Notes under the pieces: generated by a model
What the model saw: the letters and a program-made list of their open reading frames with translations, nothing else
Told to the model about the DNA's origin: nothing
The model's database searches: none
Translations under genes and position numbers: made by a program
Shown here: piece by piece, positions 1 to 64,000 of the stretch
How positions within the stretch are numbered: position 1 is the first letter of the stretch
Layout of the letters: every line of letters starts with the position of its first letter
Origin: Candidatus Woesearchaeota archaeon
Lineage (GTDB): Archaea > Nanobdellota > Nanobdellia > Woesearchaeales > UBA9642
DNA: 64,000 nt
NCBI GenBank assembly: GCA_003599145.1
Contig: QZIT01000005.1
Span: 320,330 to 384,329, forward strand
Direction: 5' to 3'

Positions 1-1479
1 GTTGCGGCAGCAACAGTCATAGGAGGTTTATCTGTTTTAGGATGGCAAAATGATATTATTCCTGAAATGAAAAAATCCATTTATCATGAAGTAAGAGAGC
101 AGATGGAAACAACAGACCCTCTTTATAAAAATGGTTCTGAAGTGAAAGCAAAGTTCAAAACAGGGAAGTATGATATAACGATGAAACTGAGAAACATCAA
201 AGATGAAAGAATGTTTGGCGTTTGGCGAGAAGCAAACCCCACAAAGCTTACTGTTTCCAGAGAGTATTATCGAAGCCTTTTTCCCATCGTTATGGGAGAA
301 ACATCCATCGTTAACGATGTTGCGAAAGAATTTGGTTTTGATGAGCGTTTATTATCCGCAGTAGCAAGAGCTAATGTTCAGTATGATGTCGACAGTGCCC
401 TGAGCAGAGATTTTTTCACTTTAGGGCTGACTAATTTACCTGTACGAATAATCCAGCTGTATGGCATAGAAGATGAAGAAAGCATCAGCAAATTCAGGGA
501 CAAACTTAACTATGACGACAAAGAAAACTTAAGATTTTGTGCAAAATACTTAAGGGATTTATTTTCACAATATGCTATTGATGGAGAAGAAGGCGCATTG
601 CTCGTCAATTATTACGGAGGACCTATGGTTTGGGCTGAGGCTCAGAGATTAGCGAGAGATAAGTTAAGCTCAAGGATGCCTCCAACAGACAATGTCGAAG
701 CGATGATGGAAAACAGGAATAAAGTTGACGAACAGGTATCTTTATACGAAAATTACAGAGAATTTTTGCCCTCTTCAGTCAGATTAGCCGTTGATGTCAC
801 TTTGGCGTTGGGAACGCCAGAACCTGAAAGATATGATTACCCTACAGGAGTTGAAAACTGGACTGACAGAGAAAAAGCGTATGTAGGAAATCCGTTTGAC
901 CTCAGCAGAGACATTATCAACACAAGATTTCATTATTCAGACTCAACAGCGTATGCAACAGATATAGATGTCTTAAGAGATGTCTTATGCAGGTATGATG
1001 CAGTGGGCTGGATAAAGGAAATCAGCGATGAGAAAAAGATTGATAGAAGAATACTGAAAGGCTTGATAGGATTAGGCTATAGAGAGTATCCAAACGATAA
1101 ACTAACGCCCTATTATAAAGAACACGGCTTTGTTGGGTTAGTTCCTCAAAAACCAGAAATTGCAGGAGTTTCAAAAGAAAGGCTTGCAGGAGACCATAGA
1201 TACAATTTAGAAGTTGCCGCAGACAGGTTTACTGAAATTTATCAGCAAGTGTTACCTCAATACCTTAAAGATCACACAGGCATACGAACAAGTCTTGACA
1301 GTCTTGATGCACAATATGAAGCAGCTGCTATTTTCATTACCAATGACCCTCTTGCAAAAGCAAAGGCAGAAGCAGTAGGAAAAAACAGATGGTGGATTTC
1401 TGATTTAGAAAAGCCCTTTAATGCAGCAGTTATGGCCTATAGCACAGGCAGAAGTATCGGAGAAGAAAGGCACCATTAA
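1..1479 (+). CDS. hypothetical protein, 5'-partial (reading frame is open to the window edge; N-terminal hydrophobic segment VAAATVIGGLSVLGW precedes the first ATG at 67)
   Basis: Frame 1 is open from nt 1 through 1479 with no stop before the annotated ATG at 67. The product is a long soluble domain with no motif I recognise. Confidence 0.45.
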   Translation, partial: VAAATVIGGLSVLGWQNDIIPEMKKSIYHEVREQMETTDPLYKNGSEVKAKFKTGKYDITMKLRNIKDERMFGVWREANPTKLTVSREYYRSLFPIVMGETSIVNDVAKEFGFDERLLSAVARANVQYDVDSALSRDFFTLGLTNLPVRIIQLYGIEDEESISKFRDKLNYDDKENLRFCAKYLRDLFSQYAIDGEEGALLVNYYGGPMVWAEAQRLARDKLSSRMPPTDNVEAMMENRNKVDEQVSLYENYREFLPSSVRLAVDVTLALGTPEPERYDYPTGVENWTDREKAYVGNPFDLSRDIINTRFHYSDSTAYATDIDVLRDVLCRYDAVGWIKEISDEKKIDRRILKGLIGLGYREYPNDKLTPYYKEHGFVGLVPQKPEIAGVSKERLAGDHRYNLEVAADRFTEIYQQVLPQYLKDHTGIRTSLDSLDAQYEAAAIFITNDPLAKAKAEAVGKNRWWISDLEKPFNAAVMAYSTGRSIGEERHH

Positions 1480-2384
1480 AACATAATTGTTAATTGGTTT
1501 CCCATTAATTTTAACGTTTGAAATGCAAGGTCATGGATGTAATCAATGACATACACTTGCTTAATATCTTTTTTTCTTTCACTTAGGGCATCTGCTTTTG
1601 CTCTTAAACTGTTAAATTTTTTTGCAAGGGCAACTGCCTTTTCTGGTTTTGCATCATAGAACAAGGCATAATAGTCGTTGAATAAGGAAAGTGTATCCTG
1701 CAATAAAGCTATGCTGTCGTTGTCAAAAACCACTTTTTTTGCCTTGACATAGCGCACAAACTCTTTTATCTTATCTCCCAAATCTTCCAATCCTATAATA
1801 ATAGTATACATGACTGCGGTCTTGTCAAATTCCTTGTATCCTTTTTTGTTTAAAGTTCTCAGACAGTAAAAGCAAAACTTGTTGATGTTGCTATCTATAT
1901 ATTCAACATGCTCAAGATTGGTTTCTTTTTTCTTTGCAGATGCAAGTGTTTCTTCAAGCATGGATTTTAAGAGTAAAAAAATTCTTCTCAATAAATTGTC
2001 AAATTCTTCTGCTGAAGACGTAGAAATCTCCTTTATCTTGCAGACGTTTTTAGATTGGTCAACAATTTCATAGCCAACTAAATCATTAATCACTTCTTTT
2101 TGTATGGTTCTGATTAAAGCAGGGTCGGTAAAATGAACGTCAACCTCATCATAGCCTTTCAGGTAAATGCCGACAATAGCTCTTTGATGCAGCGGTGTTA
2201 AGTGAGAAATATCTATTTTTGCTGTTTTGTTCTCCATGCCCTTTTCTGTATAGATCTCTAAAGCAGTTCCCCTCTCTTCAAGGTTAATTTCATCGCCTTT
2301 TTTCAGGTTAAACTGCTTTATCCATTTGCTAGGCAGGGAAACCATCATGGTTGCAGCGCCCTGCTGCACTAATTTACGCTTCAT
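1476..2384 (-). CDS. PhoU-like phosphate uptake regulator with N-terminal AbrB/SpoVT swapped-hairpin domain
   Basis: The N-terminus 'MVSLPSKWIKQFNLKKGDEINLEERG' has the AbrB/MazE-type beta-hairpin pattern. The remaining ~250 aa are helical and Leu/Lys-rich, as in archaeal PhoU homologs. It converges on the upstream gene with a 4-nt overlap. Confidence 0.5.
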   Translation of the reverse strand: MKRKLVQQGAATMMVSLPSKWIKQFNLKKGDEINLEERGTALEIYTEKGMENKTAKIDISHLTPLHQRAIVGIYLKGYDEVDVHFTDPALIRTIQKEVINDLVGYEIVDQSKNVCKIKEISTSSAEEFDNLLRRIFLLLKSMLEETLASAKKKETNLEHVEYIDSNINKFCFYCLRTLNKKGYKEFDKTAVMYTIIIGLEDLGDKIKEFVRYVKAKKVVFDNDSIALLQDTLSLFNDYYALFYDAKPEKAVALAKKFNSLRAKADALSERKKDIKQVYVIDYIHDLAFQTLKLMGNQLTIMF

Positions 2385-2526
2385 GCAAAAGGGAAAGTAA
2401 AGCGAATATATAAACTTTTCTATTTGATTATATACTTTATACTAATATATATACTTTAATAAAAATGTTTATATCCCCAATAGTGTTCACTACTATCAGA
2501 TGAGAAATCATCGGAGAGGACGAAAC

Positions 2527-3588
2527 ATGAATACCCTAAAACACATGAAACTAGGAATCATTTATGGATTAACGGCATTAACGTTGGCAACAACGGCAAA
2601 TGCAACAGGCATTTTTTCAGACATTAAATACAAAGTCAATGATGACCAAACTGCTGAAACAAGGCAAAGACTTAACTTAGATTTGCCTCTAGGCCTTGAA
2701 ATAAAGGCATTTGCAGACACTGACTATGACAGCGAAGGTAGCGTTACAGAAAAGACTGCAGGCGGATGGATTGCCAAAGGAACAAGATTAGATCATGATA
2801 GTTCCTTGACTATTGACAACAAAACCTACTTGAAAATAAAGCAGAACGTTGCAGATACAAAAAAGAACTCAGTAATTGTAGGAACTGATTTTAACTTTGC
2901 AACACCAACCTTTAACGCCTATGTGCTTCCTGTATGGAGCGAAATCGCAGACAATGAAGTGCAAAACAACTTCATGATGGGCATTGCAACGCAGAAAATA
3001 GGAACAGGTTCCTTGGAAAGCGGAGTCATCTATGAATGGAACAAACATAGTGATGACAATAAAGGTGCCTATGTCATTGCAAAGACAGAAAAGCTTGGTG
3101 TTAGCATGAGCGAGTATGTCTATGACCCTATTGTCAGTGTTGCTGCTGGATGGCAGAATGAAAACGTTGGATTTATGGGATGGACAGAACATAACTACGA
3201 CAATAAAGACTTTAAATTGACTGCATTTGCTGCACAGCATCCTGCAAGCGTTGTAGGAAAAGAAGGAATGAACACCTTAGCAAACGTGTTTTGCATCACC
3301 CAGCCACCTGAATTAGATCCTTACTTGACCAGCACAGGAAGAAAATCCCTTGATGGCCTTGCAGGAAAGCTTGTGATAGAAAAGGTTAGCGATGCATGGA
3401 ACATAACACCAGAAGTTGCCTATAACGCAGGAGACCTTGCTATCATGATGGGCTCAGTGCTGAAAGACGGCGAGTATGATGCCATGACTGCTGCAGTGAA
3501 CTACAGCAAAGGACCAGTGATGGTTGAAGTCAAAGGCGACACGCACAAGAACTTTACACTGTACACTAAAGTTACAGGAACTTTTTAA
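2527..3588 (+). CDS. secreted beta-rich protein, unknown function (signal peptide; C-terminal amphipathic strand ending in Phe)
   Basis: The ORF opens at 2500, but GGAGAGG sits 5 nt upstream of the ATG at 2527. The N-terminus 'MKLGIIYGLTALTLATTANATG' reads as a signal peptide. The body is Gly/Asp/Tyr/Thr-rich and ends '...FTLYTKVTGTF'. Confidence 0.5.
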   Translation: MNTLKHMKLGIIYGLTALTLATTANATGIFSDIKYKVNDDQTAETRQRLNLDLPLGLEIKAFADTDYDSEGSVTEKTAGGWIAKGTRLDHDSSLTIDNKTYLKIKQNVADTKKNSVIVGTDFNFATPTFNAYVLPVWSEIADNEVQNNFMMGIATQKIGTGSLESGVIYEWNKHSDDNKGAYVIAKTEKLGVSMSEYVYDPIVSVAAGWQNENVGFMGWTEHNYDNKDFKLTAFAAQHPASVVGKEGMNTLANVFCITQPPELDPYLTSTGRKSLDGLAGKLVIEKVSDAWNITPEVAYNAGDLAIMMGSVLKDGEYDAMTAAVNYSKGPVMVEVKGDTHKNFTLYTKVTGTF

Positions 3589-3610
3589 TTTTTTTATTTT
3601 TGGTGAGAAT

Positions 3611-4312
3611 ATGAAAGAAGAAAAAAAACCGATATTACTCGAAGGAGATTTAGGAAACGCTGTTGCTGAAGCATATCGAAGAAGAGTTCAGGAAGAGTTT
3701 CCCAACCATGCAGTATTGACAGGTTTAAAATGGGAAGGTGGAACTGTTCGGTATGCAAATACCTATTCCCTTGTTTTGCTAAATCAAGTTTTGCACGATT
3801 TCGGATACCAAGTAGCAACATTAAGAGATATTGAAGACGCCATGGACTCTCAAAACTCTCTTGTTCCTCAAATATTCACCTATCAAACAGGTATTGTTCT
3901 CACTCGAGAACCATCAAAATCCGCACGGTATCTTGTTCGAGAACTCGGATCTCGAATAGGCGTTTCCTATGGACAAAAATTAGAGCTTCCTCTTATGATT
4001 TCTCTCCAAGATTTGGAGCTTATTGATGATAAAAGAGCAATGTTTGGCTTAACCTTTTACCTCCCTTCATATGCAAAGGTCATACCTGCTCCTGAATTCA
4101 ATGAAAAGTATCATCTACATAAGTTTGGGGATGCAGATCGTAATGGACTGCCTGTTCTCGATTCTGATGGTAACCGAACATTACACCTTAAACCAGCGAA
4201 AAAAACAGGTTTGTATAAAGTAGAAGTTCCAAACAAAGATGCATTGTTTGCAAATGACGAACGATTGGAACATGCTCAAAGAAATTATTGTGTAGCTGTG
4301 GTGAAAAAATGA
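3611..4312 (+). CDS. unknown-family protein, paralog 1 of 3 tandem copies
   Basis: The ATG at 3611 follows GGTGAGA. The track start at 3524 lies inside the upstream gene. Motifs LLEGDLG, RYANTYSLVLLN, QTGIVL, GLPVLD..G.RTLH.KP, TGLYKV and FANDERLEHA are shared with the next two ORFs. The stop overlaps the next start (ATGA). Confidence 0.6.
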   Translation: MKEEKKPILLEGDLGNAVAEAYRRRVQEEFPNHAVLTGLKWEGGTVRYANTYSLVLLNQVLHDFGYQVATLRDIEDAMDSQNSLVPQIFTYQTGIVLTREPSKSARYLVRELGSRIGVSYGQKLELPLMISLQDLELIDDKRAMFGLTFYLPSYAKVIPAPEFNEKYHLHKFGDADRNGLPVLDSDGNRTLHLKPAKKTGLYKVEVPNKDALFANDERLEHAQRNYCVAVVKK

Positions 4313-5022
4313 AAAAAGAAAAAAAACCGATATTACTGGAAGGAGATTTAGGGAAAACTGCGTTTAACATTTATTATAGGAAAGCGCAGTATGAATATGG
4401 AGATAATCCCTTATTAAAAGGATTGCAGATTGATAATAGCTCAGGCATTGTCAGAAACGCCAATACGTATGCACTGGCATTACTGAATGAAGTTTTAAGT
4501 ACAACTGAACTTAGTAGTTATAGATTAGTTAGACAAGGGGAAGTTGAAGAGCTCATAAGAGGTTCAGAAATGCCTTTTGTCATGAATATTCAAACAGGGA
4601 TTTTAGTAACCAGCAATCAAAGATCTGAAAGCGAACATCATTTGAGGGGAGCTCTTGAAGAGGGAATAAGAGGTCATTTTTCTTACGTTCAACTACCTCC
4701 TGTAGTAATTCCTATGCCTGAAGTGTTTTTAGGCATCGATAAAGAATCACCAACTGGCATGACTTTGAAACATTCACCCGGAGAAGGCTTTGTCATTGCA
4801 CCACAATTGGATATGCACTATGATGGATATACGTTTAAAGAGTTTGACAGTCGAGGATTGCCTTTGCTAGATATGCACGGAAAAAGAATACTTCATACGT
4901 GCCCTAAGGCTTACACAGGACTCTACAAAGTGCATGTTGAAAACGCACATAGTTTGTATGCGAATGACCACAGATTAGAACATGCAGAAAGAGACAACGT
5001 TGTTCTCGTGGTGAAAAGATGA
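4309..5022 (+). CDS. unknown-family protein, paralog 2 of 3
   Basis: The start at 4309 overlaps the upstream stop by ATGA. Its first ~45 nt are nearly identical to nt 3611-3655 of paralog 1 (atgaaa[g/a]aagaaaaaaaaccgatattact[c/g]gaaggagatttagg). The protein carries the same conserved motifs. Confidence 0.6.
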   Translation: MKKEKKPILLEGDLGKTAFNIYYRKAQYEYGDNPLLKGLQIDNSSGIVRNANTYALALLNEVLSTTELSSYRLVRQGEVEELIRGSEMPFVMNIQTGILVTSNQRSESEHHLRGALEEGIRGHFSYVQLPPVVIPMPEVFLGIDKESPTGMTLKHSPGEGFVIAPQLDMHYDGYTFKEFDSRGLPLLDMHGKRILHTCPKAYTGLYKVHVENAHSLYANDHRLEHAERDNVVLVVKR

Positions 5023-5732
5023 TAATCAACGCTAACTTATTGGAAGGAGAGCTAGGACAAAAAGTTTTTGAAGAGTATCAAAGAACAGTTCAAAATGAAT
5101 TTCCAAATAGAGTAGTATTGGAAAGTCTAGCTTATGAACAAGGCATTGTCAGAAACGCAAACACGTACTCACTTATCTTGCTGAATAGAGTTCTCGAAAA
5201 CTTCGGATATCAACTGGCAAACTTAAGGGATGTAGAAGACGTCGGTAGTAACATAAGTCTTCCATCAATGTTCAGATACCAAACAGGCCTCGTTATAAAT
5301 CCATCAAAGGCAAAGCAATATTTGACAAAAGATCTTATATCTCAAATCCGCGTTCCCGATGGACGAAAATTACAAGGGCCTATAATGATTTCATTAAGAG
5401 ATTTAGAGCTCAAACTGGATGGCAAAGCGAGTTTTGCTTTGGCATTTGCTCTCAGCCCCTTTGCAAGTACCTTTGCAAGCATCATACCTGCTCCTGAACT
5501 CGATGAAAAATATGACGGATATACGTTCTGGAAAACAGACAGCAATGGATTGCCTGTTCTCAACATGATGGGAAGAAGAACATTGCATACCAAACCAATT
5601 GGAGAAAGCACAGGTTTGTATAAAGTAGAAAGCCAAATATCCGAAGCAGACAATAAAGCACAATTATTTGCAAATGAAAGCAGATTAGAATATGCATGGA
5701 ATAATCCTGCTGTTGCGGTGATACGAAAATGA
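5019..5732 (+). CDS. unknown-family protein, paralog 3 of 3
   Basis: Joined to both neighbours by ATGA overlaps. Conserved motifs are LLEGELG, RNANTYSLILLN, YQTGLV, GLPVLNMMGRRTLHTKP, TGLYKV and FANESRLEYA. Confidence 0.6.
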   Translation: MIINANLLEGELGQKVFEEYQRTVQNEFPNRVVLESLAYEQGIVRNANTYSLILLNRVLENFGYQLANLRDVEDVGSNISLPSMFRYQTGLVINPSKAKQYLTKDLISQIRVPDGRKLQGPIMISLRDLELKLDGKASFALAFALSPFASTFASIIPAPELDEKYDGYTFWKTDSNGLPVLNMMGRRTLHTKPIGESTGLYKVESQISEADNKAQLFANESRLEYAWNNPAVAVIRK

Positions 5733-6355
5733 CGCTTTATAAGAAAAAGACGCTTTACGATAACGTACTATTCTTAGAAAAACTAGAGAGACGCATAGAT
5801 GAATCTCTGCATTTTTTAGCTACAAACGGATATGCTATAGAGCGCAATCCTATTGATATAAAAGAAGCATCAGATAAGTTTTTAGCAGCCACTTTGCATT
5901 TTGGTGAGAACAGCGTTGTCTCTCGATTGCGCTCTGGAGAAAGGCTGGATAACATTGTCGATGAGTATATTGGTGAAAGAAAGTACTGGCATTTATTATT
6001 TCACAAAAAAGAAAGGCAAGCGTATAATGCAAAGGTTGATGAGCTTTCAGCCATTATTGATGCTGAAGACCTGAAAGTCACGACGCTTTCTCCTATTGTT
6101 ATGGGAGTTGTAGGGCTTGTTACCTATGGCTTGGGCGCGCTAGTGGGTACCAGTTTAATTGCTGAATATGCATCAAAATATGAACAAGGAAATGCTCAAC
6201 CTATAGACACTTTAGAGACAGGATTAAGCTTGGCAATACTCGTTGGCGTTTTGTACTATGCGACGAAAACCATACTCAAGGACCTATCAAGCAACAAACC
6301 TATACGAGAAAAATTACAACCGCAAATAGATAAAGTGCAGGAATATCTACCATAA
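5729..6355 (+). CDS. small membrane protein (two predicted TM helices), co-transcribed with the paralog triplet
   Basis: The start overlaps the upstream stop (ATGA). The hydrophobic stretches LSPIVMGVVGLVTYGLGALVGTSLIAEYA and LSLAILVGVLYYATKTIL look like TM helices. Confidence 0.5.
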   Translation: MTLYKKKTLYDNVLFLEKLERRIDESLHFLATNGYAIERNPIDIKEASDKFLAATLHFGENSVVSRLRSGERLDNIVDEYIGERKYWHLLFHKKERQAYNAKVDELSAIIDAEDLKVTTLSPIVMGVVGLVTYGLGALVGTSLIAEYASKYEQGNAQPIDTLETGLSLAILVGVLYYATKTILKDLSSNKPIREKLQPQIDKVQEYLP

Positions 6356-6396
6356 ATTTTGCATAATTTTATAAAGCATTTTATGTTACGTTCTTC

Positions 6397-8709
6397 ATGC
6401 ACGGTTTCATTGTTTATCCAACCTATAGAATTATCGATAACAAAGCGTTTGTGTATCTATTTGGACGGTTGGAAAACGGTGAGAGCTTTCTTACCATTAA
6501 TGAATGCAAGCCGTATTTCTACATAAAAAAACTAGATTTGGAAAAAGCAAAAACGTTGGCGAAATTTGAAACAGAAGAAAATCATTTTAAGAATTTTGAA
6601 GGAGAAGAAGTAATCAAAATTATCCTGACAGTTACGTCTGACGTTCCCATAACAAGAGATTTGCTTCAAAGCAAAGACATACCGACCTATGAAGCAGACA
6701 TCAGGTTTATTTACAGGTTCATGATAGATAATGACATCAAGGGAAGCATGAAAATAACAGGAGACTACAAAAAAGGAGACTTTGTCGACAGAATCTATGA
6801 AAATCCAAAACTATCCGAAAGTGATTTTTTTCCTGAATTGAAAATGCTTGCCATCGATATTGAAACCGATGCAAAGCAAAAGGAAATTTACTGCATTTCT
6901 CTGTATACAAAAACGCATCAGGAAGTATTGATCCACAGCAATAAAAAATTGAACAACGCAACATCCTTTGCAACAGAAAAAGAATTATTAGAAACCTTCA
7001 TCAAAAAAATAAAAGAACTTGACCCTGATGTCATCACCGGATGGAACGTCATTCAGTTCGACATAAGAGTTTTAGAGGAAAAATGCAAAAAATACAATAT
7101 TCCCTTTGTTCTCGGCAGAACAAGAGAGACTGCAACGTTAAAAATTTTCAATGATTTTTTGAGAGAGTCAAAAGCAGATATTCCCGGAAGAATGGTCTTG
7201 GATGGCATTCACTTAATTAAGACATCATTCATGCAGTTAAAAGACTACACACTAGATAATGCGGCGTCAGAAATTCTCGGAGAGAAAAAATTAATAGGAA
7301 AAAAAGACAAGGGAAAAGAAATTGAAGATGCCTTTAGAAACAACCAGCAAAAACTGGTTGATTACAATTTAAAAGATTCAGAATTAGTCTATAATATCCT
7401 TGAAAAAACAGGAGTTGTCAAACTAACCATACAACGTTCCTTATTAACAGGACTGCAGTTAGATAAAGTCAATGCAAGCGTTGCAAGTCTAGATAATTTG
7501 TATCTGAGAGAAACGAGAAAAAGAAAAATTGTCTGCAACAACAGCCAGTTTTCTGAAAAAGAAAAACCCATCACAGGCGGTTTTGTCAGGGACAGCATGC
7601 CTGGCTTATATGAGCATATTGTCGTGCTTGATTTTAAAAGCCTGTATCCCAGCGTCATGAGAACATTCAATATTGACCCGTACAGTTTTGTTCATGAAAA
7701 ACCAAAACAGGTTGACAAAAAAAAGTTTGTTGTTGCTCCCAATGGCGCCGTATTCAAAAATGAAGAGGGCATTTTGCCGTCGTTAATTCAAGAACTATGG
7801 GCGCAAAGAGAAAAAGCAAGAAAGCAGAAAAATGAGCTTGCGCGATACGCCATAAAAATTCTGATGAACAGTTTTTTTGGAGTTCTTGCAAATCCATCGT
7901 GCAGGTTTTTCAGCATGGAAATCTCCAATGCAATAACCCATTGCTCACAGATGGTGATTAAATTAACTGCAGAAAAAATAAAAGAAAAAGGATATGTCGT
8001 TATTTATGGAGATACTGATTCTGTTTTTATAGATACAGAAGCAAAGAACGACAAAGAAGCAGAAAACATTGGAAAAGAATTGCAAGACTATATCAATAAT
8101 TTTTATCAGGACTATATCAAGAAAGAATACCATAGAGAAAGCTATTTAGAACTGCAATTGGATAAAGTATTTTTACATTTTCTCATGCCCAGAATACGGG
8201 GAAGTGAAGTCGGAGCAAAAAAAAGATACGCAGGATTGATTATGGAAAACGAAAAAGAAAAGCTTGTTTTTACAGGGCTAGAATCAAAACGCTCTGACTG
8301 GACAGCATTGAGCAAAAAATTTCAGGAAGAACTGTTATTAAAAATTTTCAAGAAAGAAAAATACGACGCATATATACGAACATTTATTGACGACTTGAAA
8401 AAAGGAAAATACGATGATTTGCTTATCTATAGAAAAAAAATAAACAAGCCATTGTCTGCCTATGTCAAAACAACTCCTCCGCATGTCAAGGCAGCAAGAA
8501 AATTAAAGGAAATACATTCTAACGTCATCATGTATATGATGACCACCGACGGACCTGAACCCATACAACAAATAAAGCATCAGATTGATTATGAGCATTA
8601 CCTGGACAAGCAGATAAAGCCAATAGCAGATGCCATTTTAACCTTTATCGATAAAAGCTTTGAAGATGTCATGAAGAACAGCAAGCAAACAAGCTTAAGC
8701 GGGTTTTAA
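6397..8709 (+). CDS. polB: DNA polymerase, family B (archaeal PolB), no inteins
   Basis: The N-terminus resembles archaeal PolB. Exonuclease motif regions are present (DIET..., YNLKDSELVY). Polymerase motifs A (DFKSLYPSVM), KKRYAGL and C (YGDTDSVF) are present. At 770 aa the protein is uninterrupted. Confidence 0.9.
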   Translation: MHGFIVYPTYRIIDNKAFVYLFGRLENGESFLTINECKPYFYIKKLDLEKAKTLAKFETEENHFKNFEGEEVIKIILTVTSDVPITRDLLQSKDIPTYEADIRFIYRFMIDNDIKGSMKITGDYKKGDFVDRIYENPKLSESDFFPELKMLAIDIETDAKQKEIYCISLYTKTHQEVLIHSNKKLNNATSFATEKELLETFIKKIKELDPDVITGWNVIQFDIRVLEEKCKKYNIPFVLGRTRETATLKIFNDFLRESKADIPGRMVLDGIHLIKTSFMQLKDYTLDNAASEILGEKKLIGKKDKGKEIEDAFRNNQQKLVDYNLKDSELVYNILEKTGVVKLTIQRSLLTGLQLDKVNASVASLDNLYLRETRKRKIVCNNSQFSEKEKPITGGFVRDSMPGLYEHIVVLDFKSLYPSVMRTFNIDPYSFVHEKPKQVDKKKFVVAPNGAVFKNEEGILPSLIQELWAQREKARKQKNELARYAIKILMNSFFGVLANPSCRFFSMEISNAITHCSQMVIKLTAEKIKEKGYVVIYGDTDSVFIDTEAKNDKEAENIGKELQDYINNFYQDYIKKEYHRESYLELQLDKVFLHFLMPRIRGSEVGAKKRYAGLIMENEKEKLVFTGLESKRSDWTALSKKFQEELLLKIFKKEKYDAYIRTFIDDLKKGKYDDLLIYRKKINKPLSAYVKTTPPHVKAARKLKEIHSNVIMYMMTTDGPEPIQQIKHQIDYEHYLDKQIKPIADAILTFIDKSFEDVMKNSKQTSLSGF

Positions 8710-11700
8710 GTTGCCTATATACTCGTGCACGGCATCAATCGCCTCAACAAGAGAAGGTTTTCTCGCTGCAGATTTCTGTAAAAACTGATAAAGATCCCGC
8801 AAGGTGCAGGTATTATCTTTTAAACTTAGAGGAGTGATGAATTTCTGTTGCAAGGCGCTCGTAAAAAAAACCATGTCAATGCCAAAAACATTTTGCACCA
8901 TTCTCTGGTCAACAACCGTATCTCCAACATCTCCCTGCAAAGCAGCAGCATATCCGTTGCCATCCTGTGCTTTTTTAATTATTTTTCCTGTGCCAGGCTT
9001 AGTGTCTGTTGCGGGAATGGCAAAGCTTTCATCAGGCACTTTAGAATAATCAGGAATTATTACTTTTTTTTCATGAGCAGGAAGAACCGTTGGATGCGCG
9101 AGTTTATATGCATTAACTGCAGTAGTGCAAGCCGTCGCCAACTGCTTCAGCGCTTTGTCTTTCATACCCGAAGCGTTGCCTGAAAATAAATAATCCAATG
9201 CAGCCTTGAGTGTAGTAGTTCCATCGTTTTCTACATACAAGCGTCCTGTTGCTTTTGCGCTTTGAATAACAGGCAAGGGAAGGTTGCTTAATGTGCTAAG
9301 CTCTTTCATCGATAAAACAGTATCCAAAGTATACGTCGGCTGTACCACGGGCGTTGGAGATTCTGGTGCAGATAAAACGGGTGTTGCAGCAAGTTGCTCC
9401 AACGTCTGTAATCTTTCACCTAGAACGCTTAGAATTTTTGGATTTGCATCAGAAACCTGTTGAGCATAAGCAAACAATGCAGGAGAATCTTTGCACAGGG
9501 AAGTTAAAAAATCCAGTTTTGTAGAAGTAGAAAAACCGTGAACAAGATAGCTAAGAAAATCGGAAAGGAGAACGCCGTCTTTATGGCGCGGCAATGCCTT
9601 TGCGATTAAAAGATTATCAATATATCTTCCTCGGTGACTGGCGATGTCTGCAAGGTCAGCAACGCGCATAACTGTTTCAGGAGTATAGAGAGAAGGTTTA
9701 ACAGCAACATCTGTTTTTTCTGTATCTAAAGCACGCGATGTATCTATTTCAATAGGGTCTTGTTCTTTCAAGAAATCATCAACTGACTGTACATTTCTCC
9801 GCAAAGTTGCCAATGCAGTCTCTTTTTTTTGTGTTTGCCTGCCTGAAGTTAAATAACCAAGGTAATCCTGTAAAGTAACGCTTTTATTACTTTCTTGGGA
9901 TTTTAAACGTCCACCTGCAACTGCCTGAGATAAAGCAGAATAGTTTGCTCCAGAAAGCCGAGAAATCTCAGCCAAGGATAAGGATGAATCTAACGTATAA
10001 ACTGGAGGGTTAGGGGGCGTTGCAGGGATATCTGCTGGAGGAACATCAGCAGGAGGTGTATCTATGGGAGTTGCAGGAACATCTGATGGAACAGCTAACG
10101 TGTTTTCATCTGAAACAACCGATGCACTTTTTGAAATAACATATGCCTCTGCACCTGCAACATTCTTTCTTATAACGGCTAGTGCTCTTTTTTTTGCTTG
10201 AAATTGAGGGCCTGTAAGGAGAGAATCAATATAATCGCTCATAAGCACTGCACTTCCTTGCGTTTTAAGAGTGCCCTGATTTATACGATGACTAACGGCA
10301 CTATCCGTAACCTGCACTAACTCAGCAAGCTCATGAACAGAAAGCAAAGAATCTAAGGTGTATTCTGTTTCAGCAAAACTAGAGGAGTGTGGCGTTTCAA
10401 CAGATGACTCTTCTGTCTCTACTGCAACTGTTTTTGTAACATATTCTTGAAATTGCGGAGCATTCTTGCAAATGGCATCAAGAAGTTGTTTTTTTAAAGA
10501 AGTTGCCCTTCCTCCTTTCAAATAATCCAAAACTTCTCTTACTGCTAAAGCACTGCCATCGCGAAAAGGCAAATCAGCGACGTGAGGTAAATTCTTAAAG
10601 TATTGCGCCTTGTATCCAGAAAGTTCTGCTAATTCAGTAGAAATAAGAACAGAGTCGAGCGTGTACGCTTTTGCTTTTGTTAACACATCAGTTCCTAATG
10701 GCGGTAAAGGAACTGTTTCTCCATCTGCTAAAAACGGAGTTATCAAATCAGGAACTATTCCTTTTAACGCAGCAATGGCATTTCTCTTTGACTCGCTTGT
10801 TCTTCCTGAAGTAAGATAGATTAAACCATCTTCAAGGGTTAGCAACATATCTCCCTCTTTTTTCTCCGTATTAAGGTTTCCCTTTCGAGCTGACTTGTAT
10901 AACGCATCAGAGCTTATTCCCGTTAAACTCGCAAATGCATCAATAGTAAATGCTGATTTCAACGTGTAGACTGGCTTATCTATCTGTTCTGCTGTCGTTT
11001 CTACAGTCGCTCCTTTGTCGAGAGCAGTTCCTGCAAGATGCGTTGCAACACAGGGAACATTGTTCATCAAATTATGCAAAGCATCTGCTTTAGACTTGGT
11101 GTTCATTCCTGAAGTTAAATAACCAATATAATCAGAAAGCTTTACCTCAGTATTCACATTTTTGCCTGTTCCTTCAAGACGATGAGTTGTTACTGCGGCT
11201 AGTATAGTTTCCCACGATACGTCTGCAAGTTTTGCAAGCGTTCTGACGTCAAGTACTGTATCCATCGCATATTTTGAAGGGTCTGGCAAAAGATACTCAT
11301 CTATATTTTGTGTTTTTCTAAACGTCTCAACGAGCTCAGGCATTTCTTTATGCAAGCATTCAAGGAAATCACTTTTATGCTGCGTTATTCTTCCTGTTGT
11401 CAAATAGGTTAAAAACTCAAAAAGCATGATTCCTTGGTTATGAAGAGTTAGCCTTCTCGCATGAATGACATTGTCAAAATACTTTGGCTCAACGCCGAGA
11501 AGGTCTGCTAAAGCAGTAACTTTCATATACTGTCTTAAATCATTTGGAATATCTGAATGAACAGTCGATAAAGAATGTTTCTCTCCTCTAAAAACGGCAT
11601 CAAGAACAACAGAGATTCCTTTTTCTTTCAATGCATCATCAAAAGGTTTTCCGTCTAAAAGTGAAACAGCATGAATCTTCTCAAACATGCCATCGGTATT

Positions 11701-12246
11701 TAAAAGCAAATAGGCTTCTGGAATGTCTGCAAATACAATCGCTTTTCTGTTTTTTCCAATAATTTTTTTGATAATGCCTTCAACGCCTTGTCTTAGCGTC
11801 GTATATTCTATTAAAAAGTCATCATTTTGATCCCAAACATTTCTCAGTGATTCATAAAAATATGCCTGTGCATGAACCTGCTGTTCTGAGAAAAATAACG
11901 AAGTAGTATTTTTCACTGCCGCAGTTGAGAGTCTAACCACGTCTTTTTCAGTGCTGAATGTTAAAATTCCAGAAACATCCTCCTCAGTACTTGCCGTAAA
12001 CCCATAATAATGGGGAACAACTATCTGCATAGGCTGTACTTTTTTTCGTTTATCTTCTTTTTTATCTCCTGATGCAACGATGCCCTGTGGCTGTAAAAAT
12101 CCTTGAAAGCTTCTTGCAAGTTCCTCTGCAAAGCTTAAATGCCTCTGCTCTTCAAAGGCTCTAAAAACATCTTGCTTTACTGTTGCTATGATTGCCTGCA
12201 AATTCATCGTTGCCGAGAACCAATGATTGTATTTAAACGTTTCCAT
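8695..12246 (-). CDS. giant cytoplasmic protein with ~9 tandem HTH-like repeat modules (novel architecture)
   Basis: There is no signal peptide. Repeats of ~75-90 aa open with '(V/Y)YTLDS.LS..ELA.LSG' and end with 'L.DYL.YLTSG'. The opening looks like an excisionase/MerR-type HTH. Example copies begin at protein positions ~405, 480, 560, 640, 730, 815 and 890. A Pro-rich linker 'PSDVPATPIDTPPADVPPADIPATPPNPP' interrupts the array. The 3' end overlaps polB by 15 nt (convergent). Confidence 0.6.
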   Translation of the reverse strand: METFKYNHWFSATMNLQAIIATVKQDVFRAFEEQRHLSFAEELARSFQGFLQPQGIVASGDKKEDKRKKVQPMQIVVPHYYGFTASTEEDVSGILTFSTEKDVVRLSTAAVKNTTSLFFSEQQVHAQAYFYESLRNVWDQNDDFLIEYTTLRQGVEGIIKKIIGKNRKAIVFADIPEAYLLLNTDGMFEKIHAVSLLDGKPFDDALKEKGISVVLDAVFRGEKHSLSTVHSDIPNDLRQYMKVTALADLLGVEPKYFDNVIHARRLTLHNQGIMLFEFLTYLTTGRITQHKSDFLECLHKEMPELVETFRKTQNIDEYLLPDPSKYAMDTVLDVRTLAKLADVSWETILAAVTTHRLEGTGKNVNTEVKLSDYIGYLTSGMNTKSKADALHNLMNNVPCVATHLAGTALDKGATVETTAEQIDKPVYTLKSAFTIDAFASLTGISSDALYKSARKGNLNTEKKEGDMLLTLEDGLIYLTSGRTSESKRNAIAALKGIVPDLITPFLADGETVPLPPLGTDVLTKAKAYTLDSVLISTELAELSGYKAQYFKNLPHVADLPFRDGSALAVREVLDYLKGGRATSLKKQLLDAICKNAPQFQEYVTKTVAVETEESSVETPHSSSFAETEYTLDSLLSVHELAELVQVTDSAVSHRINQGTLKTQGSAVLMSDYIDSLLTGPQFQAKKRALAVIRKNVAGAEAYVISKSASVVSDENTLAVPSDVPATPIDTPPADVPPADIPATPPNPPVYTLDSSLSLAEISRLSGANYSALSQAVAGGRLKSQESNKSVTLQDYLGYLTSGRQTQKKETALATLRRNVQSVDDFLKEQDPIEIDTSRALDTEKTDVAVKPSLYTPETVMRVADLADIASHRGRYIDNLLIAKALPRHKDGVLLSDFLSYLVHGFSTSTKLDFLTSLCKDSPALFAYAQQVSDANPKILSVLGERLQTLEQLAATPVLSAPESPTPVVQPTYTLDTVLSMKELSTLSNLPLPVIQSAKATGRLYVENDGTTTLKAALDYLFSGNASGMKDKALKQLATACTTAVNAYKLAHPTVLPAHEKKVIIPDYSKVPDESFAIPATDTKPGTGKIIKKAQDGNGYAAALQGDVGDTVVDQRMVQNVFGIDMVFFTSALQQKFITPLSLKDNTCTLRDLYQFLQKSAARKPSLVEAIDAVHEYIGNLKPA

Positions 12247-12312
12247 TAGAAAGAAAAAACAAAAGACATCCGATGGAAAGGCATATAAAGAGAAAATTAA
12301 TTCCCTTACTGA

Positions 12313-13644
12313 ATGGGGATTGAATTTTTAGTCATGCCTGAAACCGTTCAAGATACAGCACAGCAATTGCGGCATAGTATAGTTGGCCATCCGCTAAAAA
12401 AAGCAAAACAAGTTCTTGATTGTGTTATGGAAACACCTAGCGATAATGGATTTCCTCATGGATTGCATAAAGTTGGCTTTGTATGGGTCGACTGGAGAAG
12501 AGGAACCTATACGTTAAGCATTGTTGACTTTGAAGAAAAAGAACGCAATGTGCATGCCTATACCACTTGCGACAACAAAAGCCTTTCACAGGTCCTGCAA
12601 AGCGAATTTCCAAGAAACAAAAAAAATGCAATTCTTGCTCATTCTCCAAGCTTAAGCGTTGTCGTGAACACTGCATACTATGAAGAAGACCCTGAACAGA
12701 TAGCCCATATATTATCTCTTCCTTTGGCTTCAAGAAAAGTCATAGAATTCTATCATACATTGAATACTGTTTTAAGATTATATCCTGTAGCAAACGAAGC
12801 ACAAGTGAGAATATTGCTTGAGCAAAACACAACAGAAGACATTGCAATAACTGACCAGTTCATGAGCATTGTTGATGAGTTTAATCAAAAGTTCTCTAAC
12901 GAAGGAAAAGGCGTGCAGATTCAGCTAAAGGAAAAAGACAAGCTGGGAAAAAAAGACTTGGATGATGCCATTGTAAGAGCGTATGATTTTGTTGTGTGCA
13001 TAGAAGGTGTAAGCAAAAATACGTTTTGCTCGCAGGCAGAAGAATTAGATGGTTTTAAACATCACTATTTTGGATTGCATGACCATCCGCCTTCAAGGTT
13101 TACACAGCCAAAAGGAGGCTTTTCGACTCTGTTTTATGATACAGAAAGACTACAAATAAAAGGATTGGGAGGAAATGCAGTTGAAATTATTCTCCCTGAA
13201 AGAGTTACCCAATTAGGCATGATGTACGCAGTTGATCCTACTTCAAGAATCATAGAATTGTTGGCGCATTATGCGATAAAATTTGAAAATAAGCAAAGCC
13301 ATGAGGCAAAACACGCTGTATCTGCAAAAGAGCAGGGAGTTCCTCAACTTGAGCCTTCAAGGTTTGTCAACGCTATTTGCGCAGCTATGGGAACGAGCTA
13401 CAATCGTCATGCTACTGACTATGTGCCGAAGCCTGTCTATGTTGGCGTTAATGCAGATGGTGATGAAATTTCTGCATGGTTCATGAAGAGAATAGATAGA
13501 ACAAAACGAGGCCAGAGCTTTACCCAAAGAACTATAGGAGAAATAGCAAGATTAAGGGCAGATGCACTGAGAATACCTCAATATGGTCAAGCATATTATC
13601 CAGACAAACGCTTTGATAAAAGAGCAAGATTAGTGTATGGCTAG
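12313..13644 (+). CDS. hypothetical protein (443 aa)
   Basis: A long ORF with coding-like composition, transcribed divergently from the giant repeat protein. I recognise no motif. Confidence 0.45.
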   Translation: MGIEFLVMPETVQDTAQQLRHSIVGHPLKKAKQVLDCVMETPSDNGFPHGLHKVGFVWVDWRRGTYTLSIVDFEEKERNVHAYTTCDNKSLSQVLQSEFPRNKKNAILAHSPSLSVVVNTAYYEEDPEQIAHILSLPLASRKVIEFYHTLNTVLRLYPVANEAQVRILLEQNTTEDIAITDQFMSIVDEFNQKFSNEGKGVQIQLKEKDKLGKKDLDDAIVRAYDFVVCIEGVSKNTFCSQAEELDGFKHHYFGLHDHPPSRFTQPKGGFSTLFYDTERLQIKGLGGNAVEIILPERVTQLGMMYAVDPTSRIIELLAHYAIKFENKQSHEAKHAVSAKEQGVPQLEPSRFVNAICAAMGTSYNRHATDYVPKPVYVGVNADGDEISAWFMKRIDRTKRGQSFTQRTIGEIARLRADALRIPQYGQAYYPDKRFDKRARLVYG

Positions 13645-13913
13645 CTTTTTTCTATGAATCCTGACTCTGGCTCTGCCAATAAGCCGTCGTCTTTCAATTT
13701 ATCAACAGTAGAAAGCACTTCTGCTTCGCTCATGCCCTGATTCTTTGCTTCAACAATCAAATGCTCAACTTGAATTTTCTTCTTTTTTCCTGTAGTCAAA
13801 TCATCCATCAATGAAAGAATTTTTATTTTAGAATCTACTTCTGCTTCCCTTGAAACTAAGGAAGCCATTTTATTTTGAACTTTCAATAATTCTTCAAAGT
13901 CTGATTCATTCAT
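13641..13913 (-). CDS. small acidic hypothetical protein (90 aa), possibly winged-helix-like
   Basis: Converges on the previous gene with a 4-nt overlap. It is rich in Glu/Lys/Leu. Confidence 0.35.
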   Translation of the reverse strand: MNESDFEELLKVQNKMASLVSREAEVDSKIKILSLMDDLTTGKKKKIQVEHLIVEAKNQGMSEAEVLSTVDKLKDDGLLAEPESGFIEKS

Positions 13914-14050
13914 AGTACAAAGACTATACCGTTGCCATCTCCCCCATAACAGTATACTTATTGCTATATAAAAAGCTATCGGTTTTTATGCGTAATTGAG
14001 AGGGAACAAAAAAAGCAAAGTTTATAAAGAAAAATCATTATGAAACAGCC

Positions 14051-17000
14051 ATGGGTAGAGTGAAGAGGCATCATTTTTTACGAATAGGTCTAGTTGCTGT
14101 ATTTTTCATCATTCTCGGCTCTATGATTATCCATCTTGCAGACCAGCCAAGAGTAGGAAGGCCTATAGGATATGCTCCGACTTCCTTCAATTATTTCTTT
14201 CCGCTTACAGAAGGAACTGGCTTAACAATAACGGACACCACAACATCGCTGACAGGCTATTTGGAAACAAGCATCGAGCGAGACAGAACTCCTGATTGGA
14301 CCAAGATAAATCCAACAGAGTATGCATTGAATTTTTCTTATGACTCCAGCGGATTAGGAAGCGTCAGCAGATGGGTAAGAATTCCCTATCAATCAAATCT
14401 GGAGCCTCAAACATTCACGATAGAAGCGTGGGTGAGGCCAGAAGTCAACAACGGACAAGCACAGTACATCATTGTCAAGGATGGTACAAGCGCAACAGAC
14501 CAGAACACGGGTTATCGTTTATGGTATCAGCATCCAAATTACTGTTTTCAGGTAAAAAAAAGCTCAGCATGGTCTGCTGTCCAATGCAACTCAGGCTCAG
14601 GGCTAAATAACTGGGACCATGTTGCTGCAAGCTATCAGCAGTCATCAGGAACATTGGCAGTGTATGTTAACGGAAACAGCCTTTCATCAGTTACAGGCGC
14701 AGGAGCAATACAGTACAGCCAAGGAGATTTATTTATTGGCTCGCCAGGAAGAGAAACAAATCCTCAGTATAATTTTCAAGGCTTAATAGCCGATGTAGTC
14801 ATCACCAATTCAGTCAGCACATCATCAAATCCTTTTAACTTAAAGCCTAATATCGTAACAACAGGAAACTCTCCTTCAGGATTAACGCCTGATGCTATCT
14901 TTACCTGTGCATTTGATTCGAACATTCCTGGTTCTATCGAACTGCATACGGACAGAACAGGCAGCATGCAAAAAGAAAAAAGTTTCGATTATACTCAAGT
15001 TGATTATGCAAGTCTTCCTAATAACGGACAAGTGAGCTTTACGCTTACTAATCTTAATCAGGGAACGTATCAGTGGAACTGCATAGCCTATGATTTAAAT
15101 GGAAACTCCTATCAAGGCACACAAAAATCAGTTTCCATGCAGCTTGCAAGAGATTTAATAACCACTCCTAAAAATCCTGATGATAAAGAGATTTTTGAAA
15201 CAACGTTAAGTTCATTGCCAACAGCATTTCAATGCGAAGTAACTTCAACGCAGATAAAACAAGTTGAATTATGGCATAGCAATGGTGGTTGGAGCAGGAA
15301 AGGTCTGAACACCACGTTTCCTCCTGGAGTGATGTACAATATTGTTCCTACAATCAGTCAAAGCACCTATGCAAATTATCTATTGTCAGGATTTGAAGCA
15401 AATAAAGCAGCTGATGGAAATGATGCAACACTATGGGATTCAGGCACAAGAACCATATCCAATAATGGAATGATATGGGAGATAAATTTAACACAGCCCT
15501 ATACGATAAATAGATCGGTAATAAAGTGGTCTGGTCACAGCAGCTTTTCAGCAGGAAGTTGCGGTTCTAATACTGCTCAATTTATGTTCTTGAATGGTGT
15601 AAACACAAGATCTCAATTTGATGTAAATTACGCTGTAGGTGATATTATAACAGACGTTGCTGTAAATAAGCAAGGGATTAACCACATAGTAATTTTTCAG
15701 GGTACGGGGACGAGTTGCCAATTTAGAGGAACCATAAAAGAAGTTGAACTTTATTCCCAAGACTTCACTACAGGTGGAGAGGTAAACAATTGGTTAATTA
15801 ATTTTTCTTACAGCCAGCCTGAAGGAACACACACCTGGACCTGTAATGGTCTTACTATCAGCGATGCCAGACCTGTAATTACTGAAAACAGAACCGTTAT
15901 TGTTTCAAGAATACCCAGTGTCACGTTAGGAAATGTGTATGCAGGCGCTACGCTGATTAGTGGACCTTCGTATCAGACCTATCAGAGAAACCTGCGCTTC
16001 GAGTGCAGTGCAACAGGAAGCAATTTCTTAAGAAACATGACCTTGTATACAGATACAGGAGGAACATTCACGGCAAGAGAAAAGAAAACCTATAGTGGCG
16101 GCACTGCGTCTTTCACTCTTAGTGATTTAAATCCGGGAAGCTATCAATGGAATTGCTTGGCAGAAAATGCCTTTGGCACAACTGCATTTTCATCTGCAGA
16201 CAAAACAATAACTATTCTTCAGCCAACGATTGTTGCAAGATTTGACAATCCTGTTGATGGATTTACCACCACAGATAATAATGTAACATTGCAATGCAAC
16301 GGAACAGGCCATGCACAAAGCCCATTAGTAAACATGACGTTTTATGTGAAAAACACAACAGGCAATTGGACAGCAAATAAATTTCCTTATACGTCAGGAA
16401 GATTTTTATACAATCTCACAGGATTACAAACAGGAAGCTATGAATGGTATTGTGAAGTGCAAAACAGTTTTGGAGATAGTAATAGAACAGCAACCAATAG
16501 AACGTTTAACATTCAAACGCAACCGCAATACACTATTTGCCAAAATAATGCATGTGTTACCGTAAACGGCATCGGAACAAATCAGTGCAGTGCAGATGCA
16601 AATTGCCAGAGTTTATTCGGAGTTAACCTTATAAGCCCAACAGACGGATACACCAGCTACCTTGCCAATGCCAATTTTCAAATGAACTGCTCAGCAACAG
16701 GCAATACTAATGATTCTTTAAGTCTGTACACTAACCTGACAGGAACATGGCAAGAAACACAAACAAAACAATACACATCTGGAATTGCAACATTCAATCT
16801 AACATCTGTACCAGTTGGAGTTTATGTATGGAATTGCAGAGTAAATGACACGAACGGAAACTACAAATTCAATGAAACTAACAAAACATTCGCTGTACAA
16901 ACTCCCATGCATTTAGAATGCAGAAATAACGCGTGTGTTTCCGTCAACGGAGAAGGAACAAATCAATGCAACACAGATGCAAACTGTCAAAATATTATGG

Positions 17001-19777
17001 GAATAAATTTAATTGAACCTGCAAACGGCATAACCACAACCAATCAAAATGTACAATTGAATTGCAGTGCAACAGGAAACAACCTGCAATCTATAACCCT
17101 CTACACCAACGCATCAGGATGGACAGCAAAAGCAACCAATGCTTACACCGTACCAGGAACAAAAACAACCTTTGCACAAACATTAACGCCAGGAACCTAT
17201 GCATGGAATTGTCAAGTAAATGACAGCTTTAACAATAGCAAGTTCAATGAAACCAACAAAACAGTAACCATACAAACCGCAACGCATTTGGAATGCAGAA
17301 ATAACGCTTGCGTTTCTGTAGCAGGAATAGGAACAAATCAATGCAGTATTGATGCAAATTGCCAGAGTTTATTCGGAGTTAACCTTATAAGCCCTGCAAC
17401 AGGATACACCACGACAAATTCTTCTGTAGAAATAACCTGCAGCGCAACAGGAAACGATACCTTAAGCCTCTACACCAACAGAACAGGAACATGGCAAGAA
17501 ACATCAATCATAAAGCCATACACAGGAATACCCTATATCTTTATTCTTAGTTCTTTGACAGTTGGAAATTATGCGTGGAACTGCAGAGTAAATGATACTT
17601 CTGGAAATTTTAACTTTAACCAGACGAATAGAACATTCACTATTCAACAGGCTGCACAAACACACTTAATCTGCCAGAATAATGCTTGTGTTTCTATCAA
17701 TGGAGCAGGAACAAATGAATGTACAGTGAATGCAAATTGCACCAATTTATTCACCGTTAATCTCCTTGAACCTGCATCTGCCACCACGATTGCCCAGCAG
17801 AATACAACGCTCAACTGCAGCGCAACAGGAAACAACCTGCAAACCATGACATTATACACCAGCGCAGGAGGTTACGGGCCAAAAGCAACTGTTCCTTATA
17901 TAACATCAGGAAGCAAGGCAAGCTTCCCTCAAACGTTCACTTCCGGAAGTTATCAGTGGAATTGTCGAGTGCAAGATTTGAATAATAATACGCAATTTGC
18001 CTCTGCAAACAGAACAATAATCATCAACCTTACTCAGCCGCAATATGGAGTTTGCCAGAACAATGCGTGTGTTACCATGAATGGCAGCGGAACAGACCAG
18101 TGTTTAAGCAATCCTTCTGTTTGTGCAAGCTTTGTTCCTGTACAACTGATAAGCCCTGCGAATAATACGCAAACAGTGAATACCACCGTAATCTTGCAAT
18201 GCAACACAACGTCTGCAAACAGGCAAAACATCACGTTATATACTAATAGAACAGGAACATGGCAGAGAGAATTGACCTATGTGTTTACCGGAACAGAAAC
18301 GCCTTCATTTACGATTAATGCTGCAATTGGACGATATGCATGGAACTGCTTAGCTTATGACACTAATAGAAATTATGGATGGAGTGTGAATAGAACATTT
18401 GAAGTAATCAATAATCCTGTTCAGTTATTTATTAAGGACACGTCTGAAAATGAAACTATTTACACAAATACCAACATCACGTTTTATGCAAATTACACCA
18501 ACGGAACAACACCTATTACAGGAGCAGCATGCAACGTTAACGTGCTCTCAACAAATTATGCAATGGTGTATAGTGCAACACTAAGGCAATATGCGTATTC
18601 AAGAATTATCAATCAGCCAGGAGACCATGATTATAATATAACCTGTTCTTTGTCAGGCTATCCAACAAGGAGCGTTGTAAAGACAGCAACCATTATGACT
18701 ATCTGCGGAGATAGCTCTTGCAGCCAAGGCGAAACCTGCAGTTCTTGCTCTGCTGACTGCGGCCAGTGCAACGACGATAATGATGCTGGAGGAGGTGGCG
18801 GCGGTGGAGGAGGCGGTGCTGGAGCTCCAAAGATAAGAACGCTGGAATTAAACATCACCAATGCAGATATAGAAAAAATAGTCATTGTCTATAATGCATC
18901 AACCTTATTAAAAGTGAACGTTACTGAAAGGAATACTAATCCCTACAGTTCATTCGAAGGCATTGTCTATAAATATTTCAATATAACACCTAGCTTTACC
19001 AACGGCATCATCAATACAAGCATTTTCTTCAGAGTCAGAAACAGCTGGATAACCCAAAACAACATCAACGATGCAACGGTAAAAATGAAAAAGTACAATG
19101 CAAGCTGGATTACTTTGACAACACAAAAATTAAGTTCAGATAACAGCTATACGCATTACAAGGCAGTTACCAACAAATTCAGCATTTTTGCAATGTATGG
19201 ATTTGCAAACCAGAATGATACCGTAGCTCCCCCTCAAACACATTTAGCCTGTGTAGGCAATGCATGCATTTCAGTTTCAGGTTCTGGACAAAACCAATGC
19301 GCAACCAATGCAGATTGCGTTCCATTGCCACCACCTCAAAATGAAACACCAGGCCAAAATTTTACTGAACCTCCAGGAGAATCCTGGTTCATAGACAATA
19401 TTTTGTGGATCGTTATTGGATTTATTGTTTTAGCAGGTATTGGCATTGCGGGATTTTTCTTTATGAAGCCTCATGAAGAAGTTGACCCTGGAAAAATAGA
19501 ATCATTGCGGTCTTATGTTTACTCATGCAGAGCTCAGGGATACAGCAATGAGGAAATTGAAAAAAGATTAGTTAACAGCGGATGGGATAAAAAAACAGTA
19601 AAGCAGATTATTCCGAAAACATCAGTAAGCGAGAAATCAATCCCTGCAGAAAAACTGGAAGAAATCAGGGAGTTTATCAACACCAGCAAAAAACAGGGAT
19701 ACAATAAAAAACAAATTAAAGAAATGCTTTCAAGCCAAGGATGGGCAAAGAAAGATATTGATGATATTGTAAAGTGA
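14051..19777 (+). CDS. giant cell-surface protein: N-terminal signal anchor, LamG/concanavalin-like domain, ~5-8 tandem Ig-like modules separated by Cys-knot linkers, poly-Gly linker, C-terminal TM anchor and cytoplasmic tail
   Basis: The N-terminal hydrophobic segment is RIGLVAVFFIILGSMIIHLA. 'FTIEAWVRP...NWDHVAASY...LAVYVNGN' matches the LamG jelly-roll pattern. 'C.NNACV.VNG.GTN(Q/E)C..DANCQ' recurs at about nt 16536, 16915, 17293, 17670 and 18050, with a variant at 19245. Dozens of N-x-S/T sequons are present. Gly codons run at 18787-18830. The TM helix is WIVIGFIVLAGIGIAGFFF at ~19410-19470. The tail repeats the motif QGY(S/N)..(I/Q)(E/I)K.L...GW.KK.(V/I) twice. Confidence 0.8.
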   Translation: MGRVKRHHFLRIGLVAVFFIILGSMIIHLADQPRVGRPIGYAPTSFNYFFPLTEGTGLTITDTTTSLTGYLETSIERDRTPDWTKINPTEYALNFSYDSSGLGSVSRWVRIPYQSNLEPQTFTIEAWVRPEVNNGQAQYIIVKDGTSATDQNTGYRLWYQHPNYCFQVKKSSAWSAVQCNSGSGLNNWDHVAASYQQSSGTLAVYVNGNSLSSVTGAGAIQYSQGDLFIGSPGRETNPQYNFQGLIADVVITNSVSTSSNPFNLKPNIVTTGNSPSGLTPDAIFTCAFDSNIPGSIELHTDRTGSMQKEKSFDYTQVDYASLPNNGQVSFTLTNLNQGTYQWNCIAYDLNGNSYQGTQKSVSMQLARDLITTPKNPDDKEIFETTLSSLPTAFQCEVTSTQIKQVELWHSNGGWSRKGLNTTFPPGVMYNIVPTISQSTYANYLLSGFEANKAADGNDATLWDSGTRTISNNGMIWEINLTQPYTINRSVIKWSGHSSFSAGSCGSNTAQFMFLNGVNTRSQFDVNYAVGDIITDVAVNKQGINHIVIFQGTGTSCQFRGTIKEVELYSQDFTTGGEVNNWLINFSYSQPEGTHTWTCNGLTISDARPVITENRTVIVSRIPSVTLGNVYAGATLISGPSYQTYQRNLRFECSATGSNFLRNMTLYTDTGGTFTAREKKTYSGGTASFTLSDLNPGSYQWNCLAENAFGTTAFSSADKTITILQPTIVARFDNPVDGFTTTDNNVTLQCNGTGHAQSPLVNMTFYVKNTTGNWTANKFPYTSGRFLYNLTGLQTGSYEWYCEVQNSFGDSNRTATNRTFNIQTQPQYTICQNNACVTVNGIGTNQCSADANCQSLFGVNLISPTDGYTSYLANANFQMNCSATGNTNDSLSLYTNLTGTWQETQTKQYTSGIATFNLTSVPVGVYVWNCRVNDTNGNYKFNETNKTFAVQTPMHLECRNNACVSVNGEGTNQCNTDANCQNIMGINLIEPANGITTTNQNVQLNCSATGNNLQSITLYTNASGWTAKATNAYTVPGTKTTFAQTLTPGTYAWNCQVNDSFNNSKFNETNKTVTIQTATHLECRNNACVSVAGIGTNQCSIDANCQSLFGVNLISPATGYTTTNSSVEITCSATGNDTLSLYTNRTGTWQETSIIKPYTGIPYIFILSSLTVGNYAWNCRVNDTSGNFNFNQTNRTFTIQQAAQTHLICQNNACVSINGAGTNECTVNANCTNLFTVNLLEPASATTIAQQNTTLNCSATGNNLQTMTLYTSAGGYGPKATVPYITSGSKASFPQTFTSGSYQWNCRVQDLNNNTQFASANRTIIINLTQPQYGVCQNNACVTMNGSGTDQCLSNPSVCASFVPVQLISPANNTQTVNTTVILQCNTTSANRQNITLYTNRTGTWQRELTYVFTGTETPSFTINAAIGRYAWNCLAYDTNRNYGWSVNRTFEVINNPVQLFIKDTSENETIYTNTNITFYANYTNGTTPITGAACNVNVLSTNYAMVYSATLRQYAYSRIINQPGDHDYNITCSLSGYPTRSVVKTATIMTICGDSSCSQGETCSSCSADCGQCNDDNDAGGGGGGGGGGAGAPKIRTLELNITNADIEKIVIVYNASTLLKVNVTERNTNPYSSFEGIVYKYFNITPSFTNGIINTSIFFRVRNSWITQNNINDATVKMKKYNASWITLTTQKLSSDNSYTHYKAVTNKFSIFAMYGFANQNDTVAPPQTHLACVGNACISVSGSGQNQCATNADCVPLPPPQNETPGQNFTEPPGESWFIDNILWIVIGFIVLAGIGIAGFFFMKPHEEVDPGKIESLRSYVYSCRAQGYSNEEIEKRLVNSGWDKKTVKQIIPKTSVSEKSIPAEKLEEIREFINTSKKQGYNKKQIKEMLSSQGWAKKDIDDIVK
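16536..18430 (+). repeat. intragenic tandem repeat of ~378 nt (~126 aa), about five copies, inside the surface-protein gene
   Basis: The Cys-knot motif recurs every ~378-380 nt. A 44-nt segment gatgcaaattgccagagtttattcggagttaaccttataagccc is identical at ~16596-16639 and ~17351-17394. Confidence 0.7.
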
Positions 19778-19795
19778 TTTTGCAGTTTTTTATTC

Positions 19796-20626
19796 TTAAC
19801 CATACATATCTCTATACCATCTTTTTCTTATCTCCTCTGGTTTCAGGAAATCCTCTTTTTCAAAATCAGGATTTGGTTTTAGTATAGTTACTTCAACACA
19901 AGCAGGCTTCTTATCTAGCATATATGGCATTGACTGATCAACTATTTCTTTCGGAGTTAAGAGATATTGTTTGGAAATGTAAGGGCGTTCTCCAGAGAGT
20001 TGCCTGCCTTCTGTTGTGCTAACGTTGATAAATAATGAGCCAACTCTTCCATAGGTTGAGGGATTTCCATACATTGCTCTAAAGTCTCTTCTCAACTCAT
20101 TTTTCGAGTGCGTGAAAGAGTGCCAATAAGGAATAGCATATAAATCGCTTGCAGACCCTATTGCCACGAGCTTCAACGTTGTTGTTGGGCAGGCTAATAA
20201 ATCATTAAAAAGATAAGGTATCACGTTCCTGAACGTTTCTACATTTGTTCTAAAAATATCGTCATCAATTCCATCGCCATTCCTATCCTTAATAGGGTGA
20301 TTTTCGTCTTGAAATTGAAATCTTCCTGGAAGATGAATATAGGTCATATCTTTAAAAGGGCCTAACTGAGAAAACATCTCTTGGACAAGTTTGGGCTGTA
20401 ATAGATCGCAGGCGATATGCTCATAGATAATGCCATCCAAGCGGTCTTTTTTTCGTGAAATACCGAAGACTTTTCCATAATCCTGCAACCTCGTAGCAAA
20501 CTCGCGTCCTATATCTCCATTGATACCCGCTATAACAAAAGCTTTTTCAGCCTTATCTTCTGTTTCCTCATTCAATGTTATCATGTATAAGTAGTTAACA
20601 TAATGGGCAATAAATGTTTGGTTCAA
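19796..20626 (-). CDS. hypothetical protein with N-terminal Rossmann-like dinucleotide-binding motif
   Basis: 'FVIAGINGDIGREFATRL' is a G.G..G-type motif. The rest is unassigned and no classical SDR Y...K motif is present. Confidence 0.35.
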   Translation of the reverse strand: MNQTFIAHYVNYLYMITLNEETEDKAEKAFVIAGINGDIGREFATRLQDYGKVFGISRKKDRLDGIIYEHIACDLLQPKLVQEMFSQLGPFKDMTYIHLPGRFQFQDENHPIKDRNGDGIDDDIFRTNVETFRNVIPYLFNDLLACPTTTLKLVAIGSASDLYAIPYWHSFTHSKNELRRDFRAMYGNPSTYGRVGSLFINVSTTEGRQLSGERPYISKQYLLTPKEIVDQSMPYMLDKKPACVEVTILKPNPDFEKEDFLKPEEIRKRWYRDMYG

Positions 20627-20675
20627 TAATTATTAAACCAAAAAGTTTAAAAATAAGAGTAATCTAAAAAGTTCA

Positions 20676-21527
20676 ATGGCATTGCAAATAACCTTGCCGT
20701 TTGGCAAAAAGGATAACGTAAAGAATCTGGTATTCAGCATTCTTATCAAAGAGTATCCCCTTAAAATCATCGAGCTCACGAACTTCATCAGGAAACGCTA
20801 TGGAAAATCAGTAACGTTTCAGGCAGTACGAAAGGCAATTTTGCAGTTGGTGGAAGAGGGCGTTTTGATACAGCAAAAACACGCATTTCTCATCAACAAG
20901 TCTTGGGTTGTGGAAAGTAAAAAAACGCTTGAAGAAATCCATACAGAGCTTACCAGAGAAAAAACAATACCTAAAAAGATGCAGTCTATAGAAGGCGAAG
21001 TCTCCGTCTTTACCTTTGAATCGCTCAACCAGATGATGAAATTCTGGCAGGACTTGATTGATGACTGGTTTAGGAAATTTGATAAGAAAGACTACAACAT
21101 GAATTGCTATCAAGCTGCGCATGCATGGGAAGGATTATTGCATTTAGACAGGGAAAAAACGCTTATGGGACAGCTGAAAAAGAAAGGCATACGTTCTTTT
21201 ATCCTAAGTACGGGAAACACTCCACTTGACAGGAACATCAGAAAGTTCTATCAGGGCATTGGCGTCAACATGCAGATACAGCACTCATCGTCGTCTTTTG
21301 ACAGAAGCTATTATGTAGGCACCTATGGAGACTTGATAGTGCAAACGCAGTATCCTGAACAGCTCGTTTCTGCATTGGAAACGTTTTTTAAGAAAAACCA
21401 AAGCATAGAAGATTTAGATTTAAAGGCATTGTCTGATATTGTCAACAAAAAAATAAAGATTAAATTAACGGTTATTAAGAATCTAGCCATGGCAAAGCAG
21501 ATAAACCAATCAATTCTTATGCAATAG
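20676..21527 (+). CDS. hypothetical protein, possible N-terminal winged-helix domain
   Basis: The ORF has coding-like composition. It overlaps ribL convergently by 18 nt. Confidence 0.4.
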   Translation: MALQITLPFGKKDNVKNLVFSILIKEYPLKIIELTNFIRKRYGKSVTFQAVRKAILQLVEEGVLIQQKHAFLINKSWVVESKKTLEEIHTELTREKTIPKKMQSIEGEVSVFTFESLNQMMKFWQDLIDDWFRKFDKKDYNMNCYQAAHAWEGLLHLDREKTLMGQLKKKGIRSFILSTGNTPLDRNIRKFYQGIGVNMQIQHSSSSFDRSYYVGTYGDLIVQTQYPEQLVSALETFFKKNQSIEDLDLKALSDIVNKKIKIKLTVIKNLAMAKQINQSILMQ

Positions 21528-21929
21528 CTGTTGTTTCAGGATAGAACTCTTATAGATATGCTCTTGAAAAGGCTTCAGTCTTATTATTTTTGGATGCAGA
21601 TTTCTCTTCGTAAGTTCCTGTTCTAACCTATCTACAAAAGCCCTTTGGTCATAGCCGAGGGCAATAATGTCTGGTTTTTCCTGTTCTATGATAGCATATT
21701 TGTCTCCTGCGTTGCCTAAGATGCTTTTGTCAACAGCACGGTTATGCTGAACATTTTTCCTGCGCTGTTCCTGATTATCTCTTGGCAACTGGCCCTTTAC
21801 TTTTAAAACAGTTTCATCAAGAGCTATCACTACAATAAGCATGTCTCCGAGCTTTTTTGCCTCTCTCAGAAAATAGGAATGACCAGGATGCAAAACATCA
21901 AATGTTCCGAATGCCATTACTTTGACCAT
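21510..21929 (-). CDS. ribL: FAD synthase (FMN adenylyltransferase), archaeal RibL type
   Basis: The cytidylyltransferase-fold signature 'FGTFDVLHPGH' (HxGH) is present. Length of ~140 aa and overall similarity fit archaeal RibL, e.g. '...LGDMLIVVIALDETV.KVKG..P...QEQR...V..... VDK.ILG'. Confidence 0.8.
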   Translation of the reverse strand: MVKVMAFGTFDVLHPGHSYFLREAKKLGDMLIVVIALDETVLKVKGQLPRDNQEQRRKNVQHNRAVDKSILGNAGDKYAIIEQEKPDIIALGYDQRAFVDRLEQELTKRNLHPKIIRLKPFQEHIYKSSILKQQLLHKN

Positions 21930-21972
21930 GAACTAAGAAAAAGACGGTGGTTTTTAAAAGTTTTCTAAAAAA

Positions 21973-22047
21973 TAGCGGGGGAAGGATTTGAACCTCCGAC
22001 CTGTGGGTTATGAGCCCACCGAGCACTCCTGGCTGCTCCACCCCGCT
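21973..22047 (-). tRNA. tRNA-Met, initiator type (anticodon CAU; A1:U72 acceptor pair, three G:C pairs in anticodon stem)
   Basis: The reverse complement reads AGCGGGGUGGAGCAGCCAGGAGUGCUCGGUGGGCUCAUAACCCACAGGUCGGAGGUUCAAAUCCUUCCCCCGCUA. The acceptor stem is 7 bp. The anticodon loop is CUCAUAA. The T-arm is GGUUCAAAUCC. CCA is not encoded. Confidence 0.8.
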
Positions 22048-22065
22048 AAACTAAAGAAACCACAG

Positions 22066-22078
22066 TTTATTTAAAAAG
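22066..22078 (-). promoter_or_regulatory. putative archaeal TATA box for tRNA-iMet (centre ~-25 from the tRNA 5' end)
   Basis: On the minus strand the sequence reads ctttttaaataaa. Confidence 0.3.
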
Positions 22079-22096
22079 CTATTGCAAAAACACAAC

Positions 22097-22105
22097 ATAT
22101 AAAAA
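22097..22105 (+). promoter_or_regulatory. putative archaeal TATA box for tRNA-Ser (centre ~-30)
   Basis: atataaaaa lies upstream of the tRNA 5' end at 22131. Confidence 0.3.
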
Positions 22106-22130
22106 CGGCTCTAAAGTTCTTTATAGCAAT

Positions 22131-22229
22131 GCCGCGGTGGCACAACCTGGTACTGCGCAGGATTGCTACGTGCAAACACAAAGATCCTGTTTCCGCAAGG
22201 ATATCTGAGTTCAAATCTCAGCCGCGGCG
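22131..22229 (+). tRNA. tRNA-Ser (anticodon GCU), type II with long variable arm, containing a 15-nt intron at position 37/38 (about 22169-22183)
   Basis: The acceptor GCCGCGG pairs with CCGCGGC, followed by discriminator G. The anticodon stem CAGGA pairs with UCCUG. The loop is UUGCUA, then intron CGUGCAAACACAAAG, then A. The variable arm is UUUCCGCAAGGAUAU. The T-arm is CUGAG-UUCAAAU-CUCAG. Confidence 0.7.
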
Positions 22230-22283
22230 TTTTTATGCTAACGCAATGATAAAAAATTTAAAGCAGATGCGCTTGTCATATTC

Positions 22284-22922
22284 GTGAAAAAGATATATTT
22301 CATTCCTCTAGCTCTTATTGTGCTTTCAATACTTGGAAGCGTTTATTTGTATCCTGTAATGCCTCCTCAAATGGCTTCACACTGGAATAGCCAAGGAGAA
22401 GTCAATGGATATATGTCAAAGTTTTGGGGTCTTTTCTTTCTGCCATTGATTTCCATCGCACTTTTTGCAATTTTTTATTTCATACCTTTGATGGACCCGA
22501 AAAGAAAAAATATAGAGCAATTCAGAGTTTACTTTGACTGGTTCATTGTTCTTTTTATTTTTTTCCTCACGTATATTCACGTATTATCGCTCTACTGGAA
22601 CTTAGGGCATCAATTTAATATGACATTGCAAATCATTCCAGGAATAGCTCTGCTTTTTTATTATATAGGCATCATGTTGCGTCATACAAAGCAGAATTGG
22701 TTTATCGGCATCAGAACACCCTGGACATTAAACAGTGAAACGATATGGAATAAAACTCATGCCATAGGAGGAAAACTGTTTAAGGCATCTGCAATAATCT
22801 GTCTCTTAGGATTGATTTTTCAGAAGTATGCAATCTTCTTTATGCTCATTCCCGTGCTGATATCTGCAATAATCACCATCCTATATTCTTTTATACTTTA
22901 TAAGAAGCAGGGGAAAAAGTAG
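22284..22922 (+). CDS. SdpI/DUF1648-like integral membrane protein (GTG start)
   Basis: An N-terminal TM segment is followed by 'HWNSQGEVNGYMSK', typical of the DUF1648/SdpI family. Further TM segments follow. Confidence 0.5.
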   Translation: MKKIYFIPLALIVLSILGSVYLYPVMPPQMASHWNSQGEVNGYMSKFWGLFFLPLISIALFAIFYFIPLMDPKRKNIEQFRVYFDWFIVLFIFFLTYIHVLSLYWNLGHQFNMTLQIIPGIALLFYYIGIMLRHTKQNWFIGIRTPWTLNSETIWNKTHAIGGKLFKASAIICLLGLIFQKYAIFFMLIPVLISAIITILYSFILYKKQGKK

Positions 22923-22930
22923 TGCTCAAA

Positions 22931-23914
22931 TTATTCTAACGCAAGCTGTCCTACTTTTGGTTCGTCATAGAAAATAACCGTGCTGTAATTCTTTATGATA
23001 TTTCCAAATTCTTTTTTCAAAGCCTTGAGCAGTTTATGAAAATCTTCATGGGAGCTTTCCATCATTTCAAATTCCAGATCATACTGGCCTATGGCAATCG
23101 TGATGTAAATCGTTAAAGGATGATAGGTGAGAAACGTTATGAGTTTTTTCATGGTTTGTGTTGAAGTATCATTGAGGTTAAGCATAATTTTTCTCTGCGT
23201 GTATCCAAGCAATTTATGATTTATTTTTACCTGATAGCAGGTTATGATTTTTGCATGCTCTAATTTTTTCATTCTTCTCTGCACTGTTTTTGCTGTCGAT
23301 TTTATTTTTTTTGCAATATCCATAAGCGACAATCTACAGTCATGGGAAAGCAAGGTCAAGAGTTGTTTGTCTTCTGCATCCAAATCAGGATAATAAATTT
23401 TTCCGCCAGTTAATTGAAAGCTGTCGCTTTCTTTAGTAAGGAGATATTTTGATTTGAAATAATAGACATCAGTCATGACAGAGAAAAATTTCTGCTCTAG
23501 GTATTTTCCAAATGCATCGTTAATCTCCATGTATGTTTTCTGAAACTCGCTGATGTCTTTTGCCCAGACAACATACAAAAAATCCAAATCGCCATCCATC
23601 TGCACAACCCACGTTACGTTCTTGTTGTTTTTAAGAAACTGAATAAATTTTTGTTCTATGTCCGCCGTCATGTTGAAGGTTTTCATATACACTCTATAAA
23701 ACGTCCATCCCATGCGATAGGTATTGATAACAGCGTAATATCCCTCGATAATTCCTTTGGCTTCAAGGTTTTTAATTCTGTAATGCACTACTTCTTTTGA
23801 CACTCTTGTTTTTTTTGCTATTTCCTTTAAACTTGCTCTTGCATGCAAGCTGAGATGAAACAGAATTTCCCGGTCTTTTTTGTCAATAATGCTCATTTTT
23901 TCATAAAAAGCCAT
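22931..23914 (-). CDS. transcription regulator with two tandem Lrp/AsnC modules
   Basis: Two HTH_AsnC-like segments are present. One is ILFHLSLHARASLKEIAKKTRVSKEVVHYRIKNLEAKGII. The other is LLTLLSHDCRLSLMDIAKKIKSTAKTVQRRMKKLEHAKII. Each is followed by a RAM-like region. Confidence 0.7.
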   Translation of the reverse strand: MAFYEKMSIIDKKDREILFHLSLHARASLKEIAKKTRVSKEVVHYRIKNLEAKGIIEGYYAVINTYRMGWTFYRVYMKTFNMTADIEQKFIQFLKNNKNVTWVVQMDGDLDFLYVVWAKDISEFQKTYMEINDAFGKYLEQKFFSVMTDVYYFKSKYLLTKESDSFQLTGGKIYYPDLDAEDKQLLTLLSHDCRLSLMDIAKKIKSTAKTVQRRMKKLEHAKIITCYQVKINHKLLGYTQRKIMLNLNDTSTQTMKKLITFLTYHPLTIYITIAIGQYDLEFEMMESSHEDFHKLLKALKKEFGNIIKNYSTVIFYDEPKVGQLALE

Positions 23915-24000
23915 ATTTCTATTTAAATATTTCTTTTTTTTAAAAAAAATGATGATAAATTTAATATAGTGCCTATGCCATACTACTTCTAGGTGATAAA

Positions 24001-24360
24001 ATGACTAACATCACGACGAGAAAGCATATACTGTATACACTTACCGCATCAGCCCTAGATGCACTTCCCTACGGACAAAACTATCTAGAATTATGGAGAG
24101 GATTGCCTGATTTGCCCTTTGAACAGGCAAAATCCCGAGGAGGATATGATTCTTTAAAATATGCGCAAGATGGCAATTACATCTGGATTGCGCACACTGC
24201 AGTTGCTGCACTGTTAAAAGATCCAGAGCATATTTTAATAGCCCATCACAAAAAAAGAAAAAATGCGTTGCATGTTTGGTGGGTGGATATCTTTGACAAA
24301 CACATGCAGGAAACGCTTGAACAACTCATAGACAGGGCAATAGAAGGCTATACCACATAA
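24001..24360 (+). CDS. hypothetical protein (119 aa)
   Basis: ORF only. Confidence 0.35.
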   Translation: MTNITTRKHILYTLTASALDALPYGQNYLELWRGLPDLPFEQAKSRGGYDSLKYAQDGNYIWIAHTAVAALLKDPEHILIAHHKKRKNALHVWWVDIFDKHMQETLEQLIDRAIEGYTT

Positions 24361-24374
24361 ACCACAACCTTTTT

Positions 24375-25577
24375 ATGCTGAAAAAAGGTTCTGTCCTCAT
24401 GAGTTTATCTAGAATTATGAGACAAGCAATCGTGCTTCCTTTAGTGCTTTCTTCTGTTGCTGCTGCAAGCCCTAAGTACATCTATCAGAATCACGGTCAA
24501 ACAACAGACTTGGAAATCAGGGGCTCTTTACAGCCAGAATCCTTTGACCATAATTCTGCAGGAGCCATTGTACAAACCTATAGGGGAAGAGCAGCGTTAG
24601 GTATTCTCGATATCAGCGAAGAAGAAAGAACTCGCTTGATTGGAGCAAGATTATTTCCTTTTGATTATTTCAACAACGCATGGCGAGATTTTCTTGAAAT
24701 ACAGCCTGTCTGGACAGACCACACGGATTTTAAAGAAACAGAAATAGGCAAAGGCCTTTATGCAACGATAAGGCATTATTTTGGAGACCATTATTTAAAA
24801 GTAAAAGTTGGTGCAGAGCAATGGCGAACTGATGAAAAACAGCAGAATATCCATGGCTATGCACGTTTTGGCATAACTTCTGACGTCGATGTCATGGCAT
24901 CAGCTGCAAAATATGAAGAAAACAGCCCGATAGGGTATGGGGTCATGCATTACCTTCCTCATAATCTTGAAGTCATGGCAACAGGCGTTCGTATGAATGA
25001 CAGCAAGGAAAAAGAATATGCAAAGGAGTTTACCATGACGGTAGGCATTGCAAGGCATGCAGACTACAGAAAAGAAAAATATCCGACAGGGTTTTTAGTC
25101 TGGAGAACAAATGAGCAGAGTGATTTTGTTTTTTGGGGTTTGTATCAGGGAAACAGCCAACTGGTAAAGCCCGCTACCGTTGGAATAATGGAAGGCATGT
25201 TTTACAGCGCTCCATTAATTTCGGACTTGAGAAATTTGCGTCAGTTTAATGATTTCGGAGTTTTTTCAAATGACTATGAAAATGCAACCTGGAGTTTTCA
25301 GGGAGCATATTTAGATCAAGCAATTATCCCGCAAACAGACGTAAAAGTTGGCTTTATCGATGGTGAAGTGTATTACTCTCCAAAGAACTTTTTTGTTCAT
25401 GGCGAACTTACCCGAGAAGTGTTTCCTGATTTTAGAAATATGAGCCATACCATTGATTGGTATGGAAAAATAGGAGCAGGAGCAAAATTATCTCCCATAA
25501 CACCGCAGGCAAGCATAACGCTAGGCAATGAACAGACAGGAACAGAAGGCAAGTTTGCTTTTAATATTAAATTATAA
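24375..25577 (+). CDS. secreted beta-rich protein, unknown function
   Basis: A signal-peptide-like segment 'MSLSRIMRQAIVLPLVLSSVAAASP' follows a possible start at 24399. The protein ends in an amphipathic strand '...KFAFNIKL'. Confidence 0.45.
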   Translation: MLKKGSVLMSLSRIMRQAIVLPLVLSSVAAASPKYIYQNHGQTTDLEIRGSLQPESFDHNSAGAIVQTYRGRAALGILDISEEERTRLIGARLFPFDYFNNAWRDFLEIQPVWTDHTDFKETEIGKGLYATIRHYFGDHYLKVKVGAEQWRTDEKQQNIHGYARFGITSDVDVMASAAKYEENSPIGYGVMHYLPHNLEVMATGVRMNDSKEKEYAKEFTMTVGIARHADYRKEKYPTGFLVWRTNEQSDFVFWGLYQGNSQLVKPATVGIMEGMFYSAPLISDLRNLRQFNDFGVFSNDYENATWSFQGAYLDQAIIPQTDVKVGFIDGEVYYSPKNFFVHGELTREVFPDFRNMSHTIDWYGKIGAGAKLSPITPQASITLGNEQTGTEGKFAFNIKL

Positions 25578-25609
25578 AAATTTATAAAGTTCGTTCTTTA
25601 CGTTATTTT

Positions 25610-27676
25610 ATGAGAATATTGTTCATTTGCATCTTTGTTGCTCTTTTTGCTACATCAGCATATGCCCTAGATTATTTTGATTATCAAACCCTCGACCTCA
25701 ACTTGAAAATTCAAAACACCATGGAGATTGAGGAAAAAGCAAGCAAATCATTTACTGATTATGTTCATGCCAATCTTTCTTATTTCCCTAGAAATGATTA
25801 TAGACAACAGGTAAAATCACTTACCACTATTCCTGCTGCAGAACAGGAAGAAACTATTAATTTTATCTGGAATAATCCCCCAAAAAGCATCATGTTTACT
25901 GTTGAAAGCAGCATTGCAACCAACGCAGAATTTAAACAGGTAAAGCAAAAAACAGCATTTCCTATAAATAATCTTGACGGAAATTTTGCCCCTTACTTAG
26001 AAGAAGGAGAAATTATCGATAGTGATCCTGACATAACCAATCTTGCTGCATCTTTGGCAGAGGGCAAAGATGACCTGTATAGTGTAGTTTTTGCTCTTGC
26101 AGACTGGACCAATACAAATATAGAATATAACTTAAGCACCAGCAATGTAGCAGCAAGCAAAAAAGCCAGCTGGGTTTTAAAAAACAGGCAGGGAGTTTGC
26201 GATGAACTAACCAGCTTGTTCATTTCCATGAACAGGGCTTTAGGAATACCTGCAAGGTTTGTCAGCGGTATTGCGTATACCAATGTTGCAAGCTTTGGAG
26301 AGCCTTGGGGAGCTCATGGATGGGCAGAAGTGTATTTTCCTAATGTAGGATGGGTTCCTTTTGATGTAACCTATGGTCAATATGGCTATGTCGATGCAGG
26401 CCATATCAAGTTAAGGGAAAGCCCTGAATCAGGCATATCATCTGTTAATTATGAATACCGCGGATACAATATTGATTTAGAAACAGGCAATCTTGATTTT
26501 CAAACAACCGTAGAAAAAACAGGAAACCCTATTGAAAAAGTGTTTGACATAGAGCTAAGCATGTACAAAAGCAGCGTCGGATTTGGCTCATACAATGTCG
26601 TTATTGCAGACATCCAGAACCTTAAAAATTACTATGTCGCTGAAGAAATATTTTTAGGCCAGACAACAAAACTCCAGCAGATTCATCCTGCAAAAAAAAA
26701 TATTCTGCTCAAACCCAATGAACGAAAAAAATTCTATTGGATTATCAAAGTGGATACTGATTTAGAGAACAGATTTACCTACACGTTTCCTGTCAAAGTC
26801 TATACTGACAGAAAAGAAGAAGCAACAACGAGCTTTACTTCAGCAAACGGCTTCGGCATGGTGCCTTATGAAGAAATTGCAAAATATCAGGAGACAGAAG
26901 TAAAGGAGCATGCAGTTTTTTCCTGTTCAGCCGACAGTACTGCAAAGCTGAATGAACCAGTTGAAATGCTCTGCACCTTTGATAAACAAAATAAGGTAGT
27001 AACGAGCATAGACATCTGTCTTGAAGGCTGCAAGCGTTATACGCTCATGCAAGAGGAAACAAGCATCACCTTCAACAAAACGTTTAACCAAACGGGATTG
27101 CAAACCATCACCATCAGCGCAAAAAACAACGAGTTTTCAAGAACAGCCTATGTTATTATTAATGTTGTTGATGAACCTTCTTTATCTGTTGAAGTTGATG
27201 TTCCTGAAAATGTTTCCTTTGATGATACGATAAATATGCTATTCAGCATCAGCAAGGATTCCTTTGCAAATCCTGAAAAGGTCAAAGTCAGCATCAAGCA
27301 CAGCATCATTCACTACAGTTGGAATTTTGATGTTCTTGATAAAAACCAGCAGATTACGTTTTCAACGCCTGCTAAAAACCTTGAAAGCGGTGAAAATAAG
27401 TTTATTTTAGATATTGTTTATGAAGATGATTTAGGAAATATCTATACAGAAAAAAAAGAATTTTCTATTACCCTTCAAGATACTCATTTTGGACAAAAGC
27501 TATACATCACAGGCAACAAAATAGGCTCAAAAATAGAACAGGCTATTATAAATCCAGAAGCACGCATGCAGTTTTTCAAAAGCCCAAAAACATGGATTGT
27601 TTTTATAGTGATTATTCTGATTTTAGTGAGTATTAAAATTATTGCAAAAATCCTTCTCAAAAAGAAAAGCATTTAA
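25610..27676 (+). CDS. transglutaminase-like (papain-fold Cys-His-Asp) domain protein, signal peptide and C-terminal TM anchor
   Basis: The core reads 'QGVCDELTSLFISMNRALGIPARFVSG...GAHGWAEVYFPNVGWVPFDVTYG', giving Cys, His and Asp. The C-terminus has the TM segment WIVFIVIILILVSIKIIA. Confidence 0.7.
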   Translation: MRILFICIFVALFATSAYALDYFDYQTLDLNLKIQNTMEIEEKASKSFTDYVHANLSYFPRNDYRQQVKSLTTIPAAEQEETINFIWNNPPKSIMFTVESSIATNAEFKQVKQKTAFPINNLDGNFAPYLEEGEIIDSDPDITNLAASLAEGKDDLYSVVFALADWTNTNIEYNLSTSNVAASKKASWVLKNRQGVCDELTSLFISMNRALGIPARFVSGIAYTNVASFGEPWGAHGWAEVYFPNVGWVPFDVTYGQYGYVDAGHIKLRESPESGISSVNYEYRGYNIDLETGNLDFQTTVEKTGNPIEKVFDIELSMYKSSVGFGSYNVVIADIQNLKNYYVAEEIFLGQTTKLQQIHPAKKNILLKPNERKKFYWIIKVDTDLENRFTYTFPVKVYTDRKEEATTSFTSANGFGMVPYEEIAKYQETEVKEHAVFSCSADSTAKLNEPVEMLCTFDKQNKVVTSIDICLEGCKRYTLMQEETSITFNKTFNQTGLQTITISAKNNEFSRTAYVIINVVDEPSLSVEVDVPENVSFDDTINMLFSISKDSFANPEKVKVSIKHSIIHYSWNFDVLDKNQQITFSTPAKNLESGENKFILDIVYEDDLGNIYTEKKEFSITLQDTHFGQKLYITGNKIGSKIEQAIINPEARMQFFKSPKTWIVFIVIILILVSIKIIAKILLKKKSI

Positions 27677-27710
27677 CAACATTTAAATAATTGGGTTTTT
27701 TTCTCATACT

Positions 27711-29522
27711 ATGAAAATAGTGCCTGATACCAGCGTCATCATTGAAGGAGTGCTGTCAAAAAGAATAGAGCATAAGGAGCTCAAATGCACTGAACTGCTT
27801 ATTCATGAAGCTGTTCTTGCAGAGCTTGAGCATCAGGCAAATAAAAACAGGGAAACAGGTTTTTTAGGGCTTGATGAGATTAAAAAGCTAAGGGAATTGA
27901 GCGAAAAGGGCAAATTTACCTTGACATTTGTTGGCAATCTTCCCAGCAGTGAAGCCATTGCAAATGCAAAAAGAGGCAATATTGACGCATTAATCAGAAA
28001 TCTTGCTTTTGAACAAAAGGCAATGTTAGTAACCGCTGATAAAGTTCAGGCATTGGTTGCAGAATCAAAAGCAATCACTGTTTTATTGATAGAAATAGAA
28101 TCTGTAGAAAAAGCACTGCAGATTGAAAAGTATTTTGACCTGCAAACCATGAGTATTCATTTGAAAGAAAACTGCACTCCAAAGGCAAAAAAAGGAAAAC
28201 CAGGAGACTGGGAGTTTGTTGAAGTTTTTCCTGATGCTATTGACAGGGAAACCATGAAAGCAATGGCAAAGGAGATTGTTGAAACAGCCAATATGCGCAA
28301 AGATGGCTTTGTTGAAATGGAAAGAAAAGGCTCAACTATTGTGCAATTGGGAAATTTCAGGATTGTCATTACTAAACCGCCTTTAGCAGATGGCTATGAA
28401 ATAACCGCAGTAAGGCCTGTAAAGAAGCTTTCCATGGAAGAATATGAAATAAGTGAAAAATTAAAAACAAGAATAGCAAAGCAGGCAGAAGGCGTTTTAA
28501 TCAGTGGAGCTCCCGGCATGGGAAAAAGCACATTTGTGCAGGCGTTGGCAGAATTCTATTATGAGCAAAATAAAATTATCAAAACAATAGAAGCTCCAAG
28601 AGATTTGGTTTTGCCAGAAGAAATAACGCAGTATGCCATAAGCCATGGCAGCAATGAAGAAATCCATGATATTTTGCTGTTAAGCAGGCCTGACTATACC
28701 TTATTTGATGAAATGAGGAATACCTCTGATTTTAAGCTCTTTAGCGATTTGCGATTAAGCGGAGTAGGCATGGTTGGTGTTGTGCATGCAACCAATCCTA
28801 TTGACGCCATACAGCGCTTTATAGGAAGAATTGAATTGGGGGTCATCCCTCACGTTATTGATACGGTTATTTTCATAAAAAACGGAGCCATAAACAGGGT
28901 TTTTTCTGTTGATTTAAAGGTTAAAGTTCCTGCTGGCATGACAGAAGCAGATCTTGCAAGGCCTGTTGTCACGGTAAATGATTTTGAAACAGGAAAATTA
29001 GAGTTTGAAATTTACAGTTATGGAGAAGAAACCGTCGTTGTTCCTGTTAAGCAGGAATTTCAGAATCCTCTAAAAAACCTTGCTGAGCAGCAGATTAAAC
29101 GAGAATTTACCTACTTCGATAGCCACGCAGAAGTAGAAATGCAGGGTGATCAAAAAGTTATTGTTTATGTAAGCGATGACAAAAAGGCAAGAGTTATTGG
29201 CAGGGATGGAGAAACCATCAAAGCCATTGAAAAAAAGCTTGGGCTAAATATTGATGTAAGAACTAGGGGAGAAAGAAACAAGGCTGAAAAAAACGACAGA
29301 ACAGAAAGCATAACGTATAGCACCAAAATAAACAAGAAAAATATCATTTTCATGCTGGACAGCAACACGGCTTTTAAAGATATTGACATCTCTGTTGATG
29401 GAGAATTTTTGATGACGGTAAAAGCAAGCAAAAAGGCCATGCTCAAAATCAATCAGGGCAATAAAATAGCAAAACTCATTCTGGCCGGTCTAGAGCAAGG
29501 CAGTGTTGAGCTGAAATATTAA
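27711..29522 (+). CDS. PIN-domain / PilT-like ATPase / KH-domain protein (COG1855-type)
   Basis: The N-terminus has a PIN-like segment 'MKIVPDTSVIIEG'. Walker A is 'ISGAPGMGKST'. The C-terminus has a KH-like segment 'VIGRDGETIKAIEKKLGLNIDV'. Confidence 0.75.
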   Translation: MKIVPDTSVIIEGVLSKRIEHKELKCTELLIHEAVLAELEHQANKNRETGFLGLDEIKKLRELSEKGKFTLTFVGNLPSSEAIANAKRGNIDALIRNLAFEQKAMLVTADKVQALVAESKAITVLLIEIESVEKALQIEKYFDLQTMSIHLKENCTPKAKKGKPGDWEFVEVFPDAIDRETMKAMAKEIVETANMRKDGFVEMERKGSTIVQLGNFRIVITKPPLADGYEITAVRPVKKLSMEEYEISEKLKTRIAKQAEGVLISGAPGMGKSTFVQALAEFYYEQNKIIKTIEAPRDLVLPEEITQYAISHGSNEEIHDILLLSRPDYTLFDEMRNTSDFKLFSDLRLSGVGMVGVVHATNPIDAIQRFIGRIELGVIPHVIDTVIFIKNGAINRVFSVDLKVKVPAGMTEADLARPVVTVNDFETGKLEFEIYSYGEETVVVPVKQEFQNPLKNLAEQQIKREFTYFDSHAEVEMQGDQKVIVYVSDDKKARVIGRDGETIKAIEKKLGLNIDVRTRGERNKAEKNDRTESITYSTKINKKNIIFMLDSNTAFKDIDISVDGEFLMTVKASKKAMLKINQGNKIAKLILAGLEQGSVELKY

Positions 29523-29680
29523 GAAGCCTGAAAGATATTTCCAAAAAGATAATCTTCTTCATAACCACGAATAGTAAGATTGTTGAATCTATTAATCATG
29601 TTTTTAATGACAAACCCCTCTGTTTCCATCTTCATCCAAAGTGTAAGCTTGTTTATATACTTTTGGATTCAAAAAGAATA

Positions 29681-29693
29681 ATATTAATAAATA
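29681..29693 (+). promoter_or_regulatory. putative TATA box for leaderless serS transcript (centre ~-26 from ATG)
   Basis: atattaataaata sits about 20 nt upstream of the ATG at 29713. Confidence 0.3.
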
Positions 29694-29712
29694 CCTCCTA
29701 TTTATTGCTATC

Positions 29713-30978
29713 ATGATTGACCTTAAGCTTATCCGAGAAAATCCTGAACTAGTCAAGGAAAACATCAAAAAGAAATTCCAGAATGAAAAACTGGTTGATG
29801 AAGTTATTCAGTTTGATGAAGAATGGAGAAAACTCAAAGGGCAGGAAGATGCTTTGAGAAGCGAGAGAAATAAAATTTCTGAAGAGATTAACAAGCTGAA
29901 GAAAGAAGGAAAAGACGTATCTTCTGTTGTAAAAAAGGCAAAAGACATCCCTGTAAAGATTCAGGAATCAGAGTCTAGAAGAAAAGAGCTTGAGGAAAAA
30001 ATAAAGCAACATATGCTGAAAATTCCCAATATCATGCATGCATCTGTTCCTATAGGAAAAGATGCTTCTGAAAACGTTGAAGTGCGCAAGTGGGGAAAAC
30101 CAAAAAAGCCAAAGTTTGAACTGCTCAACCATGCAGAACTCATTGAAAATATGGGCTATGCGGATTTCGATGCAGGAAGAAGCAATGCAGGACAGGGCTT
30201 TAATTATTTAATGGGACAAATGGCATTATTGGACAATGCACTGCAAAGATATGGTGTTGACTTTCTCAGAGAAAAAGGATTTAAACTGGTTGTTCCTCCC
30301 TTAACCTTAAACTTTGAAACACTTTTGGGAGCTTTAAATGGGCTTGAAGACTTTGAGCAGGTTGTTTATAAGATAGATAATGAAGATTTGTATTTAATAG
30401 GAACAGCAGAGCATGCGCTGGTATCCTTGTTGAAGAATAAAGTTCTTCAGGAGCTGCCTATGAAATTCTGTGCCGTTACGCCTTGCTTTAGAAAAGAAAT
30501 AGGCGCCCATGGAGTTGACACTAAAGGATTATTCAGAATGCACCAGTTTAACAAAGTAGAGCAGGTTGTTTTTTCAAACCCTGAAAATTCATTTAAAATG
30601 CTTGAAGAAATGCAAAAAATAACAGAGGCGTTCATTAAAAGTTTAGGAATCCCTTACAGGGTTATTGAAATATGCAGCGGCGATTTAGGAGCTAAATTTG
30701 CAAAGCAGTATGACATCGAAGCATGGTTTCCCAGACAGGATAACTATGCAGAGATTACCTCTGCAGGAAGCTGCACTGATTTTCAGGCAAGAGCCCTGAA
30801 TATACGGTATCAAAAGGGAAACGACAAGGAATATGTGCATATTCTGAACAACACCATGGTTGCAACGTCAAGAGTCATGGTTGCCATACTGGAAAACTTT
30901 CAGCAAAAAGACGGCAGTGTCAAAGTTCCCAAAGCATTGGTAAAGTATATGGGCATAAAGAAAATCAGCCCTCAATGA
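29713..30978 (+). CDS. serS: seryl-tRNA synthetase (bacterial/canonical type)
   Basis: The N-terminal coiled-coil arm 'MIDLKLIRENPELVKENIKKKF' is followed by a class II core with motifs 'FRKE', 'RMHQFNKVEQV' and 'GSCTDFQARAL'. Confidence 0.9.
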   Translation: MIDLKLIRENPELVKENIKKKFQNEKLVDEVIQFDEEWRKLKGQEDALRSERNKISEEINKLKKEGKDVSSVVKKAKDIPVKIQESESRRKELEEKIKQHMLKIPNIMHASVPIGKDASENVEVRKWGKPKKPKFELLNHAELIENMGYADFDAGRSNAGQGFNYLMGQMALLDNALQRYGVDFLREKGFKLVVPPLTLNFETLLGALNGLEDFEQVVYKIDNEDLYLIGTAEHALVSLLKNKVLQELPMKFCAVTPCFRKEIGAHGVDTKGLFRMHQFNKVEQVVFSNPENSFKMLEEMQKITEAFIKSLGIPYRVIEICSGDLGAKFAKQYDIEAWFPRQDNYAEITSAGSCTDFQARALNIRYQKGNDKEYVHILNNTMVATSRVMVAILENFQQKDGSVKVPKALVKYMGIKKISPQ

Positions 30979-31165
30979 TGTTTTCTGTTTTAAATTCCTT
31001 TAAAAAATTTCTTTCCTTCACAAACAACAGCTCTATGCCTATAACCACCCCGTTTTTATCAAAGTCAACAAGGGTGTTTTTATCCATTTCCTTAGTGCAG
31101 TCTACGTTTCCCTCACTCAAAGTAATATAAAGAGCGTCTGCATTAGAATCGTAGCGTAGTTTCAT
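30965..31165 (-). CDS. DUF2283-family small protein
   Basis: Taking the internal ATG gives 'MKLRYDSNADALYITLSEG...EMDKNTLVDFDKNGVVIGIELL', the DUF2283 pattern. The longer track ORF 30965..31258 would overlap the upstream gene by 97 nt. With this start the overlap with the upstream DUF4258 gene is ATGA. Confidence 0.55.
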   Translation of the reverse strand: MKLRYDSNADALYITLSEGNVDCTKEMDKNTLVDFDKNGVVIGIELLFVKERNFLKEFKTENIIEG

Positions 31166-31398
31166 TTTATGAAATAAGCAGTGATTATCTTTATATATTT
31201 TTCCTTTAAATAAACAACTTTTAGCGTATAGCCATTTAATTTTTTTATAGCATAACATCTATTAGTTTCCTTGAACGTTATGTCTGGAAAGTGTATGGTT
31301 TCCTCTACCCAAATTTTTTCTATTTTGCGTTCTCGTAATTGCCGTATTGCATGATACGTATATATGAAGTTCACTAAAGTCTTTAAAGCAACAGACAA
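31162..31398 (-). CDS. DUF4258-family small protein (toxin-like partner of DUF2283)
   Basis: The 78-aa product 'MSVALKTLVNFIYTYHAIRQLRERKIEKIWVEETIHFPD...' has the DUF4258 pattern 'H...R...R.I'. The pairing with DUF2283 is common. Confidence 0.5.
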   Translation of the reverse strand: MSVALKTLVNFIYTYHAIRQLRERKIEKIWVEETIHFPDITFKETNRCYAIKKLNGYTLKVVYLKEKYIKIITAYFIK

Positions 31399-31490
31399 TA
31401 TATGCGTTAACCATCCAAAATTGAAAATATTACGGGCAATAGGAGAAATTTTGCATAATATTTATATACTCACTTCTGCAATAGTGCAGT

Positions 31491-31985
31491 ATGCTGTCCA
31501 AGTTTTTGCAGGGTTTGATGTTTGTCAATCAGTTCACTATAGATAATGGACAGGTGGATATTCTGGGAAACAAGCAATTATTGCTGCCTGTGCAGATTAT
31601 TGAATTGCTCAATGACAAAAAAGCGTATGATTTCATCAAGCAAACCGTTAAAATAGGCATGGATGAAGAAATAAGGAAAATAGGCTCTACAACGCCATTA
31701 CAGAGGTTTAACAACCTCAAGGACCTGATGAATACGTTTGGCATTGGCAATATTGATGTGACATTTATTGACTCCAAAAAGCAGAAAGCAATGATTCAGA
31801 TAAATAACAGCACCATAGCGAATTACTACATCAGCCAAAGAAAAAAAACAACGGTTCCTGTATGCGTTATAACTAAAGCAGTGCTTGCAGGCGCGTTCAG
31901 TTCGTTTTTTGGAAAGGATGTTGATTCAGAAGAAACCAAATGCATGAGTTTAGGAGAGAATTACTGCCAGTTTTCAATAAAATAA
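31491..31985 (+). CDS. V4R-domain protein, paralog 1
   Basis: The C-terminus 'PVCVITKAVLAGAFSSFFGKDVDSEETKCMSLGENYCQF' carries the V4R Cys triad. The true start may be 31518 (MFVNQ...). It aligns with the ORF at 33598. Confidence 0.55.
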   Translation: MLSKFLQGLMFVNQFTIDNGQVDILGNKQLLLPVQIIELLNDKKAYDFIKQTVKIGMDEEIRKIGSTTPLQRFNNLKDLMNTFGIGNIDVTFIDSKKQKAMIQINNSTIANYYISQRKKTTVPVCVITKAVLAGAFSSFFGKDVDSEETKCMSLGENYCQFSIK

Positions 31986-32020
31986 AAAGATTTAAATAAA
32001 ACAAAACAGGTGAAAACACT

Positions 32021-32455
32021 ATGATGACCTTAGAAGTTTCTGGAATTATGGTAAAAAACGTAGTGACCTTTACCGTGAAGGATAGTGTAGAGAAAATAGC
32101 AAAGGAAATGACCAAGAAAAATATATCTTGCGTGGTCATTATCGATAAAAAAGGCAAGCCTATTTCTGTCATTACAGAAAGGGATTTGCTGAAAAAAATT
32201 GTCAGCAAAGGCATAACCATAAAAGGATTAATTGCAAAAAACATCATGAGTGACGGCCTGATAACCGTTCAGGGCAATGAAAACGTATTCAGAGCAGCAG
32301 CTTTAATGGAAAAGAAAAAAATAAGAAGGCTGCCTGTGGTTGATAAAACGGGAAAATTAATAGGACTGGTTACTGAAACAGACATTGTCAAATCACTAAC
32401 CAATGTTGCCAAATATCTTAATGATAAACTGATAGAATATATTACTACTGCTTGA
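32021..32455 (+). CDS. CBS-domain pair protein
   Basis: Two CBS motifs are present: 'IMVKNVVTFTVKDSV...ISCVVIIDKKGKPISVITERDLL' and 'IMSDGLITVQGNENV...IRRLPVVDKTGKLIGLVTETDIV'. Confidence 0.8.
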   Translation: MMTLEVSGIMVKNVVTFTVKDSVEKIAKEMTKKNISCVVIIDKKGKPISVITERDLLKKIVSKGITIKGLIAKNIMSDGLITVQGNENVFRAAALMEKKKIRRLPVVDKTGKLIGLVTETDIVKSLTNVAKYLNDKLIEYITTA

Positions 32456-32456
32456 G

Positions 32457-33230
32457 GTGAAAATGATGCAAAGAAGTAAAACAGGAATTAAGGGTTTTGA
32501 TAAATTAGTTGAAGGAGGCTTTCCAGCAGGAACAACCATTTTGTATACAGGAACTCCGGGAACAGGAAAAACAATTTTTGCGCTGGAATATTTATACAAC
32601 GGAGCGACCATGTTCAAGGAAAAAGGGCTGTTTGTTACCTTTGAAGAAAGCAAGGAAGAAGTTTTGGAGCAGGGAAAGCAATTTGGATGGAATTTTGCAG
32701 ATTTGGAAAAGAAAGGATTGCTAAAAATCATAGCCATACCTGCAAGGGAGATTTCCAAAAACACCAGCAACGACATACTGGAAATGTGCAAGAAAGAGAA
32801 ATACAAGAGATTAGTTGTTGATTCGCTTTCGACATTGTCAGTCAATGCACCTATTTTTTCTGTTGCAGAGCATCTTTCCATCAGCGAAGTGGTCAATCAA
32901 AGCACGGTATTCAGCCCGCCTGTTGTAGGAGATTTGATGGTAAAAAGGTTTATTTACGGGTTTATCGATGACTTAAGGCAGATTAATGGGATAACTACCT
33001 TGCTGATAAGCGAAAACAGCATCCATTCAGACTTTTTATCCAGAGATACTGTCTCAGAATTTTTATGCGATGGCGTTATTGTAGTCACGTTTGAAAGTTT
33101 GGGCGGAGCTTACTCAAGATCATTGTTAGTAAGGAAAATGCGACAGACCAAAAACGATGAAGACATTCATCCCTTGGAAATAAACAAGGATGGAGTCATT
33201 ATCCACGACATTGATGAGAAAGGAAAATAA
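32457..33230 (+). CDS. single-domain KaiC/RadA-like ATPase
   Basis: 'GIKGFDKLVEGGFPAGTTILYTGTPGTGKT' (Walker A) and 'LVVDSLS' (Walker B) are present. The start is 1 nt after the CBS gene stop and is preceded by GAGGTGA. Confidence 0.8.
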   Translation: MKMMQRSKTGIKGFDKLVEGGFPAGTTILYTGTPGTGKTIFALEYLYNGATMFKEKGLFVTFEESKEEVLEQGKQFGWNFADLEKKGLLKIIAIPAREISKNTSNDILEMCKKEKYKRLVVDSLSTLSVNAPIFSVAEHLSISEVVNQSTVFSPPVVGDLMVKRFIYGFIDDLRQINGITTLLISENSIHSDFLSRDTVSEFLCDGVIVVTFESLGGAYSRSLLVRKMRQTKNDEDIHPLEINKDGVIIHDIDEKGK

Positions 33231-33548
33231 TTACGGTTGAATGAGCTGTGCATAGTGGCTAAACTCTGGCGATTCTTGGGTATACACATATGCATTAAAA
33301 TCAGGGCCCAACATGCCGATGGGCGGACTCCAATAGGTAACCATTATTTTTTGCGGAGTAGGTTTGCCTTCAAAGAACGCGCCTGTGGTATATGTAGTGA
33401 AATCAGTCGTATCTTTTACTACAACATCTGCAGACTGCACTTGCTGTTCGAGATTATTGATACTTTGAATTGATTTTCCTATGCATGCTGCCGCAATAAC
33501 AGACACTGAAACTATTGCTAAAATTGTTCTAGTTGTTTCTTTCATCAA
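33231..33548 (-). CDS. small secreted hypothetical protein (105 aa)
   Basis: The signal-peptide-like N-terminus is 'MMKETTRTILAIVSVSVIAAACIGKS'. It sits on the opposite strand between cluster genes. Confidence 0.4.
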   Translation of the reverse strand: MMKETTRTILAIVSVSVIAAACIGKSIQSINNLEQQVQSADVVVKDTTDFTTYTTGAFFEGKPTPQKIMVTYWSPPIGMLGPDFNAYVYTQESPEFSHYAQLIQP

Positions 33549-33597
33549 TTGCAGAAAGTGATTTGTGTTTTTAAAGGTTTGGTTAAAGAAATAATAT

Positions 33598-34146
33598 GTG
33601 CAAACACAACATTTTTATACTATTCTTTCTCCTATAAATATCATGCTAAACCCATTTATCCAAAGATTAATGCTTATGAGACAATTTTCCATGGATAATG
33701 CAAAGATTACCTTACTCAAGCAAGAGCAGTTTCTTGTAGATACTGATTTTATATCGCTTGTTCAGGAGATGCACCCAAAAGAATTTTATGACGTCGTTAA
33801 AAAAAATGCTCAGGAAAAAGTTACTGCATATACGCAAGTATTAGGTTCAAGCCCTGAAAACATATCTGAAGAAACATTAAAATCTATGTTTGGAACGCTT
33901 GGTTTTGGCAATGTTCAAATCATGCAATTAAATAAGGAAAAACAAAGGGTTTTTTTAAAACTGCTGGATAGCCCTATTGTTGCTAGCTATAAAAAAATGA
34001 AGAAAAAAAGCAAAGAGCCCGTCTGCATTTTCATTTCCGCAGTACTTGCAGGAGCGTTTCAGGCAATTTTCAAAAAAAATGTTGAATGCAAAGAAACTGA
34101 CTGTACTATAATAAAAGGCGATGGATGTCATTTCATCGTTGAATAA
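33598..34146 (+). CDS. V4R-domain protein, paralog 2
   Basis: The C-terminus 'PVCIFISAVLAGAFQAIFKKNVECKETDCTIIKGDGCHF' has the V4R triad. The N-terminal region 'FSMDNAKITLLKQEQFLVDTDF' aligns with paralog 1 'FTIDNGQVDILGNKQLLLPVQI'. Confidence 0.55.
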   Translation: MQTQHFYTILSPINIMLNPFIQRLMLMRQFSMDNAKITLLKQEQFLVDTDFISLVQEMHPKEFYDVVKKNAQEKVTAYTQVLGSSPENISEETLKSMFGTLGFGNVQIMQLNKEKQRVFLKLLDSPIVASYKKMKKKSKEPVCIFISAVLAGAFQAIFKKNVECKETDCTIIKGDGCHFIVE

Positions 34147-34156
34147 GAGGGTGACA

Positions 34157-34615
34157 ATGAAAACAAAACACATTTTCGTGGCAACATTGGATATCAATGA
34201 ATTATTTCCCTTTTCCGTATCTGATAAAAAAGAAATTGAAGAAGGCTTAAAAGACCAGCAACGGGTAAGGCAAGAACTTGAAAAATTCATAGGCCTATTG
34301 GAAAAACATGGCAACCAGAAAATATTCTATATGGGTTCAGATATCATAGAATCAAAATATTATGAACGATTTCTATTTGAAAAAAACGGCTTTTTAGAAG
34401 TTATGATGGATAAACCGGTAGCTGTCAATGCGCATTTTACAGAAAAAAAGCACGCAGAGAGCTTCTGCAAAGCAATAAAAAAAGCGCTCTTGAATTTATT
34501 ATCAGATACTCCTGTTTCAAAAATGTTCATAGACGCAATAGAAGTACAAACAGAAGCAGAGCAAAGTTTAACGTATCAAACATGGGAACAGATAAAAGAT
34601 ATTCGCAACAAATAA
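34157..34615 (+). CDS. hypothetical protein (~152 aa)
   Basis: The ATG at 34157 is preceded by GGTGA. The longer track ORF from 34121 overlaps the previous gene. Confidence 0.4.
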   Translation: MKTKHIFVATLDINELFPFSVSDKKEIEEGLKDQQRVRQELEKFIGLLEKHGNQKIFYMGSDIIESKYYERFLFEKNGFLEVMMDKPVAVNAHFTEKKHAESFCKAIKKALLNLLSDTPVSKMFIDAIEVQTEAEQSLTYQTWEQIKDIRNK

Positions 34616-34628
34616 GAGGTGAAGTATC

Positions 34629-35936
34629 ATGATTGAGAAATTAATGAAGGGCAAAAAAAATATTTTTATCGGAACAGGCATCAGCTATAAAGATAATCCC
34701 GCAGAGGCAGGCAAAGAAGCAGTGGAAATGGCATTGAAAAATTCTCAATCTCAAAAACCAGAATTTGTTATTATATTTGCTTCAGCAAAGAAATATGGAA
34801 CAGAAGAAAAGATGAATCTCCTTGCTAAAGCAGTTGACACGTATCTCACTTCAATAAACCAAAATATAAAATGGGTTGGTGCATCAAGCAAAAAAGAAAT
34901 TTCAAACTATGGATATACTGAGGGAAGTGTTGTTGCCATGGTCATCAATTCTCCGTATGTACATTTTGGTGTCGGCGTTGGACAGAATGTTACCAAAAAT
35001 TCTCTGAAAGCAGGAGAGCAGGCAGCAGAAAATGCAATTTCAAATGTAAAATTAGATTCCTATCTTGATCCATATTTGCATTTTCAGGCAATAAAAACGC
35101 AAAAAGTAGGAGACATCCTGCGAATGAAGCCTTACTTTTTCATGACTTTGTTTCCCGGAGTAACAAAAAAATATTTACCACAGGACAGCCAAGTGTTAAA
35201 AGGCATAACCAATATCGTCGGAGCACATCCTTTGTTTGGTGGAGATGCTGCAGACGATTGGACATTGACACAAACGTTCACTATTGCCAATGGCGTCGTC
35301 TATAAAGATGCTGTCGTTATTGCCTGCATTGTAAGCAATCTACAGTTTAATGTTGGAGTAAAGCATGGTTATGAACGAACAAACATGGTCATGGTCGTAA
35401 CCAAAGCAAAGGGAGGAGTTATTTATGAACTGAACAACAAACCTGCTGCTCAGGAATATGCCAGATTGACCAATGTTGCTGTTGAAGAATTGCGCAAAGA
35501 TGTCATACCAACACTATCACGAAATCCTATGGGCATGCCTGATAGCCAAGGAGAATATTGGCTAAATTTCCCGTATGCCGTTGTTGAAAAAGATGCGCTA
35601 GCATTTTACGAGCCTATCGCAGAAGGAACTGCTTTATTTATTATGAAAGCCAACAACCAGCAAATAGTCGACGCTGCAAAAACTGCAATTCAAAACGCCA
35701 CTAACAATCTAAAAGAAATTGAAGGTCTTATTGTTTTGAGCTGTTCTGCAAGATTAATTGCTCTAGGCAAAGACATTGAAAAAGAATATGCACTTATTAA
35801 GAAAGTTGTAAAGGATAAACCATTCATTGGTTTCAGCTGTTATGCAGAGCATGCGACCGTACCATCAGGAAGTGTGCAAAAACATGCCTATACATTTGTT
35901 ACGTTAGGATTGACCAACAAACTTATCAGCGACTAA
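34629..35936 (+). CDS. hypothetical protein, possibly a FIST-type sensory domain protein
   Basis: RBS GAGGTGA precedes the ATG. At 435 aa with two-lobed Gly-rich segments (GTGISY..., VGASSK...) it is compatible with FIST_N/FIST_C. I cannot verify this by eye. Confidence 0.3.
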   Translation: MIEKLMKGKKNIFIGTGISYKDNPAEAGKEAVEMALKNSQSQKPEFVIIFASAKKYGTEEKMNLLAKAVDTYLTSINQNIKWVGASSKKEISNYGYTEGSVVAMVINSPYVHFGVGVGQNVTKNSLKAGEQAAENAISNVKLDSYLDPYLHFQAIKTQKVGDILRMKPYFFMTLFPGVTKKYLPQDSQVLKGITNIVGAHPLFGGDAADDWTLTQTFTIANGVVYKDAVVIACIVSNLQFNVGVKHGYERTNMVMVVTKAKGGVIYELNNKPAAQEYARLTNVAVEELRKDVIPTLSRNPMGMPDSQGEYWLNFPYAVVEKDALAFYEPIAEGTALFIMKANNQQIVDAAKTAIQNATNNLKEIEGLIVLSCSARLIALGKDIEKEYALIKKVVKDKPFIGFSCYAEHATVPSGSVQKHAYTFVTLGLTNKLISD

Positions 35937-35996
35937 ACCACGAAAAAGTAGTAAAAAAAGGCAATATTTTTAAATTGTTGAGCATTCTTTTATCAT

Positions 35997-37385
35997 ATGG
36001 ACCAAGCAACATTAGAAACCAGATTAAAAGCATTGCATGATATTGGAGCGCCCGTCAGTATTCCTCAGAATAAAGAAACATTAGTACACAACATTATTGA
36101 AGCTTCAAAGATAACAAGACAGTTTGCAACGCTAGATGTTGACACATTGGTTTATATCTTTACCAAGTATGATGCACTTGTTCACCACCTGAACACGTTA
36201 TTGAAACTTGATGGCAAAAAACCATTGCAAGAACGAGTTGGCCAAGGAAATGTTGCTGCAATATTGCCCTATAATGGTCCATTAATGACCTTCGCATTGG
36301 CATTTGCAGGAGCATATTTGTTTCCTGAAAACAGTTTTGAAATAAAACCTGCAGGAGAATCTCAAAAAGTTTTTGAAAAATTCATAGAAATGATTCCTGA
36401 TGCCGATATGGCTATGCATCTTTATAATGCAAATAGAACTCCTCGCATCAGTACAGAATCAGGAATGAAATTCTTAACACGGCATTTATCACCTGCTTCT
36501 GGAACAAAAGTCATTGAAGTGTATGGTCATGATTCCATGATAACTCCAGAAGTTGAAAAAATGCTGATGGCAAATACGTCTGTACGGTATATTTTAGAAG
36601 GTCCTGGAAAGAATTGGTTTGTTGTGGGAGAAAATCCAGCTTCCGTACGATGTGCTGAAACCATGCTCAAAGCAGGATTGTTGAATTCTGGTCAGAGCTG
36701 TATGGCAGGAGAAATTTATGTTATTCACGATAGCGTTTATGAAAAGATAATAGATTACATATCTAAGCTTGCAAATCACGTGGTTGTGGGAGACCCTCAC
36801 AAAGCATCAACAGATGTTGGCCCCTTAAAAAACAGCCTTGCAAAAAGAATTGAAGAGCAAGTGAAAGACGCTTTGGAAAAGGGAGCAACGATTGCCTATT
36901 GCTCTAAAGAAGCTAAACTTCTAGAAAGAACAGAGCATTTTTATGATATAAACCCTGAAAGATTCAGGCTGATTCCTTACGACGCTGAACACATGCTTGT
37001 TCCCGTTATTATACTAAAAGACGTTACTTCAAAAATGAAAGTAAGACATGATGAAACCTTTGGACCTGTTATTGCTATAGGTAAATATCACCATGGCAGT
37101 GAAATCATTCCTGAATTATGGAGAGCAAGATACGGATTAGAAGCAACGGTGTTTGGAAGTGTGGATACTGCACTCATGCAGACCCTAGATGCCAATTTCG
37201 GTCACATCTTCCAAGATGCCTATTTTCTTGATCCTGGACAATTCGACATTCTTCTAAGCCCTTGGGGTGGAAAGAATTATTCAAGATTTTCTTTGCAGGG
37301 CATTACCAAATATGGAAACGCGGGAATAGAAAAAATTCAGACAGGTCCTGATTATATAGTATTGGATTTCAGCAAAGAGCCATAA
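35997..37385 (+). CDS. aldehyde dehydrogenase superfamily protein (possibly LuxC-like acyl-CoA reductase)
   Basis: 'EGPGKNWFVV' resembles ELGGK. 'LLNSGQSCMAGE' has the catalytic Cys context .N.GQ.C. 'DETFGPV' resembles EIFGPV. The first ~100 aa are atypical for classical ALDH. Confidence 0.6.
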   Translation: MDQATLETRLKALHDIGAPVSIPQNKETLVHNIIEASKITRQFATLDVDTLVYIFTKYDALVHHLNTLLKLDGKKPLQERVGQGNVAAILPYNGPLMTFALAFAGAYLFPENSFEIKPAGESQKVFEKFIEMIPDADMAMHLYNANRTPRISTESGMKFLTRHLSPASGTKVIEVYGHDSMITPEVEKMLMANTSVRYILEGPGKNWFVVGENPASVRCAETMLKAGLLNSGQSCMAGEIYVIHDSVYEKIIDYISKLANHVVVGDPHKASTDVGPLKNSLAKRIEEQVKDALEKGATIAYCSKEAKLLERTEHFYDINPERFRLIPYDAEHMLVPVIILKDVTSKMKVRHDETFGPVIAIGKYHHGSEIIPELWRARYGLEATVFGSVDTALMQTLDANFGHIFQDAYFLDPGQFDILLSPWGGKNYSRFSLQGITKYGNAGIEKIQTGPDYIVLDFSKEP

Positions 37386-37449
37386 AAGTCATTACTTAAA
37401 AATAGTAATATCAGAAAAATTTATAAATAACGCTCTGTTTGCTTCTCTT

Positions 37450-38895
37450 ATGACAGATCAATTCTTCATTCCAACACCTGTTAAAGAAAGAGATTTAGAA
37501 ACGCAGGTAGCTATAGCAGGAACAGGCGGAGTGCACCCTCCTTATCTTTTGGATGATGCAGTTATTGAACATTTTGTTCACAATTTTGATCCGAAAAGAG
37601 CGAAAAAAACATTTGCACAGGTACGAAGAGAAAAACTTGGGACAGAATTGCTTTTTCAAACAAGGCCTGAGTATACTATAGAAGACTGCATGGCAGACGC
37701 TGCAAAACAAGCCTTAGAGCGAGCAGGAATGACCATGAGCGATATTGCAGAAATTCATATTTCAACCGTAAGTCCAACAGACAGAATATCGCGAAGCAGG
37801 TCTGCTGTTTCTGAAAAATTAGGAGTAAATAATATTCCTATTATGGAACTATCTCATGGATGCGCAGGCTCTTTATATGCATTAGAAAGTGGCAGAAGAG
37901 CATCGCTTTTAAAAAATGCACCTATCCTTGTCATAGCAGGAGATGATGTAAGACGAGACGTTATTAACTTACAAGATTGGGCACAATCAGGCATTTTTGG
38001 TTCTGGAGCAGGATCTGCAATACTTGTGCCTGTAAAAAATGGCAAAGGACTGCATCCTGTTAATTTCTGGACAGATACAACCATAACGCCATATGCAAGA
38101 ATGGATCCTATGACTGGAAAATTTGCCATGGATGGAAAAAAGCTTGGAGAACTTGCACCTGCAACTTATCACGCATTTTTAGATTATTTATTGCAAGCGT
38201 ATAACTTACCAAAAGACAAAGTATATGTTATTCCACATCAATTAAACGGTCATCTTATAGAAGAATTTAGAAAACAAGCAGAATTAAGAGAAGATCAAGT
38301 ATTAAATATAGTAAATAGATTTGGAAATACTTCAAATGGTTCTGTGTTACTTGCATTAAATCATGCAATAACTCATCGTCTGAAAATAGGCAATTATGGA
38401 GTTATTTTTGGTGTTGGCGCAGGATTTGATAAGGCATGCAGCATTTACGAACCTGATAGAGAATTAATATTGCCAAGAGTTATCAAAATTCTTATTGCAG
38501 ACGATGAACAAGGAGTTCGGGAAAGCAAGGTGATGGGCTATCAAACATTTTTGGAAGGACATGAAAAACTTCCTCAAAATGTCAGCTTTGAATATCACAC
38601 GGCAACAAGTGGTGAAGAAGCATTCCAAATGGCACTGGAAATCCATCCAGATATTCTGGATTTCGACCAGCGTATGGAAGGCATGAACGGTTCCACTGCT
38701 GCAACCATGATTCATGAAGCACTAGGACCTATTCCTACCGTTATTAATTCTGGCTTCTCTGACGCTGCAGATATGCGAGCATTTGGAGAGTTAAAATTAA
38801 CCAAGCATAGAGAGTACATATTAAAACAGGATATGAACATCATGGACTATGCAAATTTTCTTGTAGAATTTATGTACAAGTCAAATATTTTATAA
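37450..38895 (+). CDS. FabH/KAS III-like condensing enzyme fused to a C-terminal CheY-like receiver (REC) domain
   Basis: The thiolase-fold motifs are 'SHGCAGSLYAL' (Cys), 'GIFGSGAGSAIL', 'VIPHQLNGHLI' (His), 'RFGNTSNGSVLLAL' (Asn) and 'FGVGAGF'. The REC motifs are 'ILIADDE', 'DILDFDQRMEGMNG', 'TVINSGFSD' and 'LKLTKH'. The two parts form one continuous ORF. Confidence 0.75.
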   Translation: MTDQFFIPTPVKERDLETQVAIAGTGGVHPPYLLDDAVIEHFVHNFDPKRAKKTFAQVRREKLGTELLFQTRPEYTIEDCMADAAKQALERAGMTMSDIAEIHISTVSPTDRISRSRSAVSEKLGVNNIPIMELSHGCAGSLYALESGRRASLLKNAPILVIAGDDVRRDVINLQDWAQSGIFGSGAGSAILVPVKNGKGLHPVNFWTDTTITPYARMDPMTGKFAMDGKKLGELAPATYHAFLDYLLQAYNLPKDKVYVIPHQLNGHLIEEFRKQAELREDQVLNIVNRFGNTSNGSVLLALNHAITHRLKIGNYGVIFGVGAGFDKACSIYEPDRELILPRVIKILIADDEQGVRESKVMGYQTFLEGHEKLPQNVSFEYHTATSGEEAFQMALEIHPDILDFDQRMEGMNGSTAATMIHEALGPIPTVINSGFSDAADMRAFGELKLTKHREYILKQDMNIMDYANFLVEFMYKSNIL

Positions 38896-40353
38896 AGGAA
38901 GATATAAGTTTACCATCAATCCTTCTGGTTGATTTTCGATCGTCATATTTCCTTTGTAAGAAGCCATAATCATTTGGCAGCTTTTCAATCCAAAGCCACC
39001 TTTACCTTCGCTGGGAAGTCTTGTAGTATAACTAGTGTCAAATGCTCTTTCAATATCCTTCTCAGGAATGCCTCCTGCATGATCTGAAAATGAAATAACT
39101 ACATATGACTGGTCTACAGTTGTCGTCACTTGCAAAACACGCTTTGGTTCTGGAATACTTTTTCTTTTGTAACTTGCAAGAGCATTGTCTATAAGGTTTT
39201 GAAAAACAGACGCCATTTCCTGACGAGAAACATTGACTTGAGGTGTTGGCCGATAGTCCTTTGAAATGTGCAGTAATCCATCATAAAGAGATAAAACATC
39301 GTCAAGAGACTCCGTAATATTTTGAAGTTTTGCATCCTGCACAGGCTCTGCCAATCGAGACATTCTTAACGTATAACCTTTTAATCTCGCAACAGCTGTT
39401 GCTGCACTCGTCAAGCAAGGATCGACACCGTCATATTTTTGTTTTTTCAGCATTGCATGCGCAATAACAAGATTGTCATCGATAATTTTTGCAACATTGT
39501 TGATATTATGAGCAGCATCTTGAGCCAAATTCGCAAGAACAGAACGACTCTCACTTAAGACAAGCTGATGCTGAGTTGATTGGAGCTCTTCATACAGATG
39601 TTGGCTAATGATAGCATCTGCTACTGCAGATAATGACAGAGTAATTCCTGTAGCCAAGTCTCTTGCTCGTTCAACAAGTTCTAAAGGCACCGGCTCATCG
39701 TCAGCAATATTAAGCTTTTGTCTATCAAGACTTGATAATACAACGTTGCCAACAACATAAACGCCCGTTTCATCAACTTCAACACAAGGCAGTATTACCG
39801 ATCTAGCAAAATCTCCTAAAGTCATGTTCGATTGAGAATATCTCCGAAATGACGTCGTCAAATCAGATAAAAAAGATTCAGGTAATGTTCCTTGTTGTAT
39901 TTGTTCGTTTAAATAAGATTCATTGAGATATGTTTGATAGGGTTCTCCATTTAAAAAAGGGTTTATATGTTCTAGACCAATAGCTACGGAAGCAGGAGTT
40001 TCTAAGTACTCTCCAAGATAAAAAACGCCATCAGTTCCTATTGCAGACACTGCAATAAAACTAGCAATATCTGGGAAATATAATGTCGCTAACTCAGTTC
40101 TTCCCTCTTTAGTTTTTAGCTTCTCTCTTACTGCAGATACACCCAAAGACGTTCTTTGCTGCTGAATTTCTCGTGCATTAGCATAACTTCTCTTCAATTT
40201 AGACGTAATAGGCACATTTGTTTCTATTGACTGGAAAGGAAGCACCTGTAAAATAGACTCTAACCCTTGTCTTAAACCTGCCACTCCTCCATGAAGAACT
40301 ATTCCTTTACGAGAAACTGTCTCAATAGTAGCTGAATCAATAGTGGAACCCAT
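38890..40353 (-). CDS. sensor histidine kinase (cytoplasmic sensor region + HisKA + HATPase_c)
   Basis: The C-terminus has an N-box 'FQNLIDNALAS' and a G-box 'GKGGFGLKSCQ'. There is no TM segment. It converges on the FabH-REC gene and overlaps it by 6 nt. Confidence 0.7.
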   Translation of the reverse strand: MGSTIDSATIETVSRKGIVLHGGVAGLRQGLESILQVLPFQSIETNVPITSKLKRSYANAREIQQQRTSLGVSAVREKLKTKEGRTELATLYFPDIASFIAVSAIGTDGVFYLGEYLETPASVAIGLEHINPFLNGEPYQTYLNESYLNEQIQQGTLPESFLSDLTTSFRRYSQSNMTLGDFARSVILPCVEVDETGVYVVGNVVLSSLDRQKLNIADDEPVPLELVERARDLATGITLSLSAVADAIISQHLYEELQSTQHQLVLSESRSVLANLAQDAAHNINNVAKIIDDNLVIAHAMLKKQKYDGVDPCLTSAATAVARLKGYTLRMSRLAEPVQDAKLQNITESLDDVLSLYDGLLHISKDYRPTPQVNVSRQEMASVFQNLIDNALASYKRKSIPEPKRVLQVTTTVDQSYVVISFSDHAGGIPEKDIERAFDTSYTTRLPSEGKGGFGLKSCQMIMASYKGNMTIENQPEGLMVNLYLPL

Positions 40354-40411
40354 AGAAAAAAAGAATCAAAAACAGTATATAAATTTTACTATTAAATAAT
40401 AGTAAAAAAAT

Positions 40412-40531
40412 TTACTTAAAAGCAAAATTACCCTGCATAGGTCTCGTATCCTCAATCCTTTCCAACTTCTCGCTCTTTACTTTGCGTTTCTTTACAGGTT
40501 TTTTCGCTTTTTTAGCTTTTTTCTTTGCCAT
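40412..40531 (-). CDS. unannotated small Lys-rich protein (39 aa) with strong Shine-Dalgarno
   Basis: The minus strand reads ggaggtgtttattATGgcaaag..., encoding MAKKKAKKAKKPVKKRKVKSEKLERIEDTRPMQGNFAFK*. It is below the track length cutoff. Confidence 0.4.
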   Translation of the reverse strand: MAKKKAKKAKKPVKKRKVKSEKLERIEDTRPMQGNFAFK

Positions 40532-40633
40532 AATAAACACCTCCCCAATAAGCAGTATCATGCATGTCCTAGTATATAAGGATTGCGGTTTAAACTTTCT
40601 TTAGAATTATACGTTCTTGATTCTGATGAAATG

Positions 40634-40987
40634 CTATATGGAACTCGTCAAAAAAACAGTTTCTTCCAAGCAAAATAGGAACCTTTTCAGACAAAACCAA
40701 CACTGGCAGATTAAGCTTTCCCAATCGTTTTTAAATGAAAACAAACAAGAAGAAGTTCTTGCTTTTGCAGATCCGCCAATACCCCTTGTAAGCTTTTCCT
40801 CTCCAAGATCCAAACCTAGCAAAACAGCCAAGTCATAGGGAATGACTGTATTATCTGCTCCAGAGTCTATAAGACCCATAAATTCGTACAATGTTCCCTG
40901 CGTTGACTCTATAAAAACAGGAATGAACGGTGCTTTTTTTAGAATATGCTGTCGTTTTATAGGTTTATACTTAAAAACAAGAGCCAT
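40634..40987 (-). CDS. retropepsin-like (clan AA) aspartic protease
   Basis: 'LIDSGADNTVIP' is the D-S-G-A active-site motif. The start overlaps the stop of the upstream small ORF (TAATG). The C-terminal ~35 aa look atypical, so a frameshift is possible. Confidence 0.5.
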   Translation of the reverse strand: MALVFKYKPIKRQHILKKAPFIPVFIESTQGTLYEFMGLIDSGADNTVIPYDLAVLLGLDLGEEKLTRGIGGSAKARTSSCLFSFKNDWESLICQCWFCLKRFLFCLEETVFLTSSI

Positions 40988-41175
40988 TAGAAAATCAGCG
41001 TTTCCTCTTCCGGTATTTTTGCAATAAAGGGCGTTCCTTTAACTGCTTTAATTTTCTTTTTCAAGTCAAGAATATTCTTTGAGTGGCCAATAACTCTTTG
41101 TTTGTCTATTAAAATCCATTCACCCACATAAGGAGAAACATCCAAATCCAAAAAGTGTTGATAATTTGTTTTCAT
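40987..41175 (-). CDS. small hypothetical protein (62 aa) coupled to the retropepsin-like gene
   Basis: Its stop overlaps the protease start codon. Confidence 0.4.
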   Translation of the reverse strand: MKTNYQHFLDLDVSPYVGEWILIDKQRVIGHSKNILDLKKKIKAVKGTPFIAKIPEEETLIF

Positions 41176-41257
41176 AAACGAAGATAGACCTTTGTTCTTT
41201 TAATATTTTTTGGAACTCAGGTTGGGTAATTTAGGAACTATCTCGTAAGAATTCCGG

Positions 41258-41461
41258 ATGTTTGTGAAGTATGCTGCCATAAAGCATAAAAACAGATGTA
41301 TAAAAATATTCTATATGAAAAACGGTAAAGAACTAAAAATACTAAAATTGATAACTGCCAAATCAAAATTGACAAAAGAAGATGCAATAGAAATAGGAAA
41401 GAAAATAAAAAAATCAATGCATAGGCGATATAAAAAAGAATACCCTGATGAATTTAAATGA
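41258..41461 (+). CDS. small basic hypothetical protein (67 aa)
   Basis: A Lys-rich ORF. An ATGA overlap links it to a further 34-aa basic ORF at 41458-41562. Confidence 0.3.
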   Translation: MFVKYAAIKHKNRCIKIFYMKNGKELKILKLITAKSKLTKEDAIEIGKKIKKSMHRRYKKEYPDEFK

Positions 41462-41596
41462 CAAATCCCTTAAAAGAACTTTATGGAGCATTGAAGTTTA
41501 AGAAATCCGCAAAAAGAACAGTAAAAGAAATAAGAAAACTTTTCAAATCAAAATACGAGTAGATACCTTTAAATACCACCATTTATCTAATGCAGT

Positions 41597-42190
41597 ATGG
41601 TTATTAAAAAATCAATAGAGGAGTCAAAGTCGTTTATGATTAAGGTATTAGACTACGTTTCAAGCCATTTCTGGAGATTGTTCATTGCGCTTTTCATTTT
41701 TTTCATCCTTTCTGTAGTACTGCTCCACGTTACGCCTGTTCCTTTTGTCATTTTGGGTTTTTTATTTCCCATTCTTATTTTGCTGGGAAGCATTTCATTT
41801 ATCAGAAAATCCATCAAAGCATTATTTGACCATCAAAGAAACTTTTCCAAATTATTGTTAAGCTACACCAGTGCAGTGTTTGGCTTTATTTTTCTGTTTA
41901 CGTTAATCTACATCATTTTTGCATCCTTAGGCATAGGCTATCTGCTCTATGGCGGCTGCAATGACCAGTTTGACAGAACTATTTTCACTTCAGAAGACAC
42001 GTCTATGGTGAGAGACCCTATCAGCATCTTTTACTTTTCAGCGATAACATTTTTTACGGTTGGCTATGGAGACATCTGCCCCATGGGAGCAAGCCAGATT
42101 TTTTCCATATTGAACGCATTTGTAGGGCAGGCGTTTACTGCAGTCATCATGGTTTTAGCGCTGTCTTCGTATATGTCGAATAGGGATTAG
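41597..42190 (+). CDS. potassium channel, minimal pore-only type
   Basis: The selectivity filter 'TFFTVGYGD' is flanked by TM helices, in a 197-aa protein. Confidence 0.7.
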   Translation: MVIKKSIEESKSFMIKVLDYVSSHFWRLFIALFIFFILSVVLLHVTPVPFVILGFLFPILILLGSISFIRKSIKALFDHQRNFSKLLLSYTSAVFGFIFLFTLIYIIFASLGIGYLLYGGCNDQFDRTIFTSEDTSMVRDPISIFYFSAITFFTVGYGDICPMGASQIFSILNAFVGQAFTAVIMVLALSSYMSNRD

Positions 42191-43026
42191 CATTTTTTTC
42201 GCTTTGTTTTTTCAGGATTGAACAAATCAACAAGCAAATAATAGAGCACATTATTTCTGTAGTCATTGCCAGGAGTCATACTCCACGTTCTTCCAATTTT
42301 CTGTTTAAATTTGTTAGTCATGGCTACGGTTTCATGAATGTGGCCGTGCAAGGTTAGTTTGGGCTTATATTTTTCGATAGCTCTTTTTAGAGCAATGCTG
42401 CCAACATGCTTTCCCGTATGAATAACATCCAAAACAGTATCATAAGGAGGAGTATGCACTATCCATATTGCTTTTTCACCTTTGCATTTTTTTGCAATTT
42501 TATCAAAATCGTGGGCAATGCTATTTTTGCGTTCATGCAGATTTATTTCGTGGTTTATGAACCCTCCTTTTTTACTCAGCATTCCTGAAGTAACAAAATC
42601 TCTATACGTTGTTTCCAGAACATCAGGAGCATCAATTTTTTCCCAGTCTTTAAAGCGAAATGGCGTCAATGGCACATAAGGATATCCTGTGATAGACAAT
42701 CCTGCAATTTTTTTTGGTTTGTCAGACAATATAAAAAGATTTTTTTGTTTTTTTGCAAGAGTTTGAAGAGAGGTCCTATTTGCCTTGAAATCATCATTGC
42801 CCATAATAAGATAAACCGCAATATCTGAATATTTTTTCAGCAAAGGAAGCAAGCAATCCGCAAAGAAAAATTTCTGTTGTAAAATCGTTCTCCTTATTCC
42901 ATCTTTTGGTGCTAAATCTCCTCCAATAATGATCAGGTTTACTTTTTCTTTTTTTGCCGCTAAAAACAGCTTTTCATACTGCATAATATTGCCGTGCAAG
43001 TCAGCAGAAAAAAGAAACTTTTTCAT
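42187..43026 (-). CDS. calcineurin-like metallophosphoesterase
   Basis: Motifs are 'SADLHGN', 'IIGGDLAPKD', 'GNDDF', 'VHTPP' and 'HGHIHE'. Confidence 0.75.
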   Translation of the reverse strand: MKKFLFSADLHGNIMQYEKLFLAAKKEKVNLIIIGGDLAPKDGIRRTILQQKFFFADCLLPLLKKYSDIAVYLIMGNDDFKANRTSLQTLAKKQKNLFILSDKPKKIAGLSITGYPYVPLTPFRFKDWEKIDAPDVLETTYRDFVTSGMLSKKGGFINHEINLHERKNSIAHDFDKIAKKCKGEKAIWIVHTPPYDTVLDVIHTGKHVGSIALKRAIEKYKPKLTLHGHIHETVAMTNKFKQKIGRTWSMTPGNDYRNNVLYYLLVDLFNPEKTKRKKC

Positions 43027-43137
43027 AGAATAAGGGAGGGCAAACCTATTTATAAAGCTGATGAAGTTTCAAGAGTCAAATTATTTATTTATAATTATAA
43101 GGTGAATCTTTAAATAGAATTAGAGAGTTTCTCCACC

Positions 43138-43899
43138 ATGGCCAATGAAGAAACAGAGAAAAGAAAAAAGGTTCTAGAAACACTTTTAGCAGAAAAAGAT
43201 TGGAAACAATCCACATCAGGAATCTTTTTAGGAGGCTCTGTTGCATATGGCCCTGAATACGGAGTAAGAAAAGATTCAGATATAGACCTTGTTTTGATAA
43301 CTAATGACTTTTTGCCTTTACTGAGAACGTTTAAAAATCACGAACAATATGAACACATCTTAAAAAACAGGTTCTTTGAAGGAATTTGTTTAAAATTTGA
43401 GCAAGATGGTATTCCTGTTAGTGTTCATATTTTAACAGAAGATGCTCTTGATATTATTGCAAAATGTTTTGTAGCAGATTTGCGATTATTAAGAGAAGGT
43501 GGCAAAGCGGGAACCTATCTTTTAAGAGGATTTGAAGGGCAAGAATATCCATACAGTGTAAAAAATATTCCACTTGAAAAAGCTCAAGGTTTTTACAGAA
43601 CAATTGTTCCAATAAGCTTTATCAACAATGACAGATACTTTATAGGAATTCATAGAGATAAACTCATGAGCAACCCTCAAATAATATATGACCCTCATGG
43701 AATCATAGAAAGAGCAATCGATAAGACGTGGAATGTAATGATGAAAAATTTTATTGATGAATCAAGACGCCTCTATGGAACTGTTGATCCTTCAAGAATG
43801 AGCATCGCTAGAGCGCTGGTAAAATTTAACGCTATGGATGACGACGTACAGAAATCAATACAAGAAAAAGAACGTGCTTATCTTGCCATGCTAACGTGA
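43138..43899 (+). CDS. Pol-beta-superfamily nucleotidyltransferase domain protein
   Basis: The minimal NTase motif is 'GIFLGGSVAYGPEYGVRKDSDIDLVLI'. Confidence 0.5.
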   Translation: MANEETEKRKKVLETLLAEKDWKQSTSGIFLGGSVAYGPEYGVRKDSDIDLVLITNDFLPLLRTFKNHEQYEHILKNRFFEGICLKFEQDGIPVSVHILTEDALDIIAKCFVADLRLLREGGKAGTYLLRGFEGQEYPYSVKNIPLEKAQGFYRTIVPISFINNDRYFIGIHRDKLMSNPQIIYDPHGIIERAIDKTWNVMMKNFIDESRRLYGTVDPSRMSIARALVKFNAMDDDVQKSIQEKERAYLAMLT

Positions 43900-45492
43900 C
43901 TAACCCTTCGCAATCTTTCTTGCAATACTTTTTCTATGGCGATGTTCATGCTTTTCATACACATACAGATAGCCTATGGCAATGCCCACGGCATAGCATA
44001 TCCCCAATAACAAAGAGCTCAAGAGTGAAAGATGCATGGTCATGATGAAGTATCGCGTAAAATTTACCAAAACAAAAGCATAAATCAAAGAAACAGCAAA
44101 CACAAACACTTCAGGAATTATTTTTATCGTGCTGATATCGTTGGACTTGCTGATAATCTTTATTAAAAAGATGCAGGAGACAATGCCTATAAGCAATGTT
44201 AAAACGTAAATCACGAAGGCGCTTTTTATCAAGGCAATCATCATTAAAATAAGAAAAAACAGCACGAAATAATTAGTCGCCAAAAACAATATCAGCAATA
44301 AAAAGTAAAAATGGGGCTTGTGCAATTGCTTTTTCATGATGGCATAAATCAGCAAGCTTTGATTAACAGAAAAGAACAGCAAAAACAGCAGTTTATCGTA
44401 AAAGAACGTAAAGTTCATTGCAATAAATCCTCTCACGATATTTCCTATGGATGTTCTCAGCAATGCATAGAGGATGGGAATTGAGTAAAAAACAAAAAAG
44501 CCTATGGTTATCAGCAATCCAACAATAACAAACAATGCATACCATTGAATGACTTTTTTTTCATAGGGATGCGGATGAAAAACAAACAACGGCTGAAACT
44601 TGGATTTAATATATAACTTTGTTTTTTCCAGAAGGTTATAAATGCCCAGCCAGTGCTCAAACGCATAGTAGATATCTGTCTTTAAAAAGAATAAAAACTG
44701 CCATAGCAATCCAAAAAACTCTAGTAAAATAATAAATTTCAAAAATCCGTACAGCAAAAGTGAAAAATGAAAAAACATGTCACTGAAAAACAACAGCAAT
44801 AAGGAAACGGCAATCACTAAACAATCTGCAAGCATACCTGCAAAAATAACCCTAAATCGTTTTTCTCTTGACACTGCATACAGGTTGGTAACATCAGTAA
44901 TAGCAACCAAAAAATGCAGTTTGTGGGTAATTCCAAATTTTGCCTTTACCTGCAAAGACCGTGCTGCAAGATAATGTCCGAATTCATGCAGCAATACAAA
45001 AAACCAACCAGCAAGAAAAGACAAGGGAAGCAAAATAATGTAGAGGTCAGTAAAAAAATAATCCCTGCTTCTGGGAAAATACTGGGGGTTCATAATAAGA
45101 ACAGCTAAAGCAAAGAGAAACAGCATAAAATAGACAGTGTATGCCAACGGAGAAAAGAAAGGTCTTGCTATTTTTGGCTGGATAAAATCATAGAGTTTTT
45201 TTGCAGGTTCATCATGCAAGGATTTCTTGTCAAGGGTTTTAACAAATCCGTGCTCTATCAATGCATGAACAAATCCTCTCAGATCAACAAATCCGTGTTT
45301 TGCTCTTACAGCTTTTTCAACAGCATCAAGCGCATGCCCTTTTTTAATTTCCTGAATAATGTCAACTCCAAGCTTAGGCATCAAAACAAAAATCTCTGTT
45401 TTTTCCCTTCCGACAATATAGTGCGATTTATCCTTGGTTATGCTTAAGTCATGCAATCCTAAAACGCTCTTTTTTGAAAAATGAACAGACAT
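43900..45492 (-). CDS. polytopic membrane zinc metalloprotease (HExxH), M50-like
   Basis: 'LLHEFGHYLAARSL' lies within a TM-rich body. The N-terminal ~90 aa form a soluble domain. Confidence 0.5.
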   Translation of the reverse strand: MSVHFSKKSVLGLHDLSITKDKSHYIVGREKTEIFVLMPKLGVDIIQEIKKGHALDAVEKAVRAKHGFVDLRGFVHALIEHGFVKTLDKKSLHDEPAKKLYDFIQPKIARPFFSPLAYTVYFMLFLFALAVLIMNPQYFPRSRDYFFTDLYIILLPLSFLAGWFFVLLHEFGHYLAARSLQVKAKFGITHKLHFLVAITDVTNLYAVSREKRFRVIFAGMLADCLVIAVSLLLLFFSDMFFHFSLLLYGFLKFIILLEFFGLLWQFLFFLKTDIYYAFEHWLGIYNLLEKTKLYIKSKFQPLFVFHPHPYEKKVIQWYALFVIVGLLITIGFFVFYSIPILYALLRTSIGNIVRGFIAMNFTFFYDKLLFLLFFSVNQSLLIYAIMKKQLHKPHFYFLLLILFLATNYFVLFFLILMMIALIKSAFVIYVLTLLIGIVSCIFLIKIISKSNDISTIKIIPEVFVFAVSLIYAFVLVNFTRYFIMTMHLSLLSSLLLGICYAVGIAIGYLYVYEKHEHRHRKSIARKIAKG

Positions 45493-45532
45493 ACTGCAAT
45501 ATCAGCATGCTTGTTTTAATAAGTTTTTGTTT

Positions 45533-45868
45533 TCAGAAATCAAATCTTCCATCTGAAGACTGGTCAACAAGGCTTGCTGCATGCAAGTCTTCCTGCTTGG
45601 CAACCATGGCATTGTTGCAGTAAGGGCACCTGCTGACCACGGCGCCTTTTTTTCTGCTGAACTTATAACCGCATTTCTTGCAATACCATTTGTCTACTTC
45701 CTTTTGTTCTGCAGGCTTTACGGTTGGCGCAGGCCTTGCAGTTTGCGGATTCTGTCTTGCATAGCAATCCTCGCAAATAAGGTTTTTGCCTGTCTTATCA
45801 TATTTCATAGTCATAACCCTAAAGCGATTGCCGCATGAATTGCACTTCAATTTAAGCTCTGCATCCAT
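45533..45868 (-). CDS. double zinc-ribbon protein
   Basis: Cys pairs are 'CNSCGN...CEDC' and 'CKKCGY...CPYC'. The start is taken at MDAELK, 27 codons into the longer track ORF. Confidence 0.45.
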   Translation of the reverse strand: MDAELKLKCNSCGNRFRVMTMKYDKTGKNLICEDCYARQNPQTARPAPTVKPAEQKEVDKWYCKKCGYKFSRKKGAVVSRCPYCNNAMVAKQEDLHAASLVDQSSDGRFDF

Positions 45869-45952
45869 AGCTTTTAAGATGATTTGGTAATTTATATAGT
45901 TTATGGAAGAGCCTACGAATAGGTATATAAATGCCCTTCCGCTACGCAAAGC

Positions 45953-46579
45953 ATGGACTATAACCAGAACAAGCTAAAGGCAAAAGAGCGCTTACTTGAC
46001 TTCTTTAAAAAAAAAGGCAAAAGCCCTTTGACAAGCAGCAGAATACCTCCTGGGCAGCACACCGTTTCAGGGTTTCCCGTATTGGATTTAGGCGCTCAAC
46101 CAAGCATGGATCTAAGCATGTGGAAGCTCAAAATAAGCGGCTTGGCCAAAGGAGAGTTTTTCCTTGAAGAACTGAAACAATTAGGCGTTCAGGAATACAC
46201 CAAGGACTTTCACTGTGTCACCAGCTGGACTAAACTTGATGTTGCATGGAAAGGCATACCTATAAAAAACATCCTTAAAAAAGTCAATCCTGACCCTTCC
46301 TGGAAGTTTCTTATACAGTACGGCAAAGACGGCTACAGCACCAATGTTTCCAGAGAAGATATAGAACATGACGATGTTTTTCTTGCCTTTGAGCTGAATC
46401 ATAAGCCAATTCCTAAAGAACACGGCTTTGTAAGGTTGATCATACCGCACTTATACGGATGGAAGGCAAGCAAATTCCTTACAGAGCTTGAGTTTTCTCT
46501 AGAAGATAAGCCTGGATTCTGGGAAGTTAGGGGTTATCACAACAGAGGAAACGCATTCAAAGAAGAACGATATGACTAA
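45953..46579 (+). CDS. sulfite-oxidase-family molybdopterin-binding oxidoreductase domain protein
   Basis: The Moco-domain pattern 'HCVTSWTKLDVAWKGIPIKNIL...GYSTNV...HGFVRLIIPHLYGWKASKFLTELEF' is present. Confidence 0.65.
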   Translation: MDYNQNKLKAKERLLDFFKKKGKSPLTSSRIPPGQHTVSGFPVLDLGAQPSMDLSMWKLKISGLAKGEFFLEELKQLGVQEYTKDFHCVTSWTKLDVAWKGIPIKNILKKVNPDPSWKFLIQYGKDGYSTNVSREDIEHDDVFLAFELNHKPIPKEHGFVRLIIPHLYGWKASKFLTELEFSLEDKPGFWEVRGYHNRGNAFKEERYD

Positions 46580-46616
46580 TGAAAACTTTTATAAAGCATT
46601 CCTCTCTAAATAAAGT

Positions 46617-47627
46617 ATGGCTGAAGAGAAAACATCAAGGCTTTTCTTCTTTATCATACTGTTAATTTTTCTGATACTGACTTTTCTATTAATACGCCCT
46701 TTTTTCGGCTATATTGTTTTAGGCATTATTTTGGCAATCATCTGCTTTCCTGTTTATCAATGGCTTGTTAGAAAGATAAAGCATGAGAATACTGCCGCAG
46801 GCATCATGATTGTGCTTATCTTGCTTTTAATCATCATCCCTAGTTTTCTCGTTGTCAACAAATTAGTGATTGAAACCAAAAAAGCAGTTATTGGTTTTGG
46901 CAATGAAGGAGCATTTTCTTCAGCAATAGACAATCTTGAAGAAAAAACAGGCATTGACATCAGAGTGTATGTTTCGAACATTTTTCTCACCGTAAAAAAC
47001 TATATTATAAGCGCTGCTCCGAAACTCATTACGAGCATAGCAGGCATTCTTTTAGGGATTTTTGTCATGTTTTTCATCATGTTCTATACGTTCAAAGGCG
47101 GCAATCAATTGCTAGAGGAATTTAAAGAGCTGCTGCCTTTAAAGAAAAAATACAAGGTAAAGCTCTTCAGCGAAACAGAAAACGTCATCAAGGGCGTTCT
47201 GTATGGACAGGTTGTTACTGCGTTTGTTCAGGGAATTCTTGGATGGCTGGTACTTTTTATTTTTGGAGTTCCCAATCATTTATTCTGGGGATTTATCATG
47301 CTGATCCTTGCATTCCTTCCTGTTGTCGGCACTCCGCTGATATTTGTTCCTGCAGGCATATACATGCTTCTCCATGGGAATATTACCTCAGGCATGTTGA
47401 TTCTCATACTGGGATTTACCATAGTCATGAATATTGACAATTATATCAAACCAAAGCTCATTAGCAACAAAACAAAGATTCCTCCTGTTGTTGCACTTAT
47501 TGGAGTCTTAGGAGGATTTGCCGTGTTTGGATTTGTAGGCATCATTTTAGGACCATTGATTATTGCACTCTTTATGGTGCTCCTGCGATTCTACAATGAA
47601 GACTTTAAAGAAAGCATTAACGAATAA
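46617..47627 (+). CDS. AI-2E family transporter (PerM/UPF0118)
   Basis: The protein is polytopic. Family-typical segments are 'LYGQVVTAFVQGILGW', 'FLPVVGTPLIFVPAGI' and 'PVVALIGVLGGFAVFGFVGIILGP'. Confidence 0.75.
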   Translation: MAEEKTSRLFFFIILLIFLILTFLLIRPFFGYIVLGIILAIICFPVYQWLVRKIKHENTAAGIMIVLILLLIIIPSFLVVNKLVIETKKAVIGFGNEGAFSSAIDNLEEKTGIDIRVYVSNIFLTVKNYIISAAPKLITSIAGILLGIFVMFFIMFYTFKGGNQLLEEFKELLPLKKKYKVKLFSETENVIKGVLYGQVVTAFVQGILGWLVLFIFGVPNHLFWGFIMLILAFLPVVGTPLIFVPAGIYMLLHGNITSGMLILILGFTIVMNIDNYIKPKLISNKTKIPPVVALIGVLGGFAVFGFVGIILGPLIIALFMVLLRFYNEDFKESINE

Positions 47628-49458
47628 TCTCGTGCATTAATTCTAAAAACAGGGCGTTGCTCCAGGACTGTGCAAAACAGCCAAAGCTTTCCATATGCGA
47701 TGCTGAACTTATTTCAGCATGATGCCCCATAAAACCGCAAAAGAGAATTTCTTTGCTGCTGGCATTCGCAATATGCTCTATATATGGTTTGAAAAAGTGC
47801 TTATCAACTCTCTGCAAGCAGATGGCTGCAAGGTTATTCATAAAAAACCAAGAGTCACCTCTGTGATAACTTTGGTCATTCTGGCCTGTATGGTCCTTGC
47901 AAAACAAATGATGGTCTTTTGCAATTGATGCAAGGCCTCCCCATGAAAGCCAGAGCTTTTCAAGCGCCTTGCTAAAAACCATTTTCCATTCTTGTTTTTT
48001 TAAAAGATTGGGATAAGCATAATATGCTAAAAAAATATTGGGGCGGATGGTTGCATCATCAACGCCATCATAGAGAAGATCGCCGTGAAAAAAAACGTTC
48101 TTAACGTTATCTGCCATTGCCTTTTCTTCCTGAGCGTATGTTTCTGAGGGCAGGTTCACTTTCTTACTGAGATATTGTGCGCACTGCAGCATGGACAAAT
48201 GAAGACACTGAATTTCTATACGTTTTCCTGCGCGAGTATCGTTTGCATAGTTCGTATCCATCCAAGTCTCCTGGGCATTATTAACCATAAGGCCATCATG
48301 CCCATGCTGTTTTTTCAACTGCGCAAGCGAGTACGCAAGCCTTTCCTGCATATAAGCTAGCTCATGCGGCGAAAAATACTGGTCAAGCAGCCTCTTTTCT
48401 TCAAGGCACCTGACAAACTTGTAAACTCTATGAAATAACCACCCAACGCCATCCGCGCTGGGAATGCCGCCATAGGGTGTTATATTGCCTATTCTTCCAT
48501 CTTCCTGAATGTGCTCAATATGCTTTAGGAGAATTTTTTTTGCCAGCCCATACTTCTTCTCTAGAGTGAGTGAGTGCAAAGAAAGCAGTTCATCTCTCGA
48601 CCAAAACTGAAAAAACCAAGGAAGACCTGCAAAAATTCCCAACGTTGTTTTATGCTTTGTAGTGATATTCATGATCATTTTTTCCATGCTCAGCAATGCG
48701 CTGCTATACGCAGCTCTCCATTGCTTATTTTTAAGAGAAGGCATTTTCTGTCCTATAAGTGAAACATAATGTTGCTCTAAATGCAGCATATGCTGCTTTG
48801 ATTTTTCCAAATCCTGCATTTTTTCCAATGCCTCTTTTTTTGTTTCTGCATAGGTTACTAAAACATGAGCGTTATCCTTTACTGCAAAACGCAACGCCCT
48901 ATACGCCCAGAAAGTAGATGTGCTGTTTCTTCGCTGGTCATAGGCATAATTTTTTTGAACCCACTGATTTGGCTTTTCCACAGAGACCATTCCTTTAAAA
49001 ACAATAAAACACGTTTTCTGCAGTTGCTGTGCATTGTCTTCTGCATATTTTCTATACTCGATAATAATCAAATCTTTTTGTTTTTTTATAGTGTAGATTC
49101 TTCCTTTGTCATGATAATCATAGATATCCCTGCAGTCAAGATCTACGGTTACCGTGGCTGCGCCCTGAAGATCATAGACTAAACCAGAAGGAAGCAGGAA
49201 AAACTTTTCTCTTGCATGTTCATAGACACGCTCAGCGTGATGCCCACTATGGACCAGCTCTTTAACGGGCTTTTCAAGAAAAATGCTTTCAATAACTTTA
49301 TAGTAGCTCCAGCGAGTATCAGCAGTATAGAGATAATGCAATCCTTGAAAGTTGGTGGTATTTTCACTTCCAAGAGAAAAAAAAGAGCCTTTATTGACTA
49401 ATAAAAAGCTCGCGTTGCCCTCTTCAGAAAGCTGGTGAAACGTGGTGGTGAGTTTCAT
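47617..49458 (-). CDS. glycogen debranching enzyme-like (amylo-alpha-1,6-glucosidase, GDE_C type) glycoside hydrolase
   Basis: Motifs of the (alpha/alpha)6 GDE family are 'WFFQFWSRDELLS' (FGRD-like), 'ETWMDTNY' and 'YHRGDSWFFMNNL'. Confidence 0.6.
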   Translation of the reverse strand: MKLTTTFHQLSEEGNASFLLVNKGSFFSLGSENTTNFQGLHYLYTADTRWSYYKVIESIFLEKPVKELVHSGHHAERVYEHAREKFFLLPSGLVYDLQGAATVTVDLDCRDIYDYHDKGRIYTIKKQKDLIIIEYRKYAEDNAQQLQKTCFIVFKGMVSVEKPNQWVQKNYAYDQRRNSTSTFWAYRALRFAVKDNAHVLVTYAETKKEALEKMQDLEKSKQHMLHLEQHYVSLIGQKMPSLKNKQWRAAYSSALLSMEKMIMNITTKHKTTLGIFAGLPWFFQFWSRDELLSLHSLTLEKKYGLAKKILLKHIEHIQEDGRIGNITPYGGIPSADGVGWLFHRVYKFVRCLEEKRLLDQYFSPHELAYMQERLAYSLAQLKKQHGHDGLMVNNAQETWMDTNYANDTRAGKRIEIQCLHLSMLQCAQYLSKKVNLPSETYAQEEKAMADNVKNVFFHGDLLYDGVDDATIRPNIFLAYYAYPNLLKKQEWKMVFSKALEKLWLSWGGLASIAKDHHLFCKDHTGQNDQSYHRGDSWFFMNNLAAICLQRVDKHFFKPYIEHIANASSKEILFCGFMGHHAEISSASHMESFGCFAQSWSNALFLELMHEIIR

Positions 49459-50435
49459 GATTTATTGATGATTTCAGATGCATCTCCAACGTTCAAGGTC
49501 TTGAACGCGCCTTCAACCGTTGCATCTCTGCCTATAACAGAATCCTTAATCTGCGCATTGACAATCTCGCTTGCCTCATCGATAATGCTATTATTGATAA
49601 GTGAATTTTCAACTTTGGTATCTGCCGCAATAGAGACAAACGGACCTATAACTGAGTTTTTAATGACTGCACCATCTTCAATAAATACAGGGTCAATAAT
49701 AACTGAATTTTCTGTTTTTATTTTTTTGCTATGCTTTTTCAGCAACACTTTATTGGTTTCCAGCAGTGTTTCAATAGTGCCGCAATCCATCCACGCTTTC
49801 AAAGACTGTGTGGTTATTTTTTCTCCTTTTTTAAGCAGTAACGCAAGCGCATCAATCAAACGATATTCTCCTTTTGATTGCATATTATTTTTCATCGCTT
49901 CCTGGAGTGAGGAAAATAATAGTGAAGAATCGTAGAGATAATACATGCCTACAATGGCAAGATTGCTGACAGGTTTTTCAGGCTTCTCTACCATGCCTGT
50001 AACATAGCCGTTTTTTACCGTAACAACGCCAAATCTTCTAGAGTCTGCAACTTCCTTAATCCAGATAATATTTTCTTTTTTTCTTCGTGCTTCCTTAATA
50101 ACCGATAAATCCGCATCGAAGATGGTATCTGAGAAGATAATCAAGCAGTCTTCTTTGACATCCTCTTTAACCTGATAAATAGCAAAGCCGTCTCCCAATA
50201 ACTGCTGTTGTTTTTTGATGTTAAATTTAAAAGCATAGTCCTTCAAAAATGTTTTGACGGTATCTTCAAAATCGCTGATGATTAAATGCACTTTTGAAGG
50301 CTTTACAGCTTGAATCCTATCAAGAATATGGCCTAGCATAGGCTTGCCTGCAACATGAATAAGCGGCTTTGGCTTAGAAAAAGTATGAGGCCTCATTCTT
50401 TTTCCTATACCACCCATGGGAATGATGACTTCCAT
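49455..50435 (-). CDS. sugar-1-phosphate nucleotidyltransferase with C-terminal left-handed beta-helix
   Basis: With the start at MEVIIPMGG the protein opens 'MGGIGKRMRP...KPLIHVAGKPML', the G.G.R NTP_transferase motif. The C-terminus has hexapeptide repeats. The track's longer start (50564) is unlikely. Confidence 0.75.
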   Translation of the reverse strand: MEVIIPMGGIGKRMRPHTFSKPKPLIHVAGKPMLGHILDRIQAVKPSKVHLIISDFEDTVKTFLKDYAFKFNIKKQQQLLGDGFAIYQVKEDVKEDCLIIFSDTIFDADLSVIKEARRKKENIIWIKEVADSRRFGVVTVKNGYVTGMVEKPEKPVSNLAIVGMYYLYDSSLLFSSLQEAMKNNMQSKGEYRLIDALALLLKKGEKITTQSLKAWMDCGTIETLLETNKVLLKKHSKKIKTENSVIIDPVFIEDGAVIKNSVIGPFVSIAADTKVENSLINNSIIDEASEIVNAQIKDSVIGRDATVEGAFKTLNVGDASEIINKS

Positions 50436-50466
50436 AAGAATAAATCGCCAAACTTGATTTATAAAG

Positions 50467-51444
50467 TTGCTGTTTTTAAAGAGAACAAACATCCAAAACA
50501 CATATAAATGCTCAAAAAGTCCTTCCTGTATGATTTGCATATTGGCATTGGTTGTTTTTGGCATTCTTGGAATTTTTAGTGTAAGCTATAGAGCCATAGC
50601 CAAAGAGGCATTTGATTGCGTCTTTAGAAGAATCACGCTAAGGAAATGCACTACTGGTTTAGACAAAAGACTTAAGAGCCAGATTACGGGAAAGTTGATG
50701 AAAAGAAGTCCAAAAACCGCAAAATTCGTCTATACCTATTTTGAAGCTATTTCCTGGTTTTTTACTATTTTATTAATTGCAAGCTTAGCCTATTCCGCTT
50801 ATGGCGCATACAACTATGTTATGTTTGGAAACTGCAATGGCCAGCAAGGAGGATTTTGCGTCTATGATGTCTTTGCGGGCAATAAAACAGAGTACAGCAC
50901 CTGTGCACCCGTAGCTGCTGCAGGAGACCTGATAAAGCCTGAGGTAACCAATCATTCTTTTTTTGGCCCTGAAAATGCAGAGCTGGAAATTATCGAGTTT
51001 GGATGCTATACCTGCGAGTATACGCGAAAGGCGCAGCCTGCTGTTGAAAAAATTCTTGAAACCTATCAAGGAAAAGTCAAATTTTATTTCTTAGATTTTC
51101 CTATTCCTGCTCATGAAAAAAGCAAAGAGCTTGCCATTGCAGCAGAGTGCGCTGGACAGCAAGGAAAATACTGGAGTTATTATGCGCGACTGTTCAGATT
51201 GGAAACTCCTGTAGCTGATGAACAGCTCTACCAATTAGCAGAGCAGCAAGGGCTGAATGTTGATGCATTTAGGCAATGCTATCTTGACAGAGAAACAGAA
51301 TCTATCGTCGATGAAGATATCGCCCTAGGCAAATACGCAGGCATCTATGGAACGCCGACTTTTTTCATAGGCAACCATACGCATGTAGGCCCTTTAAGCT
51401 ACAAGGACTTTAAAAAAATAGTCGAGAACGAACTGAACAGTTAA
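50467..51444 (+). CDS. membrane-anchored DsbA/thioredoxin-like thiol-disulfide oxidoreductase
   Basis: The C-terminal domain has 'EFGCYTCEYT' (a CxxC) in a DsbA-like context, 'FPIPAHEKSKELAIAAECA...YW'. The N-terminus is hydrophobic. The start is uncertain and may be 50530. Confidence 0.55.
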   Translation: MLFLKRTNIQNTYKCSKSPSCMICILALVVFGILGIFSVSYRAIAKEAFDCVFRRITLRKCTTGLDKRLKSQITGKLMKRSPKTAKFVYTYFEAISWFFTILLIASLAYSAYGAYNYVMFGNCNGQQGGFCVYDVFAGNKTEYSTCAPVAAAGDLIKPEVTNHSFFGPENAELEIIEFGCYTCEYTRKAQPAVEKILETYQGKVKFYFLDFPIPAHEKSKELAIAAECAGQQGKYWSYYARLFRLETPVADEQLYQLAEQQGLNVDAFRQCYLDRETESIVDEDIALGKYAGIYGTPTFFIGNHTHVGPLSYKDFKKIVENELNS

Positions 51445-51475
51445 TCATTTAAATACCTCTTTCTTTCTTGATACT

Positions 51476-52654
51476 ATGAATGTTGAAAAATTGCGAAATG
51501 ATTTTCCTGTTTTGCAAAAGGATGTTGTTTATTTTGACAACGCATGCATGTCCTTAAAGCCTGTCCAAGTAATCAGCGCAATGCAATCCTATTATGAAAA
51601 TTACACTGCCTGTGGAGGCAGAAGCATGCACCAGTTTTCTAAAAAAGTAGATGAAGAAGTTGCAAAAGCCAGACAAACTATAAAAAAATTCATCAATGCA
51701 AAATCAGATAATGAGATTGTCTTTACCAAAAACACGACAGAAGCCATCAATCTTATTGCACATTCCCTCGACTGGAAACAAGGAGATGTTGTTTTAACAT
51801 CGGACAAAGAGCATAACAGCAATTTGGTTCCCTGGCAACAATTAAAAAAACAAGGAATTATGCATCAGGCCATTCAATCAAACAAGGACAACACGTTCAA
51901 CATAGAAAATTTAAAAAAAGTACTAACAAAAAAAGTAAAGCTCATTGCCATTCAGCAAACCTCAAATCTCGACGGTGCTAATTTTCCCATAGAAGAAATT
52001 GCAAAACTAGCCCACGACAACGGAACGTTGATTCTGGTCGATGCAGCGCAATCTGTTCCTCATATGGCAGTTGATGTAAAAAAGTTAGACGTTGATTTTC
52101 TTGCATTCTCAGGACATAAAATGCTCGGTCCAACAGGAACGGGAGTGCTGTATGGAAAATATCATCTCTTGGAAAATCTCAATCCATTTGTCACCGGAGG
52201 AGAAACGGTTGTTGAAACAACCTATGAAAGTGCAGAGTTTGAAAAGCCTCCTCATAAATTTGAAGCAGGATTGCAGAACTACGCAGGCATCATAGGATTA
52301 AACGCTGCAATTAAGTATCTCATGCCTATCCGAGAAGAAATACACGAGCATGAAGTGCAGTTGAATAAAATCATCAGCGAAGGATTAAAAGACAAGGTTA
52401 CGATCATAGGACCTGAAGATCCAAAACAGCGAGGAGGAATTGTTTCTTTTTACACAAAAATGGACAGCCACGAAATTGCATTAATGCTGGATCAGCAGAA
52501 CATACTTATCAGAAGCGGCGCCCATTGCGTGCATTCTTGGTTTAATGCGCATAACCTGCAGGGTTCTGCACGAGCGTCGGTATATTTTTACAATACAAAA
52601 GAAGAAGCGAAAGTATTTGTTGAAAAAACACAAAAGATTCTTGCGTTGAAATAA
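51476..52654 (+). CDS. cysteine desulfurase / class V aminotransferase (SufS/CsdA-like)
   Basis: 'SGHKMLGPTGTGVLYG' has the PLP-binding Lys. 'RSGAHC' has the catalytic Cys loop. The N-terminus 'FPVL...VYFDNA' is typical. Confidence 0.8.
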   Translation: MNVEKLRNDFPVLQKDVVYFDNACMSLKPVQVISAMQSYYENYTACGGRSMHQFSKKVDEEVAKARQTIKKFINAKSDNEIVFTKNTTEAINLIAHSLDWKQGDVVLTSDKEHNSNLVPWQQLKKQGIMHQAIQSNKDNTFNIENLKKVLTKKVKLIAIQQTSNLDGANFPIEEIAKLAHDNGTLILVDAAQSVPHMAVDVKKLDVDFLAFSGHKMLGPTGTGVLYGKYHLLENLNPFVTGGETVVETTYESAEFEKPPHKFEAGLQNYAGIIGLNAAIKYLMPIREEIHEHEVQLNKIISEGLKDKVTIIGPEDPKQRGGIVSFYTKMDSHEIALMLDQQNILIRSGAHCVHSWFNAHNLQGSARASVYFYNTKEEAKVFVEKTQKILALK

Positions 52655-53290
52655 CTACTTTTCTAGTATTCCGCCCCATTCAATAACCGTAAATCCATTT
52701 CGTTCAGGAGTTATGATGTTTGGTTCTGGAATAGATATTTCTTCTTTAAGAGGTGTAAAGTAAAAATTCAATCGTATTTTTGTATCTGGTTTTGGGGATA
52801 TTATCAAATTCATATTTTCGTCTAAGAATTGCTCGTCTAATAATTTAATTTCGTAATACTTTGACGTTGGCAGTTCGTTCAGCCAATAATCTTTAAATTG
52901 GTTTTTTTCCTTTTCGTTCAATCCAAATTTGATCAAATACTCATCAAACCACGACTCTAAATCTGCATAGGCAACAACCCAACCTTCATTTGGCAAGTCT
53001 ATCTTATGCAGTTGAGCTTCATAAAACAAGTAATCATAGGTTTGTTCAATCATTCCGTCTTTCGTTACCCAAACTGTCCAACCGTTTTCGTATTCGGGAA
53101 TAGCGTTTATCAGTTCTCCATTAACGTTTACTTGAACAGTTATCAAAGAATCTTCTATAGGATAGAGATAAAGTGCTGGCTTTTTCACAATCATACGGCC
53201 TGCTTGATGCATTTCATAAGCGATAAAAGCTGCAAAAGCGATTCCTAGAACCACCAAACCGATAAGAATCCACAGCACAATCTTTTTCAT
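52655..53290 (-). CDS. N-terminally membrane-anchored hypothetical protein
   Basis: A TM segment 'IVLWILIGLVVLGIAFAAFIAY' is followed by a soluble domain. Confidence 0.4.
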   Translation of the reverse strand: MKKIVLWILIGLVVLGIAFAAFIAYEMHQAGRMIVKKPALYLYPIEDSLITVQVNVNGELINAIPEYENGWTVWVTKDGMIEQTYDYLFYEAQLHKIDLPNEGWVVAYADLESWFDEYLIKFGLNEKEKNQFKDYWLNELPTSKYYEIKLLDEQFLDENMNLIISPKPDTKIRLNFYFTPLKEEISIPEPNIITPERNGFTVIEWGGILEK

Positions 53291-53342
53291 AAATGTATTA
53301 GATTAAGCTTCTTTATTAATATATCGATGGCTGTAAAGAGAA

Positions 53343-54281
53343 TCAGCTTCTGTAAAACTTTGCGGCTTCTTCTGGAGGAACTGCATTGATGATAGTTCCC
53401 GTCGACAATTCAAAGCCAGCCCACTTTGCAAGTCGTGGCGCTATGGTTATTCTAAATCGCATCTTGCTGATGCCGTATTGCAGAAAAATATTATAGGGAG
53501 CATTGATGGATTGTAATTTGAGCAAAAGCTTCTTTAAAATTTCTGCAGTTTCCTTATATTCAGCGTCATTGAATTCCGTTATGGATAGAACAAAGCGCTT
53601 TGGAAAAATAACAATCTCTAAAGGAAATTTAGAGGCATAGGGCGTAAAGCACACCATGGTTGGTGTTTCTTTCACTGCACGAAAGGATGTTTTTTCAATG
53701 TTGATAATTCTTTCATAAGGGCAACTAGAAAATTTTTCGCATGCTTTTTCTGTTTCCAACACTTGCTGGGGTATATCATTATAGGCAATGACCTGAGAAT
53801 GGGTATGCAATAAAGAGGTTCCTGCATCTTCTCCATGATTTTTAAAAATATCCACGTATTTTATCCCTGGTTTTTTGCTTAATTCGGCAATGCGCTCTGC
53901 ATACACTCTCAATAACTGTTCCATTCGTTCAACAGGAACATCTGCCAATTGCTTGTTAATATCTGGATCTTCAACAATAACTTCATGATAGCCAAAGGCA
54001 TCTGCAAACGTAAAAAATTCATTGTCTGTCCTGATAACAGGATTTCCCTTATCAACAACTGCTGCAAATTTATTGGGAAACCACCGCAACTGCCAGTTTT
54101 TTTCATTTTTAGGATATCTACCGATTTCTGCAGGCGTTAAATGCTCATTGCCTGGACCGAAATAATCAATGTCAGGCTTTTTTATTTCCTGTTTCTGCAT
54201 GAATTGATCAGGTCTTTTTCCTCGTTCTGTAGCAATAATCACATATCGGTCAAGAATGTAATCTTTTCTGAGTTCTGGCAT
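53343..54281 (-). CDS. galactose-1-phosphate uridylyltransferase (GalT)-family / HIT-like nucleotidyltransferase
   Basis: 'GTSLLHTHSQV' is an H.H.Q motif. The N-terminus 'YILDRYVIIATERGKRP' fits. Length is 312 aa. Confidence 0.55.
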   Translation of the reverse strand: MPELRKDYILDRYVIIATERGKRPDQFMQKQEIKKPDIDYFGPGNEHLTPAEIGRYPKNEKNWQLRWFPNKFAAVVDKGNPVIRTDNEFFTFADAFGYHEVIVEDPDINKQLADVPVERMEQLLRVYAERIAELSKKPGIKYVDIFKNHGEDAGTSLLHTHSQVIAYNDIPQQVLETEKACEKFSSCPYERIINIEKTSFRAVKETPTMVCFTPYASKFPLEIVIFPKRFVLSITEFNDAEYKETAEILKKLLLKLQSINAPYNIFLQYGISKMRFRITIAPRLAKWAGFELSTGTIINAVPPEEAAKFYRS

Positions 54282-54346
54282 AGCTCTATTGAAATAAAGT
54301 GATATATAAATCTTTGTTTAACTTGCTGAAGAGTAAAAAAAAGAAA

Positions 54347-56128
54347 TCACTTTCGCAGCGCAAGATTGTGCGCCTTGATATAGTTCTCTATCAGGAAGTT
54401 CCAGTCAGCAAGCGTGGCAAGGCTTTTTGCACTCAACTTATTTTGCACTCTTTCTGTATGATCCAGCATGGTAAATCCGTAGAGAATCTGCGCAAAGGAA
54501 TTCACCACATCATCATAGGACTTATTAAAGCGCTCAAGCACATACATGCCTGGATTTTTAGGACTTAATTTTGGTTTAATAAATCTTCCAAATCCTGACA
54601 AGTCAGTAGTCAAGCTTACAACGCCCAAGGCTGCACATTCCAAAGGAGTGTATCCCCAAGGTTCATAATAGCTTGGAAATAATCCGAAATGCGTTCCTGC
54701 AATAGCATCATTGTAAGGAAGATTAATCATGCCGTCATTGCCCGTCAGATAGACAGGATACACAATAATCTTCACTCGGTCTTCTTTTCTGTTCAGCAAA
54801 CCATTTCCCCTTAATGCTCGTATTATTTCCTGATTATCTTCATTTTCAAGATAATGGGTACATAAAGGCGGTGTTCCCTTTCTCTTAAACTGAATGATAT
54901 TTTTCTTTGCCTCAAGCAAAAACTTTTTGGTAAAAATTCCCTCATTGGAAACATCTTTGCCCAAAACAAAATCATAGGTAATAGTTCTTAAAATTTCCTT
55001 TGCATTCCAATCTACAAAATTCTTTATGTGATTATAGTAATTTTTATTTTCCAATAATTCTGTTCGTATGGATGTTGCAGGCAAAGGCACCCAGAAAAAG
55101 ACGCTGATCGTTCTTATGCTATTTTCTTTTTTGAGTGTTTCATTTACTTTGCCGAGTGCTGCAATAAAAATGTCAAGCCCTTTATTTCTAAATTCGTTTC
55201 TTCCGCTGAGGAAAAAAATCAGGTTATGCTCAAGGGGAAAATCATGATACGGAAAAAAATACCACGTTAAAAATTCCCTTATTTTATCCCTGCAGGTTAC
55301 ATGTTTAATAGATGTTTCTTCGATAGTGGGATATTTTGCAATATCAAGCCCGTTTAAAACTAAAACTTCAGGCTTTCTTCCCAGAATTTTCTCTGCTTCC
55401 ATACCTGTAATTTCAGAAACAGTGGTAAAGATGTCTGCTTTTTGGGCGCATGCCCTTTCTGTAAAAAACTTGTCCTGCACTCTCGACTCATAGGCTTCCC
55501 TTACAGGGTCTATAATATCCAAAATAGAATAGAGATCTCTTCCTCCTCCTGCCATTGCCCTTCCCAGCATGGTTGCGTGTGTTGTAAAAACAGTTCTTAT
55601 GGAAGAATTTACTGATTTTAAATGCAATAAACCACCGCCACAAAGCCATTCGTGAAAATGCGCGATAATTCTTTTGCCTTTCAGCTCATTGCCGATGTGC
55701 TCGAGCAGATAGCCGACTGCTGTAGACCAGACAATAGGCTCATCAAAATCATTCGCTGCGTAAAGAGAATCTATCTGAAAAAGGTCATATAATTTTTTCT
55801 TGATGTCATTTTTTTGGCTGAACAAATTTCCAAATTCAATGAGGATGGTAAACGGCTCGCCATCTGCATCAATCCATTTTCCAAAATGGCATTGCAATCC
55901 TAAGTTTTTTAATTCTTGAAAGGGCTTTTTTAAAAAGTTAGGAATGTCTTTTTGCTCCTGAAAGCTTAGTCTTGCTTTATCCTCAAAATAAGGGCCGATA
56001 GTAAAATAATTAGGGTAATAGCTCATCATAAGGGCGGCTTTGCTTGTTACCACAGCATAGATGCCTCCAACTTTATTGCAAACTTCCCATGATGTTTCAA
56101 AGACGTATTCTGCTTCTGCCTTTAACAT
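54347..56128 (-). CDS. glycogen synthase, eukaryote-type (GT3 family)
   Basis: Block-by-block similarity to yeast/animal GSY is strong: 'SWEVCNKVGGIYAVVTSKA', 'IAHFHEWLCGGGL...VFTTHATMLGR' and 'FPSYYEPWGYTPLECAALGVVSLTTDLSGFG'. Confidence 0.85.
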   Translation of the reverse strand: MLKAEAEYVFETSWEVCNKVGGIYAVVTSKAALMMSYYPNYFTIGPYFEDKARLSFQEQKDIPNFLKKPFQELKNLGLQCHFGKWIDADGEPFTILIEFGNLFSQKNDIKKKLYDLFQIDSLYAANDFDEPIVWSTAVGYLLEHIGNELKGKRIIAHFHEWLCGGGLLHLKSVNSSIRTVFTTHATMLGRAMAGGGRDLYSILDIIDPVREAYESRVQDKFFTERACAQKADIFTTVSEITGMEAEKILGRKPEVLVLNGLDIAKYPTIEETSIKHVTCRDKIREFLTWYFFPYHDFPLEHNLIFFLSGRNEFRNKGLDIFIAALGKVNETLKKENSIRTISVFFWVPLPATSIRTELLENKNYYNHIKNFVDWNAKEILRTITYDFVLGKDVSNEGIFTKKFLLEAKKNIIQFKRKGTPPLCTHYLENEDNQEIIRALRGNGLLNRKEDRVKIIVYPVYLTGNDGMINLPYNDAIAGTHFGLFPSYYEPWGYTPLECAALGVVSLTTDLSGFGRFIKPKLSPKNPGMYVLERFNKSYDDVVNSFAQILYGFTMLDHTERVQNKLSAKSLATLADWNFLIENYIKAHNLALRK

Positions 56129-56136
56129 TTTTCACC

Positions 56137-56517
56137 TCATAATACGAATACTCCCAACGCAATGCCAACAACAAACCCGATGACTAAGCCCAATAAAAAA
56201 TCTTTCATGAGCTCAAAATCACTGATAACGTGGCTTTTGCCAATCTCCATGGTTATCTCATGAATCTTGTCATCAAGTATCTTGACTGTTTCATTCTTGT
56301 CTTTGGCAAGCCGTATTTTTCCTGCCAGATAGGGATCGTGAATAACCTGGTCTATCCAGTTTGCAAAATCATTCTTGGTTTCATTGACATGATTTCCAAA
56401 TTCATCTTGATTCATAACCTGTATCTGTTTTTTAAGCTCCCAAATATTTTGGGCTGATTTTCCATTATTGAAATGAAATTTTTGTTCAGGAGGCGCGTTT
56501 TGCAATGACATCACCAA
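56137..56517 (-). CDS. small hypothetical protein, paralog A (C-terminal TM helix)
   Basis: It shares 'F..HVN....NDF..WI..V..D..LA.KI' with the adjacent ORF. The C-terminus 'LLGLVIGFVVGIALGVFVL' is hydrophobic. Confidence 0.45.
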   Translation of the reverse strand: MVMSLQNAPPEQKFHFNNGKSAQNIWELKKQIQVMNQDEFGNHVNETKNDFANWIDQVIHDPYLAGKIRLAKDKNETVKILDDKIHEITMEIGKSHVISDFELMKDFLLGLVIGFVVGIALGVFVL

Positions 56518-56840
56518 AGCTTCCCCATCAGATGTTCGTAAACAACAAGTTGGGCTTTTTTCTTTTCTTTGCAGTGTGCAATTTTTTCTGCAAGTTCAAA
56601 GTCTCTAAAAACATCTTTTATCCAATTGCTGAAATCATTTCTATGATCGTTAACATGATGAGAAAAGACGAAATCTTCCATGTCGCCTAAATCTTCTGCT
56701 AGCTCTTTGAGGTTTTTTATTTCTTTTCCGCTTGACAAAATAAACCAATACTCATGGCTCGGAGTGTTCTTTATGCCACTAGCAGGCAGTACCCTAGCCT
56801 TTTTCGTAATAGGAGAAGTCTTTTTAGCCATCATCCCCAC
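56511..56840 (-). CDS. small hypothetical protein, paralog B
   Basis: 'FVFSHHVNDHRNDFSNWIKDVFRDFELAEKI' parallels 'FGNHVNETKNDFANWIDQVIHDPYLAGKI'. Confidence 0.45.
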   Translation of the reverse strand: MGMMAKKTSPITKKARVLPASGIKNTPSHEYWFILSSGKEIKNLKELAEDLGDMEDFVFSHHVNDHRNDFSNWIKDVFRDFELAEKIAHCKEKKKAQLVVYEHLMGKLW

Positions 56841-56930
56841 CTCTTTTTACCATTCATACCTTTTGGTATTTATATGGTTTGTGTTTTTTTCTCTTTTTTT
56901 ATGAACAGTTTTATGAATAACGGTGCATCC

Positions 56931-58163
56931 CTAAGATAGCACCAAGCTCGGCTTTTCTGTCAACAGTACAGGTGTGTTGATAGAGGGATTATTTGCCCTT
57001 TTCAATCGCACTGCCATGTCATTTAAGATATTCATGAACGCCAAATAGCTGTCATACGGCGTGTCATAAGGATTAAAGTACTTATGAACATCTCCGTCGT
57101 TAAACCATTTCGTGCACATATAGTAAAAATGGTCGCTTGTTGTTAACTTTCTCCAATCTTCTAATAATTTTGAGTTTTTAGCATTTTTTATTTTTTCTTC
57201 AAACTGGTACAGTTCATGCATGGCTGCCTTTTGCATTTCATTGCCCAGCCAAGCAGTTAAATCTCTTTCAACGTCTGCCCAGGAAACAAAGCTATGCATG
57301 TCAACTTCATCAACAGGGTCTATGGTTGCCAATTCAGAAGGATGCATGAATTTCAAGTGAGGATGTTTTAAAAGTTGCTTTGGAAGGTTGTTCATAAAGC
57401 TAAAGATGCCTGTATGCTCCCACTGATGCTCTCCAAAGGTTTCATAATCCATAAACAAATTTACAGAATGGCCTTGAATGGCAGAAAGCCATGCTGCGTA
57501 TTTTTCAGCAGTCAACGGATGTTGTTCCCAAGTTTTATTGCCAAATCTGAAGGCAATGTCATCGCTGAGTTTGTAATTTTTTAAAAGCAATTTCATGTTA
57601 TTTGTTGTTTTTGCCTTGTAGACAAAATTAGGGCTTCTCCATCCTAAAATATGGTCAGCTCCTTCTGCTATGATTCCCTTATACCCTAGCTGTTCGACAA
57701 AGTTTGCAAGCTCATTGTTAAAAATCAGCTCTGTGTTTCTAAAAACAGTTGGTGTCTGCTTAAAGTTTCTTTTAATTGCCTTTTTATGCAAGTTTACTTG
57801 TTCAACAAACTCTTTTTTTGAATAAAGATATGATAAAGAGTGATGATAGGTTTCATTCAAAAATTCAACATTTCCTGTTTTGGCAAGTTCTTCAAATGAA
57901 TCCAAAACATTTGGTGCATACTGCTCAAACTGCTCAAGCGCTGTTCCTGTAATGCTATAGGCAATTTTGAATTCAGGATGCTTATGAATAAGATTTAACA
58001 TTAAGCGATTGGTAGGCAGGTAGCACTTTTTAGCTACTTTTTCCATGACTTCTCTATTTTTTTGATGGTCAAAGTAATCACTAGTGTTGCCTATGTTAAA
58101 AACACTGTATTTTTTCAGCCTGAAAGGCTGATGGACCTGAAAGTAAAAGCAAACTCCCGTCAT
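56931..58163 (-). CDS. glycoside hydrolase family 57 enzyme (amylase / 4-alpha-glucanotransferase / branching type)
   Basis: The N-terminus 'CFYFQVHQPFRLKKY' is GH57-typical. Size and later blocks (e.g. 'HEW', 'WLGNE') fit GH57. Confidence 0.7.
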   Translation of the reverse strand: MTGVCFYFQVHQPFRLKKYSVFNIGNTSDYFDHQKNREVMEKVAKKCYLPTNRLMLNLIHKHPEFKIAYSITGTALEQFEQYAPNVLDSFEELAKTGNVEFLNETYHHSLSYLYSKKEFVEQVNLHKKAIKRNFKQTPTVFRNTELIFNNELANFVEQLGYKGIIAEGADHILGWRSPNFVYKAKTTNNMKLLLKNYKLSDDIAFRFGNKTWEQHPLTAEKYAAWLSAIQGHSVNLFMDYETFGEHQWEHTGIFSFMNNLPKQLLKHPHLKFMHPSELATIDPVDEVDMHSFVSWADVERDLTAWLGNEMQKAAMHELYQFEEKIKNAKNSKLLEDWRKLTTSDHFYYMCTKWFNDGDVHKYFNPYDTPYDSYLAFMNILNDMAVRLKRANNPSINTPVLLTEKPSLVLS

Positions 58164-59386
58164 GTTCTTCCTCCAAATTTATCATACAGCTCTATACATT
58201 TATCTGCTGGAAAATCCCAGCTGAACTGCAGCACTTCATGATAGCCTAAAATAGTAAGCTCATTGTGCATATGCCTATAGGTCAAAACTCCCAATATTTT
58301 ATTTGCCAACTCCTCAACATCCCAAAAATCCACTTTCAAGCAGTTTCTTAACACTTCACTAACGCCTGATTGCTTAGATATGATGGTGGGAGTGTTTCTA
58401 ACCATGGCTTCCAAAGGAGTAATGCCAAAAGGTTCGCTGACAGAAGGCATGACATAGACATCTGCCATTTTATATATTCTGTCTCTTTCCTCTCCTTTCA
58501 AAAAACCGGCAAACAAGACTTTGGAGCCTATTCCTAACTGTGCAGCACGCTGAATCATCGCTGCTTCCATATCTCCGCTGCCAACTACAATAAACTTCAC
58601 ATCAGGATCTTTTTCCAGAACCATTTTAGCTGCCTCAATAAAGTAATCAGGACCTTTTTGCAGGGTTATTCTTCCTAGAAACAACACCAACTTGTCTTCT
58701 TTTCTTATTCTAAACTGCTGGAAATTACCATCAGAAAAGTCAACTGCGTTGTGAATAACCGTTATCTTTTCAGGAGGTATCCCATAATGGTTTATGATCA
58801 AATGTTTGGTATGATGACTATTAGCTATAACCATATCTGCAAGCTGCATGCCTGTCTTTTCCAAATCATAAACATACTGATTAACACCATTGCCGCCTGT
58901 TCTGTCAAACTCAGTTGCATGAATATGAACTATCAATGGCTTATTCTTGATTTGTTTGGCATTGATGCCAGCCGGAAAGGTCATCCAGTCATGGCAATGG
59001 ATAACATCAAAGTCTTCTGATTCAGCTATCAGCTTTGCAATTTCTGAAAATCTGTAAACTTCATGATGGAGGTTATAGCCATACAATGCTGCTTCTGCAT
59101 TGCCTTTTGTCTGCATAATTTTTTGGTATCTTTGATAGTAATCTTCACTTCCAGAATACGGAGAAAGCAGGGAGGCAACTTTTTTTATGGTTATATTGGT
59201 AATGGCAAGGTTGTTTGCTATGAGGAGGTTGACAAAATCTCCCTTTATATCCAAAGGGCCCTGGGGCATGACAAAGGTGATTTCGACGCCTTTTTTTGCC
59301 AGTGCCTTTGTTAAGCCATAGCAGGCAGTTCCCAAACCGCCTGAATAGACTGGAGGAAATTCCCAGCCAAACATCAATACTTTCAT
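58160..59386 (-). CDS. GT4/GT5 glycosyltransferase, glycogen(starch) synthase-like
   Basis: The N-terminus 'MKVLMFGWEFPPVYSGGLGTACYGL' has the K.GGL motif. The C-terminus 'MPSVSEPFGITPLEAM' is the E.7E motif. A 4-nt overlap links it to the GH57 gene. Confidence 0.7.
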   Translation of the reverse strand: MKVLMFGWEFPPVYSGGLGTACYGLTKALAKKGVEITFVMPQGPLDIKGDFVNLLIANNLAITNITIKKVASLLSPYSGSEDYYQRYQKIMQTKGNAEAALYGYNLHHEVYRFSEIAKLIAESEDFDVIHCHDWMTFPAGINAKQIKNKPLIVHIHATEFDRTGGNGVNQYVYDLEKTGMQLADMVIANSHHTKHLIINHYGIPPEKITVIHNAVDFSDGNFQQFRIRKEDKLVLFLGRITLQKGPDYFIEAAKMVLEKDPDVKFIVVGSGDMEAAMIQRAAQLGIGSKVLFAGFLKGEERDRIYKMADVYVMPSVSEPFGITPLEAMVRNTPTIISKQSGVSEVLRNCLKVDFWDVEELANKILGVLTYRHMHNELTILGYHEVLQFSWDFPADKCIELYDKFGGRT

Positions 59387-59532
59387 TCAACACCCCTTTA
59401 GTTACAAATCTAACTAGGTCATTATGTCTGCACTTGTTTTCTTTAAATACTTTTCTATAAATTATAGCAAAAACAAGAAAAAAATAAACATACTAATTAA
59501 GTGATTATCTCATTAAATTATTTACTAATAGA

Positions 59533-59546
59533 AAAGTTTAAATATT
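59533..59546 (+). promoter_or_regulatory. putative BRE/TATA (aaaagtttaaatat) for a leaderless transcript starting at the 59566 ATG
   Basis: The TATA centre is ~26 nt upstream of the ATG and there is no SD. Confidence 0.3.
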
Positions 59547-59565
59547 TGGCTGATTAGTCAAATTC

Positions 59566-60231
59566 ATGGATGCTGATTCTCTGGCAACAGGAAGCAAATG
59601 GGTTATTCTAGAAGAAATAGGCAAAGGCAACAACACAGTTTCTGACATTGCCAAATCTTTAAAAACATCTGTAGCCAACATAAGCCAGCAGTTAAGGCTT
59701 TTGGAAGCCTACGGATTTATCCAAAAAGAAAGGCTTGAAAGCAATAAGATCGGAAAACCGAAAGCTGTGTATGCCATAAAAAGAGAGATGATTAACATCA
59801 GCAGCCTTGAAAAGAACAAGGTTCAAAAAATAAAGCTGAGCCCTTCCTGGTTTTCTCAAACATTCATCAACATTTTAAACTATGCAACAGAAGAAGACAG
59901 GCATTATTTAGCCCAGTTTTTCTTTCACACCAATGACATTTTAGAAAAATGCGATGGCGTTGCATTGATGAAATCAAGCAAAGATGCCATTGAGCTTGTC
60001 TTGTTCACAGCCAATTTGGACTACATACGAAAGCATTACAGCAACCTCGACCTTAAAGGATTAAACAGCCAGCACAAAAAAATCATCTGCTGGACCCATA
60101 ATGAAGAGGAGCTCAAAAGCGGCATAAGCAAAAAAGAGCCTTACTTTCTTAATCTCTTAAAAGACGTCCATATTCTTTACGATAAAACAGGAAAGTTATT
60201 AGAAATAAAACAATTGAGAGAGACAAAATGA
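59566..60231 (+). CDS. hypothetical protein with N-terminal ArsR-like winged-helix domain
   Basis: 'ILEEIGKGNNTVSDIAKSLKTSVANISQQLRLLEAYGFI' is wHTH-like. Confidence 0.45.
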   Translation: MDADSLATGSKWVILEEIGKGNNTVSDIAKSLKTSVANISQQLRLLEAYGFIQKERLESNKIGKPKAVYAIKREMINISSLEKNKVQKIKLSPSWFSQTFINILNYATEEDRHYLAQFFFHTNDILEKCDGVALMKSSKDAIELVLFTANLDYIRKHYSNLDLKGLNSQHKKIICWTHNEEELKSGISKKEPYFLNLLKDVHILYDKTGKLLEIKQLRETK

Positions 60232-60494
60232 AGTTTGAGGAGCTTACGGTTGAGCAGTTAAAGGCAATTGAAGAAGAGTTCAAAAAAGGAACCATCCAGA
60301 AAATTCTTGAGCAAAAAACGAGAGTTGAAGAAAAGACCTGTGCTGTCTGTGGTCAAAAAATAGCAAAACAGCATGGCTATGCATTAGAATTTGGCCAAAG
60401 CGACTTAAGAAAACGAGCTTATTTTTGCGCAGCCGACTGTTTGCAGTACTTTTTGGATTATCTAAAAAAAGAGAACCTTACGCAGTACTATTAA
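60228..60494 (+). CDS. small hypothetical protein (88 aa), possible Zn-binding
   Basis: An ATGA overlap links it to the upstream gene. Cys residues are 'CAVCGQK...CAADC'. Confidence 0.4.
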   Translation: MKFEELTVEQLKAIEEEFKKGTIQKILEQKTRVEEKTCAVCGQKIAKQHGYALEFGQSDLRKRAYFCAADCLQYFLDYLKKENLTQYY

Positions 60495-60698
60495 TCTTTC
60501 TCTTTTTCATTCTCATAAAAAGTCTTCCGTTTTTGGTTTCGTACTGCAAATGGCAATAAACGCCATTTCTAACCCTGATGACTTCTTTGAGAATACTGCC
60601 ATCTTTATTGCTATTGGACAATATATAGTAATTCATCCATCTCCCCCTATACCATAAGGAAAGCAAGACTATTTAAATCTTGTGGTTTTTGTACTAGG

Positions 60699-61337
60699 AT
60701 GATAGCAGGCGTTGAAGAGGCAGGAAGAGGCCCTGTCATAGGTCCTATGGTTATGGTTATTCTGGTTATTGATGAAAAAGATGAACAAAAATTGGTTGAT
60801 TTAGGTGTAAAGGACAGCAAGCTTTTAACAGCAACTCAGAGGGAAGAAATATACCAGAGTTTAGTAAACTTTGAGCATCATGTCAAGATTCTTCAGCCAA
60901 ACGAAATTGATGAAGCTGTTTTATCAGAAGCCATGAACTTAAACTGGCTAGAAGCAAAAACAACGGCTGAACTCATTAGCTTTGTTAAAGCAGACAAAGT
61001 CATTTTAGACTGCCCTAGCAATAATACCTCAGCATATAAAAATTACGTAAAAAAATTGTTGAAAAAAGATATCGAGATTATTGCAGAGCATAAGGCAGAT
61101 GTTAAATATCCGGTAGTAAGTGCTGCGTCTATTATAGCTAAAGTTACCAGAGACAGGGAAATAGAAAAGCTCAAAAAAAAGTTTAAAGTTAACTTTGGCT
61201 CTGGCTACCCAAGTGACCCTTTAACAATTTCATTTCTTGAAAAGAATTATAAAAAGTATGACTTTTTCAGGAAAAGCTGGGCTCCCTACAAAAAACTGTT
61301 AAAAAGCACTCAACAGAAAACACTCAAGGGGTTTTAG
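60699..61337 (+). CDS. rnhB: ribonuclease HII
   Basis: The N-terminus 'IAGVEEAGRGPVIGPMV' is the DEDD active-site region. A further block is 'DSKLLT..QRE'. Length is 212 aa. Confidence 0.9.
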   Translation: MIAGVEEAGRGPVIGPMVMVILVIDEKDEQKLVDLGVKDSKLLTATQREEIYQSLVNFEHHVKILQPNEIDEAVLSEAMNLNWLEAKTTAELISFVKADKVILDCPSNNTSAYKNYVKKLLKKDIEIIAEHKADVKYPVVSAASIIAKVTRDREIEKLKKKFKVNFGSGYPSDPLTISFLEKNYKKYDFFRKSWAPYKKLLKSTQQKTLKGF

Positions 61338-61684
61338 TCCTTTCTAAAGAAGATGACCATAAGGATGAAAAGCATGGCTGCCATGACTATCAACGCTCCG
61401 TAAAAAAACCACGCATACATGACGAATGGCTTTTCAAGATACAGCGTTTGTTTGCTGGTCAAATCTGCAATTTTAGGACAGCTTTCCTGATAATCGCAGA
61501 CTCCAGAATCTTTCTGATAAAACAAGCAACAGACTTTTCCGTCATTGCAATCAATGCTTTCTGTACAAGCATTTTCTATAAAATAACTGCTTAACCCTCT
61601 ATACGTTTTCCCTGATAGAAAAAGCAAAGCTCCAAAGAGCAAAATAATAATCATCAAAGACGTTATCAGCAGTTTATGCTTCAT
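61334..61684 (-). CDS. small membrane protein (two TM segments, Cys-rich loop)
   Basis: Hydrophobic N- and C-termini flank a loop containing 'CTESIDCNDGKVCC'. Confidence 0.4.
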   Translation of the reverse strand: MKHKLLITSLMIIILLFGALLFLSGKTYRGLSSYFIENACTESIDCNDGKVCCLFYQKDSGVCDYQESCPKIADLTSKQTLYLEKPFVMYAWFFYGALIVMAAMLFILMVIFFRKD

Positions 61685-61826
61685 AAAGGTATAAATATTA
61701 TTGGTGTTTATATATTTACTGCTGAGTTCCCTAGGGATAGCTGTTCAAAAATGCGGTTTCGTCTGAAAAAAACGAAAAGGGAATAACGGCAGAACATTTA
61801 AATATCACAGACAACCCAATCACTAT

Positions 61827-62471
61827 ATGCCTCAAAAAACAGACATCCAGGATTTCCTAAAAAAAGAAAGTGACGCAACCCAAGAATATATCAAGAATTT
61901 TCTCCATGAACAGGGCATCTTTGACTTAGATAAAGAAGATCAGATAATAGAAACCGCTAAATGCATTGCCAAATTTCCTTGGGGAGAAGCAAGAACCATT
62001 GAGGAATTGCTCGTAACAAAAAAATTCGGCACATGCACTGCCAAGCATTCAGCTTTGCAAGCATGTTATGATAGCTTAGGCATAAAATGTCATCAAGTCA
62101 TGTCCACCTTCAAATGGGGGGAGCAGAAGATAAGTTTTCCAGAGGAATTGCAAAAAATCATTGATGAGGGAGAGTGGAACCACGGGCACAACTTTCTTCA
62201 AATTGAAAAAGATGACGGGACAAAAATAGATATCGATACAACATGGAACTCGAAGCTGAAAGAATTCGGCTTTAGGACGTTTCCTGAAGATTGGGATGGA
62301 AAGAGTTCATTTGTCGGATTCAAAATAAATCAAAGATGGAACAATGTTGCTATGAAAGCTAAAAAAATAGAATTAATCGAATCGCTTTCTCCAGAATTAA
62401 GGGCTAGAAGAGAGCGTTTTTTGAAATCGTTTGTTCAATGGGTTCATTCAATAAATCAGATTGATGACTAA
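61827..62471 (+). CDS. hypothetical protein, possibly papain-fold (transglutaminase-like) Cys-His-Asp enzyme
   Basis: 'FGTCTAKHSALQACYDSLGI' (Cys), 'WNHGHNFLQIE' (His) and 'IDIDTTWN' (Asp) occur in the canonical order. Confidence 0.35.
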   Translation: MPQKTDIQDFLKKESDATQEYIKNFLHEQGIFDLDKEDQIIETAKCIAKFPWGEARTIEELLVTKKFGTCTAKHSALQACYDSLGIKCHQVMSTFKWGEQKISFPEELQKIIDEGEWNHGHNFLQIEKDDGTKIDIDTTWNSKLKEFGFRTFPEDWDGKSSFVGFKINQRWNNVAMKAKKIELIESLSPELRARRERFLKSFVQWVHSINQIDD

Positions 62472-62524
62472 CGCTTCTGCGCGAAACAATTAACTTAATA
62501 AAGAATTCCCTCTTTTTTAGTGCC

Positions 62525-63163
62525 ATGGCAAGCATCCTTGTTATTTGCGCTCATTCTGATGACCAGATTTTTGGTCCAGGGGGAACCCTGATAAAATATG
62601 CGAATCAGGGAGACACTATCCATACAGTCATATTGTCCTATGGAGAATTAAGCCATTTCTGGCTGCAGAGCAAAGTTACTGCGGAAATGCGCATTGCAGA
62701 GTCAGAGCATGCAGATAAAGTCATCGGGGGGAGTGGTGTAACGTTCCTTAATTTAAAAGAGGGAAAGTTTGCAAAGGAGTTCAAGCATAAAAAAGTTGTT
62801 CAAAGGCTTTCAGACATCATCAAAGAAAAAAAGCCTGACAAGATATTTACGCACAGCTTGGATGATCCGTTAAGAGATCATAGGGAAACATTAAAAATTG
62901 TTCTGGAAACCCTTGACACTATCAAATATGATGTCGATGTCTATACGTTTAATGTATGGAACATCTTTAATCTGAAAAGCAACCTCCCTAAATTGGTTGT
63001 TGATATTTCAGAGACCTTCAAAACAAAAAGGAAAGCATTGCGCTGCTTTCAAAGCCAGACGATGACGATGATTACCTTATTATGGAGTGTTTATGCAAAG
63101 GCATTCTTTCATGGACTTCAAAATAACACTAAATGGGCAGAGGTTTTTTATAAGATACGATGA
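62525..63163 (+). CDS. PIG-L / LmbE-family N-acetylglucosaminyl deacetylase
   Basis: 'ILVICAHSDDQIFGPGGTL' is the H.DD motif. '...HTVILSYGE' and 'HRET' His motifs follow. Confidence 0.75.
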   Translation: MASILVICAHSDDQIFGPGGTLIKYANQGDTIHTVILSYGELSHFWLQSKVTAEMRIAESEHADKVIGGSGVTFLNLKEGKFAKEFKHKKVVQRLSDIIKEKKPDKIFTHSLDDPLRDHRETLKIVLETLDTIKYDVDVYTFNVWNIFNLKSNLPKLVVDISETFKTKRKALRCFQSQTMTMITLLWSVYAKAFFHGLQNNTKWAEVFYKIR

Positions 63164-64000
63164 GGAAATTGCTGATAGCCACTGATAATTTTTTGCCTAG
63201 ATGGGACGGCATAGCTCGGTTTTTATCAGAAGTCATTCCGAGAATAAAAAACCAGTATGAAATCACGGTGTTGGCTCCTGACTTTGGCGAAACAACAGAT
63301 GAAGGCTATAAAGTCATTAAGTTTCCCGTCAATAAAAAAATAAAGCTTGGAGATTTTCATCCTGCAAAGATAAAGTACGGAATCATAAAAGAAGCTGTCA
63401 GAAATGCAGACATTGTTTTCACCCAGACTATAGGCCCTATAGGAGGGCTTGCGATTAAGGCTGCTGCGAAATACAAAAAGCCTACGGCTGCATTCATACA
63501 CTCTATAGAGCTTGAACTGCTTCCCATGGCTTTAAAAGGACAGTTTAGAAGATTTGCTTACCCTCTTGTCAAAAGAATTTCCTCGTATCTTTATAAAAAA
63601 TGCAAAATACTGATTATACCTTCAGAGCATGTTGAAGAACTTCTGCATTGGCAGCAGATTCACGCAAAAACAGCCATTGTACATTTAGGAACAGACACTA
63701 AGAAATTTATCCCTGCAAAAGACAAGGCAAAGGCAAAAGAATTGCTTAACTTGGATAAAACAAAAATCATTATCGGGTATCATGGAAGGATTGCCAGAGA
63801 GAAAGACCTTTCCACCTTGTTAAGGGCTTTTTTAAGATTACAGAGAAGCCATGCAAATCTGCAATTACTGCTTGTGGGAGATGGCGTTAAAGACATCCTT
63901 GAAAAATTTGACCGCCCCGGAGTGATTTTAGTTCCTGCACAGCAAAATGTCGTTCCCTATCTGCAGGCAATGGATATTTATGCGCTGACTTCGTTAACTG
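63160..64000 (+). CDS. GT4-family glycosyltransferase, 3'-partial (runs off window end)
   Basis: The ATG at 63160 overlaps the upstream stop (ATGA). The frame is open to nt 64000. 'GYHGRIAREKDL...LLLVGDG' is typical of the GT-B GT4 C-domain. It was not in the track because no stop lies inside the window. Confidence 0.75.
   Translation, partial: MRKLLIATDNFLPRWDGIARFLSEVIPRIKNQYEITVLAPDFGETTDEGYKVIKFPVNKKIKLGDFHPAKIKYGIIKEAVRNADIVFTQTIGPIGGLAIKAAAKYKKPTAAFIHSIELELLPMALKGQFRRFAYPLVKRISSYLYKKCKILIIPSEHVEELLHWQQIHAKTAIVHLGTDTKKFIPAKDKAKAKELLNLDKTKIIIGYHGRIAREKDLSTLLRAFLRLQRSHANLQLLLVGDGVKDILEKFDRPGVILVPAQQNVVPYLQAMDIYALTSLT

Follow-up and report, generated by a model that had tools for sequence, protein, structure and literature searches.

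Whether the sensor, regulator and enzyme genes that lie together on a Candidatus Woesearchaeota contig constitute one system, and what such a system would do, is the question raised by a locus in the 64,000-nucleotide stretch of DNA analysed here (the window). The original prediction viewed it as a single array for the synthesis and sensing of an acyl-derived metabolite. Our analysis suggests, at slightly better than even odds (about 55%), that the locus exemplifies a conserved archaeal sensory-plus-enzymatic module that comes in several variants, and that in it the kinase, the FIST protein and FabH::REC operate as proposed below. The core of this module consists of HYP, one or more V4R proteins, a stand-alone FIST protein, one or more KaiC-like ATPases and two or three interchangeable enzymes. 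The module is apparently undescribed, and no published description of it was found.

Two operons, a convergent kinase gene and a new protein family

HMM searches against Pfam confirmed all nine domain calls in the locus (Table 1), including the earlier V4R, FIST, CBS-pair and KaiC-like assignments and the fusion of a KAS III-type enzyme to a receiver. The genes expected to form one plus-strand array do lie on that strand, but because a 104-aa minus-strand ORF sits in the gap between KaiC and V4R2 (33231-33642), they are two operons, V4R1-CBS-KaiC and V4R2-HYP-FIST-ALDH-FabH::REC. The kinase gene is convergent to FabH::REC with an overlap of 6 nt, and the label "cytoplasmic" for its product stands because no transmembrane (TM) helix is predicted. 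V4R2 had been assigned a start at 33598; however, orthologue alignments open at Met16 of that ORF, the ATG at 33643, which closely follows a TATA-like TTTTTATA and is therefore the most likely start.

Table 1. Features of the locus and its surroundings, in window coordinates
Feature	Position	Strand	Description
V4R paralogue 1 (V4R1)	31491..31985	+	164 aa; Pfam V4R 1.2e-13; opens V4R1-CBS-KaiC unit
CBS-pair protein, stand-alone	32021..32455	+	144 aa; Pfam CBS, 2 stretches, 4.8e-31
KaiC-like ATPase, single-domain	32457..33230	+	257 aa; Pfam KaiC 9.6e-54
Minus-strand ORF	33231-33545	-	104 aa; lipoprotein-like signal peptide
V4R paralogue 2 (V4R2)	33643..34146 (ORF from 33598)	+	167 aa; Pfam V4R 5.8e-10; opens second unit
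HYP	34157..34615	+	152 aa; new family, no Pfam/NCBIfam match
FIST_N + FIST_C sensor protein, stand-alone	34629..35936	+	435 aa; Pfam FIST 3.8e-33, FIST_C 4.2e-22
Aldehyde dehydrogenase (ALDH), divergent hydrolytic-type, "type A"	35997..37385	+	462 aa; Pfam Aldedh 5.4e-40
FabH::REC	37450..38895	+	481 aa; Pfam ACP_syn_III + ACP_syn_III_C + Response_reg
Histidine kinase (HK), cytoplasmic	38890..40353	-	487 aa; HATPase_c 1.7e-13
Peptidase M50 (site-2 protease)	43900..45492	-	Pfam Peptidase_M50; possible outlying member, uncertain

V4R1, which is preceded by a TATA-like ATTTATATA about 25 nt 5' of the gene (found by eye), gave weak MetOD1 and MsvR C-terminal matches in the profile search and contains three cysteines (125/151/159). 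V4R2 is 31% identical to V4R1 and matches MJ1460 (2osd), a V4R protein of solved structure. The KaiC-like ATPase carries the motifs GTPGTGKT (Walker A, 32-39), TFEES (61-65) and LVVDS (119-123). Signalling hubs built on KaiC-like ATPases are said to have been proposed for archaea by Makarova, Galperin and Koonin (mBio, 2017; ref. 41 of PMC5847659). As in such hubs, the single-domain ATPase of the window adjoins small sensor or adaptor proteins, and an inactivated KaiC (DUF7504) occurs in sister loci; a KaiA or KaiB partner is absent, and the KaiC is not the double-domain form according to Pfam.

The gene previously listed as hypothetical indeed has no family match in Pfam, NCBIfam or PADLOC, but it is the most diagnostic component of the module, which the original prediction had missed. 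HYP is a new family of ~150 aa and the best marker of the module, with conserved residues H5, D12, E81 and H93. A word-index search returned 21 hits, and the family comprises just 99 clusters among 1.84 billion representative proteins, some of them labelled Woesearchaeota. Some HYP forms carry two C-terminal TM helices, and giant Ig-domain surface proteins (690-1550 aa) have HYP as their cytoplasmic tail, behind a TM helix; in L055, genes for soluble HYP and V4R come after a gene for such a surface protein. Given this tail position, HYP is probably a signalling part. M50 and rhomboid genes were also observed near HYP in other loci. The M50 of the window, separated from the kinase by 3.5 kb with unrelated genes in between, shows 36-38% identity to HYP-adjoining M50 genes in L015, L020, L023, L024, L053 and L054.

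Conservation of the module and swapping of its enzymes

Conserved gene order and content in relatives, on which the original prediction depended, were both found. L004 and L006 retain the order SerRS-V4R-CBS-KaiC, then V4R-HYP-FIST-cassette and an oppositely oriented kinase gene; their orthologues are 43-50% (V4R1), 79-81% (KaiC), 62% (V4R2) and 67-69% (HYP) identical to those of the window, while SerRS is only 50-51% identical despite the shared order. These are the only two loci with a CBS-pair orthologue (56-59% identity) between V4R1 and KaiC. Elsewhere, the gene content recurs in rearranged form on archaeal metagenome contigs with a GC content of 27-62%, and the order and strand of the genes are shuffled between HYP loci. 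Of the non-redundant HYP loci, 17 span 8 kb or more; 16 of these have a FIST gene, 15 an ALDH/LuxC-type enzyme, 14 V4R, 14 KaiC and 10 a histidine kinase. Many loci place the genes end to end, with overlaps, in the order KaiC-V4R-FIST-enzyme-enzyme-HYP. The module was seen solely in archaeal contigs; the archaeal markers PolD DP2 and AglB are present in L029 and L041, and the named contigs belong to Candidatus Woesearchaeota (DPANN). The linkage of these genes thus appears to be more than chance, with the limit that some co-occurrence may reflect shared ancestry because many loci come from related metagenome lineages.

Comparison of the loci also revealed that the enzyme cassette is swapped within one shared frame. 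L053 has the order V4R-FIST-ALDH-FabH::REC, followed by HK and M50 genes on the opposite strand and by HYP; L015 and L020 share this frame, and their slot holds PaaK-like and LuxC-like genes and an ApbA-like reductase::REC. L006 has PaaK-like, LuxC-like and Rossmann::REC genes where the window has FabH::REC, at a core identity of 69-81%. In L014, the slot contains a true LuxE (1.8e-37) and LuxC (1e-35); in L029 and L054, FabH and ALDH are joined by an SDR/KR (ketoreductase) and a crotonase; a REC::methyltransferase, which can accompany PaaK-like and LuxC-like genes in place of the reductase::REC, occurs in L008 and L019, a PlsC-type acyltransferase in L008, and a class IV aminotransferase also occupies the slot in sister loci. 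The swappable enzymes would handle carboxylate, acyl-thioester or aldehyde groups. LuxC-LuxE is the fatty-acid reductase of luminous bacteria (PMC9157457), and LuxE/LuxC or PaaK-like and LuxC-like genes take the place of ALDH and FabH::REC in sister loci, whereas the window itself has no LuxE, PaaK-like gene or luciferase.

The enzyme pair and a putative phosphorelay

The window enzyme earlier described as ALDH-superfamily or LuxC-like belongs to the former; a LuxC-type assignment was rejected, as the protein has no LuxC Pfam match and keeps the hydrolytic general-base Glu. Asn93, Glu201 (LEGPGKN), Cys235, Glu353 and a PWGG motif are all present. In its orthologues (35-50% identity), a FabH or FabH::REC gene always lies immediately downstream, and the two genes are adjacent in every case and often overlap. 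Within FabH::REC, the FabH domain (~1-340) bears a Cys138/His263/Asn293 triad that is invariant across 8 homologues, and in the receiver (~343-477), D351/D352, D406, S434 and K459 map onto a modelled (beta-alpha)5 fold with pLDDT 80-94; the whole model is moderate (pLDDT 69), and the contact between REC and enzyme is not reliably readable from it. FabH, PqsD and BioZ are both the closest structural matches and the top sequence matches (21-24% identity each), with which the window enzyme shares the thiolase fold and the Cys-His-Asn triad, but unlike them it is fused to a receiver, and the locus lacks an ACP gene. Its FabH domain scores 123, below the NCBIfam FabH cut-offs of 249. Four such fusions were found in the 5.8-billion word-index search and further ones through ALDH neighbours, while large-database matches beyond the 45-55%-identical clade of the query are plain FabH proteins of ~330 aa without a receiver domain. 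The catalytic residue sets of both enzymes are intact.

Profile searches recognised no HisKA or sensor domain in the kinase, but its H-box (H282 and N286), N-box and G-boxes are conserved, and these residues together with N390, D424 and G453/G455 are shared by 11 locus-linked kinases. A convergent overlap of the kinase gene with a FabH::REC-type gene also occurs in L002, L004 and L053. The acceptor Asp of the receiver is retained in all five kinase-linked FabH::REC genes, while Thr takes its place in L052/P0003, whose surroundings lack kinase, FIST and V4R genes. FIST was found in all kinase-bearing loci with enough flank except L010.

A stand-alone FIST protein has been described that controls an adjacent sensor-less kinase, which in turn phosphorylates a response regulator with an enzymatic output (PMC12570481). 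The two-component part of the window closely resembles this NosP/NosK/NosR layout, a nitric-oxide system of Proteobacteria, which the original prediction had not noted: a FIST_N+FIST_C protein is encoded with a DHp/CA kinase without a recognised sensor domain, and the output of the response regulator is an enzyme. However, the window FIST protein scores 133.5 bits against the NCBIfam NosP cut-off of 450, its regulator joins a KAS III enzyme, not a c-di-GMP enzyme, to a C-terminal receiver, the host is an archaeon, and V4R, HYP, KaiC, CBS and ALDH are added. The text of an archaeal two-component census (PMC5847659) mentions neither FabH nor FIST.

By analogy with NosP and NosK, the FIST protein would be an auxiliary ligand sensor for the kinase. 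The protein-protein connections, direction of regulation, product chemistry and biological role that we infer are as follows. Autophosphorylation on His282 would be followed by phosphoryl transfer to Asp406 of the FabH-fused receiver, which would switch the activity or assembly of the condensing enzyme, and this enzyme and the adjacent ALDH would jointly process a small molecule of acyl or aldehyde type. A second regulatory branch would combine V4R2 and HYP with V4R1-CBS-KaiC: V4R may bind a hydrophobic ligand, CBS may read adenine nucleotides, KaiC may supply a switch powered by ATP, and HYP, which in other genomes is anchored in the membrane or attached to surface receptors, may be an adaptor or a small catalytic domain.

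What the module may do

The earlier proposal that ALDH and KAS III enzymes act on an acyl-derived metabolite under sensor control gains support because the catalytic residues are intact, the ALDH and FabH genes invariably neighbour each other and acyl or aldehyde enzymes fill the sister slots; its interpretation as a whole is partly supported, and the window locus encodes no acyl-CoA ligase, ACP, malonyl-CoA source or exporter. The same enzymes could instead salvage and remodel scavenged acyl chains, with V4R proteins as carriers or sensors of hydrophobic ligands and the two-component system and KaiC matching enzyme activity to supply. DPANN archaea rely on partners for lipids, the window comes from a Woesearchaeota MAG, HYP has ties to the membrane (2-TM forms, receptor tails, nearby M50 and rhomboid genes), and every cassette enzyme across the loci is of acyl, aldehyde or lipid type (FabH, ALDH, ketoreductase and crotonase in L029/L054, LuxE/LuxC in L014, PlsC in L008, patatin and GH3 in L010). 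However, archaeal membrane lipids are not chiefly fatty acids, the locus has no transporter, lipid-binding periplasmic protein, glycerol-phosphate enzyme or isoprenoid enzyme, and the cassette varies between close relatives such as the window and L006, which is unusual for a housekeeping route and fits better with diversifying secondary or signal chemistry. We therefore regard salvage as possible but rather unlikely.

The modularity of the loci weakens the single-system reading. The window, L004 and L006 all have unrelated genes between the two units; L052 has the ALDH-FabH pair without the sensors; and in short or divergent contexts such as L010, L021 and L022 HYP occurs without V4R, FIST or KaiC, adjoining in L010 the quite different patatin, GH3 and MR/MLE enzymes. 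Three independent neighbours without a shared pathway (a KaiC/V4R/CBS regulator, V4R/HYP/FIST sensors and an ALDH-FabH::REC-HK pair) nevertheless seem improbable given the co-occurrence in 14-16 of 17 long loci despite shuffling and a wide GC range, the contiguous overlapping arrays and the loss of the acceptor Asp where the kinase is absent. Defence islands typically hold KaiC-like or STAND-type NTPases, toxin-antitoxin pairs and enzymes making a small-molecule alarm, and sister loci do contain toxin-antitoxin genes (NTase/HEPN in L006, ParE in L054) and a STAND-like AAA_16 ATPase near HYP (L021). Yet these pairs are insertions with no counterpart in the window, no window protein matched a PADLOC model at E <= 0.001, and the locus lacks a nuclease, protease effector or membrane-disrupting effector, so an anti-virus or stress island is very improbable.

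If the preferred reading is right, a tiny symbiotic-type archaeon of the Woesearchaeota would couple a fatty-acid-type condensing enzyme, equipped with its own phosphorylation switch, to several sensors of small molecules, to a clock-type ATPase and to a histidine kinase, all within one conserved module.

Layout and conservation of the locus

The genes of the locus were called by listing the open reading frames (ORFs) of the window and scanning them against Pfam and NCBIfam, and the domain names given in the original prediction were all borne out by these scans. The locus is flanked upstream by genes for a PIN-ATPase-KH protein, SerRS and DUF2283 and downstream by an Asp-protease-like gene, a K+ channel, a metallophosphoesterase, a nucleotidyltransferase and an M50 protease. 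The plus-strand genes had been described as a single array of eight. However, the 412-nt gap between the KaiC-like gene and the second V4R gene (V4R2) is occupied by an ORF of 104 aa on the minus strand, which has a lipoprotein-like signal peptide (MKETTRTILAIVSVSVIAAAC...) and matches no Pfam family, and we therefore divide the array into two plus-strand units. The start of V4R2 is probably at 33643 rather than at 33598 as first proposed. In two relatives' loci, L004 and L006, the same gap carries other minus-strand genes. Visual inspection also showed a short, Lys-rich ORF (about 39 aa; MAKKKAKKAKKPVKKRKV...) upstream of the region of the kinase promoter. The Rfam scan of 30900-41600 returned no RNA family at E <= 0.1, and a scan for sigma-70 promoters and terminators gave counts at or below shuffle expectation; this model is bacterial and the host is an archaeon, so that the scan is uninformative.

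Features of the locus and its surroundings in the window
Feature	Position	Strand	Evidence
Giant protein, 1183 aa, no Pfam family	8695-12246	-	
Giant protein, 1908 aa, Laminin_G_3 and galactose-binding-like domains	14051-19777	+	
V4R protein (V4R1)	31491-31985	+	Pfam/NCBIfam scan
CBS pair	32021-32455	+	Pfam/NCBIfam scan
Single-domain KaiC-like ATPase	32457-33230	+	Pfam/NCBIfam scan
104-aa ORF	33231-33545	-	
Second V4R protein (V4R2)	33598/33643-34146	+	Pfam/NCBIfam scan
HYP, no family	34157-34615	+	Pfam/NCBIfam scan
Full FIST_N+FIST_C protein	34629-35936	+	Pfam/NCBIfam scan
ALDH-superfamily protein	35997-37385	+	Pfam/NCBIfam scan
KAS III (FabH-like) domain with C-terminal receiver fusion (FabH::REC)	37450-38895	+	Pfam/NCBIfam scan
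Convergent histidine kinase (<HK)	38890-40353	-	Pfam/NCBIfam scan
Lys-rich ORF	40412-40531	-	By eye
M50 protease	43900-45492	-	
Small molybdopterin-oxidoreductase-domain protein	45953-46579	+	
AI-2E family transporter	46617-47627	+	
Glycogen-metabolism cluster	47617-56128		

The original prediction called for a comparison of synteny across related archaeal genomes, and the gene order is indeed kept in L004, which encodes a 45% identical FabH::REC and reads SerRS-V4R-CBS-KaiC-[two inserted genes]-V4R-HYP-FIST-ALDH-FabH::REC-<HK; the last two genes are also retained in L002. The convergent FabH::REC and kinase genes share 6 nt in the window (38890-38895). Their counterparts in L053 also overlap by 6 nt, and those in L004 and L002 by 14 and 15 nt, respectively, a conserved arrangement that hints at coupled termination or antisense effects. 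Compared with L004 and L006, the window proteins show identities of 79-81% for KaiC, 67-69% for HYP and 62% for V4R2 and of only 50-51% for SerRS; therefore, the regulatory core is under stronger constraint than a housekeeping synthetase. The corresponding values against L004 are 39% for FIST, 25% for ALDH and 30% for the kinase (C-terminal half only).

A metagenome scan with an alignment of HYP relatives yielded 40 loci, whose ORFs were called and clustered and the clusters annotated. A gene set recurs in these loci, namely (2-TM protein) KaiC-V4R-FIST-adenylating enzyme-ALDH/LuxC-type-HYP-(KaiC-V4R-KaiC-inactivated KaiC), with order and strand often shuffled. Among the 17 non-redundant HYP-containing loci of at least 8 kb, FIST was present in 16, an ALDH/LuxC-type gene in 15, V4R and KaiC in 14 each, a kinase in 10, a PaaK/LuxE-like gene in 9 and FabH in 4. 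The GC content of the loci ranges from 0.27 to 0.62. The contigs are taken to be archaeal because their flanks carry PolD and AglB, and one HYP cluster bears the name Candidatus Woesearchaeota archaeon CG1_02_33_12. Toxin-antitoxin pairs were observed within two loci, an NTase/HEPN pair between CBS and KaiC in L006 (4750-5212) and a DUF7557/ParE pair between FabH::REC and the kinase in L054 (13053-13539), and the module boundaries seem to tolerate such insertions. Elsewhere in the window, the molybdopterin-oxidoreductase-domain and AI-2E transporter genes are divergent from the M50 gene, and the glycogen cluster (amylo-alpha-1,6-glucosidase GDE_C, glycogen synthase) looks like ordinary carbon-storage genes of the metagenome-assembled genome.

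Sensors, kinase and the receiver-fused FabH-like enzyme

Both V4R calls passed the HMM search, with PF02830 scores of 51.4 (V4R1) and 39.6 bits (V4R2) against a cut-off of 31; the proteins carry C-terminal Cys clusters at 125/151/159 and 128/149/154/162, respectively, and V4R2 matches the solved V4R protein MJ1460 (2osd). The KaiC-like protein possesses Walker A, the EE catalytic pair and Walker B. It was rejected as a circadian KaiC, being a single 257-aa domain that is not duplicated, with best NCBIfam scores far below the cut-offs; domain scans of the window neighbours found no KaiA or KaiB family.

What had been a possible FIST sensor proved to have full FIST_N and FIST_C domains, and in the window it shares one locus with the histidine kinase. 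The pairing of a stand-alone FIST protein with a histidine kinase is also found in L004, L006, L008, L015, L019, L034-36, L053 and L054. In the kinase, the H-x3-N box (H282, N286), N390, D424 and G453/G455 are conserved. No TM helix is predicted, in line with the cytoplasmic, convergent kinase first described. The domain scan recognised HATPase_c alone, as in 10 related kinases, and neither HisKA nor a sensor domain was recognised. In NosP/NosK/NosR systems, the kinase has no sensor domain of its own; a separate FIST protein, encoded next to it, binds and controls it, and the kinase then phosphorylates a regulator with enzymatic output (PMC12570481). This is the closest characterised layout, and the window has the same three parts, a FIST protein, a sensor-less kinase and an enzyme-output regulator. 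However, the output here is a KAS III enzyme, which differs from NosP-type systems, and heme/NO control could be proposed only by analogy. Against the curated NosP model (NF041558), the window FIST protein scores 133.5 bits with a cut-off of 450 and, judged by this score, is not a member of the NosP family. Sequence searches found no solved structure of a FIST relative.

The receiver of FabH::REC carries D351/D352, D406, S434 and K459 on a confidently modelled (beta-alpha)5 fold (residues 343-477), with a Pfam Response_reg score of 28.1 bits, slightly below the cut-off of 30.2. The acceptor Asp is retained in every kinase-linked homologue, and in the kinase-less copy of L052 it is replaced by Thr. 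The enzyme part shows the ACP_syn_III and ACP_syn_III_C domains of Pfam and a thiolase fold with a Cys-His-Asn triad (Cys138/His263/Asn293); these residues line up with those of S. aureus FabH, and none of them varies across eight homologues that are 23-55% identical. FabH proteins were the top Foldseek matches of the model (TM-score to target about 0.7), and the scores fall below the curated FabH cut-offs of NCBIfam (123 vs 249 bits for NF006829; 120.6 vs 292 for TIGR00747). Where S. aureus FabH has HQAN followed by an Arg that we take to have a role in ACP docking, the window protein shows a His in the alignment (HQLNGH). No ACP or malonyl-CoA:ACP transacylase was among the window families found by the general domain scans. 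The fusion is rare: a word-index search found four such proteins among 5.8 billion, and a scan of genome contigs with FabH::REC returned one unrelated bacterial receiver domain and nothing else. The window protein has an identical counterpart in NCBI, encoded on a 576-kb contig of a Candidatus Woesearchaeota metagenome-assembled genome.

The enzyme cassette and the HYP family

The window ALDH was originally described as an ALDH-superfamily or LuxC-like reductase, of which the first part held (Pfam Aldedh, 137.8 bits; cut-off 23) and the second did not, as there is no PF05893 match at E <= 0.01 and Glu201 is retained. Aligned with a solved ALDH, its Asn93, Glu201, Cys235 and Glu353 fall on catalytic positions and supply the oxyanion Asn, the general-base Glu of the LELGGK motif, the catalytic Cys and the Glu of EEIFGPV; it reaches no NCBIfam equivalog and, by these residues, is of the hydrolytic NAD(P)-dependent type. 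No adenylating-enzyme (LuxE/PaaK-like) gene is present in the window. L014, L040 and L041 combine a PF05893 match with a LuxE/PaaK-like partner and have lost the general-base Glu, and in L014 a full-length LuxE (1.8e-37) is paired with LuxC (1e-35).

An alignment of 17 locus ALDHs, in which the catalytic Cys is invariant, separated two types. Type A (window, L004, L028/29 and L032) keeps the general-base Glu and PWGG and is partnered by FabH (none seen in L032); type B (the remaining loci) has lost both, as in LuxC-like reductases, and is partnered by an adenylating enzyme whose PDB match is PaaK. Each orthologue of the window ALDH (35-50% identity) adjoins FabH. The locus L053 reads V4R-FIST-ALDH-FabH::REC-<HK-<M50-HYP-TM protein-wHTH-...-rhomboid-KaiC-KaiC, and L015 and L020 share this frame but carry PaaK-like, LuxC-like and ApbA-like reductase::REC genes. 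L006, a close relative of the window, has a PaaK-like gene, a type B ALDH and a Rossmann::REC fusion; L008 and L019 have REC::methyltransferase. An SDR ketoreductase and a crotonase are added to FabH and ALDH in L029 and L054, and a class IV aminotransferase is added in L047 and L050. Thus, the enzyme slot of the module is a swappable cassette. Across the loci, the receiver is borne by at least four unrelated enzymes, and the fused enzymes of L006 and L015 show no significant similarity outside the receiver domain. In L010 (817-6732), HYP lies beside a patatin, a GH3 acyl-amido synthetase, an MR/MLE-type enzyme and a related histidine kinase; this cassette is very unlike the others and therefore shows how far the slot can vary.

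HYP, the 152-aa protein that marks the module, is covered by no Pfam or NCBIfam family. The word-index search found 21 relatives, and an exhaustive profile search found only 99 representative clusters among 1.84 billion. Its AF2 model is good (pLDDT 84, pTM 0.79) and predicts an alpha+beta fold. A CYTH/triphosphate-tunnel metalloenzyme was considered and rejected, as strand 1 reads KHIFVA, not ExExK, and the model has about six strands where eight are expected. Some HYP forms have two C-terminal TM helices, and others, of 690-1550 aa, combine a signal or TM segment, Ig-like and Cys-rich extracellular regions, a TM helix and a cytoplasmic HYP domain; all forms share H5, D12, E81 and, for the most part, H93. 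In L055, genes for soluble HYP and V4R come after a receptor-like HYP gene. The two giant proteins of the window are probably surface proteins, and a HYP domain was found at the end of neither. M50 site-2 protease genes adjoin HYP in six loci, and the window M50 is their orthologue (36-38% identical); rhomboid genes recur near HYP as well. These neighbours led us to the idea that membrane-tethered HYP forms may undergo intramembrane proteolysis. In ten or more loci (L013, L014, L015, L020, L024, L028-30, L043, L045 and L053; for example, L014 10500-10763), a winged-helix-like protein of 85-88 aa is encoded after or near HYP and may be a transcriptional output of the module; one scanned member (L029) had no Pfam match, and no such gene occurs in the window. 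For sister loci in which an 87-aa gene follows HYP, we also considered that this gene encodes a detached TM tail of HYP; its product looks like a small winged-helix protein instead.

Proposed function and significance

The account below is inferred as regards protein contacts, ligand(s), product and purpose of the module. Because the window has the three parts of NosP/NosK/NosR with a KAS III enzyme as output, we propose that FIST would act on the kinase (H282), which would phosphorylate the receiver (D406) and so control the FabH-like activity. The ALDH would act in the same pathway, and V4R2/HYP and V4R1/CBS/KaiC would form a second regulatory branch. Taken jointly, the cassette, receptors, KaiC/kinase and HYP parts could constitute a so far unknown chemical-communication system of DPANN archaea, a reading to which we assign a probability of roughly one in five. 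The swappable cassette (FabH::REC with ALDH, LuxE/LuxC with tailoring enzymes, and others) would then make acyl- or aldehyde-derived molecules that differ between lineages, these would be read by cognate V4R and FIST receptors, and the KaiC and histidine-kinase branches would integrate this reading. HYP would be a new signalling domain coupling giant cell-surface (host-contact) receptors to the network, a coupling in which intramembrane proteases encoded nearby (M50 or rhomboid) may act by cleavage.

Regulated handling of lipids or fatty acids is an alternative to be taken seriously, since all of the cassette enzymes are of acyl or lipid type. The scenario that independent units are merely juxtaposed is weakened by the co-occurrence figures among the HYP loci and by the correlation of the Asp-to-Thr change with the absence of the kinase in L052. 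A defence system is not supported, as there were no PADLOC matches.

A literature search found no published description of the gene neighbourhood, an absence that is no proof of novelty, and the text of the archaeal two-component census (PMC5847659) mentions neither FabH nor FIST. The wider HYP/V4R/FIST/KaiC/cassette module may be new as a system.

The window organism devotes about 9 kb to this one module. DPANN archaea, whose genomes are tiny, spend their lives attached to other cells; to our knowledge, little has been established about how they perceive partners and control their metabolism. A response regulator with a fatty-acid-type condensing enzyme as output is predicted to place a biosynthetic enzyme under direct phosphorylation control. 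Going by its model, HYP represents a new, well-folded domain family of 150 aa that also serves as the intracellular tail of giant surface proteins. In addition, a single regulatory frame into which different acyl/aldehyde cassettes are plugged offers a natural experiment, and if the product is a signal, the module would count as one of the earliest communication systems of DPANN archaea to be defined in molecular terms.

Follow-up and report, generated by a model that had tools for sequence, protein, structure and literature searches.

The window analysed here, a 64,000-nucleotide stretch of the genome of a Candidatus Woesearchaeota archaeon, contains a gene in which a thiolase-fold condensing enzyme of the ketoacyl synthase III (KAS III, FabH) type is joined in one reading frame to a C-terminal receiver domain (REC) of the kind found in response regulators. 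Hidden Markov models, profile comparison with solved structures and structure prediction confirm that both domains are real and intact. The gene lies between those of an aldehyde dehydrogenase (ALDH) and a convergent histidine kinase, and we favour, with somewhat better than even confidence, an explanation in which a two-component pathway resembling NosP/NosK/NosR would place a probably CoA-dependent condensing enzyme, acting with the dehydrogenase, under direct phospho-control. The features concerned are listed below by window position and strand.

31491–33230, + strand: V4R, CBS-pair and KaiC-like ATPase genes (Pfam), upstream and syntenic with locus L001
33598–34146, + strand: V4R-domain protein (V4R E=5.8e-10), head of the same-strand gene run
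34121–34615, + strand: conserved 164-aa protein, overlapping the V4R gene
34629–35936, + strand: stand-alone FIST_N+FIST_C protein, 435 aa, NosP-like (FIST E=3.8e-33, FIST_C E=4.2e-22)
35997–37385, + strand: divergent aldehyde dehydrogenase, 462 aa (Pfam Aldedh E=5.4e-40)
37450–38895, + strand: KAS III–REC fusion gene, one ATG-to-TAA open reading frame, 481 aa
about 37507–38454, + strand: KAS III/FabH-like domain of the fusion, residues ~20–335
37861–37863, + strand: codon of catalytic Cys138, the acyl acceptor, aligned to the FabH catalytic Cys motif
38236–38238, + strand: codon of catalytic His263, aligned to the FabH catalytic His motif
38326–38328, + strand: codon of catalytic Asn293, aligned to the FabH catalytic Asn motif
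38476–38880, + strand: receiver domain of the fusion, residues 343–477, preceded by an 8-aa linker
38500–38505, + strand: codons of Asp351 and Asp352, the acidic pair
38665–38667, + strand: codon of Asp406, predicted phospho-acceptor at the end of beta3, motif D-Q-R-M
38749–38751, + strand: codon of Ser434, aligned with the conserved T position
38815–38817, + strand: codon of Tyr456, switch residue
38824–38826, + strand: codon of Lys459, in EYILK at the end of beta5, aligned with the conserved K position
38890–40353, − strand: cytoplasmic histidine kinase, 487 aa (HATPase_c E=1.7e-13), tail-to-tail with the fusion gene
39508–39510, − strand: codon of phospho-His282 in the DHp domain, aligned to the FixL phospho-His

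A preliminary description of this DNA, made from the sequence alone, had proposed a single 481-aa frame with a FabH/KAS III-like N-terminal part, and both proposals hold: the frame is present from start to stop, and Pfam, profile-to-PDB comparison and structure prediction agree on the enzyme. NCBI names the identical protein 'response regulator [Candidatus Woesearchaeota archaeon]', in agreement with an archaeal source. Its KAS III half carries the motifs SHGCAGSLYAL (135–145), IFGSGAGSAIL (182–192), VIPHQLNGHLI (260–270), RFGNTSNGSV (290–299) and FGVGAGF (320–326), and has a thiolase fold with both the ACP_syn_III region (residues 133–204, 25.0 bits against a cutoff of 24) and the ACP_syn_III_C region (residues 255–333, E=8e-16, 58.4 bits against 26.6). 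Cys138, His263 and Asn293, placed in these motifs by the same description, are in register with the catalytic motifs of the Staphylococcus aureus, Bacillus subtilis and Escherichia coli FabH structures, so that they are not misaligned; all three are invariant in 10 of 10 fusion proteins and in all 26 sequences of an alignment termed A4, and Gln264 is likewise invariant across the 10 fusions. TATA-like boxes occur ~30 nt upstream of the start codons of the fusion, ALDH and kinase genes, but carry no evidential weight because the genome is AT-rich.

The receiver half contains the motifs ILIADDE (347–353), DILDFDQRMEGMNG (401–414) and TVINSGFSD (430–438). As a single sequence it is matched by Response_reg over residues 347–445 (E=2.4e-6) with 28.1 bits, just below the cutoff of 30.2; of the three Pfam families expected beforehand, the two condensing-enzyme families are thus found above cutoff and the receiver family narrowly under it. 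Searched against solved structures, a profile built from the last 144 aa of the four close homologs matches the receivers VraR (E=1.9e-9) and CheY (1e-6). In the AlphaFold2 model of the whole protein (pLDDT 87.4), which bears out the expectation of a thiolase and a CheY fold in one chain, residues 343–477 form five beta-alpha units and hence a complete (beta-alpha)5 receiver: beta1 343–350, alpha1, beta2 378–385, alpha2, beta3 402–406, alpha3, beta4 430–433, alpha4, beta5 456–458 and alpha5 464–477. The pLDDT of this domain is mostly 86–97 and drops to 59–72 over residues 431–460 (alpha4–beta5), and the pTM of 0.88 is indirect evidence that receiver and enzyme may hold a fixed arrangement. The active-site residues sit in the model at the C-terminal ends of beta1, beta3, beta4 and beta5, and Asp406 aligns with the VraR Asp that closes beta3 in PDLILMD, the acceptor position of receivers. 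Of the receiver hallmarks named in the preliminary description, the acidic pair, the acceptor and Ser434 stand, whereas the conserved Lys is K459 in EYILK and not the Lys of LKLTKH. Asp352 is invariant among the 10 fusions, Asp351, Asp406 and Lys459 are kept in nine, position 434 is Ser or Thr in all, and the acceptor motif D-Q-R-M-P is common to the family. The fold together with five conserved active-site residues marks the domain as a receiver; judged by these residues, that of the P0003/P0191 lineage, with D406T, is a pseudo-receiver.

A search of public genomes for the same fusion, which had been suggested as a check, recovered the KAS III–REC architecture in about ten sequence clusters of 23–55% identity from independent assemblies, with four close homologs (45–55%) and six distant full-length ones (23–28%). 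They span independent samples and assemblers (NCBI, JGI, ENA, Logan) as well as GC contents from 30% to 75%, and occur mostly in uncultured small-genome archaea. The junction is kept at 8–12 aa across clusters, with the pattern ..GFD....Y.PDR.L....K[IV]L..DD, and a family-specific motif, NFD..RA..F, is found near the N-terminus. Judged from these comparisons, the fusion is maintained by selection. The family is nevertheless tiny: of 1.8 billion representative clusters, 8 have E-values under 1e-30. No fusion came out of a scan of GTDB representative genomes with the fusion alignment, whose only match was a distant bacterial FabH, and a scan of metagenome contigs returned 33 plain KAS III loci (22–35% identity) and no new fusions; a word-indexed search with the receiver alone gained one fragment (P0042), plus distant receivers of ~240 aa. 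The context of an unfused relative, P0044, on a 4-kb contig, is uninformative.

The enzyme half is clearly related to FabH, but several features set it apart from the orthodox enzyme. The NCBIfam FabH models TIGR00747 and PRK09352 give it 120.6 bits against a cutoff of 292.1 and 123 bits against 249, respectively, so that by the curated cutoffs it would not be counted as an orthodox FabH. Among the fusions, the P0052/P0104 subgroup seems closer to FabH. In E. coli FabH the basic residues that dock the acyl carrier protein (ACP) are R249, K214, K256 and K257; only K256 is kept in the fusion, as K275, while K214 corresponds to Glu234, K257 to Gln276 and R249 to His268, a position that varies within the family. 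No PP-binding (ACP) gene was found among the small neighbouring ORFs tested or the window genes surveyed, and no set of ACP, FabD, FabG, FabZ and FabI in the window or any related locus, the search for ACP and for a source of malonyl-CoA covering the window and short contigs. The fusion would therefore appear, as far as sequence can tell, to have neither a conserved basic ACP-docking patch nor, in the window and related loci, an association with acpP/fab genes. In four lineages (L041, L044, L045/46, L051) the module includes genes for an ECH_1 crotonase (enoyl-CoA hydratase) and/or a short-chain dehydrogenase (SDR). Because of these neighbours, the lack of an ACP gene among those surveyed, the changed docking residues and the low FabH score, the chemistry appears to be of the CoA type, and the substrates are probably CoA thioesters rather than ACP thioesters. 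To our knowledge, archaea generally lack ACP-based fatty-acid synthesis, and the fusion comes from a DPANN archaeon with a small genome.

The ALDH gene lies directly upstream of the fusion gene in nine of nine lineages, mostly with overlapping start and stop codons. The window enzyme has the catalytic residues Asn93, Glu201 and Cys235, as aligned to the Thermoplasma D-glyceraldehyde dehydrogenase, and scores far under the cutoffs of all NCBIfam ALDH models. Within the ALDH family, no sequence deviates at the Glu, and seven of eight have the Cys; the exception, from the lineage of 74.5% GC, is without the catalytic Cys and counts against the explanation that we favour. This invariably adjacent dehydrogenase and the FIST sensor were overlooked in the preliminary description. 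The FIST gene is present in only three lineages, the same position being filled at loci L001 and L043, and the window protein reaches 133.5 bits with the NosP model, whose equivalog cutoff is 450. It is a candidate auxiliary sensor that would probably modulate the kinase in the window lineage; the confinement of FIST to three lineages and the NosP score of 133 against 450 speak against this part of the proposal, and a score so far under the equivalog cutoff does not imply sensing of heme or nitric oxide. Further upstream, the V4R and 164-aa proteins show identities of 62% and 67% with the matching proteins of L001, compared with 51% for SerRS. V4R precedes FIST in L043 too, and the 164-aa protein has no Pfam or PDB match. 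The V4R/CBS-pair/KaiC trio occurs in the same order in L001, where the KaiC-like protein is 79% identical, and KaiC-like ATPases lie near the module in L043 also; the trio is possibly an associated signalling block, its membership of the module being uncertain.

Downstream, the convergent sensor kinase already described, with its 6-nt overlap, is borne out by the HATPase_c match, by His282 and by the recurrence of the same geometry elsewhere. The stop codons of the two genes share the palindrome TTATAA. The kinase consists of an N-terminal stretch of ~250 aa with no recognised domain, a DHp domain and a CA/HATPase domain; it has no Pfam HisKA match, no Pfam sensor domain and no transmembrane segment. 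Its profile aligns to the DHp and CA domains of FixL, His282 is invariant in three aligned kinases, and a DHp domain with phospho-acceptor His followed by a GHKL ATPase identifies the partner as a histidine kinase. In seven of nine lineages a homologous DHp+CA kinase gene runs towards the 3' end of the fusion gene, the two overlapping by up to 32 nt or lying up to 190 nt apart; L001, L002, L042, L043, L046 and L048 are loci of this kind. Where the acceptor Asp is replaced by Thr, in a single lineage (P0003/P0191; 16 contigs), neither a kinase nor a FIST gene lies next to the fusion. At L044 the acceptor Asp is intact and yet no kinase is adjacent, which counts against the favoured explanation. 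It is also unusual for kinase and regulator to be convergent rather than co-directional, and this too counts against that explanation.

A second combination of the same parts was found at L049, where the same type of receiver, at 54% identity, forms part of P0047, a bacterial zinc-finger anti-sigma-like protein encoded beside an ECF sigma factor. The kinase facing P0047 is 42% identical to the window kinase over 241 aa, compared with 30–36% for the kinases of archaeal sister loci. Because both the receiver and the facing kinase recur with the anti-sigma protein, they travel as a pair even though the N-terminal effector is a different one. This suggests a transferable REC/kinase cassette. Adjacency, joint loss of Asp and kinase, and co-inheritance of REC and kinase point to the convergent kinase as the cognate partner of the fusion, to which it would transfer its phosphoryl group.

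Several known systems share parts of this design. Receivers that follow an effector domain are already known from PhyR and CheV; PhyR-type regulators have an N-terminal effector domain and then a C-terminal receiver. By domain order alone the fusion may be likened to PhyR, which makes intramolecular docking and release plausible, and the related bacterial P0047, next to its ECF sigma factor, likewise belongs to the sigma/anti-sigma regulatory sphere; the effector in the window, however, is an enzyme and not a sigma-like protein-binding domain. Like CheB, PleD/WspR and RpfG, the receiver–enzyme fusion may put catalysis under phospho-control, but its domain order is inverted relative to these and to metabolic-enzyme fusions. 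Relative to the FabH/KAS III family, including CoA-utilising members that make signals or cofactors (PqsD, BioZ), the identity is ~24%, a C-terminal receiver is added that no solved KAS III has, and the partner is an ALDH instead of fab, pqs or bio genes. The NosP/NosK/NosR system combines a stand-alone FIST sensor with a cytoplasmic histidine kinase that is itself sensor-less and with a response regulator that has an enzymatic output (PMC12570481). The window, L001 and L043 similarly have a FIST_N+FIST_C gene near a sensor-less DHp+CA kinase and an enzyme-output regulator, but a condensing enzyme takes the place of the c-di-GMP-metabolising output domain, the receiver sits at the C-terminus, the kinase gene is convergent and not co-operonic, the host is archaeal, and FIST is limited to three fusion lineages.

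Metabolic enzymes that carry a receiver domain form a recognised class, noted by Galperin, and the archaeal census includes fusions to a KaiC-type NTPase, a glycosyltransferase and thioredoxin reductase, as well as to pyruvate phosphate dikinase (PMC5847659). A thiolase-fold or ketosynthase output is absent from that archaeal two-component census and its supplements (PMC5847659), and full-text literature searches combining FabH, ketoacyl or 3-oxoacyl with receiver domain returned nothing relevant, in keeping with the earlier remark that no described family of this kind was known to its author. That remark had gone with the proposal of an enzyme-output regulator of inverted domain order: the architecture is as proposed and the output type is new, whereas the principle and C-terminal receivers were known before. 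As fusions of receivers to metabolic enzymes are already recognised (PMC5847659), the finding amounts to a new output type and not to a new principle.

From the domain identities, the intact active sites, the conservation of the fusion and its gene neighbourhood, and the co-inheritance of kinase and receiver, we infer the following course of events. The cytoplasmic kinase would autophosphorylate on His282, probably under modulation by the stand-alone, NosP-like FIST protein, and would pass its phosphoryl group on to the receiver at Asp406. The switch formed by Ser434, Tyr456 and Lys459 may then alter the packing of the receiver on the thiolase-fold domain, or the dimerisation of that domain, and would thereby turn condensing activity at Cys138, His263 and Asn293 on or off. 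The condensing enzyme would work with the co-expressed divergent ALDH, joined in related lineages by an enoyl-CoA hydratase and/or a short-chain dehydrogenase. Given this proposed partnership, the signalling output would be a direct post-translational switch on a short pathway of carbon-chain extension, the kinase probably acting on the biosynthetic enzyme directly and not through gene expression.

Information might also flow in the opposite direction, the KAS III-like domain serving as an input that senses acyl-CoA by binding or by acylation of Cys138 and so controls phosphorylation of the receiver or its partners. The receiver would then be an output or a phosphate sink for the kinase, and the protein would report metabolic status and make no product. 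Sensor–receiver hybrids have this very order of domains, the receiver cassette is also carried by non-enzymatic partners such as the L049 anti-sigma protein, and neither a product nor a downstream pathway came to light. The invariance of the triad and the glycine-rich loops over 23–55% identity, however, exceeds what ligand binding needs, the tight and often translationally coupled link to ALDH, with the ECH and SDR genes, argues for a metabolic pathway, and the N-terminal domain of the anti-sigma analogue is clearly an effector. Both parts of this account, the acyl-CoA-sensing input and the reporter that makes nothing, seem to us unlikely. An ordinary FabH, acquired from bacteria, provided with a regulatory receiver and starting ACP-dependent fatty-acid synthesis as a housekeeping lipid enzyme, would accord with the best sequence and structure matches, which are genuine FabH enzymes, and with a Cys-His-Asn triad of the decarboxylative-condensation type. 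Against it stand subfamily scores of 121–123 bits under cutoffs of 249–292, the lack of conservation at the positions of E. coli R249, K214 and K257, an invariable ALDH partner with no ACP/fab set in the window or related loci, and a small-genome DPANN host. We give this alternative a slim chance, and for its low FabH scores, changed docking residues and loci free of ACP/fab genes it was rejected.

That the C-terminal domain is never phosphorylated and is purely structural or a means of oligomerisation, the adjacent kinase serving another regulator, is very improbable. The Pfam score just under cutoff, the retention of the domain in P0003/P0191 after loss of the acceptor Asp, and the one Asp-bearing lineage with no adjacent kinase agree with such a role, but the window protein has five active-site residues and the switch Tyr, conserved in nine of ten members, a kinase is adjacent in seven of nine lineages, the lineage that has lost the Asp has lost the kinase as well, and receiver and kinase are inherited together in an unrelated bacterial system. 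The possibility of separate FabH and CheY-like genes joined by a frameshift, a misassembly or a chimeric contig has nothing for it beyond the prior possibility in metagenome-assembled genomes and is practically nil: the frame is continuous, and the same junction recurs in about ten sequence clusters that come from independent samples and were put together by independent assemblers, which rules out a frameshift or assembly join. Direct phospho-control of a condensing enzyme that works with the ALDH thus continues to be the reading we prefer.

Nearly all characterised regulators with enzymatic output have signalling molecules or proteins as their targets, such as c-di-GMP, methyl groups and phosphoproteins. 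A receiver on a thiolase-fold enzyme would, if the proposal is true, be a clear case of two-component control over primary carbon-chain chemistry and a new output class for the census. With its fixed partners, the ALDH and the convergent kinase, to which FIST, a crotonase or an SDR is sometimes added, the fusion makes up a compact system of three or four soluble proteins that lends itself to testing, and the same REC/kinase cassette on a bacterial anti-sigma factor suggests a portable phospho-switch of possible interest to protein engineers. In a wider and tentative extension, to which we assign less than an even chance, DPANN-type archaea and at least one high-GC, probably bacterial, lineage may use a two-component system to phospho-gate a C–C bond-forming enzyme directly, and with it an ACP-independent CoA mini-pathway making a diffusible or lipid-like small molecule. 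That mini-pathway would comprise the KAS III and its dedicated ALDH, with or without a crotonase and a ketoreductase, and the kinase, with FIST in some lineages, would be the switch; its output would be neither transcriptional nor a second messenger. Signalling and acyl metabolism are poorly understood in the uncultured, small-genome archaea that carry the fusion, and because enzymes related to KAS III produce signalling molecules elsewhere, what the fusion makes could matter for the interaction between symbiont and host. If true, the fusion would reveal a signal-controlled biosynthetic module where lipid and secondary metabolism are thought to be nearly absent, possibly serving communication between host and symbiont.

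The KAS III-REC fusion gene and its neighbours in the window are as follows.

33598-34146, plus strand: V4R protein (Pfam), head of the same-strand run
34121-34615, plus strand: conserved unknown protein, 164 aa, overlapping the V4R gene
34629-35936, plus strand: FIST_N/FIST_C protein (Pfam)
35997-37385, plus strand: divergent aldehyde dehydrogenase (ALDH), directly upstream of the fusion gene
37450..38895, plus strand: KAS III-REC fusion gene, 481 aa
38890-40353, minus strand: histidine kinase (HK), converging on the fusion gene

The fusion gene is a single open reading frame, as the preliminary description had stated, and every motif quoted there is present at the residues named. Its N-terminal half matches ACP_syn_III_C (residues 255-333, E=8e-16, 58.4 bits vs a 26.6-bit cutoff) and ACP_syn_III (residues 133-204, 25.0 vs 24 bits) in Pfam, and phmmer alignments to the solved FabH structures of S. 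aureus, B. subtilis and E. coli place Cys138 (SHGCAGS), His263 (IPHQLNG) and Asn293 (FGNTSNGS) on the FabH catalytic motifs, which upholds the FabH-like assignment. In the KAS III family, a Cys-His-Asn triad marks the enzymes of decarboxylative Claisen condensation. The NCBIfam models nearest to the N-terminal 330 aa belong to the FabH subfamily, yet the scores fall far under cutoff (123 vs 249 and 120.6 vs 292 bits), which argues against an orthodox, ACP-dependent FabH, as does the archaeal host. Two further features speak against such an enzyme: the E. coli ACP-docking residues R249, K214 and K257 align to His268 (a position that varies within the family), Glu234 and Gln276, and ACP and fab genes are absent from the surveyed window genes and from the related loci; small neighbouring ORFs gave no PP-binding match. 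Judged by its sequence, this half is a KAS III enzyme in the broad sense and not an orthodox FabH.

The C-terminal half is a member of the REC superfamily. Pfam Response_reg covers residues 347-445 marginally under its cutoff (E=2.4e-6, 28.1 vs 30.2 bits), while a profile of the C-terminal ~144 aa of four close homologs matches the solved receivers VraR (E=1.9e-9) and Thermotoga CheY (1e-6). Alignment to VraR sets PDLLDFD against PDLILMD, INSxF against LMLTSF and YILK against YILK, and thus identifies Asp406 as the acceptor, together with Ser434 and Lys459; the CheY-like reading of this half therefore stands, with the conserved Lys moved from LKLTKH to K459. Tyr456, three residues ahead of that Lys, occupies the position of the CheY aromatic switch Tyr106. 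In an AlphaFold2 model (26-sequence alignment, mean pLDDT 87.4), residues 343-477 form a canonical receiver from beta1-alpha1 to beta5-alpha5, with the five active-site residues each at the C-terminal end of its own strand and the lowest pLDDT, 59-72, around alpha4-beta5; the modelled pTM of 0.88 suggests a defined interdomain arrangement.

The exact protein is held by NCBI, on a 576-kb contig, as 'response regulator [Candidatus Woesearchaeota archaeon]', and three further full-length proteins of 490, 486 and 483 aa share its architecture (53, 55 and 45% identity). An exhaustive HMM search over 1.84 billion cluster representatives returned only 8 proteins below E=1e-30, and also yielded six more distant full-length fusions (P0043, P0045, P0046, P0048, P0052 and P0104; 476-505 aa, 23-28% identity). 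The fusion and its short, conserved interdomain junction recur across NCBI, JGI, ENA and Logan assemblies, which excludes a misassembly or a frameshift as its origin. The GC content of the loci spans 30% to 75%. Across ten fusion proteins, C138, G140, H263, Q264, N293, S298, G323, G325 and D352 are invariant, D351, D406, R408, M409, G414 and K459 are kept in nine, and position 434 is always Ser or Thr. We are very confident that this fusion gene is genuine and maintained by selection.

Gene orders around the fusion gene in related loci (ECH, enoyl-CoA hydratase; SDR, short-chain dehydrogenase).
Window and L001: V4R-unknown-FIST-ALDH-fusion, convergent HK
L043 (archaeal: TFIIB, L37e, S8e): V4R-FIST-ALDH-fusion, convergent HK
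L045/46: SDR-ECH-ALDH-fusion, convergent HK
L047/48: ALDH-fusion, convergent HK
L041/42 (74.5% GC): SDR (opposite strand)-ALDH-fusion, convergent HK
L002/3: fusion, convergent HK; contig cut off upstream
L044: ALDH-ECH-fusion-GNAT-GNAT, no HK
L051: ALDH-ECH-fusion; contig ends there
L038-40: ALDH-fusion, no HK, no FIST

ALDH adjoins the fusion in all nine lineages with visible upstream sequence, usually with start/stop overlap, and a convergent kinase is present in seven of the nine with visible downstream sequence. The gene order of the window is repeated in L001, where SerRS identity is just 51%; the other identities are 79% (KaiC), 67% (unknown protein), 62% (V4R), 45% (fusion), 39% (FIST), 30% (kinase) and 25% (ALDH). 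Among the genes from V4R to the kinase, that of the 164-aa protein, which has no match in Pfam or PDB, is thus the best conserved; FIST follows it immediately. Farther upstream, a block of SerRS, V4R, a CBS pair and a KaiC-like ATPase (window:29713-33230) is syntenic with L001, KaiC being conserved well above SerRS; KaiC-like ATPases lie near the module in L043 too, and the block may be a linked archaeal signalling hub. TATA-box-like A/T elements precede the fusion, ALDH and kinase starts by ~25-30 nt (window:37385-37450, 35936-35997 and 40353-40400), e.g. TTTATAAA in front of the fusion gene. They would be consistent with a leaderless archaeal transcript for each gene, with chance matches likely since the genome is AT-rich (38% GC). 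Downstream of the kinase (window:43900-47627) lie an M50 site-2-protease-like peptidase (43900-45492, minus strand), a molybdopterin oxidoreductase domain protein and an AI-2E family transporter (46617-47627); in L043, an M50 peptidase directly adjoins the kinase. In the window, these genes are followed by a minus-strand glycogen/starch metabolism cluster (window:47617-59386) of amylo-1,6-glucosidase (GDE_C), sugar-nucleotidyl transferase, GalT-like protein, glycogen synthase, GH57 and a GT4/GT5 starch-synthase-like protein. A run of orphan ORFs without Pfam matches occupies the first 6 kb, and window:8695-19777 holds two very large ORFs, one of 1183 aa (minus strand) with no Pfam match and one of 1908 aa (plus strand), probably a surface protein, whose sole domain is Laminin_G_3.

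The convergent kinase, noticed earlier, is a DHp+CA kinase on the minus strand (HATPase_c, E=1.7e-13, Pfam), and its stop codon shares the palindrome TTATAA with that of the fusion (window:38890-38895). In six lineages the two genes meet tail to tail, with anything from a 32-nt overlap to a 2-nt gap between them, an arrangement suggestive of 3' ends that overlap or of transcription of each gene interfering with the other. The kinases of all lineages are homologous over DHp+CA, and His282, invariant in three aligned kinases, falls on the FixL phospho-His; no TM segment was found in the window kinase, and no Pfam domain in the N-terminal ~250 aa in any lineage. Two independent lines tie the receiver to the kinase. 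The P0003/P0191 lineage (16 contigs), the only one without the acceptor Asp (D406T, and a degenerate GMNG loop), has neither kinase nor FIST gene adjacent. Outside the fusion family, the domain most similar to the receiver (54% identity over 139 aa) forms the C-terminus of P0047. This is a bacterial zinc-finger anti-sigma-like protein whose gene follows that of an ECF sigma factor, and the kinase converging on its gene is nearer to the window kinase (42% identity over 241 aa of DHp+CA) than the archaeal sister-locus kinases are (30-36%). Receiver and kinase thus appear to behave as a co-inherited cassette joined to different N-terminal effectors, which supports cognate pairing and the N-terminal domain as the regulated output; that the convergent kinase phosphorylates the fusion protein we consider quite likely. 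At the bacterial locus (L049:5474-10122, with a Por_Secre_tail neighbour), this converging kinase is a REC-HK hybrid and is followed by a CHASE2 kinase; the arrangement suggests an anti-sigma factor under phospho-control, assembled from the same cassette.

The window ALDH retains its catalytic residues Asn93 (PYNGP), Glu201 (LEGPGK) and Cys235 (GQSC); in the family, Glu201 is invariant and Cys235 is kept in seven of eight. In the P0003/P0191 lineage (L038:8549-9999), the ALDH is divided between two ORFs that overlap. The N-terminal one, of 112 aa, matches Aldedh profile positions 49-114, and the second carries the remaining 391 aa. The split is the same in both contigs examined (L038 and L039) and may reflect module decay or a frameshift. 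Four lineages add a crotonase-family ECH and/or an SDR ketoreductase to the module. Crotonases use CoA thioesters, and from these partners we infer a short CoA-based chain-extension pathway, in which the ALDH would either supply the primer via aldehyde oxidation or process the product.

In the window lineage, the signal would probably be sensed through the stand-alone FIST protein, possibly joined by the V4R and 164-aa proteins. In the NosP/NosK/NosR system, the rate at which a sensor-less cytoplasmic kinase autophosphorylates is set by a FIST protein bound to it (PMC12570481); the window resembles this system in encoding a stand-alone FIST near such a kinase, on which FIST would act likewise. 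The kinase would phosphorylate Asp406, and a Ser434/Tyr456/Lys459 switch would then change the packing of the receiver against the KAS III domain, or the KAS III dimer, and so gate condensation. We lean towards this full mechanism with modest confidence. NO or heme sensing is not claimed, since FIST is found in only three lineages and the window protein falls below the NosP equivalog cutoff (133 vs 450 bits, NCBIfam).

An effector-then-receiver order is known from PhyR and CheV, and the fusion shares it. Receivers fused to metabolic enzymes are likewise a recognised category (PMC5847659), which makes the fusion novel in its output type and its module but not categorically new. No FabH, ketoacyl or oxoacyl entry occurs in the supplements of that archaeal two-component census, and full-text searches that paired FabH, ketoacyl or 3-oxoacyl with a receiver domain found nothing relevant, in keeping with the earlier remark that no such family was known. 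The preliminary reading of a response regulator with a condensing-enzyme output is supported once its receiver Lys is corrected; the conserved ALDH partner, the FIST/V4R accessories, the portable REC/kinase cassette and the kinase-less pseudo-receiver lineage are additions to it. The system is rare, unannotated and experimentally tractable, and it belongs to poorly understood archaea. With the chemistry and regulation inferred here, two-component systems would gain, as an output, an enzyme that forms carbon-carbon bonds.
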